A DNA stretch of 63,473 nt, filler included, from Hausera hauseri (lineage: Eukaryota), in assembly GCA_046269625.1 (NCBI GenBank). It is 12 parts of 12 records of this genome, joined end to end, with 100 filler letters (N's around TTAATTAATTAA, not from the genome) between each part and the next. Parts side by side here need not be neighbours in the genome. Positions count along the whole stretch, not along the records: positions 19,100 to 23,051 come from JBJURY010862631.1; positions 23,152 to 27,617 come from JBJURY010566895.1; positions 27,718 to 31,835 come from JBJURY010749764.1; positions 31,936 to 36,899 come from JBJURY010376591.1; 8 more parts are not named here. One strand, given 5' to 3'. Position 1 is the stretch's first letter. Every line of letters starts with the position of its first letter. Below are positions 1-63,473 of the stretch, one piece after another. The notes under the pieces are model-generated. The model was not told the origin of the DNA, made no database searches, and saw only the letters and a list, made by a program, of their open reading frames with translations. The position numbers were made by a program, and so were the translations under genes.

Positions 1-1499
1 TCATTTCGGTTTTAGTTCAAGATTCTTAGAATTAAATAAAATTCCTATCAATAAGCATCGTTTTAAGTAGGCTTTGTATCTGACAAGAAAACGAATTTTA
101 CTCTTGTTAGCCGCTGGGTTGAAAAATTCATATCCTCCCTCCGGTATGTCCGCTAAAGCGGAATTTGACCGTTTGTAATTATTCATTGAAAAGTTAACAT
201 CAATTGTTGGACATTTTATTATTATCTTAAAATACTCATTTCGAAACAAATTTACTGAAATTCACAATTTAAATTAATCTTTTAATATTACTTTTTAAAA
301 TTAAATTCGTGGTTGGTTTTTATAAAATTTAAATTTGCTTTTAATTTAAATCCGGAATTTCAGTTCTCGATTACCTCCTCACAAGTGTAAATCCGGGTTT
401 TTATAACAAATGGTCAGAGAGACGTGTAAAATATAATGCTGATTAATAATAGGAAAAAAATTTTACCGAAAAAGCCAAAATAATGCAATTGGAGCATTTA
501 AATGTAACATCATTACGAACTTGTTTAAACCTCTCCCACTACGTTTAGGAATTTTGAACATTGATAAAATTTAAATTACTTTTCTAGAGGTAATATTCTT
601 TTAATATTCGGTTTAGTGTTTTCTTTATGTTATGACGAAATAAAAAATAGCCATCGAATATAGTCTGTGGTCAGTCATATGTATTAGGGTGCATCAAAAA
701 TATAAAAGTTGTACAATTCATCTGCCTCTTATAATTTTGTTCACTATATGTTTACTATTGTAAAAGTTATATTAGCATTGAAGGTCATTTAGAGGTCGCA
801 CAGTGCATTGCAAACTGCCAAGTTCGGTTGCCAAGTAGCACTGATTGGCACACTGTACGTAATATCAATAGGCAATAGCATTACAAAGTTAACACGAAGT
901 GAATCACAGATGATGTTTGATTCACTTTTTATTTGCCACTTGCTACTTATTTGATTCATTTGCCGTAAATTTCAGTCATAGAAGCTTCAAGTGACAGTTC
1001 AACATCATGCCAGAGTGCCTCTGTTAATCCTACAATCAGTAAGTCATCACAGAAGACAGCACACTTTACACGTGGTACATTTCAGTTTTTTTTTTGGTTT
1101 GGATGGTGGTGCAATCTGCATTGAGGACGCTACCAACGTTTTTGTAAGTTTTGCGATGCATGATGTACCACTGCAACTCAACCGCAAACACGAAAAGACC
1201 AGAAACAACTGAATCCACACCACGTTTCAATACAGCCTATCTATGAGAAGGCCAACATCCCGATGGGGTGAACGAGCGTCGATCCTGGATGCTTTTGGAT
1301 GCAAGAAACAAGCTTCGTTCCATTTGCCAGAATTGCAAAGTTACTTCTGCGATGCAGAAGAAAATGGAAGAAAACCAACAAATGTTTGATCATGGATGAC
1401 GAAGATCGGGCATTTCTGCATTTCGGTTCTTTCGACAAAACACTGGCACAGATGCAATACAACCTCTCTTTCCGACCATCTGCTTATTCCGACCACAAA

Positions 1500-2650
1500 G
1501 AGTGGAAAAAAAAATTTTTTTTTAAATTGAAATTATTGTGATTTTATTTCAGTGTACGCTATGTACAAATCACATTGAGACTATGGCAAAAAGCGATTAT
1601 TAATCATTTTACAACAGAAAATCATCCCAAATCAACTGTATACCGTATGGTCTTAGCCTGGGAGAAGTAAAATGCTTTGGAGAGAAAACCCGGATCTGGT
1701 AGAAAACTTAGAATTATGACACAACGCAACATTTGTCGAATGAGACAACTCTTCAAGGACAAGTCAGGAGTTTCCACCAGACAGTTGACCAAAAAATTCA
1801 AGTGTGACCATTTCTACATTGTAAAACTATTCAGCAAAAGGCAGATGTCGCCTACCGCAAGCAGATTTTGATGCCACACTGGAGCGAAGTTTAGAAAGCA
1901 GCGATCCAACCCAAGTGCCGCCGCATGTGTCAGAAATTTCTCAGCTTGGACTTTGTCATGGACGACGAGTCCTATTTTACTTTGAAATACTCTGATATGA
2001 ATGCGAATTCTGGTTTCTGGTCGGAGAATGTTAAGGACACGCTGTCTGATGTAAAGTTTAAGACCAAGAAAAATTTGAACCTAAGGTTTGCCTATGGATG
2101 ACCGTTTCGCCAAAAGGAGTTTCATCACCATTCTTTATGGAATCGGGGTTGGTTATCAATAAGGAAATTTATCTAAACGACTACATTAAAAAGATTAATT
2201 CCTTTCATCAAGCATCATTATTTCGACAATCGTTACGTCTTCTGGCCCGACCTTGCTTCGTCGCATTATGCCGATTTAGTGGTCGTACATTTGAAGGAAC
2301 AAAACATCGTATTTGTGGAGAAAGATGATAATCCTGCTTGTGTTCCAGAACTCCGACCGATCGAGCATTTCTGGTCTATTTTAAAAGGATTGGTATATGA
2401 AAAGGGGTGGGAGGCAGAAACGACCGTTCAATTGAGGAGCAGAATTAAATACTGCATACGAAAGGAGGACATGGAGGTCGTACGTTATATGATACAGAAG
2501 GTGTACGGGAAACTGGACGAAGCCAGGAGGTTCGGAATAGAAACTATGAAATCGAAATGATGTAAGTGACTCTGACTGTTTAGTAAGGAATTATTATTGT
2601 TATATTAATAAAATTATTAAACATTAGAATTATTCTTATTTTTTGTCACC
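1500..2650 (+). mobile_element. Tc1/mariner DD37E (TRT-like) transposon, frameshifted
   Basis: ERKPGSGR, MDDESYF, FWPDLASSHYA...RPIEHFWSILK; 37 residues between the second D and the E. Confidence 0.85.
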
Positions 2651-2654
2651 ACTT

Positions 2655-3668
2655 ATTTTTTCCGACCACCTGCCTAATGCATATTGCGATCACCTTCATG
2701 AAGTCCCATCATTGAAGTAACCCGTTTATTGCGACCACCATACATGCTGAAACAGCAATTTTTAAATTAAAAAAACTTGAGCTAGCCTAAATACAAAAAC
2801 TGACATATTCGACATAAGTAAATTTATAATTTGCCTTAAGAAAATTGTCCTTAAAATCAAATCACTCTTCAAAATTAACGAGAATATTTAACTCTAAATT
2901 TGTTTGAAAATTCCAAAATTTAGTCCCCAAAATTAAAAATGTTTGTTTTCAAAAAGCTTAATCATTATAGCAATTAACCAAGAGAAGTGAATTGACTCTG
3001 CATGACAAAGCGGACTTAATTCTACAACATGATGTGGAAGGGAAAAGTCAAAGACAGCTTGCTCAGCAGTTTGATTGCAGTGAGACATAGGTGCAGTCCA
3101 TTCTACGACGTAAGCGCTCTTTTTTGGACGCTTTTGAAAACAAATGCAGCTTAACTCATAAGGGCATCAGCTCATCTGGACAACATGATTCTGTGAATAC
3201 GAAGACTTGGAAGTGGTTTCAGAACATACACACTCTGAACATGCCTGTATCTGATTCAATGATACAAGAAAAAGCTTTATCATATGTTAAAGAACTTCAT
3301 TGTCTTAACTTTAAAGCTTCTAATAGCTGGCTGCTTAGCTTCAAAAATCGGTACGATATAACGTGCAAAGTCATTTGTGGATAACAGAAATACCGAAGTG
3401 GATACACCAGTTGCGACTCTATTTTTTGAGTAAATGTCCTGCTGGTTTGCTCTATCTGGAAAAAGCAGAGGAAGAAGTGCAATTTCATTCATTGGAATTG
3501 AGAATGCATGGGAAGCAGTTGATATTAGACACTTTTGTGCAAGCAGTAAATGTAAATTGTGTTTTAATTGGGTGTTAAATGTTAAAGCTCTTTAACCCGA
3601 CAACCTGCATATTATGACCAGTTACATTTGGTCCCAACGGTAATCGCAATGGACAGGTTCTACTGTAG
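2655..3668 (+). mobile_element. pogo/Tigger-like internal deletion derivative (CENP-B-type HTH only)
   Basis: SQRQLAQQF...WKWFQ...PVSDSMIQEKAL...FKASNSWLLSFKNRY. Right end GGTTCTACTG|TA (reverse complement of CAGTAGAACC). Confidence 0.75.
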
Positions 3669-5334
3669 TTGAAAGGTGTTATCAGCGTGAAGCCTCAGCT
3701 GTGTGAAGACCAGCTTCGTGTTGTCTGATGACAACGACGGAGACACAGCTCAACAACAGGAGTTTACCAGTGATGCAATAAAAGGCGATTTGTCGGAACG
3801 CATCACACCGTCTCGTCGCAAGAAGCAAACTAGGACATCACTCTTTGTTCCGCCAAATGTTTTGAGTATCCTCAACATCGTGTCACTGGCAACTCGACTT
3901 AAAATTACATCGACAGTACAAGCAGCATTCACCCAGGATTTGATATCTGAATGTGGGGGTGACGTTTCAATGGTTGCTGAATCTTATGCAACTGTGGATC
4001 GTGCCAGGCGCAATGTTGTCGATCAGACGGCTGGCAGTATTCAGGAGGAATGGTCCTCTTCAAAGCTGTGAGCTAAAAACAATGTCAAATGAATCAAGTG
4101 CTTGTATTACTGAAGTAGTCGACCCATTGCAGGACGACTGTGCTGAGTTCTCAGAACTATCGCTGCTCCTTCCAGGAACCAGTGAAAAGGAAGTACAGTT
4201 TCTCCGACCTAGTGCACTTCATAACGTCCAGTGAATTGGAAAGCTAATCTACTGCCTCGAAATTTCATTACTGGAGAATAACATTGAACAGGTGCCACCA
4301 GGAACATTCTCCAGACGATATCAGGTGCCGAAAGTCCAAGCATTTGTCACTTTTCTGATTCACGTGTACTGTAAGTGGTGGCTTACTTGCACGAAAGCAG
4401 TTGATGCACCATGCAATGACTTGCAACTATTCAAAAGACTGCTGAAGTATCAACTGGTTGACAAGAGCATTTCTCAGTCTTCAGTACCAGCATTTTGTCG
4501 GCATCTGTGGTATCTAACTGCTGATATGGTGTCACTGTCACCCTTCAGCACTCGTGTGCCTTCACCGGAACGCTCAGCTGTAGCTGATGCACTGTTGCAG
4601 CTTTAGCCAGCCAGTGAGTTACGAAATCCATTGAATCGCTCAGGATACTGGTGAGGCAAACCACAGTTTTCCGCCATCACGTTGTCCGCACGGCTGTCTG
4701 ACCATGTTGCAGTGGACTTCTGATTCACAATGTTCCTTCTTCAGATTGATAGGAGCTTTCTTCGACTGCCATTCTGCGAGTGGGACGTCAGCGTAGGATA
4801 CAAAACAATCTTGGAAAATGTTAAAGCAGTCAATGTGGTGAGCGATGCTGTTGAACGAGGTGTCGAACTATCAACGGATTTTGTCAATGCTGTTCGTAGG
4901 GATGAACATTAGCACAATATACTGCAAATCATCGAATGCAGTCGTGAGGCAAAACCTAACTTCAGGAAGAACATTAGTACCCAACGCCTAAGCATCATGA
5001 ATTTTAATATCGTAAACTGAACCATGAGATCACTTGGGAACAACTGAACATGTGCCTGCATTTTAGTGTGCACTAGTGTATTTTAATACTACATATTACG
5101 TTTTATTTTCTGTAAAATAAAATAAATGTTTTCTCCGTCAAATGCGAAATGACAATAAAATCCATTTATTTTGCATATTCGGTTTTTTCAAATGCATGAT
5201 GGGACCTCTAAATCACTTTGGATTTACGAAATATTTTATACTCCGTGCACATGTAGCAACAAAATGTAAACCATGACAGCAAGATATTTGAAACAAATTT
5301 TAACCTACAGGTGTGATGCACCCTAATACTCGTG

Positions 5335-6870
5335 TATTTGCAAAATTCTTTAAACAGTTCTGAATTAAAGTTTGACCCACAATCAGAGTGTATTTTATCT
5401 GTATTTTGTGTCCATAAAGCATTTATGCTGACATCTACTTCAGCGGAATCAGACTTATATTCTCCGAAAAATAGTCAGTAATACCCAGAATATCTGTAGT
5501 CATCTCTGGTACTTTTAAATGGCCCTGTTATATCAATACCAATCATTGGGAATGGTTTCGATGTATTGAATTTCTGTAACGGTCCCTTGAATCGGCCATT
5601 GTTTTCTTTGTGTCTGAAACAAAACTGACAGGTTGCAATTGCTTTTTATTTGATTAGTCATCCCAGGCCAGAAATTATCCTTTACCATTCCAATAATCAT
5701 CCTTTCCATGCCTATATATCCGGAAAGTATATGGAATTCCTTAATTAATGAACTCCGTTGAATCGTCGGAATTACTCTGCGAAATTTGTTCTTGTTACAC
5801 ATGTACAGTATATTTGGAACTTTAAAATATTTTTTACTTCCCATAGAATTTTCAGCTTTTTATTACCCTTCCTCACCACTCACGAGCATGATTCATTATT
5901 CTCCGATTTAAGGAGTTGTATTACGATTTGAATGTCATCAATATTTTCATACTTCCATAGAATTTCTCACTTACCGTTGTGCTTGACATTTGGTTTTTCC
6001 GTCACCAGAATCCATAAGAATTTTAATATTGCGTTTCCTTTTAAAGTTCAGATGTCTTATAAGGCATTATTCGCAGAGTGGAAGCCGCGGGACTGGACCA
6101 GCAATTAAGTGATCCTTTCCAGGTCAATATAATACATTAATGTCGTATATTTCCAGCTCTGCTTTCCAGACGCAGTACTGTGAAATAATTGGTGATTTCC
6201 AATTGAACAGCCACTTGAGGGCTGGTGATCTGTTCTCACATCATACGTCCGACCCAGCAAATAATATTTGAATTTCAGAACAAAGGTATAGATTGACAAT
6301 AACTCTTTCTTTGTTATAAAGTACTTCCTTTGTGTTTTTGTTAATTGCTTCGAAGCATATGCTTACTCGTTCCTCTCCGTCCTGTGTTTGTGATAAAACA
6401 ACGCATATACTACCAAAAGATACGTCGGTGTCTAATATATATTTCCATGTAGTTGTCGGTATTTTCAGAATCGGCGATGTCACCATCTGTGCTTTTAATG
6501 TCTCAAATGTTGCTGATATTTCCTCGTTCCAAGCAATCTCATTCTTCTTGAGCACGCTATGTAATGATTTTGTCGTCTCTGCATAATTTCTTTGAATTTC
6601 CTATTATAGTTGCATAAACCGAGAAACTCCTGCCTTTCCTTCACGCATTCAGGAAGCTTCTCTTTCTGAATTCAGGATCCGTTCTTATGCCGTCTTTACT
6701 TATTATATGTTCCAAAACTTAACTTCCGACTGTAAAAATTCACATTTGTGAGGTGCTAATTTTTATCCGGCTTGCATTATTCTCAAGTTTTTCAATGTTC
6801 TTCTACTTTCCTTCCGAAAATGAGGATATCGTCCAATAATATCATACAGCTCATTCAATTCTCGTTCTAT
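5335..6870 (-). mobile_element. Gypsy pol remnant (RT C-terminus, RNase H, integrase N-terminus)
   Basis: YILDTDVSFGSICVVLSQ, FKYYLLGRTYDVRTDHQP, FWPGMTNQIK; many stops and frameshifts. Confidence 0.85.
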
Positions 6871-6874
6871 AATA

Positions 6875-8213
6875 GAGGGTGTTTTAAAAAAGTCCGTTTT
6901 CCAGATTTTTGTTTATATTTTATGGTATGATTTATGAAAACTTATTATGACTGATTGCTATGAATCTATTTATGCAGTAATTTAAAATTATGCATTATTA
7001 AGATGTTAATTTTCATATATTTTTGTATATTTTAGATTTAAATTTTTGTCTTCATGGAACCTAAAGCTGAACATGTAAACTTTTTTGTTATGCCAATGAT
7101 GCGGAATGATATGAAAGCAAGTGAAATATACAGATTGTTATGTAGAGCATTGGAAGAAGAAAACAATCAGCGAAAGGCAGATCAGAAGATTAGTTGAAGA
7201 AATGAGAACTGGTGAGCGGGTTACAGTTGAAAGGAAAGAAGGATCCGGGAGAAGGAGAACATCACAAAGTAATGAAAATATTGAACAGATACGTCACTTA
7301 ATTGCAGACGATTCCACCTTGCCTAGTAGTGCCAAATCTTATATAACCAACATAAATGAGTCTACAGTATACAAAATTATATCAGATGATCTTCATAAAC
7401 ATAGTGTTTATGCTCGCTAGATTCCCCACAAACTGTCCGAATAGCAGGAGAATCGAGTAGCTGGTGCAAGAGTAGTTCTACGTGACATTAATGGTGACGT
7501 TATGGTAATAGATGAAAAGTGGTTGTACAAGGATCTACTTCCTTCACGTATTAATGTTTGTTCACGGATTTATGAAGGCGGTGACAGACCAGAAATGCCT
7601 AGACGAAAAATTACGCATGAAAAATTCCTAATTATTGTTGCCATTAACTTTAGGGGCCAGCATTATTGCAAGGTGTTAGAAAGAGGGGAAACGATTAATG
7701 CTGAGCGGTACATTGAATTTTTAAATGAATTAACAGCTCAGCGAAGATACGGCCAGGTAACTATCATTCATGATAATGCTCACTCCCATACCGCTGCTGT
7801 AACAGAACAGTTTCTGCAAATCTATGAAATTGGTAGAGTTCATCAACCACCATGCATTCCATATATGTATTTGCTGGGTCGCTTTATTTTCCGCCATATG
7901 GAGGCTGCCAGAATAAATTAAGTATTTAATAATGCAGACTGTGCCAGAAAATTCCTTAATAACTTTAACCGACGTTTGCTTACAAATGAATTGCAATCCC
8001 TACGTGATGACTTGCAAGCTATCATTGATAACGAAGGAATCTATTTACATAAATAAGTGCCATATCCTTTTCACTTGTACGTAACGTTTATTGATATGTT
8101 AGCATGTTGCATGATTCATTATTTTCATTCACGAGTAAAATTTTTGCGATAAATGGTCAAAACGGATTCTTTTGAAAAAAGTCTGAAAAACGGATATTTT
8201 TTGAAACACCCTG
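6875..8213 (+). mobile_element. mariner DD34D element, full length, inactive
   Basis: TIRs (G/C)AGGGTGTTT.AAAAAA.TCCGTTTT at both ends, flanked by TA (6873-74, 8214-15). IDEKW...HDNAHSH...PPCIPYMYLLG; the third catalytic D, 34 residues on, reads G. Confidence 0.9.
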
Positions 8214-8244
8214 TATATGATGTTTATAGCGCCACAATCTAATA

Positions 8245-9702
8245 TTTAGAACATTGAGAAAATTCTGTGGATGGCGTTGAAATTTTCGAATGGATGACTC
8301 TATACAAGGTCCCTGATTGGAAAGATGTTGAAAAATCAATCGCTTTCATTCAAGAGTGTTACGTAGAAAACATATAAAAAATAACCAGTCTACCGGGTGC
8401 TCCAACAAAAATGCTACTCTATTGAATCAAGAGAAAACTTTTAGATTACGAAACTTATTTTTACAGACCAATTAGCAATAAATAATGACAATAGTTTTAT
8501 TTACCATTTCATTCGAAAAGTCCGCCTTCTCTCACAATAACTTTTTCAAATCGGGCCCGGAAGCTCCTACAAGTTCTCCGGATATATTCTTTTGGTATTT
8601 TTGACCAAGCCTCAGTGAGGGAGGCTTTGAGGGCTGCAATGCTTTTGTGTGTCGTGCTACATGCATCCTTCTGTGACTTCGCCCAAATACTGTAGTCAAG
8701 AGAGTTGACATCTGGAGAGTAGGAGGCCACGTGTCCTTAGGCCAGAAGTTTATAAAATTGTCAGCAAGCCATCCTTGGGTACGTTTCGATGTATGGAATG
8801 GCACACCGTCTTGAGTAAAAACAGCATTGGCAGCTGAACCGTAATTCTTAATAATCCACGGCTTAACATGGTCACTTAGGATGTGGATGTACCTTTCTGT
8901 GTTGAGATGATCACCATCTTTTATAAAGACAAGAAGCATTTTCTGGCCATCAGAGGCAACAACTGCAAAAGCCATAACACTACTTGTATACTTCGTCCTG
9001 AAATGATGTCGTATGTGTTCTGATACATCACTGGGGTCACCATGACAAATAAATCGCTCGTTTCCGGAATTTGAAGCTTTGACCACGGTAAAAATTTTCT
9101 CATCTGAGAACAAGGTGACTTGATGGCTGTTTTAAAAATGATAAAATTTGTTGATATCTTTGGAGTCTAGATTCTCGGTTTCCCATAGTGAGCAATAGGT
9201 GACAAGTTCTAGCTAATGATCGAGCCCTGAGATCCTCTTTGATGACCCTTCTCATTATCGTAGCACTCACCTTCATGGTCTTAATCATCATTCTTAGTGA
9301 TTGGACAGGATTCCTTGAAATTTGACTCTTAACAGCATTAATAAGCTGGGGTATTCATATTTTCCGAGTCAACGACTTCCCTTCTTTCGTTATACTGTTC
9401 GTGTCTCGAAATTTGGCCTTGAAACGAAATACAGTTGTACTGTGAATATTACAGGTTTTGCTACTTCATTCGGCTTCATTCTGCACTCAGCAAATTCATA
9501 ATCACCTCATTTCTTGAAAACATTTTTGTATATAACGCTTCTTTGTTCATTTTAAATATACAACGCTAAAATATAAAAAAAGATTTCCTTAGACACAACA
9601 ATATGGCTCACCCGGTAGATGCTTTATTTGATTAGTTTCATCAAATGACGAATCTTGAAGAGTCAAAGAAGTCTGGATGGAACGAACATAAAGCACAGCA
9701 GA
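8245..9702 (+). pseudogene. hAT transposase C-terminal fragment split by the maT insertion
   Basis: FEWMTLYKVPDWKDVEKSI (8245-8390) resumes as DALFD*FHQM...W after 9618. Confidence 0.5.
8393..9615 (-). mobile_element. maT-type DD37D Tc1/mariner element
   Basis: TIR CCGGGTG at both ends flanked by TA. FSDEKIF...FTQDGVPFH...WPP/YSPDVNSLDYSIW with 37-residue spacing; frameshifted. Confidence 0.88.
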
Positions 9703-9802
9703 NNNNNNNNNNNNNNNNNNNNNNNNNNNNNNNNNNNNNNNNNNNNTTAATTAATTAANNNNNNNNNNNNNNNNNNNNNNNNNNNNNNNNNNNNNNNNNN
9801 NN
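9703..9802. other. Artificial contig spacer (44N-TTAATTAATTAA-44N), first of 11
   Basis: Identical 100-bp spacers with six-frame stops at 9703, 14153, 19000, 23052, 27618, 31836, 36900, 41807, 46861, 52460 and 56541. Adjacency across them has no biological meaning. Confidence 0.98.
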
Positions 9803-9889
9803 TAATACAAAAATGAACAAATTTGTCAAATATTTTACTACAGTGTAGCATTTTATCAAAAATTATATTTTAGCATGTAAAGTTCTGGC

Positions 9890-11830
9890 TTTGCATTCCA
9901 AAACACAGAGTAATCAGCGAAAAAGTCAATGACCACGACTATACCTCATTCATTTCCACTAACATGAAAGTATTTCTTTGTATGTTCTGGATGTAATTCT
10001 TGCTTTTATAAACCCGTCTCTTGTCTCTTGGTCGTGAATTGCCTTGAATGCATCCGTAACTATTTTGATGCAACGTTCTACACCCTGAGTGTTGTTGGAA
10101 TAGTAGGAACAATAAATGGCGTATCAACAATTGCTCTGATTTGTTCATTTGTGAGGTGAAATGTTAGAGGCGGCTCCGTTACTGTAACATTCTCCCAGTC
10201 AATATGTTCATCCCAGCTGCGTGCAGAAAAATTTCTTGGAGATACTTTGAATCACCTGATTTGCAAAGACTGTGCCTGTTTTTTGTTCTTAACTTTATAA
10301 CTATATTTACTGATTTCTGCTGTTTTTCCCTTCCAGCTTCTGACATCATAGCCAGAAATATATTTTCCGCACAAGCGAAGTAGGCATTCCTGGCAATATA
10401 GAGCCTGATGCTTTCTACAACCTCTTTGGGTAGTTGTTGAAGGAGCTGCGTTGATATGAAAACGAGCTTTGTTCTATCACAGCATGTTGGTCTGCATTTG
10501 ATTGCGAACCAACACGGCCCGTAATTTGTAACTATAAAAGGAGCAAGCCACTGTAACTTTCTGTCCTGCAAAGCCGTTGAAATGTAAAGCCGCTTTTTTC
10601 GTACTAAATCACCAGAAATATTATCCTGTTTAATAGACTGAATAATCTACTGAAAGTCTACTGGCAATTCTGGTAACGACTGACCGTCGACTATTGGCTG
10701 AAACTGAACAACAAATAAATGTTCACATGACTGAAGGGATATGCCCAGGGAACTGAAAACGTGGTTTTATCACTCGTTTGTCCATCCAGTTTTTGAAAGA
10801 GATGGCGAACCGGGAGCTCATTTGTGTGCAAGAGGCATATGAATCGTTGCAATGGGTATCCTAATGTCTCCTCAAGGTACTTTATAATACCTCCTCTTAA
10901 ACCTACCGTCGCATCCAACAGCATACAGCTTTTCTAACAGCTGGAGTTGTGCCAGTCTTGATGCTATACTGTCAGCGATAGCTTCACTTTTGCCGGAATT
11001 GGGCACTATATGTGACAATTATAGACTGCCGGGTTCTGTTAAAAGCACAAAGTGCTTTTCTGTTTCGGGGTAGGTGTACCATTTGCCACGTTAATTCTTT
11101 CTCTTTAAAGTTTCTTCATTTCTACCATCAAAATAAACACACTGTATTCTTTTGTTGCTTCACCTTGACAGTCTTTCCTTGGCTTTCTCCTATTCCTTCT
11201 TACCTTGTTTTTATAAATGATTTGACTGCGATCACTTTCTCTTACTAAACCGACATCTACCAGAACGGCTGTCACAAGAGCTGCTGCTGCACGATTTGCC
11301 ACACCAAATCTGTCGACCACCTTAGCAAGGTTTGTTAGTGACAACCTCATCTGTGACGTGGCTGTAGAACATAAAATACCCGATGAACTTTCAGCATCAT
11401 TATAATCGTTGTCGCCATCATCATCTTCATTATCATCAGCATTGTTTTCTTGTGTTTCTTTTCATCTTTTACTGAGTTAGTATCCTTTTCGCATAAATAT
11501 TCATCTCTAACATCGTCTTCATCTCTGTTTCTTCGAATTCACCAGTTTGGTTATATGCTTTCTTTTCCTGTAGTTTCTTTCTATTTCGTTCTCTGACTGT
11601 TCTTCATTTTTCCGCAGTACATCTTTCACTCTGTTTTGTCACTTTTGCCATAGCTTTTTTATCACGAGCAGTATGCTGGTCGTGCAAATATTTCAGTTCT
11701 TTCATTAGAAATTTGTTTTCTATGGAGTAATTGCAATGCGAAATCATTCGGTAGAACTGGCATCAACGCTCAATTTGCACATGCACGAAAAAATATTAAA
11801 TAGTTTAGAAAAACTGATGAAAATTTTTTT
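9890..11830 (-). mobile_element. hATm-like (CxxH DDE) transposase remnant
   Basis: DRFGVANRAAAALVTAVLVDVG, PLQRFICLLHTNELPVRHLF, YGPCWFAIK, RNAYFACAENIFLAM. Confidence 0.7.
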
Positions 11831-11876
11831 CTTTTGATTTGTACTAGGTTTGGACCACTTTAGGCGAGAACCAGTG

Positions 11877-13050
11877 AGTAGGTAGAAGTGAGGGTTCTAT
11901 CGCACTTCTCTGATTGGCCAGCCGACTTGTTTTCCTCACCTGATTGTCTATTTAGAGCATTTCACTAAAATTTTCCCACGACAACCTCCTGGCCAAAAAG
12001 GAGGTCGAGAAAAAGACTTTGGACCGAGAGATATCGATAGCGCGCGACGAGCTGAGCAAAAGTTAATATCGGTGCGGCTTTGAGAAATGTAAGGGAGAAG
12101 CGCTAGAAGAGGAAGAAGCAAAACAGGAAATGCGTCAAGCGTAACTAGAAACGTGCTGTTAGCACTGACAAAATGTGGACAAAGGGTAAATCAATGTTGG
12201 CGAATCCAATGGACACGGTTGCAACTCAATCAGACCATGGGAACATGGGGGAAAATCGATGAGAAAATTTCAAACGGGGAAAATTTCCCCTTACACAAGT
12301 CAAACGGCGATGGAAATAGGTTAAGCTTATAGCCCATCAGTGGTTGAGCATTTCATATTATAGCCGCCTCACGATCAGATGAAAGGATGCAGGTGAAAAT
12401 GGCAACCGAACGAACAGCCGAACCGAAAAAACGCATTGTTAAAAGTCTAAGTCAAAGGTAGGTAGAAGTGAACTTTCAACCCCATTTCCCAAATGTGCTC
12501 AGATGGACCTCGGAAGAAGTTTTCCCCACCTGTGTCGCAATTCTGAGCATTTCATGTTTTGTGGTCGGAGACCCCCTAGCCGGAAGCACATGTCACATGT
12601 CGCACAAATTACCGACGGAAATCGGTAAAGATCGATGAGGCGAGAAAAATTTTGTAGTGCAATGAGAGTCAGAAGTGTAACCGGGCGGCGCTAGATGCAA
12701 AAAAAGCAAAACAGGAAATGTTCTACGAGAAACGAGACACGAGTTACGAATTTCGCAATGTTTGGTGCCAATGTCAAAGGAATGTCGATGAGTCGAAATC
12801 ACACAATTTCAACTCGGTCTGACAATGGGAACATGGGAAAAATTGATGGGAAAATTTCAAACGGTAAAAATTTCCCATTGTTCAAGTATGCTGGCTGTGG
12901 AAATTGGTTGAGCACATAGCCCAGCACTAGTTGATCATTTTATATTATAGCCGCCTCACGATCAGACGAATGGATCGGGGTGAAAAATGCAACGAAATCG
13001 AAGGAAAGAACGAACGAACGAAAAAACGCATTGTTAAAAAGTCAAAATTT
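11877..13050 (+). repeat. Two diverged 580-bp tandem units at a Maverick end (putative TIR region)
   Basis: GTAGGTAGAAGTG at 11878 and 12458. Shared blocks ATGGGAACATGGG.AAAAT.GATG.GAAAATTTCAAACGG, ATATTATAGCCGCCTCACGATCAGA and GAAAAAACGCATTGTTAAAA. Lies directly downstream of the Maverick protease gene. Confidence 0.8.
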
Positions 13051-13199
13051 CGTTTCGTTTTGTTTTGTAAAACGACGACGACAACAAGCTCATGGTTAAG
13101 TACTTACAACTCACAAGGCGAATGATTGTGATGAAAAGTCACACATATCATATTGTTTCGCATGATTTGTTCAAAAAAACAACAGCAATAAAATTATAC

Positions 13200-13560
13200 A
13201 CATATATATTTCACAAAAGTGATTGTAATGTAAGCCACAATAAACAGTAATGTCCACATAGTATAGTCAATGGATGTTGATAATGAAATCGATTATATTC
13301 AACACGGTATGATGATGATGATTTTCGTTCAATTTGTGAAACTAACGATGGCGTATAATAAAATCCGAGCGGATCGAATACTCTGACGACATTGGTCGGG
13401 TGGTGGGCGTACACAAATCCAATGTTCGCCCAACAACGATGAAGTGCATGTATTGACAATGAAGCCGCCAGTTTGTTGTAAGTCGCGCGGTACACGGTCC
13501 AGTGGAAACACATCACGAAATTTCACGCTCAAGAGCAGTTTTCCATAGTGACTGAGCTCG
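13200..13560 (-). pseudogene. Maverick/Polinton adenain-like cysteine protease
   Basis: FIVNTCTSSLLGEHWIC, VFDPLG, YQHPLTILCGHYCLLWL; paralog of 27100-27500. Confidence 0.85.
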
Positions 13561-13659
13561 GTGGAGCTAAATGTGAATTAAGTATAATAGTAATAGTAAT
13601 AAATTACTTCATAGTAAGGCGACGACGAAGTAGAAAAGGTGATACACACCGGATTTTAT

Positions 13660-14152
13660 GTTTACAATGACGGTTCCGTTTTTCGTTATTTCAACCTCGG
13701 CATCAATTACACTGTAATTGTACATCATGGTAGATTGCTCCCACGCTTTAGCAAAGTGAAACTCCAGTTGCAGGTTTCCCTGCTGAGGTAGTTGAGTCTG
13801 TTCAACGTCATAGTATGGAGCGAGGACAAAGGTGAAGAATGGATAGGTGGACTTGAACAAATCCATCGATATGGCATTGTTGATGTTTTTGTTGAGCAAA
13901 CCCATGTTGTGCACGACAGATTGCATATATGTTCAAACGTAATCATTAGACTCAAATCTTGTTTGTACATCTCAGTGAAATCCTCATTCCTACCCAAACT
14001 GATGTAATTCACATTGCTATGGGTAAACGTTTCCGAATCGGTCGTGTAACTGCCCGTTTGTTAAACAGTCGTTTCAAATGTAACGAGCACAAATTTCGGC
14101 AATCGCATGTCGCCAAACAGTGCATCTTTGTAAAACGTAGTTGAACCTTTCG
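13660..14152 (-). pseudogene. Maverick major capsid protein, C-terminus
   Basis: FFTFVLAPYYD...QQGNLQLEFHFAKA...DAEVEITKNGTVIV; close paralog of 26580-27050. Confidence 0.85.
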
Positions 14153-14252
14153 NNNNNNNNNNNNNNNNNNNNNNNNNNNNNNNNNNNNNNNNNNNNTTAA
14201 TTAATTAANNNNNNNNNNNNNNNNNNNNNNNNNNNNNNNNNNNNNNNNNNNN

Positions 14253-16100
14253 GTATTTTCGCAAATTTGGAACCTGTTAGTATAATCACCTGAAGATCAT
14301 CTATGTTTCCCATATTTTCATTCCATTTATTTACTTGACTCCATAGATCAATTAGTACCGGTCACCGAAAAATATGACTTATAATACCATTCTCACCCGA
14401 AAACCCATCAGTTCGGAAAACAGATCTATCCCATGCTTGGATTTCAACGGGATTCGCAAGCGACGAACCCAGTAGAAGTTTATCTGAACAAGGAACATTT
14501 TCTTTCTGAACATTTCTCAACAACTTTATTGTTTGCTCTACTTCCAGAAATGATGTGAATCTACCTAGACATGCCACCTCCCAGTTAAAGGTAAATTATC
14601 ACCGATTAAACCCTCATACTTGATCTAAAACCCTTTGCAACTCAAATCTAACGCTCGTCCAAACTTCCGAGATCCTCAATCAATTGTTCGTTTCTATCCG
14701 ATCTTTCTGAACACGAATCAATTTTATTTTCTAGATTTATTCTTTTCCTTTTATTATTTTCCAATTTCCCTGTATCATATTTCCCCAAGGACTTTTCAAA
14801 ACGATTCGTTTGAGAGATATAAATTATATCTTTGTGTCATATTCATCGATGGTATAAACGCCTTTACAAGGATTCTTAGATGTCATGGATGGTATTGCAA
14901 TCCTCAGTGATTTAAACTCCCCATCCACAACATATCTTTCACGTATGCCATCAATCTAAACAACCGGAATGTTACTTTTGTCGTATGTTTCCGACCTCTC
15001 TAAGAACTTAATATCGCACAGAAGCCATTTTGGCAGCCCCAGAAACCCTTCGATCATTTCTTTAGAACCTTTAGACCATAAACTCTGTCTTATTCAACCA
15101 TCTCGAAGATACGCATAGCTTCCACAACCGATCAAACCCCCTTTAGTGCTGTTATCATGCTCCTTACAATGGCGATGTCAACAAATGCCGAAATTTCCGA
15201 ACCTTTAATTATCGGCCATAATTTCAATAAACCCCCAACTAGATCAGTGCTGCACTTATTTTTAATTACTTCGACAACTCTTACTTGTCCTCCGTTTACT
15301 GATTCATCGTCTTTAACAGCCTTTTTTGCTTTTTTGCTCTATAGTGAGAATATCCCCATCGACTCGCTACAGGTATGCCACAAGATACACTCTGTAATTT
15401 TTCCAAGTCGGTCTCACCGTCTATCTCGTCTAAGCATCTCTGTTCTCTTTTCCATTGAAAATCTCAATCGAATATCCACATCAGTCAATACATCTTCTGA
15501 CCGGCTCCGAAACCGACAAACAAACTACCACAGTTTATCAAAGATGAAAAAGTCCCCAATCGATTTCTAAGCGCGTCATCAATAGGACTTATTGCTAGTA
15601 TGACGTCTAATTGGTCTCGAACTCTCTGAATGGGGACATTATGCAATACAACTAAGGAACCATCTCTTTGGTGGATTTGATCTCATTGTCTAACAACTCG
15701 GCACATTATTTCATAAATTTCGTGCTTATCTTCAGTTGTTACAACGTATCGTTCCTTTCTTTTACATGCATATCAAAAACGCCAACTGTTTATTTGGAGA
15801 TTCTTCAACTCTTCACTTTATTTTTTATATTCTCCCTTGTCATATCAATAAACAGTTTGGAACAAGTATAACAAATCCAACATGATATTTTATCTTTAGA
15901 ACTAACGTGAAACGTCAATTTCAATTAATCCATGTGATCAGAACATCTAAACCACTCGGATACCTTTCTACCACATGTTTGACATAGTTTGCATTTTTCA
16001 GCTGGTCATCCCTGAATATCCCGCATACTATCTCTAAAATGGCAGTTATCAACCATCAACCTTTGATATATATCTGACAAGACTTTCATTAACGAAAAGC
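14253..16100 (-). pseudogene. Axonemal dynein heavy chain fragment (AAA4-stalk-AAA5), decayed, no evident introns
   Basis: RVRDQLDVILAISPIDDALRNRLGTFSSLINC (AAA4), stalk remnants, LIGDNLPLTGEVACLGRFT, LANPVEIQAW...DGFSGENGII...R*PVLID..SQVNKW. Confidence 0.8.
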
Positions 16101-16422
16101 ACACATTCACAAAAATTTTAAATTCAAATTTTTTCAGTAAAAAATCTTTCTTCTTTAATATTTTCAGTTCAAAATAATATATCTCTTAACAACATTCTGG
16201 CAACCGTTTAAACAAATTCAAGGCAGAAAATGGGTACCTGAATATTTTAAAACTCTATATTAACAATCAACATCATTAATCTGACGATTTCTTTTAAAAC
16301 CCTGTGGGACAGTAAAAAATGTTACTTTATGAGTTATCTGGCCATATGCACTAATTGGAATACATGAAAACTACACGAGAACATGTCTTCATCTTAATTG
16401 TTAGTGATCAACATAGCTGGTT

Positions 16423-16640
16423 AGTAGGAGGAAAATGGCGGTTCGGTCCCACCTCCAGGGGGTGTGCGGATCGATATTGCACATGTGCCAATCGGTAGTA
16501 CGCATGGAGCACTATCGATCCATAAAGTGCTAGGCAACGGTGCCGGTAGGCACCGTTGCTAGGGGCACTTTTGCACTTTTGACAAATCGACCGCTGCACA
16601 GTGCAGTATTGATCGAGATTTTGAATTCAATCGCACACCT
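16423..16640 (+). repeat. AGTAGG-initiated transposon terminus (Maverick-like TIR), homologous to 42480-42672
   Basis: Aligns by eye with the reverse complement of 42480-42672. Contains the perfect hairpin GCAACGGTGCC-GGTA-GGCACCGTTGC. Confidence 0.55.
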
Positions 16641-18299
16641 TTTCCCACTCTTCACAATGGTACCCCCTTACCACTTTTTTGAGTTTTTTACATTTTTTCC
16701 CATAAACAACTTCAAGCTCCAAACAAATGGTGTTGACAGATATACTTCATGTTACTCTATCTCACCATGTGTTTCTTGTGTTTTTTGTGTTTTTTGTGTC
16801 TTTTGTGTTTTTGTGTTTTACTCTTTTTCTTCGTTCCTTTCTTCGTATAAAACCATACAGTCAATCAAAATAAAACTGACAAATTACATGTATGCAACTC
16901 ACAATTTTCGGTTCTGACAAATTGCCGATTTGCAGTTTAATCAGACAACATTTTTTTCTCGTTCTTCTTATTGTACCTCCTTACTTCTTTTTTGCTTTTA
17001 TCATGCTTTTCGTCTTCCCGTTAACTCCAAACAACAAATTCATCTTCTATTAATCTGTACCGGTTTTGGGCCTGCACGCTGTTGGTAATTTTTTGTCTTT
17101 TAGGATGTTTCTGTCCTTTGCTAAACATCAAATCGATCCGGCCTTTTTCCAATAGCCTAATAACAATTTACTTGTTCCGATACCACTTGGAGGGGATGCA
17201 GCTACAACTTTAAAGATACAAAAATGAGAATTCTGCGCCACTTTTTGTTTGCGTCCCTTTCTTCCGGTTAAGCAAACTCTGACTAAAATTTTTCTCTGTT
17301 AAATGCGCCATGTGCGACTCTACAAAAGTACGTTTTTTATGGTGTAAATTTTTCCAGGAAAAATTACTGATTTTTCTCCTGCGTTTTCTCCCGGATGCCG
17401 AAATCTTATGGACTGTCATTGTTGTCCATTGTACTCACCATGTTCGATTTGACAAAAACGCACTATGTATGCGCGTCAAGCACGCTTCCTATTGGTTATT
17501 TGGAGAGGGTGGGGCAGAATGCCAATTTCTATGCTACATACTTGCCGCAGAAAAAGTGAAACCCAGTAAAAGGACATTAAAGAAGTCAAGTTGGAATTTG
17601 TTAACTCGACGGTAACGATTGAGAAATTGCACGTTTTGAGTGGAAAGTGAAATATAGATTGATAAAAGGGAAATGAAATGAAAGGAAAATTTTAGAATGA
17701 AAGAAATCGAAATGATAAGTTATGGAATAAGAAATAAACAAGAAACAATTGCATTCAATCTAGGAGAATAGATTCTTTAGCGATTTTTATTTTAATTTTT
17801 ACGTCATCCTTTATGATGTTGTCTATAAGCTGCAAGGCGTTGTCTTTTGTTCTATAAAGGTTTTCGGCTATGCTGATTTTGATTCTATAGTTTGTTTTAA
17901 CGTAGTATAAACATGTTTTCCACTGTTATATAAATGATGTCTTAATTTTTTAAATATACCATAAAATAAAATTAAAAAACACCGGATTCAATATTAGTAT
18001 AGTTGAAAACATTTGTGTATCAAATGATTGGACGATATGGTTGTTGGGTATAACAAAAATGTTGTGGTCTAATTACAAAAATCCATTATTTTGAGAACAT
18101 ACGATAAAACTCACCAAAATCATATGGCTAAATACTGAAGAAGGCAATGTCTGCCGAATGTCCGAAATAAATAAAATGTAAAGCTATTGAATATTTATTT
18201 TAACGGAAGTTATGTTCAATTTTAAGTGATAAAACTTCGAAATTATTAAAAAACATTTCTGTGCGAAAAAATTATTTTACTTATTCATTGACTCTACTG

Positions 18300-18999
18300 T
18301 ACCTGGTAAAGCTTAAATTATGTAACAAACTGGAAAGCTAAAAATTATTTGGACAACATGATTGGATGCCATTTATCTTTTCAAAATGCCCCATAAATTT
18401 TCTATAGGGCTTAAATCAGGTGATTATGCTGGCAAGTGAAGTAATATTAATCTGGAAGCATCAAGAAACTGTGTTGTTTGTCGACTGCGATGAATAGGAC
18501 AGTTATCCTGTTGGAAAACCATGTTGTTTGCCGGTAAGTTAAGCGGGATAGCATTATCAGTGATTATTTGAATGTACTCTTCTGAATGTAGCCGATGGGA
18601 GACCTGACAGAGGCATTTTTGACCACTACCAGAGAAAGCACACAATTATGTGATCACCGTCAGAGTGAACAGTTGCAGAAGTCTTCCCTCGCTGAAGACC
18701 GATACCTTGTTGAATACGGATATATCGTTGCTTTTGGCATAATGGAAGAGGTACAATGGAGTCTTGTCACTGAATAGAGCACACCGCCACTGAGCAGGAG
18801 TCCAGTGGAGATGATCTTTTTTCCATTGCAAGCGGAACTGACAATTTCTTTCCGTTAACAAAGGTTTCTTTTTAACATTTCGCCACATAAAGCCACCGCT
18901 GCATAATCCCCGTCATGTATTTTGTAGAGCTCTTCCTGTCAACCGGAAATTGGCTCTGGACATTCGAAGTAAGGCTCTATCATCCCTTACTGTAGATTT
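18300..18999 (-). mobile_element. Tc1 DD34E transposase remnant
   Basis: KKKPLLT...HLHWT..QW...LFSD; FQQDNCPIH...SPDLSPIENLW with 34-residue spacing. Confidence 0.88.
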
Positions 19000-19099
19000 N
19001 NNNNNNNNNNNNNNNNNNNNNNNNNNNNNNNNNNNNNNNNNNNTTAATTAATTAANNNNNNNNNNNNNNNNNNNNNNNNNNNNNNNNNNNNNNNNNNNN

Positions 19100-20183
19100 T
19101 TACCAATGCCATCTTATTTCGTATGATTTAATAATTTAATTTACATTCGTTCAGTATTATTTCTCTATATAAACTTCTGATCTCTTCTGATATAGTTGGT
19201 CAAAAATCGATTTTATTATTGAAGTATTGCGTCAATTTTATGTCCTTCTTATGTAATTTTGTTTTAGCTTGTGCTATCTCCTTTGATGAGAGGTAAATAC
19301 CTTTATAATTGATTTTAGACATTTCGTCATTGCATTTATTGATTATTCCGATAATTTTAAATCTCATCATTTCTTCAGAGTTTTCTGAATATACCACCGT
19401 TGCCACTTCCATCATTTTTACTTCTTTAGCTCCTTCTTTATAGGTCGCCATCTCTTTTTCAACTGTTTTTCCTACCGTTCTATTAAATTTTCCTTCTTTT
19501 AGCAGAGTTAAATGCATCTATTTGAGGATACTTCCCACGTCATCTTAGATTCTCCAGTATCACATTCCCCATTATCGTATTCACACTCACTCATTGTTGT
19601 CATAAGCTTAGTTTGTGAGTCAAATAATCCTTTATACTGCTTTAGTTTGACTTGGTAATCTTCAATGGCCACTGTTCTAGGTGCGATGGTACCTCCAACA
19701 TCATAGTCTACTCCTTTACATGTGCCTTCCATTGTTTTATCTATTCTTCCGGCTCTGAAAATTCGGGTATATTTTATTTTATTTCGTACTGCTGGTATTT
19801 GTGCATTTTGTGTTGTCATGATTCCTATTTTAAATGTCTTGACATTCTGCACGTGATATTATTATTGGCTGAAAAGGCGTCGTTGGTTCTATAGTAGCAG
19901 AATTCCCAGAATAGTATGCACAATTGAATAAAAAGAATGATTTCTTTACAAAATATTCCCTAATTTTCGCTTTGATAAATTCTGATCCCTGGTAGACCCA
20001 ATAACTGTGACCATTACTTGCAATTAACTGTTCCGGGTCTGCTTCAAGGCATTTTCCCAAATCCACCAAGGAGTACTTCTGTCCTTTTTGGGCTTCGAAC
20101 AATTATAAGCCACAATATCCATTGCTTTAGGCATACATATGGATACCATTAATAATAATTGTAATATCTCCATAAATGACATT
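19100..20183 (-). pseudogene. Env-like viral glycoprotein (chuvirus/Jingchuvirales-like Cys pattern), N-terminal half
   Basis: Signal peptide MSFMEILQLLLMVSIC, then IVAYNC...YSLVDLGKC...FNCAYYS...ISRAEC...GTCKGVDY...CEYDNGECDTGE..TW...YFNNKIDF...LYREIILNECKLN. Confidence 0.7.
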
Positions 20184-20239
20184 CAACCTAAGCCTTGTTT
20201 TATTGCATTAGGTGGCATTGATATTGGTTTCTCATATGA

Positions 20240-20700
20240 TCCTCCTTCGAGTCTTATTTTACCACTCATCAGACTTGGTACCCATCCACCTCTATATTGT
20301 ACCCAATTCTCCAAAGTGTCTCATAATATTTTAACCGTTACTTTTATGTTTCTTTCAATTTCTTCTAGATTTGGAGTTTGGCAATTAATAAGAATTACTT
20401 TATATAACAAGTAGGCAACAGCCGTTATAACTTTTTTTCTAGAAATTCCTGTTGCGAACATATTTTCCAATATATCTTGCTCGTGTAATTTATTAATTCT
20501 TTCTTCATTAATATTCTCATAAAACTGCCTGCTAATTCTTAGCATATTATTACGCAACGTCTGAAATAATTCATAGGGTATAGAGATCTGCATGTTGAAC
20601 GATGCAAATGACGTATGTAACTTCGCTAATAGTGTTCTTAACAGAGGGTCTATATCTATTGTTTCCGACGATGTATCCGTTCCTGCCAATAATAGACGTA
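20240..20700 (-). pseudogene. Bcl-2-family domain inside the retroelement polyprotein
   Basis: BH3-like LFQTLRNNMLRISRQF, BH1-like ENMFATGISRKKVITAVAY, BH2-like DTLENWVQYRGGW. BH2 is in frame just past a single TGA at 20321-20323. Confidence 0.7.
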
Positions 20701-20869
20701 GTACTATTTCCTCATTTCTATCTCTTTTATTACGGATATTGCTTATCTTCGTTCCTCTTGGCCTTCTCCTTCTCTTAGCTTCAGTTTGTACCGTAACATC
20801 CTGAGTTTTACCTAATGGTTGTTCTGATGCTTCAGATGGTTGTAATTCCCCTATTATATTATCTATCGT

Positions 20870-21120
20870 TTCTTCCGCTCTTGTATCTGGGTGTATCTCC
20901 GTTATCGTAATCGGGTTATAATTCTCACTTCTACAACCAATTCGTAATAATTTATCATAACTATATAACGCTCTTCCATATAAGCTTAACCCGTATACTT
21001 TTTCTTTATAGAATGGTTCTACTTCTTCAATCTTCTCTCGCAACGTTAATATGTCATCCGTTTCATTCATTCTGAGGATTCCCAAACCTTTGTTTCCTTT
21101 CTTTAGTGTTATTCTTATTG
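20870..21120 (-). pseudogene. Degenerate PDZ-like segment
   Basis: IRITLKKGNKGLGI and IGCRSENYNPITITEIHPDTRAE resemble PDZ betaA-GLGF and betaC-alphaA, separated by an insertion. Confidence 0.4.
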
Positions 21121-21782
21121 ATTCATTTCTTCCCTTTTTATCTATTCCCTTTTCCCCGTGCTATTTCTCTTATTGGACTGTTGTCGTGAGCAAGTAGTAG
21201 TAAATGAAATAAAATTTCATTTATCTTAATTATGGATACTTTACTGTCTATCAGTTTTAATATGGTGCTCATTGCTTGGTTTACGTCGACAATATTTTCA
21301 GGATCAATGACAACTACTGCTTGAATAGGATCATCTTCAGCATCCAAATCGAACTCTGTCTCATGCATTACCTGTTCAATTACGGTTTTGTCAAATATCT
21401 TCGTAGGGTGTACCTCGTTCTCGCTTTCCTCTGATGCTGATTTGCCCTGTTTACTTTTTCTTCGTCCTCTTCTCTTTTTTCCACATCACTTTTCTCCACA
21501 CAGGTTTCTCGGGATTCTACATCTATTATCTTTTTATTACCTTTCTTTCTTCCGTGACGTGGTTTTTCTCCTTTTGGTTTTTCTTCCGTTACATAGACAC
21601 TATTTTCTCTCACTCTTTTCTGTTGGACTTTATAATCTTTTAGTTCCATCTCTAATTGCATTTTCATACGTTGAGATAATATATCATTAACAAAATTCAC
21701 AATTTCTTTTTATCTTTCCTTTTTGTTTCATGTTCACTATCTTCCGTTTCATATTCCTTATCTGATGATTCATTCGAGGTAG

Positions 21783-22800
21783 CTAACGTATAACCTTTTT
21801 TTCGCTTATCACCATTGAACTTTTCCGAGCCTTTTTACATGACCTACGTGCCTTTGCTATATGGCCATATTTATTACAATTAAAACACTTTAATCTTCCT
21901 TCCGAATCTATATTAGGCAATGCCATTCCGTTCTTTGAATCTCTTTTCTTGTGTTTCTTTTCTCCGTTGTTTTTTAATTTAAACCTTACTGTCATTTCTA
22001 CATCTGATTCAGTTTCTGTTGCTGACGTTTGTGACGGACTTCGACTGCTATCATATCGCTGGTATCTTTGGGTACTATTATCCTTTCGTTTATCATAATT
22101 GTTATTATCGTTTCTTGACTTTGTTCATTTATATAATTCGGCGTCCCGTTCAGCTTTTCGTGCTTTCCTTATGGTTTCTTGAAACGTAGACGGGTCAGCT
22201 TGTAAAATTATACTTCTTAACTTTCCTTCTAACCCATACTGGAATTGAGCCAACAGCGCATTACTTCTTATTGCTGCATGAGTATAAGCCCTTGCGGCTA
22301 ACTTTTCTAGTGTACAGGCAAAATCCTAAACCGTATCATTTTTTCATTGCCTCCCTCGTATAAATTCTTCTATCCTCCCCTTTCCAGAGGGATCTATTAG
22401 AAATTTTTGAGGTAACTTCTCTTTGACAGTTTTCCAATCCCTTTTGTCTTCGGTCGGCATCTGAAAGTAAATCGTTAATGCAGTTCCTTTAAGATGGAGA
22501 GGTAATCTGTACATTCTTTGTTGGTCATTCCATCCAAAACTCTTTAAATATACTTCATATTTCATAATAAAATCCTGTATCTTTTTTTCCTAAAAACTTC
22601 TTCATAGGTAAGGTGAAATTCGCTTTAGATTGGATCATCTGTTTTACATTATGGTCGTTTCGAGACATTCTACTATCCTGTTCTTTATTTAAGTTATTCA
22701 AAAATTCCAAAGCAAATGGTACGTTATCGTCGGTTTCGTTCGTCCTAAATGGTGTGCCTTTACGAGCCGTAATTTTGCTATTTCAAGGGTTCCCTAACTT
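21783..22800 (-). pseudogene. Gypsy gag (capsid plus CCHC knuckle), disrupted
   Basis: GWNDQQRMYRLPLHLKGTALTIY, LAQFQYGL...STFQETIRKARKAE, CFNCNKYGHIAKA. Confidence 0.85.
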
Positions 22801-22823
22801 ATCTAAAGGTTTCGTAATTTTGT

Positions 22824-22842
22824 ATCCCGTGTCACAGCATCA
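22824..22842 (-). promoter_or_regulatory. Primer binding site, tRNA-His-like
   Basis: TGATGCTGTGACACGGGAT, 3 nt after the LTR end; resembles the His PBS TGGTGCCGTGACTCGGAT. Confidence 0.65.
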
Positions 22843-23179
22843 GATTGTTAAAATTATTTAGAGTTTACTCAATTACTTTCTTTTATTTATGAATGAAATA
22901 GGACAACAAAGTTTCTCCAATGTCAAAGTATATGTAAATAAACCAAGTCAAGAAATAATATACACATGTCATCAAATCCAATATATTATCAATCACCAAA
23001 AACAAGTTAACAACTTACGTGAGGTCATAGCAATCAACAAAAGAAAACTAANNNNNNNNNNNNNNNNNNNNNNNNNNNNNNNNNNNNNNNNNNNNTTAAT
23101 TAATTAANNNNNNNNNNNNNNNNNNNNNNNNNNNNNNNNNNNNNNNNNNNNAACAGGAACTGCCGCTACTGCCCGAGAA

Positions 23180-23300
23180 ACCCGATGTGTATCGTATTCA
23201 GTAAATTCTATGCTCACGTGGCAAAGGTTGGAATAAACAATATCTCGTCAAGTGGCACGGATACACAGTACCGAGTTGGATTTTTGCATCAAAGATTCAA
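23180..23300 (+). pseudogene. Chromodomain at the C-terminus of the Maverick integrase
   Basis: VYRIQ*ILCSRGKGWNKQYLVKWHGYTVPSWIF, in a frame the ORF track does not show. Confidence 0.75.
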
Positions 23301-24357
23301 TGTGCAGCATTACTTGGTACTTGATAGTAACAGATCACTATCACAGTATGATGAAAATGACAATACCGCTAAACAGTTTACCATGTACTTTGAACAACGC
23401 GTCGATTTACTCAACGGAGCCTGGGAAGTGACTTTGACGGAATTCACATTTACATTTATACCAATGAATATACGTCAGAACAGTGGTATTTATTTAACAC
23501 GACAAGAAACGTACCCTATTTCAAATAGTTTGCGGACAATCCGACACAATAACCGATATACTCTTCGCAATTATTAGCGAAAAAATTTCTCAGTTTATGC
23601 TTATTTTCCAAACTACCGCATGAAACTAATGCATCGAAATCCCATTAAAATGCAGTTTAATTCTATAGCTGATGCTCAGGCATGTGGTGTTCAATCAGTC
23701 AATGTACACTCAAAACTTCTACGGCTTGGCGGACATGTTATAATTGGTAAAAAATTGGACCTTTTATCCAATGCGGAATCCGATATTATAGTAAAGTGGA
23801 CTAAGTCAGAATCAGTCTGCCGTTCATATATTATACAAAACGATTTATCAATGGAAACGGAACTGGAATTGTGTGAATACGTCAAGAAAACGGCTACATT
23901 AGCTGCAAAGACATGTGAAATAAACGCCGATGGCCATATTTTGCTTACACTACATGACAATGTAAGATATTTTGCTTTTGATGAATTATTGGCTCAGACT
24001 CTGGGTTTTTCAAAACGCGAATTATATTAAAACATTGTTGGACGATCTATTGTTGCAAAATACAAACTACAACTCTATGGAGCATTTTATAGAATCAACA
24101 TTTTGACTGACTTAGCCGAATCTGTACTCCTTGGTTGAGAACGTAAACAACTAGTGGCTTCTATCGAACTGAATTTTGACGCGTACAAAACATCGGCTGG
24201 AACTGTTCGCGTAAATATGCTCAGACCCATATACTTATCATTGTCTCACAATATTGTGCACAGTATTTCCGTGTATATGCTTCATGAATTTTGGGAACCC
24301 ATTAAATTTCTGTTTGGGTCAAAGACACATTTGACATTACATTTTCGACGTCGATAA
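23300..24357 (+). pseudogene. Maverick minor capsid (penton) paralog 1
   Basis: HYLVLDSNRS...NTAKQFTMYFEQRVDLLNGAWEVTLTEF ... PIYLSLSHNIVHSISV...THLTLHFRRR. Confidence 0.75.
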
Positions 24358-24393
24358 TAAACAAACTGCGTCATCACCATCATCATCGAGATC

Positions 24394-25471
24394 ATGAGTA
24401 TTTACATGGTGTTGCCGAGCAACAGTTGTCCAACGACTCGTCCGAACAAATCCGCTAGTGAATACGTTGTATATTGGAACAATCCTTTGAATTTATCTGG
24501 AAAATAGGATGTTGCAATGACAGAATTTAACTTTCCCTACGCACCGGTGATATTAAAAGGTTGTATGAAAATAATGTATAACAAGACTGTTACTGAAACC
24601 AAAACACATTCTTATCCTGTGACACTTACTAACAATAAAATAACGTTTGGAGAATCAGCCATTTGCACGACCAAAGCAAATTACGGTTCAAACTGAAAGA
24701 TCGGTGTTTCTATTTTAGATCAATACTTACATTTTATGGCAGATTTTGAATTTACTGTTACCTTTGAGTCCTCTGATATGGCGCAGAAATTTGGATTCAA
24801 AAATACAGAGTACAAAGTTAACATGTTAAAAGTGAAAAGTGTAGTTGGTCCAAGATTAAGTCCTGTATATTACCAGACAACGGTAAAATTTACCTATACA
24901 GCAGTAAAGGTGTCATCTTCATACGTATCGATTGAAGAAAATGTCTGTTGCGAATCTGTAGCACATCTCTGTCAACATTTCTCTTTAAATCAAAAGTACA
25001 AAAAAATATTTAAAGTTTTCGATTCAGATGCAAATGAGTTCATTAAATTTGATCTAGCTAAGGATATTGTCGACATTTTATTGGACAAAGCTTTGGCCAT
25101 GACATTGGGTTTTTGAAAAACAGCGCATTAAGGCATCGACGGCGGTGGCACATGTTACAACACTTAAACCCAAAATGAAAACTGCTCTAAGTCAAATGTA
25201 CATTTATGTGAACGTCACCGAACCAATTTTGGTCGGTGGAGTACGTGTACCGCTACTCCGTGCAATTTATCCGGAAAGCAACAAGTATACTGCTGGCGAC
25301 AATTATACTGTCAAGCTCGATAATCCAATGTACCTACCTGTGGCATCTACATCTATAAATAATGCTAAAGTGAATATCCGATGTGACGCGGGCTACCTCA
25401 TTGAATTTCCGTACTTTACCACAACCAGTCAAACTCTTTATTTCCGTCGAATCCAACAACAACATTATTGA
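24394..25471 (+). pseudogene. Maverick minor capsid (penton) paralog 2
   Basis: MSIYMVLPSNSCP...LNLSGK*DVAMTEFNFP ... IYVNVTEPILVGGVRVPLLR...PMYLPV...TLYFRR. Confidence 0.8.
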
Positions 25472-25479
25472 TTCCGAAA

Positions 25480-25830
25480 TCGTTTGCATTTACAGTAAAC
25501 CCAAGCAGGGTGGTGAACTTTCGTATTTTGTTTGCAAACAGTATGGCTCTTCTTGGTTACGTACATTGGCACGTTTAGCATTTCCGGTGTTGAAGCGCAT
25601 TGGAGCATTCGCAGCAAAAGAGCACAGGTCATACTATATGAAAAGAAATCGATTTTACCATCATTGGAGGAACACGCCTTATCAGAAATAAAAAGCACTG
25701 CACCGGATATCGTTGAATCAGTCAAAAAAGAATTCTCTGGCAGTGGCTTGAGAAAACGCCGTAAAGCATCATCGAGCTCACCAACCATAAGCAAACTTCG
25801 TCGTCGTACGATTTTTGAATTACCGACAAA
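25480..25830 (+). pseudogene. Maverick small basic core protein (adenain substrate)
   Basis: KQGGELSYFVCKQYGSSWLRTLARLAFPVLKRIG ... SGSGLRKRRK...RRRTIFE. Confidence 0.6.
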
Positions 25831-27050
25831 TGGCATCTGCAAAATCTGAATTGTGTATATTTGAAAATGGCGCACCACAAGTTATTATTGACAATTCGGA
25901 ATTTGAAGAAATCTATCCCGTTGAATCCGTTTCAACGGACGATAACTTTGACATTCAATACAATATTATGTCATCGTATAATGAATACCTGGATTTGAAC
26001 GATACGCTACTCTATGTAAAAGTCATTGGTAAAAAGATGCATCAGCGGTTCTCGCTGCAACAGACACTGTCACAACGCCCAATTACCTTTTCCTCACACT
26101 GTTCCAGGAGGCTTCACTGACTGTAAACAGCGTTAAAATCGAAGGCAAAACTAGTCTATACAGTATCAAAGCACTCATTGAAACGGCTCTGAATTACAGT
26201 ACTAACATGAAAACGACTCTTTTGACGAAAATCATGGAATATAACGCCACTGCAGCAAACCCTCAGGCATGGATGGCAGAATTAAAACCACTTACAATGT
26301 GTAAACCGCTGTACTTTGACGTTTTCGATCAGCCAAAATACCTACTGCCCGGTGTTAAAGCTATGATTCGGCTCAAATGCAGCAACAATGTCTTTTGTTT
26401 GAAAATCGCCGTTGCAAATCACAAACCCATACTTAAAATTACCGAGGCACGATTATACATACGTCGGGTAAAGGTAGAACCATCTGTGCTCATTGGACAT
26501 AGATTGGTTTTGGAAACGCAAAATACCTCTTACCCGATACACGGACATAAGTCGTGTTTTACACCATACCCAAAGGTTCAAAGACGCACTGTTTGGCGAC
26601 ATGCGATTGCCAAAATTTGTGCTCGATACATTTCAAACGACTGTTCAACGAACGGGAAGTTATATTACCGATTCGAAAACGTATACACATAGCAATGTGA
26701 ATTACATCAGTTTTGGTCGGAATGCGGATTTCGTTGTGAGACATACAAACAGGATTTAGAGACGGTAGATTATGTTTGCATATATGCAATTTATCGTGCT
26801 CAACATGGGTTTACTAAACAAAAATGTCAACAATGGCAAATCGATGGATTTGTTCAAGTCCACATATCCATTCTTCACATTTGTTTTGGCTCCAGATTAT
26901 GACGTTTGAAAGACTCAACTATCTCAGCTGGGAAACCTACTACTGGAGGTTCACTTTGCTAAAGCGTTGGAGCAGTCTACAGTGATGTACATTTACGGTG
27001 TATTTGATGCCGAGGTTGAAATAACGAAAAATGGAACCGTCATTGTATAA
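25830..27050 (+). pseudogene. Maverick double-jelly-roll major capsid protein
   Basis: MASAKSELCIF...YLDLNDTLLYVK; DVFDQPKYLLPGV; ITEARLYIRRVKV; frameshifted. Confidence 0.88.
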
Positions 27051-27099
27051 ATAAAATCCGTTGTGTCTCACTTCTTCTTGATATTATAAATTAATTTAT

Positions 27100-27500
27100 T
27101 ACTATTATTACTATTATATTTAATTCACATTTAGATCCACCAAGCTCAATCACTATGGAAAACAGCTCTTGGGTGTGTAATTTCGTGGCATGTTTCCACT
27201 ACATGGTGTGCCGCGCAATTTACCACAAAATGGCGGCGGTGGCTTTATTGCCAATACACACACGTCATCGTTATCTGGCGAACATTGGATTGCTGTGTGC
27301 ATCCACCATCCGACCAACGTCGTCAGAGTATTCGATCCGCTCGGATTTTACTACCCTTCATCGTAAGTTTCTCAAATTGAAAGGCAATCACCATCGTCAT
27401 ATCGTGTTGAATACAATCGATTTCATTATCAACTTCTACTGACCGTATTCTGTGGACATTATTGCTTACTGTGGCTAACGTTACAGACACGTGGATGAAC
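27100..27500 (+). pseudogene. Maverick adenain-like protease
   Basis: FRGMFPL...FIANTHTSSLSGEHWIAV...VFDPLG...FCGHYCLLWL. Confidence 0.85.
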
Positions 27501-28558
27501 AATGATTATTGTACTTTGTATTCATTTAGAGAGAAATACATTATTTTTGTTACATATGTGTTATTATTGTCATCACTTCGAAGTCCCTTTGCTACACGCA
27601 CATAAACACGTCACAACNNNNNNNNNNNNNNNNNNNNNNNNNNNNNNNNNNNNNNNNNNNNTTAATTAATTAANNNNNNNNNNNNNNNNNNNNNNNNNNN
27701 NNNNNNNNNNNNNNNNNATTTATTGTTGTTTTTGTCGATCTTGATATTTTTTGTCGTACTTTTTTGTGGATCTTCTCATTCGGTGATTGCAATATATACA
27801 TATTTGTTGACCAAAGTATATATATATATACATATATATCTTTGTATTTTAACCTAAAGTTGTGAGCGATGAAAAAGATAATAGGAAATTATTCGGAATT
27901 ATTTTGAAAAAAATTCGGTTTTCATTTGAATATTTTAATATAGATTTCTGCTGTTTTTTCTTTTTTTTGGTTTATTTCTTGTGATTTGTTTGTTATATTT
28001 GTGCAAATGTGATACGTTTTAAAGCTTGTTGTTTTCTCGTTTCTTGGACAAATTTCAATGGGAGTTGTATTGAAAACATCGAATAGTGTCATTACTTTCT
28101 GATGTTAGCTTGATGTTTGTATCGATTTTGATTAGTTGAATTATATTTGGAATGTTTTAGTACGAGTAATGAAGTAGAAATAAATCCGTTCTGAGTTTAG
28201 TTTTTACTGTAAATGGATTTATTTTTATTAAATTTACTTTTTGGAAAGTTAGTCAACTAAAAACAGTTCCTTCCTTTAGACTTCTGGCGTTTGGACTGCC
28301 CTCATCAGAATAAAATTTCTACTTAATATATATTTTACTCGGCCATCGTTTTAAAATTTATCAGTTTTTTTGATAATGGTTTGTAAATTTGTGCTCATGT
28401 GGACGACACTAACGTAAGTTTAAATACAGAGTGATCGTCAAAAAATCGAATATTAGTGTCGGCTATTTACGCTAACTGATATCCGATTTCTGCTGATCAC
28501 ATTGTAAATCATGTTTGAGTCTTCTACTATGTTCCTTCTTTGACGTATCATTGGATAA

Positions 28559-28870
28559 CACTGTCCAAGAAAAAAATTTTTTTCTGCTTTCGCAAATGTG
28601 CGCTGTTTTTAAATCTCAAACCGTTTTTCTCTGTCAGGTCGGAATCTAAAGAAATCCATAATTGAAATTTTTACATGAAGTTTAAGTTTCCTTGCCGCCG
28701 ACTTTCGTCTGTGAATGACATGTGGTTGATCGCGATAAAGCATCCAACAATAATCGGCAATCATGGCAGCATTCCACCGTCTTTGATAACGTGAATCCAT
28801 AACTGTGATATCTTGATGGAATTATTCTTTGTTTAATGCTGACTTCGCTGTCAGGGAAAATGAAATCCAT
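28559..28870 (-). mobile_element. Chapaev3-like (CMC superfamily) transposase C-terminus and right end
   Basis: MDSRYQRRWNAAMIADYCWMLYRD; terminal CACTG at about 28559. Confidence 0.7.
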
Positions 28871-29792
28871 TATTGTCTTCTTTGCACTTATCGCCATTGT
28901 CATGTCTGACGACTGTGCCGATACAGGCAGTAACTGTGCATCGAAAACTAAAGAAGCTTGTGTTAATCCAGACGTGTTCAACAGTTGTAACAAATCTTGT
29001 CATTGACAAAGACAAAGGAGATTGTGACAAAATGGACGACAGGTTTTGCAGAAAGACTTGTGGAAAATGTTAAATAGATAATAAAATATTTTAGTCGTTT
29101 TTATTACTATGAATCAATTTATTTTAACTAACTAATTAAAACTAGTTTATTGAAGTAAAGATGATTGGAGATGTAGAGTTTACAACTACACTTTAAAAAT
29201 TGCACATGACATGTTTTGTAATTATAGTTCAAGCCTCGAAGAAATTTGTGCAAAAATAAATTGAAGTAATTTTTGAAACATTCTCTACTAAAACGATTTG
29301 AAACAATCTTGTACTAATTATGGAAAATTTCCCAATGGGACCCAATATATGTTTAAAACCTTATTGGCGGGTAAGTTCCTATACAAGTTCCTATAAGCTG
29401 GTGTGTACCATTTAAAATGACATTGCATAATTTTAACTTTGTTTGCAACAATTCTTTTAATATTATTAATCAGCCTAAAATTTTGAACTTGTAAAACTCT
29501 GATTAGATGTAAGGTGTTGTTCATTTTCAGTGTAATGAAAATGATTCTGAAATTGAATTTTATCGAGCTGCATTAGTCAACAAATAAATTGAAAAATCAG
29601 GAGATTGAGTACAAGAAAGTTACTCTATATTACATTAAAGTAACCAAATTTTGTACAAGTGTAAAACTATTGTAAGTGTGCAGTTGACTTATTTAATTAG
29701 GTGTTCATAATTTTTCATGAAATGAAAGATGTGAACTTTATCTGTATTTACAGATTCTGTTGAATTTACTTACTCGAATACAAATGTGTAGG

Positions 29793-31835
29793 CAGAGGCG
29801 GATCCAGAGAAATCGATGTCCTAGGCAAGAGGAGCATTCCATGCTCCCTCCTGAGTACTAGTTACTTTATTGTTGAATAATTACTACAAACTGCAACCAG
29901 CGATATTAATTGTTATAGATCAGTACATATTTTTGGTATTGACAATTAAACACTCTCAAGTTATTTAATTTTGGTATTTCATTGGCAATGGCTTCACATG
30001 CGAAAAACCATCTATCTGGAACTCAGGGCCGTCATCTAAATATGAAGAGGAAAGCTGAAGTATCGGGAATGTTAGCATAATGTTTAAATGGCTTAAGCCT
30101 TCTTTTGTACGAGAAAAGTCAGGCAACACAGATGTTTCTATAACTATGTGGATTGCTAATCATGCAGAAGAACCACTGCTTCAAAGTTGCTTACCACAGG
30201 CTGAAACTGAAACTTCAATGGATGACATTAGAGACAATATCAATTCTAACTATGTCAGCTTACGTCACATTGATCTTAATGACGCAGAAATTTGGAACAG
30301 TGATGAATTGAAACATTATGTGCTTTCAGATGGAGCAGACAAAGGAAAGGACTTCAGGTACTCTGGCTCAGTTGATAAACACAAAAGAAATTTCTCAGTC
30401 TCACTGTTTAAGAAACAGATTCGTAATAGTGATATAACTGATTGTGAATGGCTGATATATTGCAGACTTAAAAAGCTGTGTTTTATATACTTTGTATGCT
30501 GTTTGGCAAGCCAAGCGAGGTTTCCATTGAAGATAAAGAAAAATGCATAACACAAAAGAAATACATGGGTGACAGAATAACGGAACACGAGAATTCCACT
30601 GAGCATCTGCAGTGTTTCATTAGCGGAAAGAGATAGAAAGACGCATAAAGAACAAGAACAAAATAGGAGACTATTGTGAAAAGAGTTTGCTTGCTGAGAC
30701 AAACAAATGGCGAACTATAATCTCTTCCGTGACTAAAATGATCATGTTCTGTGCTAAGTACAATATGGGCCTTCGTGGTCATATAGAAGAATTTGACAAG
30801 CGAGATAATGGAGTATTTCTTAGTGCCTTTGAACTATTAGTTTCTTATGACACTGTTCTTGCCAATTATATAGCAGGTCACCAGAAAGGAGCTGTTAGCT
30901 ACTTATCTCATATTACTCAAGACGAACTGATCGAACAGATGTGTGTGTATGTCAGAAATCAGATTTTAATTAATGTCAAGGATAGCAAATACTATTCTCT
31001 AATTTTAGATTCAACTCCTGATGTGTCACATAGTGACCATTTGTGGAGGACAGTTCCTTCTCATATAAATACAGTCAATGTTTCACTTCAGAGTCCAAGT
31101 TTGACACATGACAATGCTTGCAAATTGTTGGAGGGTTTACAGCATTGTTTGGGCAAAGTTAGGCATCAGTTTTGTGAAAGAATAGTAGAGCCAAGAAATA
31201 CAATTGATCAGGCTTTTAACATCCGTGATTCATTCACCGAAAAGAGGATCAGAAAGGTAAAGTGTCAATTTGATGAGACTACTGAAGATGAGTTTAGGTT
31301 TTTCAACCCATTACAGATATTTTGCCAGCAGTGCTATCTCATTTTAAACCGTGTACAGGCTGAAATGAAAAAGAGGTTTCACTTATTGAGCACAATTAAT
31401 CCTAATTTTGACATTTTCACTGCATCAAAGTTGACAGCGGTTTGTGATGAAGATATTTTGTTGTCTGTTACAAAACTTTTCGCTGTTTATAAAGATGATT
31501 TAGATAGTACCGACCTGCTTCGAGAATTAAATGTTAAAAATATGGCTACCTGTTATTCTGAACACAAAGATTGAAAATGCTGGACACTTCAGGTCTTAAA
31601 CGCAATTGTGAAGTTCAAAATGCAATCAAAATGCAATGTGTATTGCTATTCGAACACTTCTCACTTTGTCAGTGATAGCAGCTTCTGCAGAAAGAAGTTT
31701 CAGCCGTTGAATTATCATTGAATTTGAACAACATTTTCAGCTTCTTATTAATTGTGCAATGAAGAGTTAAACCAATTTTCCGGGCCCCACTGCATTATGT
31801 ACCCTAGACAGCTGTCCAGTTTGCCCATCCCTCGA
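29793..31835 (+). mobile_element. hAT transposon (ZMYM1/DUF4371-type transposase), internally deleted
   Basis: Left end CAGAGGCGGATCCAG; MGLRGH...NGVFL...YLSHITQDELI...YYSLILDSTPDVSH; ASAERSFSRL dimerisation motif. Confidence 0.88.
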
Positions 31836-31935
31836 NNNNNNNNNNNNNNNNNNNNNNNNNNNNNNNNNNNNNNNNNNNNTTAATTAATTAANNNNNNNNN
31901 NNNNNNNNNNNNNNNNNNNNNNNNNNNNNNNNNNN

Positions 31936-33599
31936 CCATTGCTGTCTGGAACGTGGCTGGAGCATTCATCATTCCAAACGCTATGCGGATAAATTTATAA
32001 TGCCTATCTGCAATCACAAACGCTGTTTTTTGTTTATCTTCTTCTTGTACTTCTATCTGCCAGAAGCCTTTTTGTAAGTTTAACGTAGTACATAACATTT
32101 TATCCTTTAATTTATCCAATATTTCATCAATTCTTGTCAACGGGTACGTATTATCTACTGCTACACCATTTAGAGCGAGGTAATCCACACATTTTGATGG
32201 ATCCATCTTTCTTTTGTACCATTACAATGGGAGCTGTCCATAGGGAATTACTTGGTCTAATTATATCATTTTGCCTCATTTCGGCTATTAATTCCTTAGC
32301 TTTTTCTCGCTTATCGTAATTGATCCGATATGGCCTTTTCTTAGTAGGAGTTTTCATTCCAGTTTTTAGCTTAATCTCATGCTTGGTGACGGGTATTATA
32401 CCAATATCACATTCATCTATAGTAAAAGTATCCTTATATTGTTGTCGTACCTTCTTTCTCCACACCTGTCAGTATGCTACCATTTCCAAACAAATCATGA
32501 TCGTTCCAGTTAATAGGAGTCTTAACAAATTTTGTTATTTTCTTATTTCTATCAAGATGACTTTTCAATTTATTCATTGGTACATTTTGTAATCGTATTC
32601 CGGCTTCTATTCGTGGTTTATGTTGTTGTTTTTCCATGAATTCAGACAGTTCCTGTACCGTGGAAATAATAGTTTTAGTTGCATTATTGCCTATATCTTT
32701 TATGATATATACGTAGGCAATCCTTATGCCTTTTCTCCAATAGTTTCGGTTTATTTGAAGTATAAGCTATTCGAACAATTACTTGTTGTTCCCGAATATT
32801 TTCGATCTTGTGCGCGATCCACAATTCATTTTTATCCATAAAGTTTACATTTTGTTCGATGTATACATCTCCTTCATCTCGTCCTTGTACTAGGGCTTTA
32901 AGCACAATCTCTCTTCTAGCCGATGCTAACACGTCTTCCTTAATGGATATTGTGTCCTTTTTCTTGTTCTTTAATTTCCGGCATGGTTGGATTTGTTGGG
33001 TCTCCAAATTTATACACATATTCTTTAGTTTTGCTAACGCGTCACAACCAAGTATAGCTTCTGCCACCAATTCATCGGCTATTCTGAATCCCCGTTCAAA
33101 TTTTTGGTTAAGGACCTTTGTCTCACATTTAATCAGATCTTTTACTTGCACTCTAGAACCGAATGCTGCAACATTCGTAATGTCTTCTGCGGGTTTTTTT
33201 AAACTTTTTCTTCACTTGTTCTGGCAGTTGTTTACGTGAAATCATTGAGGCTGATGCTCCAGTGTCAATTATAGCAGTTATAGGATAGCCATCTATCCAA
33301 ATTACTGTTCTGGGAATCACCTTGCCTCCGTCTATACTAGTTATCAATGTCTGTCTTGGAGCCGATGGATAAAACATCAGATTTACATGTTTTGGGTCAT
33401 CATTATCCATACCGCCTGAACAATGTACATCTATGTATTCATTGGGAGGTATAAAGTGTGACCGTTCCATTGGATATTCAATCCATTTTCTTATTCGTGG
33501 GATATCCGATAACAATGTTCTTCTCTTTTTACTTCGGGCGGTGATCAGACTCCATATCTTCTTAGTATTTTCTACTGGTTTAAGTCTTCTTACATTCAT
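31936..33599 (-). pseudogene. Gypsy protease and RT N-terminus
   Basis: AIIDTGASASMIS, AILGCDAL, WTAPIVMVQKKDGS, YPLTRIDEILDKL...KGFWQI...KTAF. Confidence 0.9.
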
Positions 33600-33689
33600 C
33601 TTCTTTACTGAAAGTTTATCTTCATCATTATTATCATTTTCCTTATTCTTGCTTTTATTTTTCTGTTTCCATTCAGCGGCTTTTTAAAT

Positions 33690-35030
33690 CAAAAACAACT
33701 AGCTATGGATGGAATCCTAACCATCAAGAATTGAATTGACCAAACCACATGTACCATCTCCATTCGGTTGCAAATATATCCTTATCTATTTTCTTTGCAT
33801 AGTCAGGTCCCACCAAATTTTCTGAGTTGGCTTTTCAGATGTCATCAGCTAACACTTTCGTCGCCATTTCTATTTAAACTTTGTCTCTCTTGAGAGAACA
33901 TCATCATCCTTCTATGGTTTTCCATATCTTGTTCGGAGTACACGCCCACCTTTACTAAATCTGTCAATGGTTTATACGTTTGTTCAATTATCAAATTAAT
34001 TAAGATAATTCTCCGAGGTGGAGTAATCTGCTGCTTTTTCGGCATCCTTATCCATAAATTGTCGCTTAGTCGAAATGCTGGCGACATGGTATATGTACAA
34101 TTCTGATGTATATATGGTTTTTCTGCTGGATCCAGCAGTATCCGTGTTATGGGTTGTAGAAAACGCGGCTTTTCCTTGTACCATACAGGTAATTCCATAG
34201 TACAATCAGTAGTTGGTCTTAATTTGACAGTTACTTTTGTACACTCGAAGGTTACAAGAGTTTCACTTATGGTTCGAGCAAATTTTCCTTCTGCGTCTGG
34301 TGATTCGGCTGGGTCTTTTATTATTCCGTCCGTTACTGATGATAAGTATATCCGATTTCTGATTATCTCTATTCAGTTTACAATCGTTTAATATTATCTC
34401 TCGATACATGGCATAAATATTTTCTTGCTGAAAATGATCAATCTTGTTGTCAAAATAGAGGTGGGGTTTCACCTCTGATTTATCAGTCTTCCTCTTAGCT
34501 TTTGCTACTTCTGTTGTGGATAGAAATATCCCTTTATAATTTGTTCGAAATACCGTGTGTTCACATCTCCTGGTATCACTTTCTAACTTAAATCTCATTC
34601 CATCTTGAAGATTTGCTGAATATACTATAGTAGGGATCTCAATAATATATGATACTTGGTCTATTCTGCTCTTAGATATCTCTTCTTTGTACATTAGTCC
34701 TTTTGCTTCATTAAACTTTCATACTTTTAATAAAGCTAACTAACACTGCTCCTTATCGACTTAATATGACATAACTGACTCGCCAGGGTTACATTCTTTA
34801 TTATAATAGTCACGTTCAGAAAATGTCATCATCTTTCCTGAGGATAGTTCAAAGAAGGCATCATATTCTCTCAGCTCAACTTGATAATCTTCTATGGCTA
34901 CTATGTTGTCCAAAATTTCACCATTAATATGATATGACACGCCCTTACAATATCCTGTCTTGTCAACTGTTCCAGCCACAAAAATCCTTTTATTAATAAT
35001 TTTTCCTTTTTGAGCCTTTGTTAACACTGG
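33690..35030 (-). pseudogene. Env-like glycoprotein directly upstream of the protease (paralog of 19100-20183)
   Basis: GYCKGVSY..VAIEDYQV, YFDNKIDH..MYREIILNDCKLNR, CTMELPVWY..KPRFLQPITRIL....NC; C-terminal aromatic/TM segment WRWYMWFGQF. Confidence 0.75.
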
Positions 35031-36999
35031 GGTCAAATGCAAGCATTTGACCTTTACATATGTGTCAACATATAATGGGTTAAAGGGGTATGTTAAGGTT
35101 AGAGTAAGGTAATCAGTCCACATGTTCCTTTTCTTACCAATTGTGTTACCTTCATTTCTATTACTTGAATATATTAACTTCATTATTTATGTACTTTTAC
35201 TTTTATTATTTTTTGCATCTTCTTTGATGAATGGATTCCCAAGCACAGGCTCCATTCAATGACGTCATGTTTTCCTCAGCAATAGATCCGAATAAAGTAT
35301 ATTTAATCAATAATTATAATCCATGTTCGACGGTTCTTATCAAATAATCATTAGTACCGAATCAAAAGTCAAATCCATTTGCTTTAATCCGAAGTTGTGT
35401 TCAATCGCTGAATATAGATCAAACCACAGAGTTCTGTATACTTTACAATACAAAACTTAAAATACTTTACAACAATAATTACGTATATATATTTTAAGGA
35501 AAAATACGAATTCATTTAATATGATTGATTTATTCTCCATCTATGGCAACCCGGGTATATCGATCTCACAATATCGTTATCAAATCAATTTTTATAGAGG
35601 ATTATATGTAGGAATATTTTCGAAACCTCATTATCATCTCTAAAGCCCGTTAATTGATGTTAAATAAGCGACGGTTCTCGTTCTTTATCCATACCCACAC
35701 TTAATAATTTATCTAACGTTCAGTCTTAGTCTCATAATTCATTCTCTGTTTGTACTTTCTTTTATTCCCACAATAGTAAAATATATGTTAAACCTTCGTT
35801 ACTATCATTTTTCCAATTTCTTTCGTAAGAAAATATTCTTGTAAAGGTGATTAAGTGAAGGTTCTTTAATTCCGTGACACCATCCATCTCTCTATCAAGG
35901 ATCGTCTTCATCTGTTATCCCTCAGCACTACAAGTGATTGAATTATTTACAATATCTGAAAACAAAACTTTGTACCAGCGTTTATATCTGATCAATTTTA
36001 TTTCCATCTACATCATACTCAAAGTTGATGTTACAGTTAAGCAAACTTATCATATAATTACTGTTAAATAATTATTAGAATTGTTGAATAATATTCATAT
36101 AACTACAATTCCCAAACCATACATTCATTTAACTATAACAGAACAATAGTTATTATTGAAGCCAAAATCTTAAGCCCTTTCATTTTATAGATATACAAAT
36201 TATAATATTGACCCTGTCATTGTCCATGTCATATCTCATTCTACTCCATTCTCTTTATTTATTCATGTCTTTACATAGAGTTGCCTTGATAATTTTACAC
36301 TAATTTATTTGGATTCTACAACTATCATAGCAGTCTCTCATTGTGATTTTCATCTAAATACATTATTATAATAGTATTTATAACTTTAACCCATTAGATT
36401 ACTATCCTCATCTTTTACGATCAAATTCCACTGCAGTCTTAAACGGTAAACAGGTTGTGACGACCCTAATATCTAAAGTTAATAACATCCTTGCTTTATC
36501 ACGAACAATTACTTCATAGTCAATATTCTTGATCAGAAAAAATTTTTTAATGATCATGTGATGATAGTTCCGTTGAGGAGTTCGTTGAAACCACATTACA
36601 CGATTACATACCAAATTTAGCTGCAATCTTTCAACCATCCTAATCACAGGTACACTCTTTACATCATATAATATGCGTCAACTCTACTCTTCGTCTTTTC
36701 CGTTCATCTCCTTTTTGCGAGATTGATATATGCTCCATATGGTATCGAACTAATTTCATACAAATATGTTAGTAGGGTATTCTCTCTGTCCGTACCATAA
36801 CCATTGAAAACGCATACATAAAATGTTTGAATAAGAGGAAGAGGTCCACGAATATCATCTCATGCGCCCTTTCGAAGCCAATTTAATAGGATATTTATTN
36901 NNNNNNNNNNNNNNNNNNNNNNNNNNNNNNNNNNNNNNNNNNNTTAATTAATTAANNNNNNNNNNNNNNNNNNNNNNNNNNNNNNNNNNNNNNNNNNNN

Positions 37000-39930
37000 A
37001 TAATATGTCCCAGAAAATTAACGCGTTTTTGGAAGAAGTTACATTTTGCAAAATTGATCTGTAGGTTGAACTGATTGAATCGTTTGAAGATAGATCGTAG
37101 GTGTTTCTTGTGTTGTTTAATAGAAGAAGAAGCAACCAAGATATCATCAATATATGGATGTGCGAATGTGAAGTCTGAAAGGATTGAACCTAAATGTCGC
37201 TGAAAAGTTTGCGCAGCATTCCGTAGACCGAAAGGCATATACAAGTACTCATAAAGACCAAAAGGTGTGGTAACCGCAGTTTTCTCGATGTCTTCCGGTG
37301 CGACAGGGATCTGGTGGTATGCTTTGCTTAAATCGATTGTTGAATAAACTGTGGTAGAATTAAGCCGATGTAATATATCCTTGATCAAGGGTAGTGGATA
37401 CGCATCCATTATGGTCAAAGTATCAAATTGGCGATAATCGCCGCATAATCGAAAAGACTTATCTTTCTTTTGGACAGCGTGGAGAGGCGAAGACCATGGG
37501 GATTTAGATCTACGAATAATACCTGATTTTTCGAGTTCGAAAAAATCCGCCTCTACTGCTTGCCTGCAACGAGGTGACGGTGGACGAACCTTTTGTCGAA
37601 TTAGTCTTTGGTGGAGTGTAATAATATGATAGTAAATGCCGTTTACAGGAATGAAATTCTGATCTTTTTGAAGTATACGAGGACAAGAAGTATTAATGAA
37701 TTGTTCTATGCTTACGGGTAATTGCTTGAATATTGTGAGTGACGATGAACCACGGATGCTGGCAGTACTTGGGGTATGTTGACTGACTGTTGGTGAGGAA
37801 TCGAGTGGAGTTTGAAGTAGAATGGTCCAGTATGGGACCTTATTTGAGTAAGTGTAGTTGTTCAATAATTTTACTGAAGATACCGGATCGTGAATGTTTA
37901 CATTGAGCTGTGACTGACTATCGACGTTGTCCTTTGGAAGCTTACAATGTAAAACGTGATAGTTAAGAGAATTAGTATGAAATATAGATCGTTTTAAAAT
38001 TGATTACCTACTTACAGTTGGCTGTGATGTCGGCGGGGTGCTGTCTATTTCTGTGCCACAGTTTTTAAGAGTATTTGATTTCAGGCATCGTTGGTTACAA
38101 TCGACTAGCAAGTTGTAGTGTGACAGGAAATCGGAGCCAAGTATTGCCATCTGGACGTTAGGGACTGTAAACGTGCAATAAAATGGTGAGAAAAATTTTG
38201 GCAGAGTAGATGATAATTTGCAAGTTCCGGCGATATGAACAAGTTGACTGGAGGCGGTGTATAAAGGTTTTGTTTTAAGTGAAGAATGCTGAACCGGAAA
38301 AGAAAGTGGGAGTAGTGAGATCGCTGCACCGGTATTGATGATAAAGTCTACCGATTAAATGTTAGAAGTGGAGATAGCAGCTTTTAGTGTAAAGACTGAA
38401 AATGAAATGTGTCGGCAAGAGGAATTAGGTAAGATGCCTTTGCCAGAATCTGCTTATAATATTGGCGAAAAATCAGTTTTTTGGATTGGTGAGTTAGGAC
38501 GGTTAGTGTTAAAGAAACTGAAACGTCTATCCGTGGTGTAGTTATTGTTAGTTTTATAGTTACAGCCTGAAATACAATTCGGAGCATTAGATCCAAATTT
38601 TGCATACTAGATGCAAACTATGTTATCTGAGTGTAGAATTGGCGAATAATTTCTACACCCTAAATAGCATTTATTTGCTTTGATATTAAATTTGTTACGG
38701 TAATAACATATAAATAACCGCGTTGGTGACGGTGTTTGATTTCTTGAAAGAGAACGCGTTTAATGAGGCAAGGAAGTATTCCGTCAATGTAAGGAAAGGT
38801 CATTCAGCTTATAATTGATGGTGTTGATCATATGTTGTAGTGCAGCATTTTCGGCGCGTAATTGGTTCAACTGGTGCTCGATAGATGTATGTCGTTGATT
38901 GTCATCAGTTGTAATTGCGGTTGATATGATGGGTGGTCTTTATTGGCAAATTCAGCTAGTTTATATAAAGCTAAAGAATCCTCAACAACAGTAAATAAAG
39001 ACCTAATTTGAATGGGTAAAGCATTAAGGAAATATCGGCGAAGTAGATCCGGGTTGTGTTCCTTGGTGACACCCAAGGTACGTAAGTGAGCCAACAAGGT
39101 GCGTAAGAAATCACTAGGTTTTTGTGTACCCATTGCGTTTTCATTAAAGAAGCGTTGCATTATCGAGTCAAGTGGTGGTTCTGTCAGTTTTAATACAGCA
39201 TTGAACAATTGCTTATAAGGGTCAGGGTGTTGAAAGATGTCCAGTAAGTTATGAATTGAGGCCTTTATGGACTTTGATAGAAGGTAGAGATTATGAGCTT
39301 TTGTTAATGAGTCGGTAATGCCGTTGGATTGTAGCCAAAGTTGATGGAAGTAGAGCCAAGTCTTATTAGAATTTTTATTATCTGTAAAATATTCAGAGCA
39401 ATGTAAGGGTGTAATTGTGGGGTTTCTATGAGGAAAGGTAGTGTCGGTTGTAGATAGTGGATGGTTTGATTTTAGATAGTAGACAATGGATTTGGGTTTT
39501 GCGGTCACCTAATCTGTGATGTCACTGGGTGGTGAAGAAATCATACCGCCGCGGATTCTAGGGTGTATGTGAATACAGAGGTTGTATTGTGAGGACATGA
39601 TGTGTGGGAGCTCAGTTAAAATGAAACTATTGTGAGTCAAATAGAAGTCATTGAAGGCGGTGGCTCTGTAGATGAAGTCATATAATTGTGACGTGTCGAT
39701 ACGTTGTGTGATATGTGCGGTATGTATTAATTTATTATTTACAGAAAGGTGGATGGGAAATGACGTTGGTAAACAACAAGATGGGTAGTGTGGTATCTCC
39801 ACACATTTTATCGGGTGGATTCGATTTTCTTTTTAACAAAGAAGTATTCACCACTGTACAGTGACTCGTGTAATACATTCCAGGATTCCGTACCTGGTTT
39901 GTAGATACGTGGGAAATATGCACATATGAA
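37000..39930 (-). mobile_element. Gypsy LTR element: Ubl-gag, protease, RT
   Basis: gag DPYKQLFNAVLK...QKPSDFLR; RT SPWSSPLHAVQKKD..CGDYR..DLSKAYHQIP..MPFGLRNAAQTFQR..YIDDILV (open 37000-37865). Confidence 0.9.
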
Positions 39931-41622
39931 ATTAAATACTTTTGTCAATGCCTGAAAATGATATCTGTTTCCAGAATAGGTTGGAAAGAATATTGGGACA
40001 AAAGCTAAAAGAAGTGCAGAGAATTTTGGAGAATTACAGAGTTAGTTTTCCGCCGTTTATGAATAAAAGCCCAATGGACTTAGAATACGTCATAGATATC
40101 GTAATAAAGCGTATCCTTAGCTCGAATTATTAATCAAAGGCTTCGAGACATACGTAACCGCGTTCAATTACCAGTGTCGGATGCAATCATGTACGCCGAT
40201 AGATGGAGAGTGGGTAAAGCCCAATCATAAAAGTATGGGCCAATATTCTCCAGTAATTCACAATCGTTTTAGATGGATAACAATTTCTCAATGTGCGAAA
40301 GAATAGTAGCAAGACCATCCTGCTTATCCGCATCAGCATATCGCATGGCTATTACAAAACGTGACCCCACGAGCAACGGAAAGAAACTCTCATTGGCCGT
40401 CTGAATATACTTTGTAACAAAATTCGTCATTTGGACCTGTCGAAAGGCGTCGAGATTCCCTTCGGAGAGTTCGGAAAATATATAAATCAGGTAAAAACTT
40501 GTAATTAGTTTAAAAAAGGCATCGCCAAAGCATACCAAACTTTCATTTCCGAACCTACTTGATCGTGTTATATGTTAGAAAGGGAAATGCGACGTTACAT
40601 TTACCACTTTACTCAAATATTTCTTTCTGAAAGATCGATAGAGGAGGGATTTGTCGCCGTATTCAATGTGTCTTACTCCATAAGTAGTCGTTGTGTTCTG
40701 GAAGTGATCGGGGTTCGTTCCATAATTTGCGTTGCGATAAGATGGACGGATCAAGGCTTGATGTAACAATGATTTTTCTTTAAACATGTATTTCGAACTT
40801 TCCTCAAGTTCCAAGGGAGAAAAATGAAAGTGTATATAACATAAAACACTTGGAATTAGTAAGGCAAATTGTACAATATCGGTACAAAATCCTGTCTTAA
40901 AGAACCCATCAGAACTAATTTCAGCGGTAAATTCGTGACGTTGAATTCCGTTCATTTCAAAATTTTCAAGCAATCTTGCAATAGTTTTGAGTTCGGAAGT
41001 ATTGTCCTTGATAACAACGGGTCGATGCAGAATCGGGTACTAAAGTTTGAGACGCAATATATCCGAAATGTCGAATAGCACTCTTCCATTATCAATAAGC
41101 CATGTAAGAATGATGTCTGTCGATAACAGTTTAACGCCTTTCTTTGACGGTGGTCTCTCAAATCTCGGCAATGAGTATATAACTCGACAACTGCATGTGT
41201 TGTTTAAGTTAGGTGGCCACCGTTTCTTATCCGGTAATTCGAGAAGTTCTGTACACGGATAATCGGTAATCGAATCAAGACTACGAACGGTAAAATCGGT
41301 CGGAAAATCCTCTTCCACCAACGTATATAATATGCAATATTGTATCTGACAATCTGGCATGGTAGCATTTTAACGAAGGGTTTATGGATAAATATAGGGA
41401 ATCCTCTAAATGTAAACGATTTATCTTTGTGTTTGGTTAGTGTTGGTGTTTGTGACGGAAAATATGTCAATGGATAGGTTATCAGTTGATAATGATGTAA
41501 TTTTCCACAGTTATTAGAATTCAACTGAAAAATTAAAAAGGGCGTTTCGCCCGGAAAATCATCGTGTAAATGACCGATTTGGTACTTGGATTCACAAGAA
41601 CATGCAGGTCCATCGTTATGCG
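39930..41622 (-). pseudogene. drosha: Drosha fragment (central domain through RNase IIIa), intronless, internally deleted
   Basis: NDGPACSC...HDDFPGE...NNCGKLHHY; SSDGFFKTGFCTDIVQFAL; LLHQALIRPSY..NYGTNPDH; NESLVCFGDA (for NERLEFLGDA); LSEGNLDAFR. Confidence 0.88.
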
Positions 41623-41806
41623 TTACCTGACAAACGGAACAATGAACCTTTGACGCACACGGATTGCATGTCGTATAGTTATTGTGCCAAATACCCTGTG
41701 ATTCGGGATCACGACGGCCACAAAACTGACAAATCACACAATTTTGACATTTCCAACTTCCTTTTGGTACTTCGTTTAGGGGTGGATCCAAACAAAATGT
41801 ATGATA
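41623..41806 (-). pseudogene. KMT2C/D (MLL3/4, Lpt)-like PHD finger fragment
   Basis: LDPPLNEVPKGSWKCQNCVICQFCG...WHNNYTTCNPCASKVHCSVC. Confidence 0.75.
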
Positions 41807-41906
41807 NNNNNNNNNNNNNNNNNNNNNNNNNNNNNNNNNNNNNNNNNNNNTTAATTAATTAANNNNNNNNNNNNNNNNNNNNNNNNNNNNNNNNNNNNNN
41901 NNNNNN

Positions 41907-42672
41907 CTGCACCATGTTTGTGTTGAAATGCACCCGGTCACATGTCTTAATCATCAATATTGGAAATATCGGAAAACCGGTATTATTGATTTTTGCACAC
42001 TTTCACATGTGCTGTGCACCTTCACCGGACATATCAAGGTGCATCTCGATGTGCTCTATCTACCTGAACTTGACCCCAATTGATTCCATCAATCCTACGC
42101 TGCAGTGACAAATGTGAAAAGTTAAAAAGTGCCTTAGCAACCATATCCAAGAGCACCCTTGACTCGAATATTTCACTGAATGATAGTACATCAAGTGCTA
42201 TACCCGCCGGTATATGTGCCATATTGGTATTATTGATTTTCATTTTATAGTGGAAATGCCTATGTATGTTCTCACTCAGCTGGCAATTATTCGAAAACCA
42301 AAAAATATATTCGATTGGACCCGGTGCAATGTCCTTATCATCAATATTAAAATTATCGGAAATCCGATATTATTGATTTTTGCACACTTTCACATGTGCT
42401 GCGCACCTGCATTATGCACCAATCGATGTGCACTAATGTGCACTATCGATTAGCACATTGTCCCGATCGATTCGATCATTTGTGCAATGTGCAGCTATCG
42501 ATTTGTGAAATGTGCAAAATTGTGCATAGCAACAGTGCCTAACAGCACCGTCGCCTAGCACACTACTGATCGATAGTACACCATGTGCGTTATCGATTCC
42601 ACATGGGCAAAATTGATTTATCGATAACCCCCCGACCCGGAGGTGATGCAGAACATACATTTTCACCCTACT
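41907..42672 (-). repeat. AGTAGG-initiated terminus with internal direct repeats (Maverick-like TIR)
   Basis: Ends CCCTACT at 42672. About 90-bp direct repeat at 41932 and 42319; many ATCGAT and GTGCAC palindromes; homologous to 16423-16640. Confidence 0.55.
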
Positions 42673-43317
42673 ATGGTTCGAATCGTTTCTTTGTTCATTT
42701 TCAAAGTCTCGTTCATCATTTTCGATTATTTGCCATGAAATTGCACACTTGAATCATTTCAGGTGTTCTAAATGAACTTGACCTCCACATGTGTTTATCG
42801 TCTCTAGCGATTTCGTCGTTAGAGTTACAGTAAAACATTTGATCTAATTAAAAAATCACCGTAAACTTGTTGCATTAGTTGGAACGTTTGCGTTAAATTT
42901 TGCATTAAATCTAATTAACGTCTTTGTTCTAGTTTAAAATGTCAACATCAAACACGCGTGACTATCTTTAAACTATCATGCCTTTGATGTTCTCTATATT
43001 GTGACTTATGTTAAAATTCATCAACAAAGATAATGGCTTTGACAATACTGTGTACTATATACTATACTATAACATACATAAAAATAATTAAAAATATAAA
43101 ATAGATTATCACGTGTTAGATCATGCAGATGTCACAACATTGCGATATACACTTAATTTTTTAAATTTTTATTGACTGATTTTAACCTAAGTCAACAATA
43201 CGGACTGAGTTGAAATGTCTGCGGCTTGTAAAAATTGTTGTGATCGAAACATTGTGACTATATACAATTTACAGTATGATTTGACATACATTTCAATGAA
43301 TCTTTTGACTATTTACA

Positions 43318-44586
43318 CACAGCAACAAATTTTTAGTTGTCCTTTTGAAAGTGCTTCTTTAGTAAATAAAACCCTCTGGATCTAAATATGCCATCAGTTT
43401 TTCCCTACCTTCAACCGTTTTTTTGAAAAAAAAGATTTTTTGTTTATATTTAGTATAGATTTGTGTGTAGATTTATCATAGATAAACACGTGATTTTAAA
43501 TATAGCTTTATCTAGACTTTGTAAGCAGTCAGCAGATGAATTTTGTTATATTTGCGGTTTCTACATATGTTTAAAACAGCCGAAACATCAATTATCTCGT
43601 GGTACTAAACTCTGGACACCATATGCTGCTTATTTTTGTATATGAACATTGGTGACCAAGATAAGAAATCGGCACCTCATGTATCCTGTGTTACTTGCAG
43701 ATCAGCTTTAGAGAGATGGTTAAAATGAGTTAGAAAAGCGTGCCATTTGCCATCTCACAAATGATGTCAATGACTTCTATTTTATATGGTGGACATCTCT
43801 AAATACAAGAAAACTACAGACAGGGCAAAACTTGCATATCATGATAAACCATCATCTATTGCACCAACTCCTCATAGTTATCAGTTGCTTGTTCCAATTC
43901 TACCAGTTTACTCATAAATGTCAGACAAAGATATCTCAACAGATGATGATGATGATTACGAGTGGAATCCTGTCTTGCTCATGGACTTGTGTTTGTTTAA
44001 ATCTGGTGCAGAATTGCTTACATCCAGGTTGAACGAGTGGAATTTGTTGGATTCATCATGCAGAATATCCGAGTACATAAAGAGACACCAATCATTTGCT
44101 AAATATTTTGAAGTTGCCAAAAACTTATGGTTCTGCTCAGATGTAGATGGTCTCTGGAGAAATTGGCTTCACACATTTACCAGCAGAATGGAGATTGCTT
44201 ATGGACAGTTCAAGGAGAAGCAGCAAAGGTGTTCTTTTACATAATGGGAATGAATATTCATCTGTACAAGTAACTCAATCAACACATTTGAAAGAAGGTT
44301 ATGAAATGTGAAACTTATGCTTGAAAAAATGAACTACAGCAAGTATCAATGGGAGGTCTGAGAAGACTTAAAAATGATTGGATTTCTTCTTGGTTTGCAA
44401 GGCGGATACATGAAATAGTCGGGTCTTTTATGTTTGTGGGAGAGCAGAGCCTCGAATCGACATCACAATACTCGTGACTGGACTGCTCGTCCTGATTTAA
44501 CTGTTGGTCAGTACAAATTCCGAAATGAGAGGTTGATTGCTCCAACAAAAGTTCTGCTACCACCCTATCATATAAAGTTTGGTCTT
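43318..44586 (+). mobile_element. Chapaev3-like transposase remnant
   Basis: FCYICG..GDQDKKSAPH..C..C; AELLTSRLNEWNLL; LLGLQGGY; CLWESRA; KVLLPPYHIKFGL. Confidence 0.8.
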
Positions 44587-45010
44587 GTTATAGTTATAAA
44601 TATAGATTGTAAGGGTTTTAGGAATTATAAAGAAAGAGCAATGACTGAGACAATTATTATAAAATCAGAGAAATCTAATTTAAATATTCAGAACAAATCG
44701 GCCCAGTTCCTCAAATTATTTCAATAAATATAGTAAATGTAATTATAGTAAATTTAATAAAAAAATTAAAATTTTATATGAAAATATAATTTGTTTTATA
44801 AATTCCATTTTCAGCAATAATTAGTTTGTTGCAATTCTGTATACATTTGAGGTTTGCCGTTTTACACATAAGCAGTTTATATTTTTGATTTAGAGCCTGA
44901 TGACGGAGAGCGACTATCCGAAATATATAGCAAATAAATACATTTTGAAATGGTGTTACAATTTGTTTATATATAAATATAAGGAATTACAAATATCACC
45001 AATGTGAAAA
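44587..45010 (+). mobile_element. Penelope-like element 3' end (GIY-YIG tail plus pseudo-LTR)
   Basis: YKERAMTETIIIKSEKSNLNIQNKSAQFLKLF*, followed by a hammerhead motif. Confidence 0.75.
44888..44936 (+). ncRNA. Minimal type I hammerhead ribozyme
   Basis: GC-CUGAUGA-C-GGAGAG(CGA)CUAUCC-GAAA-UAUA-UA-GC. Core intact, palindromic stem III, predicted cleavage after AUA. Confidence 0.75.
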
Positions 45011-45849
45011 TCCTTCTATTCCGTTCAGCAATAATTATATTTATACTAAAAAATAAATTGAAGTAATTCTAATTTTCATATATCTCAAACAACATTCAAT
45101 ATTAACAAAAAGCAAACGAAAATTTTCCAATTATCAAAATGCCTGCCAAGTCAAACGACTCATTAAGAATTAAACGGCCTGCTCAACTAAAATGGTCAAA
45201 GTGATAAATTGACGTTGCGTATAATGATTTCGACTATTTTTCTTGTTATTTTATTTTATTGATTTTACTTGTATATTATCAGAAAATCTTTTTTCGAAGT
45301 GGGAAAGGAGAGCTTCTTTGAGGAATGAACTTATTATGAAACTACAAAATTTTCTGATGAATATATATGTATGCATGTACTATTGTTTACTTCAATTCAA
45401 ATGCGGAGATACTACTGTAATAATTTCGGTTTGTGTGAATCCAATTTCTGATACCGTTGTGATTGTTTTCGTTTGTTGGCTCCGCTTTCGTGCACACATC
45501 GGGAATAAAAAGTGTTCGGATTGAAAAATTCGAAGTCATCGAAGACGAAAAACTTTGAAATAGTCGAAGCAGAAAAACTTTTATTTATTTAAACAAATTT
45601 AAAATGTTGCCATGTTTTTTGGTTGATTTTTTTAAATTGCTCTCACGGCAATTACTCTGTTTCTCCACACATTATTCCTGTTTGCCGTATAATTTATAAT
45701 ATACATAAAAATAAGAATTTACTGATGTTATAAATATTTAATTACGTATTTGTGAAATTTAAAACATCCAATGTCAATGAAAAATTGCCTGAAATTCCAT
45801 TTGTTTTAGGCACAACATAGCCCCTTGTGAAAAGTTGACAAATTATATT

Positions 45850-46860
45850 TAGCAGCTGTTTTGACGAATTTGACCAAAAAACTGAATACTAAGTTTTGGT
45901 CGTCCTGATTCTACCAGCGGGATACTGTACCTGACTATATGGTACTTTTTGCTTGCTTTTATAGTGACAGCTGGTAGCTCGTTTGAAGAGTTTGTGGAAG
46001 GTAGCGTATTTTGAGAAGTTTGTGTTTGCGCATTTCCTGCTGCATTTGTGCAGTCATGAGTGTGAATGTTCGGTAGAAAAGGAGACATTGTTTCGTTATT
46101 TGGACAACTATAGGGCTGGAGACTTTCTCAACTGTTTCTTTTACGTGAGGCATTGGATAGTGATTAGGTTGTCTATTATTTTGAATTAATACTTGTTTTG
46201 GGGAGTCTGGTGGAGGTAAGTTAAATAAATTGTGTAACAAATATTTATTATCAGGGGTTTTATTTTCATTAGTCGTTTTTTCTGCGTCGTCTGTGATAAA
46301 AAGGCTGGTTTCACATTTGAGACGTGAATGACTACTTCCTTTTCGTCGCGAAGTATTTTAGCGCTATGCGAATGCAATTCGATCAGTTTGTATGGCCCAA
46401 TATATACCGGTTGAAAAGCGTGCTGCGATGGGTTACGCACTCAGACGAACTTTGCTTCATACAGTTTCTTTGGTAGAAATGTCTTTTCTTGGTTTAGCAC
46501 TGTGCAAAATTTGTCATTATCCAGGTCAATGAAATGTTGTATTGCTGCGTTAATATTCTGGTCCGTATGTGTTCCTTCACTTTTCGCAACGTCAGAAAGT
46601 GCCCTGATAGATGTTTCAAACAAAGCTTGTGCTGGGGAACAGTCAGTTGATGTTGATGGATATTTCTCCAACCTAAGAGAATTAATGGGAGAATTGACAG
46701 CCAGTTTGGATTGGTTTTGGCGAAGATTTTTAACGATACCTTCAGCGTTTTGTGGAAACGTTCGATTAAACCGTTTGATTGACGGTGGTAAGGTGACGTA
46801 TGAACGTGTGTGATTCCTAACGTGTTTACTAAAGCTTTGAAGAAAGCTGACTCAAACTGG
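45850..46860 (-). mobile_element. Gypsy integrase C-terminus and 3' region
   Basis: CSPAQALF, QPVYIGPYKLI (GPY/F motif), IHVSNVKPA. Confidence 0.8.
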
Positions 46861-47639
46861 NNNNNNNNNNNNNNNNNNNNNNNNNNNNNNNNNNNNNNNN
46901 NNNNTTAATTAATTAANNNNNNNNNNNNNNNNNNNNNNNNNNNNNNNNNNNNNNNNNNNNATTCGAAAACAATCCTCCTCTAAACAATCCATCTATCACA
47001 GAGTACGAATTCATGTGACAACAGACTATTTGTCCCAGCAAAAAAGCATTCTCGTAACCTATCAGCGATTCGTGACATCTCAAATGTCATGGGCAAACTC
47101 AAAAACTAAATCTTTTCTAACTGTTGCAATTGTTGTACTTTTCAATTACGTTACGGATTTTATCTTTCAGTGGTTTTTGTCCATTCATATATTATCATAT
47201 ATACATTATCAATCGTTATAAATTTTCTATTTTTATCGCTCGAAACTTACGGTAAATTTCATTCACATTTATTTCACTACTTTAAAATTGTGTTCTTTAT
47301 GTTCTGTTTTAATTTTACACGTCAATCTCTTAAAGGCTGTTGTAATGCTAATCAATATGTTACTTATTATTCTTGGTGGATTTAAATTTATTGTTCATAC
47401 AAAAATATTTAATGGATTAGGTAATAGCAGATACCTGACACATGGAGTTGTGAAATTTGTTGTTGTTTTATACAAAAAGTGTAATTTTAAATTTAATTTT
47501 ATTTTACCTTTTGTTTTCATTTTGTATAGTTTATTTACTTTTTGTAATTTAATGCAAATAAATTGATTTTAAAGACAATTTTTAGCTGACATTTTGTTTT
47601 TTGTATCGCATGTTTTAGATTTGTAAATAATAAATGTGT

Positions 47640-48627
47640 CAGAAGTGGGATGTACATACTTCCGATGGAGGAAAAAGATAAAATAATGACAATTCCTAGT
47701 GATAATCCTGAATGGCGTGGATTGCTGTCGAAAATTGTCTCAAAAGCCATTCAACGCTCACCGATTATTGACATTCGTCATGTACATCTCCAACATGGAA
47801 TTAATCATTATCGTCAATTGTTGCGTCGACAATTAGCAGAAGTATTGTTGCGTGTAGTTTATCAATTAAATTATGCGTTCTATGCAGTTGACAGTGAACG
47901 CCAATCGACACCAGCAAACAGGACACCAAGTTCTGCGGTGATGTGGTGACAACCAGCTCGTTATTCAAGTGATCGTTTCTCTCCCTGCGAACATCATTAA
48001 GAAGTTATCTTGATGCTACTCATTAGTGAATATCTAGTAAATCAAGAAACGGTTCTTAATTGGTCTGCCGAATTGGCCGATGCACGCATTTCGACATTGT
48101 CCAATTCACAGGCAGTTTATGATCTTCTACCAATTGCATTATCTCGGCGATCATGCTTCCCATATTTATCACAATTGCTGCAACATGCCCAACGGTTTTC
48201 CTATCAAGAATTCCACATGTAGTACCAATTGGCGTTGTCATTGGCCAGCAGTACGCAGTTCTATCGGGCATATCTTGTACATAGAGAATGTCAGAGCATT
48301 GACGAAAATAAACCAATGGTCTTCTTACTAGGTGCCCGACTTTGTTTAGAACGTCTTTGGAAAATTGATGAAGGTTCACAAATGGCTGATAGAGCACTTG
48401 AACTTTATAAACAAGTTGGCAGTGCATATATGTTGGCAAGTAGTCCGTTCTTGGTCGGTCGTGGGTTTTCGTTACTTGCGTCTCGATGTCGGGTCGTCGA
48501 GAATCGCCGGTTGTTCCAACAACGTGCAATCCAAGAATTCCCAGCTGCTGCAGAAGATGATCAGAATGATACGATTTGTTGATACCATTTGGCACTTGAG
48601 CAGGCGTTCGCTCGGCAATTATCGGAT
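47640..48627 (+). pseudogene. TTC7: TTC7-like TPR protein fragment, intronless
   Basis: RQLAEVLLR; EVILMLLISEYLVNQETVL; AVYDLLPIALSRR; RFSYQEFHM*YQLALSL; LLGARLC; YHLALEQAFARQL. Confidence 0.85.
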
Positions 48628-49218
48628 AAAATAATCGAGCATTTGAAAGATCTATCATCACTGGACACTTCTCTACCATCAATTCCGGCAACACTGTCCG
48701 AATTCAGTAGTAAGCTTACTGATCATACAATCAAAATGTTAAAAAATCGTCACACCTTTGTTCACACGTATTTCAGCAAACTGGTTAAATGCGATTATTA
48801 TATGAGTCACGTGTTGCGCGTACGTTTACAGGGCATTAAATGTCAGGAATGTGGGTTTTCTTGTCATCATTTGTGTATGAAAATGGTTATTGAAAACGAA
48901 TGTTACGATTTACTAGAAGTACGCTGCCGAGAATTCGAATCGATTCCTCGAAAGAGTCTACCGCAATTGCAAACATGTAAGAAACGCGATACGAACGAGG
49001 GCAACGTCGCGTTATGCAGTCAAGGCTTTTCCAATATCACTTTGTCATCGTTACCACTAGACAGATATCCGTTAATAAAATCCGAGTTCCCCTGTCTAAC
49101 CAATGTCCACTCGTCGGTCAGTCGAGCCGCTTCCGTCTTTGATCTCGCCGTCGTTGGTGGCCGAAGGACACAAATTGTGCAAGGTAATATTTTTCCGTTA
49201 CATTTTGCAGAAATGTAA
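48628..49218 (+). pseudogene. C1 (DAG/phorbol-type zinc) domain fragment fused in frame to the TTC7 piece
   Basis: HTFVHTYFSKLVKCDYY...QGIKCQECGFSCHHLCMKMVIENEC. Confidence 0.75.
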
Positions 49219-49339
49219 TCCTTTCGCCCCTTACAAACTTTTGTTTCATAATTCCATGGCAGAGCCAAAATAAAGATGAATTGTACGCAACTGCCCAAAA
49301 TAATTTTAAACGTTTGTTGGAAGTAGCTTTATCGAGTTA

Positions 49340-49590
49340 AATCAATATCTGACAGCCGTTAGATGATCCGGAAATTTTACAGAAGCTACATGAAATAACA
49401 AATACGATCAATGAACCCATAAATAATTGCTATCTGGTTACTCAGGTTATGCGTGATTGCTCTAATGGCAATTACGAATCTATGAAGGAATATACAATCC
49501 GTGGCTGTGACGTAAATGAAGTAGGACATGATGGCGAAACTGCTCGCGTGTGTGCAACTAACACAAACAGTTATAAACTTTACTTGAATC
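49340..49590 (+). pseudogene. Ankyrin-repeat fragment (Mask/ANKHD1-like)
   Basis: DPEILQKL...MRDCSNGNYESMKEYTIRGCDVNEVGHDGETARVCA. Confidence 0.5.
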
Positions 49591-49889
49591 GTATTAAATC
49601 TTGTATTTCTATGAATGACAAAGTCCGTGCCGTTAGATTTCATCCGAAAAATCTTCACTTAAAATTCGGTGAAATAGTAATGCAGGCACCATTAACCGGA
49701 TTGTGTTATTAATTCCGACAACAAACCTTTTCAAATCGCTCTTGGTGCACCGGGACATGAAATTATCATCAATAACGTTTCTATCCATGGCGACATTTGT
49801 AATTTGTTCATAAACAATGAAATCATTTCAGTTCAGTTTATTTTAAAAGATAAGTTATTTGTCCAAATAATTCTCGAAATTCCTTCGCA

Positions 49890-52459
49890 TATATGTATAT
49901 GGGCAGCTGTTGGAAGATTCGGGCTTCCAGTGTATTTGAGATTACACCCATTGACCCCTATGCGCTCATTTCAATCGTTTCACAATCGAATATTACCACT
50001 ACAAAACGTGCAACACCAATTAAACAAGCGGACGTATTTACCGAATGTAAGCTATAGAAAGTCAATAAAAACGGAATACGAAGATAACATTCCGGTATTG
50101 CGCGGTTTGAGAGGAAACTCGGCCACTGCATTTTCGTGCCCGCCCGCCGGGGCGAAAGTCCCGACCGTCAACCCTGCGCCGGTCGGTCGGACGGCGCCTT
50201 TCAAGTCGGCCCCACACCACGCCCCCAGGCGCACCACGTTTTCCCCTTCTATTTTCTTTTTTTTAACAATACACATATTCACACCCTCAATGCATCACAT
50301 CCACACATTCCAACCCTTCGTACCTCAATTTCTTTTTTATTCAATTCTTCCTATTTTTATTTCACAAATAACGGCGATATCATATCTCTCAACGGAACCC
50401 TACCATCTTTCTCAAGCCACATTTACCTCCACATACATCTCCTGATTCGTGGTGGCATGAACTCTTCGCCAACCATTGACACCACGAATAAAACCACCAC
50501 GAAACAAATACCTGTTATATTGCTCCAAAAACCCACTCCTAACCCTGCTAGCAACTTCCCATCCATTACCTCTTCCGCTTCTTTCCCTAATTGCACCGAG
50601 TTTTTAATCGACAACCAAGGCTCTAGCAATACTTGGTTTCAATTCCATCAGCTTTGGCTACAGGCAAATAACTTCACTGACTCTTTATCTAGAGCACATA
50701 ATCTTCTTTTCATACTGCCTAATAGCATCAAAACCCGTATTCACAACATCATCGAAATCGCTCAACTTCCAGATCCATATTCCCAACTTTCTAGCACAGT
50801 TCTTAAGGTCATCGAATTTTCCATGGACACGATTATGCAAAGTTTCTTCCATGACAACGTGATAGGCACCCAACAGCCGTCAGAATTCTTACGTACATCC
50901 TTAGCGCATCTACATACTCTCGGCGTCACCAAGGAACACAATCCAGAACTACTGCGACACTATTTCCTCAATGCAATACCTATCCAAATCCGGGCCCTAC
51001 TTACCGTGGTGAGGGACTCTACACCGCTTGAGAAATTGGCCGAATTAGCCGATAGGACACACGATGTCCTACAAATAAATTCTCCACCAGATGTTTCAGC
51101 AGCAGTTGCCGCTAACGATAATACATCCATAAAACAACAGCTCAATCAGCAACGTGCTGAAAATATTGCACTTCAGGCAACGATCAACAATATCAATAAT
51201 AAATTAAACGAATTGTCTCTGTTTCGCCGAGGGGGTTTTGCCGCTGACCGCGTTCGTTCTGCTTCTAGAAACCGCTCACCATCATCTGCGCGTTCGTCGA
51301 TCTGCTATTACCACAGCAGATTCAACACTAATGTTTAGAAGTGCTGCCTAGGGTGAAAATTTTATAACAAGAATTTTTCCTTGTACGCCGTTGTTTGCAT
51401 TTACCATGCAAGGTTCAAAAACCAAGCTCGTAAATGTATTTTAGGATGCACTTTCAAATCAAACACGAACGACGAACGTACTGCCTTTCCTTCTAATAGT
51501 CGTCCTAATTCACCCTTTCAAAAAACTAAGTTCGCCGCCAGAAGTCACGGCAAACTCTGGCAAAGGAATTACTCCACTTTCTGAACGCCGACACGTCTCT
51601 TTTGCTGCTTTACAATAAAGGCTGCAATTACTGCTCCTACAACACAATCTGTTGACTTCCTCATCGATACAGGTGCAGCGATTTCTTTATTACCGCAAAC
51701 CTTTCCTGTACAAAACTCTCCATTCAAACTTAAGCTCTTATACACTGCTGAAGGTCAACCGCTGCACATTTCTGGCATGGCTAAATTATCTTTCACTTTA
51801 CAAAACTTTTTTTCACACTTTCACTGGACGTTCACAGTCGCTAACGCCCAAACGGCAATCCTAGGATCCGACTTTATCTCATTACAATTTACTGTTTGGC
51901 TGCAATCAGCGATATTTGAGGAACGGCACCACTAGCGACATTTCTGGATATGTAAATAGCATTTCGACTACCGCGCAGTCGACCGGAATGCGGAAGTCAA
52001 TGTTAAAAAGTCAATGAATAATTCGATTTTTATAACAATAATTTCATTCAAAAATTTTTACATAATAATATTAATATACGATCGAGGTTCGATGTCGATA
52101 ATTGTAGTACTGCCATTAATGTTAACTCATTCGACAAAAATACTTCATCCAACACCATTTTAAATTCAACCATCTTTTACCAAATACCACTTGACTGCAC
52201 ATCATCAAACAACTCACACATTGCATCCGCTACTACTCAAGCCGTTTCTCCACTTTCACCGAATCTCTAACAGTTACCTACAATTTTACAACAGTTCGTC
52301 AACACATGATGTCCACGCGTACTTAAAAAAGACCGTACCTTTACTCCCACAAACAGCACTTTACACCACATAGTCACACAGAACCAACGTCCAATACGCC
52401 AAAAAGTACGGCCTCTGTCACCTCGCCGTAGACAAGCCGTAGAAGCCGAATTTCTTGAG
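49890..52459 (+). mobile_element. Gypsy LTR element, same family as 37000-39930: Ubl-gag, protease, RT start
   Basis: Open frame 50136-51338 with DPYSQLSSTVLK..QQPSEFLR..ICYYHSRF; FLIDTGAAISLLP; RQKVRPLSPRRRQAVEAEF. Confidence 0.88.
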
Positions 52460-52989
52460 NNNNNNNNNNNNNNNNNNNNNNNNNNNNNNNNNNNNNNNNN
52501 NNNTTAATTAATTAANNNNNNNNNNNNNNNNNNNNNNNNNNNNNNNNNNNNNNNNNNNNACCGCAATGTAGCTTGAACGCACACACAATAAAAACAAATA
52601 CATAGCAAAATTATATATTTATGTGTGGTTAAATACGGTAAATCAACTTTTTCATTACAATTCAAAGCAAAGCAGTAAATACAAGTCCAATGAGGACTAT
52701 CAATTCAACGTATTCTTGCCTGCTCATTATTCTCATTTCCGACAGCTCACATAGGTACTGAACATCAAACACATGGCCACTCAAAATGTCATCGGTCAAT
52801 CTCTGAATCTCGCTTTCTAAGTACCCTTCCATACGTTTGTTTACTTACTGTGACATTGAGTGCTAAGAGTGACAAATATTTATAGTATCCCTTAGATCAA
52901 CACCCCCACCCCACCACAGAAGTAGTGCTTTATTCTAATAATTTTATATATATTGCATTGTACGCTTACTTTAATTTGTTTCTCATTCA

Positions 52990-63473: not shown

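Follow-up and report, generated by a model that had tools for sequence, protein, structure and literature searches.

Organization of the two copies

The window, by which we mean the whole stretch of 63,473 nucleotides of Hausera hauseri DNA analysed here, contains parts of two retroelements, both on the minus strand, in contig A (19100-23051; JBJURY010862631.1) and contig B (31936-36899; JBJURY010376591.1). In the direction of the minus strand contig A encodes a gag capsid, a zinc knuckle, a region called X here, a signal-like sequence and a glycoprotein that runs up to the contig end, and searches with Pfam profiles and tblastn found pol to be absent from it. In the same direction Pfam identifies in contig B a glycoprotein (PF24664), a protease (PF00077) and a Ty3/Gypsy reverse transcriptase (RT; PF00078). 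The features are as follows.

Contig A
22843..23051, minus strand: possible LTR 3' end or leader of 209 bases, a candidate by position only
22831..22842, minus strand: PBS-like 12-mer, 10 of 12 positions identical to the 3' end of tRNA-His
22125..22586, minus strand: gag capsid (Retrotrans_gag/Ty3_capsid) with internal stops (PF03732 E 1.9e-5; PF19259 E 1e-3)
about 21852..21890, minus strand: degenerate CCHC zinc knuckle (PF00098 E 4.5e-4)
21141..21785, minus strand: charged, helical linker with frame changes (translation; no credible Pfam match)
20876..21130, minus strand: weakly indicated ubiquitin-like domain (PF00240 E 0.059-0.085, below the Pfam cut-off)
20282..20551, minus strand: Bcl-2-like domain (PF00452) with BH1- and BH2-like regions and one internal stop
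20087..20179, minus strand: signal-like sequence and start of the env glycoprotein, in the frame of the ubiquitin-like and Bcl-2-like domains (translation, hydropathy, tblastn to relatives)
19100..20086, minus strand: N-terminal half of the glycoprotein, broken, ending at the contig edge (PF24664 E 7e-5; tblastn)

Contig B
35090..36899, no strand: unrelated AT-rich flank (no tblastn match at E 1; low depth)
33690..35089, minus strand: glycoprotein without its start, broken (PF24664 E 2.4e-25 for the segment 33848-34372, and two weaker pieces)
33000..33314, minus strand: aspartic protease (DTG), split across two frames (PF00077 E 9e-6; tblastn to P0004)
32726..32999, minus strand: protease-RT spacer, conserved in relatives (tblastn to P0004, P0023 and P0153)
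31937..32459, minus strand: N-terminal part of a Ty3/Gypsy RT, ending at the contig edge (PF00078 E 9.5e-10)

Translation reveals stops and frame changes throughout A and B. Both copies are dead, and the words "potentially infectious", used in an earlier note on this DNA, do not apply to them. That note had also described contig A as LTR, PBS, gag, accessory gene and glycoprotein without pol, of which gag, X, the glycoprotein and the lack of pol are confirmed and the LTR and the PBS are not. No LTR pair was found for A within the window, and blastn and tblastx found no second copy of the terminal 209 bases there. One sequencing run (X1), probably the source sample, contains contig A, and none of the runs listed is RNA. 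Few contigs of X1 extend over the 209 bases, and the summed depth there, which is no measure of copy number, is 17-28 versus thousands inside the element. The 12-mer was compared with a tRNA-His 3' end listed in a published table and is at chance level: where 2.16 matches of 10 out of 12 are expected the window contains three, a number reached by 40 of 100 shuffles. Its position ahead of gag is the sole point in its favour. The gag capsid itself matches PF03732 above the Pfam cut-off and aligns with residues 41-254 of the natural protein P0014 (tblastn E 1.5e-12), and capsid and CCHC knuckle, which characterize Ty3/Gypsy gag, are both found in A (PF03732, PF19259, PF00098).

Copy B is 5'-truncated at its flank, where summed depth is 0.5-16 versus thousands inside the element: gag is absent and the copy starts within env. 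At its other end protease and RT are followed by the end of the contig, and the full order protease-RT-RNase H-integrase is found in relatives only. Among solved structures the RT is closest to the Ty3 RT (E 2e-17), supporting the Gypsy lineage to which the earlier note had assigned the element. Matches in the window to the Pfam families SNF2, PAS_8, EF-hand and Adeno_E1B were dismissed as chance.

An env glycoprotein of the class III type

The glycoproteins of A and B are homologous, as the earlier note had recognized (tblastx E 1.7e-42; 44-46% identity in two main blocks), and too diverged for a blastn match. The reading of A begins with a hydrophobic stretch near 20180-20125, whose mean hydropathy over 15 residues is 2.1, and contains three frame changes and two stops; that of B, read in part, contains two frame changes and five stops. 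B lacks about the first 100 residues, with homology beginning at 35102-35015 (tblastn). The membrane anchor, present in relatives, is largely missing from B near 33720-33745, at a loss of about 34 codons: across the anchor five residues separate two motifs in B versus 39 in eight of the 11 relatives in which the first motif was found (14 examined). The cysteine pattern, said earlier to be kept, is mostly so, B having lost one cysteine that A, P0007 and P0004 retain. Differences between A and B at codon positions 1, 2 and 3 number 55, 42 and 92 of 141, which supports the earlier suggestion of selection and indicates that env was under purifying selection between the two lineages.

In an env tree built with FastTree only and midpoint-rooted, A and B are sisters (99) within a clade of 18 rows (99) that includes all 11 proteins labelled as having env followed by protease. 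P0099, which carries upstream of env a DUF5641 domain, presumably a marker of BEL/Pao elements, sits elsewhere in this tree. For the fold, a model was computed of P0007, a relative 23-42% identical to the window proteins in tblastn blocks (pLDDT 80). Its best PDB matches are all herpes gB (E 1e-13) and its best viral matches are chuvirus-type G. Together with PF24664 this modelled fold supports env being a class III fusogen of the gB/chuvirus type, which agrees with the earlier proposal of an RNA-virus-type fusion protein between gag and pol. A word-index search of proteins of at most 2000 aa matched neither the env piece nor X, which is weak evidence, and the viral contigs searched contained no related locus.

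Natural relatives with env between gag and pol

Is the order gag-env-pol, which had been stitched from two copies, real? Env lies between gag and pol by the gag-env link in A and the env-protease-RT link in B, and both links occur in P0014, which matches A gag and both env copies and also has a protease, and in P0028 (Retrotrans_gag) and P0011 (zf-CCHC), which have gag upstream of env and protease downstream. PF24664 is followed by a protease in 10 of the 18 natural proteins scanned, these being long or top matches, and P0004, P0013, P0042, P0153, P0155 and P0159 have the order env-protease-RT-RNase H-integrase. Since natural relatives contain gag-env-protease or env-protease-RT-RNase H-integrase in one reading frame, the stitching of two copies has not produced a false order and the earlier reconstruction holds up, its overlapping parts being uninterrupted in these proteins. 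The source of P0004 assigns it to Flavobacteriaceae, which we take as a binning error and not as a sign of a bacterial host.

In B the glycoprotein was said to run straight into protease and RT, which is right for order and spacing and wrong for the frame, as the env-protease junction contains stops and frame changes.

Region X: likely ubiquitin-like and Bcl-2-like domains

The earlier note missed the identity of X. Its sequence weakly suggests a ubiquitin-like domain, which is followed by what is likely a Bcl-2-like domain in frame with env. A profile (A1), whose four segments from relatives were picked by eye, matched 42 PDB chains, of which 37 are ubiquitin-family by name (best E 2e-4). A helical segment ahead of the ubiquitin-like domain was seen by eye. 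The Bcl-2-like domain of A matches PF00452 below the Pfam cut-off (E 9.5e-6 to 3.8e-5), its 15 PDB matches are all BAX, BAK or BOK (E 0.3-1.5), and it is homologous to the segments preceding env in P0005 and P0007. In P0005 this segment is Bcl-2-like as well; in P0007 it matches PF00452 (E 1e-3) and the best 60 of 85 PDB matches are all Bcl-xL/Bcl-2. The Bcl-2 call for P0019 and P0159 draws on a phmmer match that is weak (iE 0.3), on an alignment reaching into the region and on inspection by eye. Modelling X from the single sequence gave nothing informative (pLDDT 35.6).

Interpretation and alternatives

We consider it probable that A and B are decayed copies of two diverged families of Ty3/Gypsy elements with the order gag, knuckle, likely ubiquitin-like domain, Bcl-2-like domain, env, protease and RT, likely encoding one polyprotein.

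The alternative that survives best keeps this architecture and differs in the function of the Bcl-2-like domain, which would have lost its apoptotic role and serve either as membrane scaffold or to block innate signalling, in the manner of poxvirus Bcl-2-fold proteins. The BH1-like motif of X is degenerate and its nearest PDB sequences are the pro-death BAX, BAK and BOK, so that an anti-death role is conjectural. Moreover, no Bcl-2 match was detected in P0004, P0011 and P0153, which do have the ubiquitin-like domain, and the Bcl-2-like domain therefore looks dispensable. However, the window, P0005, P0007, P0019 and P0159 have all retained the BH2-like tryptophan-GGW motif, P0019 and P0159 as judged by eye, and the best match of P0007 is Bcl-xL. 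A non-apoptotic role appears somewhat doubtful to us, and we hold it as most likely, by analogy to the fold family only, that the domain promotes survival of the producing cell or damps its defence.

Alternatively, the order could be right with gag-X, env and pol being expressed from separate frames or from a spliced or frameshifted message. Such an expression would fit the stop that lies in A just upstream of the methionine opening the env signal sequence, the several frame changes between gag and X, and the wording of Chary and Hayashi, who call GAG-ENV-POL an ORF arrangement and in whose main text the word "polyprotein" does not appear (PMC13524379). However, the ubiquitin-like domain, the Bcl-2-like domain and the env start of A share one reading frame on translation, a second stop falls inside the Bcl-2 domain, as is expected of decay, and in P0005, P0007, P0011, P0019, P0153 and P0004 the domains preceding env continue into env without a stop. 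Separate expression is therefore unlikely, and a single polyprotein in the active element, which the earlier note had proposed, remains the likely reading of these sequences.

It could also be imagined that the order arose by accident of nesting or rearrangement, A being a pol-deleted gag-env derivative and B an env fragment beside an unrelated Gypsy pol. Both copies are indeed heavily broken, B has no gag and begins inside env, and no single contig or natural protein carries the entire series from gag through the ubiquitin-like and Bcl-2-like domains and env to protease and RT, which is built from overlapping cases; none of the X1 contig pieces listed exceeds 426 bases or joins A to B. Against this stand natural proteins from this env clade, free of interruptions, in which env is followed by protease and in several cases on to RT, RNase H and integrase, the distance in B from the FGQ motif of env to the DTG of protease, which at about 156 codons falls inside the 122-382 of relatives, and the RT of B, which over 85 aa is 55% identical to those of P0004, P0013 and P0155, whereas its identity to another Gypsy RT from the window is 35%. 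X1 contigs also span env-pol of B without a drop in depth, which, as X1 is probably the source sample, is no independent evidence. An accident of this kind is already largely refuted and in our estimate very improbable. Least credible of all is that the element belongs to the Anakin type of BEL/Pao, or that env is a stray chuvirus glycoprotein that became endogenised, as env shares its Pfam family with chuvirus G and a Pao-linked glycoprotein (PMC13524379) but is accompanied by a Ty3-type gag, an RVP protease and a Ty3-like RT, and the DUF5641-bearing P0099 lies elsewhere in the env tree.

Proposed mechanism

How might a single polyprotein of this composition work? Led by the internal signal sequence, the env ectodomain of an active element would pass into the ER, and at the membrane anchor of env the chain would turn back into the cytosol. 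Gag and the ubiquitin-like and Bcl-2-like domains would remain cytosolic, with the env signal sequence as their membrane tether, which occupies the position at which Bcl-2 proteins normally have their tail anchor. Protease, RT and integrase would hang from the env tail until freed by the protease, and capsid, fusogen and enzymes would in this way be brought together at one membrane in equal amounts. Enveloped particles could then bud and enter neighbouring or germ-line cells via class III fusion. Copies A and B are incapable of any of these steps.

Comparison with known systems

The env-before-pol order, regarded earlier as a new architecture, is already in print (PMC6431247; PMC13524379) and for this reason will not surprise a specialist. 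Chary and Hayashi (eLife, PMC13524379) describe "ancient errantiviruses" of the order GAG-ENV-POL whose ENV is of the HSV/gB type. These occur in Nematoda, Bryozoa and Platyhelminthes, six of them in Schmidtea, and like the elements of the window combine a Ty3/Gypsy pol with a gB-type class III env between gag and pol. Those elements are intact and LTR-flanked, whereas A and B are broken fragments, and the intact-ORF inclusion rule of that study would leave out A and B, a property of these copies and not of the family. Of the signal sequence and the anchor that would be expected to flank a gB-type ectodomain, A has a signal-like stretch and B has largely lost the anchor. The main text of that study makes no mention of Bcl-2, ubiquitin, "polyprotein" or "single ORF". 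It cites non-canonical nematode ERVs (Sacco et al. 2022, J Gen Virol), metaviruses with an RNA-virus-type glycoprotein and flipped env/pol order, and the Anakin-type BEL/Pao elements (Dezordi et al. 2020), which have the same glycoprotein family, unlike which pol and gag are here of the Ty3/Gypsy type.

The closest likeness is to the giant planarian Gypsy elements Burro/GYPSM1, published as gag-CCHC-Ubi-BCL2-env-PR-RT in one ORF, with an env that matches mononegavirus fusion glycoproteins and lies in frame between gag and pol (Arkhipova and Yushenova 2019, PMC6431247). In the literature searched, which did not extend to subscription papers or to the paper on the Burro genome, Burro was the only case found of the ubiquitin-like-Bcl-2-env module. 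Shared with the published description, on which the likeness rests as no named Burro sequence was among the search matches, are gag with CCHC, Ubi/SUMO-like, BCL2-like, env, protease, spacer and RT, the Ubi/SUMO-like domain, weakly indicated in A, and the BCL2-like domain standing immediately before env. Burro ORF1 comprises 4,873-5,140 aa with SMC, MATH, BIR, ankyrin or midasin-like parts and two to three knuckles (PMC6431247), whereas the stretch from gag to env in A measures about 2.6 kb and has a single knuckle, and the ORFs of A have no SMC, MATH, BIR, ankyrin or midasin-like Pfam match. The protease-RT spacer of Burro is dUTPase-like (PMC6431247); in the conserved spacer of B, which has no Pfam match and no relevant PDB match, a dUTPase is unconfirmed. 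Lacking the giant size and the MATH, BIR, ankyrin and SMC parts, A is best called Burro-like, not Burro.

What is new here is the identity of X and the occurrence of the ubiquitin-like-Bcl-2-env module in a family that is compact and seems much amplified, and also in several public proteins within a single env clade. Should such a clade prove real, its small intact members would allow tests of the polyprotein topology, with the fusogen outside and pol inside the particle, and likewise of whether a transposon blocks host cell death. We tentatively suggest, as an idea that may well prove wrong, that Burro is the giant end, and the window a compact member, of a wider clade of single-polyprotein Gypsy viruses with a ubiquitin-like and/or Bcl-2-like domain directly before a gB-like fusogen, in which the env signal sequence also serves to anchor Bcl-2 and the tether between pol and the env tail brings about the packaging of pol, giving an enveloped particle made from one polyprotein with its own cell-death regulator.

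Structure of the two copies

Contigs A (19100–23051) and B (31936–36899) are separate contigs, among the 12 short ones that N-spacers join into the window, and their adjacency there carries no meaning. In element order contig A holds:

22831–22842, minus strand: PBS-like 12-mer, 10/12 to the tRNA-His end
Minus strand: gag capsid (PF03732 E 1.9e-5, PF19259 E 1e-3)
Minus strand: zinc knuckle, after gag (PF00098 E 4.5e-4)
Minus strand: charged and helical linker, between zinc knuckle and region X
Minus strand: hydrophobic signal-like stretch, between region X and glycoprotein
Minus strand: PF24664 glycoprotein (env), its N-terminal ~360 residues, after which the contig stops

Contig B holds:

AT-rich flank of 1.8 kb upstream of the glycoprotein, unrelated to the element
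Minus strand: glycoprotein without its start (longest open piece PF24664 E 2.4e-25)
Minus strand: protease (PR), after the glycoprotein (PF00077 E 9e-6)
Minus strand: spacer, between protease and RT
Minus strand: RT, running to the contig end (PF00078 E 9.5e-10)

As an earlier note had stated, contig A runs from gag to glycoprotein without pol. The LTR and PBS also proposed there fared less well. The LTR stays unconfirmed: the 5' 209 bases occur only once in the window, and run X1, the sequencing run whose contigs cover A and B, has low depth over them. The PBS match is at chance level (3 window matches against 2.16 expected; 40 of 100 shuffles reach 3). The tRNA-His end compared is listed in supplementary file 1 of PMC13524379 (Chary and Hayashi). 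Another His-type PBS-like 12-mer lies at 51920–51931.

In contig B, said to run from glycoprotein straight into protease, the two are collinear but the link is broken. Around the membrane anchor, some 34 codons that the relatives have are missing from B; the first motif there was found in 11 of 14 relatives examined, and the second follows 39 residues on in 8 of these 11, versus 5 in B. The flank gave no tblastn match to the collected proteins at E 1, and summed depth is 0.5–16 in it versus thousands beyond 35090.

The A and B glycoproteins are indeed homologous (tblastx E 1.7e-42, 44–46% identity). A comparison of 141 gap-free codons gave 55 differences at first, 42 at second and 92 at third positions, a bias expected with protein constraint on both lineages while active, which bears out the suggested selection; the cysteine pattern was kept less completely than supposed, one cysteine retained in A and two relatives being gone from B. 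Neither copy is alive any longer: the env reading of A has 3 frame changes and 2 stops and that of B 2 frame changes and 5 stops, with further stops and frame changes elsewhere. In run X1, which probably represents the source sample, 6162 contigs match A and 8531 match B, mostly 85–95% alike; these numbers suggest two large repeat families and give no copy number.

Glycoprotein fold

The structure of a natural relative, P0007, was modelled in place of the window's own protein (61-sequence alignment, pLDDT 80). The 40 PDB matches listed were all herpesvirus gB (best E 1e-13, TM about 0.35), and the best ones among viral models were chuvirus-type glycoproteins (E 2e-43), in keeping with the RNA-virus-type fusion protein first proposed. 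By family, the window glycoprotein is a predicted class III, gB-like fusogen.

Natural relatives and the stitched order

The 175-residue env piece of B, used as query in a full HMMER search, matched 245 proteins at E <= 0.001 (150 listed), and 18 of those listed, picked as long or top-scoring, were scanned for domains. PF24664 precedes a retroviral protease in one protein in 10 of the 18, and RT ahead of env was found in none of the 18. The order env-PR-RT-RNaseH-IN occurs in P0004, P0013 and P0042 and in cluster members P0153, P0155 and P0159; P0028 and P0011 carry gag or knuckle upstream of env and protease downstream, and P0014, which ends in protease, matches the gag of A (E 1.5e-12) and both env copies. 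An env tree (FastTree, midpoint root) was built from 105 rows, namely A, B and those 103 of 152 profile-matched proteins whose span was long enough. It pairs A with B as sisters (99) within an 18-row clade (99) holding all 11 proteins labelled env-then-protease by a motif rule. The RT piece of B, whose closest solved structures are Ty3 RT (4 matches, best E 2e-17), shares 55% identity across 85 residues with three env-PR-RT relatives, versus 35% with a different Gypsy RT from the window. Because of the relatives' domain order, the env tree and this RT identity, nesting or rearrangement seems an unlikely source of the order.

Several relatives have further peculiarities. Downstream of env, P0011, P0013, P0028, P0153 and P0155 have between two and seven aspartic-protease-like domains in tandem. 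P0155 has C2H2 fingers and ankyrin repeats as well, and long extensions follow integrase in P0004, P0155 and P0159. The database entry for P0004 (HBK71150.1), an env-PR-RT-IN Gypsy polyprotein, is a hypothetical protein from a Flavobacteriaceae MAG, probably through misbinning of animal DNA. In the database proteins P0066 and P0079 this glycoprotein family is joined to immunoglobulin domains or an ion-channel segment, perhaps through host fusion or an artefact of gene calling.

Region X

Region X, its one internal stop read as the letter X, matches Bcl-2 (PF00452) at E 9.5e-6 to 3.8e-5, under the curated cut-off, and all 15 matches in a PDB sequence search are BAX, BAK or BOK (E 0.3–1.5). A comparison with 159 collected proteins showed homology to what precedes env in P0005 (iE 7e-6) and P0007 (iE 5e-3), the segment of the latter itself matching PF00452 (E 1e-3) and Bcl-xL. 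Upstream lies a likely ubiquitin-like (Ubl) domain, matching PF00240 at E 0.06–0.09 from the window sequence alone; a profile of this segment and four similar ones chosen by eye (P0019, P0011, P0153, P0004) matched 42 PDB sequences, 37 of them named ubiquitin-family (best E 2e-4). Ubl, Bcl-2 and env start share one frame in contig A. P0019 has Ubl, a weak Bcl-2-like match and env, and P0005 has Bcl-2, env and PR; P0004, P0011 and P0153 have Ubl and no Bcl-2 match, and no natural protein was found with every part of the series. By eye, a short helical segment seems to lie ahead of Ubl both in the window (21141–21350, minus strand) and in P0019, P0011, P0153 and P0004, perhaps as a third accessory domain that is conserved.

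Other elements and genes in the window

Decayed ORFs at 23152–27617 and 13224–14130 (a 921-base copy, 83% identical, lies in another contig) gave no match in a Pfam search; by eye we take them to resemble Polinton/adintovirus capsid genes. Pieces at 53044–56540 (plus strand), with an Endonuclease_7 match (E 5e-6), presumably resemble, also by eye, the protein-primed type B DNA polymerase known from Polintons and adintoviruses. A non-LTR retrotransposon at 57363–61264 (minus strand) keeps long reading frames open (374 aa for ORF1 and, after it, 916 aa for endonuclease plus RT), and a 148-base direct repeat (97%) lies at 61291 and 63326. A second, ordinary Gypsy family (36948–39508, minus strand, and 50088–51931) shows no env in the interval from gag to RT, and its two gag copies are 64% alike. 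Decayed RNaseH-integrase and integrase pieces (5322–6845 and 46635–46856) match the relatives' pol only weakly and need not belong to the env-before-pol element. DDE transposase pieces lie at 7445–9131 (DDE_3 E 9e-6 at 7445–7921) and 30059–31574 (hAT-like by eye), and host-gene-like exons encode a PHD finger (41204–41806, minus strand, E 6e-4) and a C1 domain (48583–49218, plus strand, E 3e-8).

Proposed working of the active element

How could such an element have worked? Judging from domain order and one-frame relatives, the active element would have made one polyprotein. Its ectodomain would enter the ER, directed by an internal signal sequence, and PR-RT-IN would be brought back to the cytosol by the membrane anchor. 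Bcl-2 proteins normally carry a tail anchor, and here the signal sequence, at that position, would tie Gag-Ubl-Bcl-2 to the membrane on its cytosolic side. Capsid, fusogen and enzymes would gather at the same membrane and bud from it, to enter cells close by or in the germ line. Protection of the cell that makes the particles would be the most likely task of the Bcl-2-like domain; a non-apoptotic scaffold is the rival role, with which its degenerate BH1-like motif would agree.

Comparison with known elements

Planarian Burro, a giant Gypsy element, is described as the first with an in-frame env between gag and pol; its single ORF of about 4,900–5,100 aa holds gag, CCHC, Ubi/SUMO-like, BCL2, env, PR, dUTPase-like and RT parts, and its env has matches to mononegavirus glycoproteins (Arkhipova and Yushenova 2019, PMC6431247). 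Parts of PMC10175614 mention only Burro's size, and Cer1, judging from parts of PMC10309623, is not of this kind. GAG-ENV-POL errantiviruses of Ty3/Gypsy type with a gB-type ENV have been described from nematodes, bryozoans and flatworms (Chary and Hayashi, PMC13524379). A literature search turned up no further description of a Bcl-2 module in elements of this sort; the main text of PMC13524379 does not mention Bcl, ubiquitin or polyprotein, and its figure supplements may bear on this. By order and env type the window element is a member of the GAG-ENV-POL errantiviruses, and it would work like these and like Burro. Being compact and without the giant accessory parts, it is classed as Burro-like and not as Burro itself. 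We suggest tentatively, as a somewhat doubtful proposal, that Burro is the giant end and the window element a compact member of a wider single-polyprotein Gypsy clade, in which Ubl and/or Bcl-2 directly precede a gB-like fusogen, the env signal doubles as the Bcl-2 anchor and pol is packaged by an env-tail tether.

Follow-up and report, generated by a model that had tools for sequence, protein, structure and literature searches.

Does a Ty3/Gypsy retroelement of Hausera hauseri encode a Bcl-2-like domain, and what might such a domain do for the element that carries it? Among large DNA viruses, the capture of Bcl-2 is frequent. In the literature searched, a retroelement Bcl-2 occurs in the planarian Burro elements only, as an annotation, and no functional study of one was found. 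A sequence-only reading of the locus had described a Bcl-2-like domain inside a Gypsy element and had supposed that it protects the cells in which the element replicates. This report presents the setting, the sequence evidence, the predicted structure and the possible roles of that domain.

The window, i.e., the whole stretch of DNA that was analysed, is 63,473 nucleotides long and consists of 12 contigs with 11 identical spacers between them (N's, an all-frame stop and N's). Since the contigs are simply joined by these spacers, features that lie on separate contigs are not neighbours in the genome. The Bcl-2-like copy is located on the minus strand of the contig at 19100-23051 (3,952 bp, 34% GC), which holds neither pol nor a long terminal repeat (LTR). 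It belongs to a Ty3/Gypsy element that carries an envelope, and the host is likely a triclad.

Organization of the element

The frame of interest had been placed between gag and a glycoprotein, and this is where it lies, with a gag capsid and zinc knuckle on one side and a Monjiviricetes-type envelope on the other (Table 1). A charged, coiled stretch follows gag and leads to a small helical segment, which forms four helices in a low-confidence AlphaFold model and has no convincing Pfam family. The minus-strand frame at 21160-20183 spans both the ubiquitin-like and the Bcl-2-like parts. The ubiquitin-like segment has a single, weak Pfam match and no match among PDB sequences; its order in the low-confidence AlphaFold model is beta-beta-alpha-beta-alpha-beta. 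Weak Pfam matches to SNF2-rel_dom, EF-hand_11, PAS_8 and PDH_C were dropped, none being common to the window copy and its relative P0003.

Table 1. Features of the Bcl-2-like copy and of a related element in the window
Feature	Position	Strand	Basis
Gag capsid and CCHC zinc knuckle	21837..22589	-	Pfam zf-CCHC E 4.5e-4, Retrotrans_gag E 0.11; stops and a frame change break the frame
Small helical segment between gag and ubiquitin-like domain	21156..21356	-	17/67 (25%) identical to P0003 365-455
Ubiquitin-like domain (weak)	20903..21133	-	Pfam ubiquitin E 0.048, the only Pfam match for the segment
Bcl-2-like domain, one TGA inside	20261..20725	-	Pfam PF00452 E 7.6e-6, 26.8 bits, TGA read as X
Degenerate BH1, GISRKKV	20429..20449	-	aligned to BH1 of BOK and BAX; Trp and Gly of NWGR absent
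In-frame TGA just before BH2	20321..20323	-	no stop at this place in P0003
BH2 motif, LENWVQYRGGW	20282..20314	-	two codons after the TGA; aligned to BH2 of BAX, BAK and BOK
Second in-frame TGA, between Bcl-2 tail and env signal peptide	20183..20185	-	P0003 continuous here
Hydrophobic env signal peptide, in the frame of the Bcl-2-like domain	20117..20182	-	hydropathy up to 1.8
gB-type / Monjiviricetes fusion glycoprotein	19100..20116	-	Pfam PF24664 E 7.3e-5; frameshifted, cut by the contig end
Related element on a separate contig: env, then aspartic protease, then reverse transcriptase (RT)	31936..35093	-	PF24664 E 2.4e-25, RVP E 9.1e-6, RVT_1 E 9.5e-10

A search with phmmer against 1,835,955,588 representatives returned a single match, P0003 (E 3.4e-54, 40% identity). 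This single-member ENA record comes from a contig of 4,786 bp and has 1,130 aa in one unbroken frame: gag, CCHC, ubiquitin-like domain, Bcl-2-like domain, signal peptide and gB-type glycoprotein. The window copy is colinear with P0003, and neither of its two TGA codons has a counterpart there. Its capsid matches Drosophila Arc2 (E 0.0068), and Pfam recognizes a ubiquitin-like part at 473-522 (E 0.031), Bcl-2 at 651-748 (E 0.055) and the glycoprotein at 793-980 (E 6.3e-19). The capsids of the two copies are identical at 75 of 147 positions (51%), the window env blocks are 43-50% identical to those of P0003, and a hydrophobic stretch at 783-810 of P0003 corresponds to the env signal peptide of the window copy. 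Absence of the domain from other family members had been named as grounds for rejecting it; P0003 carries the domain. Because P0003 perhaps derives from the same or a close species, it counts as a second subfamily rather than a second host.

The in-frame stops in gag and the frame change in env indicate that the window copy is dead. Programmed read-through of the TGA need not be invoked, given the several other stops and frameshifts in gag and env and the lack of a stop in P0003.

Other searches for relatives added little. Word-based searches found no homologue among 5533 candidates (P0003 was missed as well), P0003 as the query found only itself among 7998, and an RT fragment found one among 37, a Gypsy polyprotein at 46%. 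Scans of viral and metagenome contigs yielded no related loci, and the ESM Atlas gave no usable match for P0003 601-760. In run X1, possibly the source sample, 6162 contigs map to the element, and their coverage includes gag, env and the Bcl-2 part; these contigs are short, none spans the stretch, and their depth is not copy number. By identity, 213 are at 99% or more, 691 at 95-99%, 2,898 at 90-95% and 2,360 under 90%. The TGA site is not among the 40 of 407 differences listed for this run.

Sequence evidence for the Bcl-2-like domain

The query was the 155-aa translation of 20725-20261 with the TGA translated as X. Its match to PF00452 (Table 1), the best that it has in Pfam, and that of P0003 (14.5 bits) both miss the gathering score of the family, 31.4 bits. 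The NCBIfam model bcl-2 (TIGR00865) matches the window domain as well, at E 0.015. Bcl-2-family proteins (BAX, BOK, BAK and one schistosome protein) make up 24 of the 27 PDB sequence matches at E<=10; these have E-values of 0.16-1.9, cover a4-a8 including BH2, and are mostly redundant constructs of a handful of proteins. Searching the PDB with a two-sequence profile gave poorer scores (3 matches, E 1.3-2.1). The window domain and P0003 are identical at 68 of 155 positions (44%).

When only the part upstream of the TGA is scanned, the Pfam Bcl-2 match is absent. The ORF track therefore hides the domain, and the signal leans largely on BH2. The sequence-only reading had noticed exactly this arrangement, LENWVQYRGGW just past a single TGA and out of sight of the ORF track, and Pfam bears it out by reporting Bcl-2 on read-through only. 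The domain itself, as proposed there, keeps its profile match, at a score below the Pfam cut-off and with a fold that lacks structural confirmation. On these sequence comparisons, the domain at 20725-20261 is very probably a real Bcl-2 homologue.

BH motifs and conservation between copies

The BH2 motif (W-x-x-x-x-GGW) ends the helical bundle of the window domain and is found at the corresponding place in P0003. A hand-written pattern of the BH2 type matches the window a single time, and 200 shuffles taken together gave one match. The BH1 motif is degenerate: GISRKKV pairs without gaps with GITWGKV of BOK, and Trp and Gly are replaced. P0003 likewise lacks both residues in BH1, so the loss is a trait of the family, not decay. 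Two candidates for BH3, LLAKLHTSF (20632-20606) and MLRISRQF (20545-20522), are both without the Gly-Asp core; judged by the usual spacings, one lies too distant from BH1 and the other too close to it. The Pfam Bcl-2 model is matched from position 13-14 onward in the window copy, and from position 6 in P0003.

Three motifs, BH3, BH1 and BH2, had been reported in the correct order. BH2 and a degenerate BH1 hold up; for BH3, neither candidate helix could be fixed as the motif. The BH1 had further been likened to divergent viral Bcl-2 proteins that lack NWGR; NWGR is indeed missing, but F1L keeps the Gly, which is needed in Bcl-2, KSHV Bcl-2 and F1L alike according to the available part of PMC2836074.

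Conservation was compared along the frame in the two copies, which are probably of the same or a close species. Identity is highest at BH1-a5 (15/24, 62%) and BH2 (9/15, 60%), and a6 is identical at 11 of 23 positions. The other blocks of the domain are a1 and its loop (6/22), the a2 candidate (10/23) and a3-a4 (17/45); the flanks are the ubiquitin-like domain (28/78), the linker (18/65) and the tail (3/20). The core of the domain as a whole (54/111, 49%) is conserved to the same degree as the capsid and env.

Predicted structures

AlphaFold models built from two-row alignments have a pLDDT of 40.8 for the domain and 31.8 for the 1130-aa P0003. The domain model (pLDDT 41) has seven helices of at least 4 residues and a hydrophobic a5, in an order that fits the Bcl-2 layout. 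With this model, 36 of the 42 Foldseek matches listed belong to the Bcl-2 family, with Bcl-xL ranked first, at E-values of at least 0.42 and TM scores below 0.3; matches of this quality largely repeat the sequence signal. Foldseek with the low-confidence model of the 1130-aa P0003 returned unrelated rows only (E of at least 0.06). The wide VIA-align search listed no Bcl-2 row among 50 matches, an uninformative outcome given the poor model; its best match, from that same poor model, was an Mga regulator (Z 6.6, rmsd 4.4, 91 aligned). The predicted models neither confirm nor refute a Bcl-2 fold.

Relationship to Burro elements

The sequence-only reading had mentioned Bcl-2 domains in planarian Burro elements, and the available sections of PMC6431247 agree: ubiquitin/SUMO-like, BCL2, env and protease (PR) parts lie in one polyprotein. 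Burro, or GYPSM1, is described there as a giant Gypsy element of Schmidtea mediterranea and Dugesia tigrina, more than 30 kb long, whose ORF1 of 4,873-5,140 aa encodes gag with 2-3 CCHC motifs, MATH, a Ubi2/SUMO-like domain, BCL2, env, PR, a dUTPase-like domain and RT. In the same sections, the Burro env matches mononegaviral fusion proteins, BIR and ankyrin motifs occur in the same elements, decaying Burro fragments are reported from Dugesia japonica, and the role of the Burro BCL2 in apoptosis is given as unconfirmed (PMC6431247). Burro receives no more than a mention in PMC11410931.

The position of pol can be seen on the contig at 31936-36899, which holds another copy, without a Bcl-2 part, whose env is 69-73% identical to that of P0003. 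There, env is followed by protease and RT, so env precedes pol. The spacer between PR and RT is about 150 aa long; a dUTPase called in it by eye has neither a Pfam match nor a relevant PDB match.

As in the published description of Burro, then, P0003 has gag, CCHC, ubiquitin-like domain, BCL2 and env in one frame, and env lies upstream of PR-RT on the contig just described. In contrast to the 2-3 CCHC motifs of Burro, one CCHC is seen in the window and P0003 family. Env begins at about residue 805 in P0003, and RT would begin at about 1,800 (an estimate across two copies), compared with the 4,873-5,140 aa of the Burro ORF1; the contigs behind these figures are 4-5 kb long. In P0003, the stretch from gag to env gave no Pfam match to MATH, BIR, ankyrin or RING. 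The family is probably more compact than Burro, a comparison made by description, as far as the source describes Burro, with the C-terminus of pol and the LTRs outside the contigs. None of the searches brought up a Burro sequence. The element is very probably of the Burro type. The gag-Ubl-BCL2-env-PR-RT arrangement is already published for Burro in the sections at hand, and the window copy and P0003 represent a further, divergent family with that arrangement.

Flatworms, nematodes and bryozoans also have GAG-ENV-POL errantiviruses with a gB-type envelope, as described in the available parts of PMC13524379. Like Smed_errantivirus_1-6 in those parts, the present family has GAG-ENV-POL order and a gB-type env, and P0003 has VYQE, ELRE, KMMT and TNYKG in common with them. 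In the env table of that paper, 13 of the 14 occurrences of these four motifs are in S. mediterranea rows; the motifs were picked after viewing these rows, so the count indicates that other phyla lack them and does not identify an unbiased nearest neighbour. Judged by sequence, and within the portion of the paper available, the motif match points to the Schmidtea clade. The string 'bcl' has zero occurrences in the available text and 7 supplements of PMC13524379.

Other elements in the window

The window includes several further mobile elements. At 37000-41806 (minus strand), a Gypsy gag-PR-RT follows two pieces, one from a PHD finger (Pfam E 6e-4) and one that is RNase III-like (E 0.048); both are possibly captured host fragments. 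A second Gypsy family, whose gag resembles by eye the one at 38870-39508, occupies 46961-52459 (plus strand); before its gag are TTC7_N-like (E 6e-4), TPR/ANAPC3-like (E 0.0014) and C1 (E 3e-8) domains, and these pieces may be intronless fragments of host genes. Related copies, 81-88% identical, lie at 23152-27617 (plus strand) and 13210-14130 (minus strand). They look like the capsid region of Polinton/Maverick elements; Pfam has no family for 26033-26689. Fragments at 52560-56540 (plus strand) resemble, when inspected by eye, a protein-primed DNA polymerase of the Polinton/adintovirus kind. A LINE-like element, again recognized by eye, runs from 57366 to 61264 (minus strand); its ORF1 has 374 aa and its endonuclease-RT frame 916 aa, and the sequence upstream of it recurs about 2 kb away (61291-61437 and 63326-63473).

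Possible functions of the domain

The best overall explanation is a dead Burro-order element with a Bcl-2-like domain that is likely host-derived and would sit at the ER and delay cell death; taken as a whole, it has about an even chance of being correct. The domain would have been captured from a host Bcl-2 gene. The element would make one polyprotein. Within it, the signal peptide of env would insert into the ER and thread the glycoprotein in. Signal peptidase would then release the glycoprotein, with the signal left in place to serve as a tail anchor some 30 residues past BH2. Cellular Bcl-2 proteins carry a tail anchor at a comparable place. The anchor would place the Bcl-2-like domain on the cytosolic face of the ER, the protease of the element would cut the ubiquitin-like/Bcl-2 piece from gag, and the domain would bind host pro-death Bcl-2 proteins via a remodelled groove or another surface. 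Cell death would thus be held off while particles are made.

Taken alone, a pro-survival function is tentative, falling just short of an even chance. It is suggested by three analogies: Burro pairs BCL2 with BIR, planarians have Bak/Bcl-2 and mitochondrial apoptosis (in the accessible part of PMC7022251), and the poxviral Bcl-2 DPV022, which has no recognizable BH motifs, is anti-apoptotic and binds Bak, Bax and Bim (in the accessible part of PMC11209288). On the other side, the nearest weak PDB matches are the pro-death proteins BAX, BOK and BAK. The anti-apoptotic role supposed in the sequence-only reading is plausible, and weaker than stated there, both copies being without the BH1 Trp and Gly.

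Because the BH1 Gly is gone in both copies, a non-apoptotic decoy stays a serious rival to the pro-survival reading, unlikely as it is. The fold would no longer use the BH3 groove and would act as an innate-immune or stress decoy or as an adaptor, like poxviral A46, A52, B14 and K7; the neighbouring ubiquitin-like domain might help by bringing in a ligase or the proteasome. Both copies have lost the Trp and Gly of the groove, BH3 is beyond recognition and the core is still conserved, all of which fits such a role, as do the ubiquitin-like domain directly upstream and the existence of non-apoptotic viral Bcl-2 folds (PMC7022251, parts available). However, BH2 is nearly intact, no partner is known, and the BIR domains of Burro elements point to apoptosis (PMC6431247, sections at hand). 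A broader statement of this kind, in which a compact flatworm lineage retains, as the core of the Burro cargo, a Bcl-2 fold without the BH3-groove signature that is tethered to the ER by the env signal peptide and works in a non-canonical way (as an immune or stress decoy, or by membrane remodelling) instead of sequestering BH3 proteins, is doubtful, at somewhat less than one chance in three.

It is improbable that the domain is of the effector type (BOK/BAX-like), anchored at the ER and remodelling or permeabilizing membranes for budding or release, or killing the producer cell late. The top weak PDB matches are BAX, BOK and BAK, BH1 aligns without gaps to BOK, and the ER localization of BOK (PMC11209288, in part) is consistent with the predicted anchor. 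Yet these matches are redundant constructs of a few proteins at E 0.16-1.9, Foldseek with the domain model puts Bcl-xL first, the BH3 required by pro-death members (PMC7022251, parts available) is not recognizable, and an element of the germline gains little from killing its own cell.

A structural spacer or matrix-like module with no host target, joining gag to the membrane-bound env precursor, is very improbable. Its in-frame position directly before the env signal peptide and an overall conservation equal to that of the capsid and env would suit it, but conservation peaks at the BH1 and BH2 positions, and the gag-env-pol survey of three phyla (PMC13524379) makes no mention of such a domain in the parts available, which do not look for accessory domains. 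Least probable of all is a chance match of an unrelated helical bundle with a W-x-x-x-x-G-G-W look-alike: the score below the Pfam cut-off, the loss of signal without BH2 and the want of structural confirmation (no Bcl-2 among the 50 VIA-align rows listed, from a poor model) are set against the Pfam E-value, the same family matched in two copies 44% identical, a predicted helix order that fits Bcl-2, and a position after the ubiquitin-like domain and before env that is the published position of the Burro BCL2 (PMC6431247, sections at hand).

With the pro-survival reading as the tentative preference, the two copies suggest that the Ubl-Bcl2-env block persists in a divergent, probably smaller lineage and is constrained there at BH1 and BH2. 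The domain is small and natural, and it lends itself to the question of how a retroelement deals with cell death in flatworms rich in stem cells.

Comparison with viral and cellular Bcl-2 proteins

Among cellular proteins, BOK, BAX and BAK are the best weak sequence matches of the domain (E 0.16-1.9), over a4-a8 including BH2; unlike them, the window domain has the BH1 Trp-Gly replaced and no recognizable BH3. Among viral proteins, F1L, DPV022, KsBcl-2 and A46/A52/B14/K7 are likewise divergent, parasite-borne Bcl-2-like domains whose BH motifs are eroded and which have a hydrophobic segment at the C-terminus. In contrast to F1L, which keeps the BH1 Gly in the source as available (PMC2836074), the domain of the window copy and P0003 is without it. 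Viral Bcl-2 proteins are encoded by free genes, whereas this domain is part of a retroelement polyprotein, and its predicted anchor, unlike theirs, is the signal peptide of the envelope protein.
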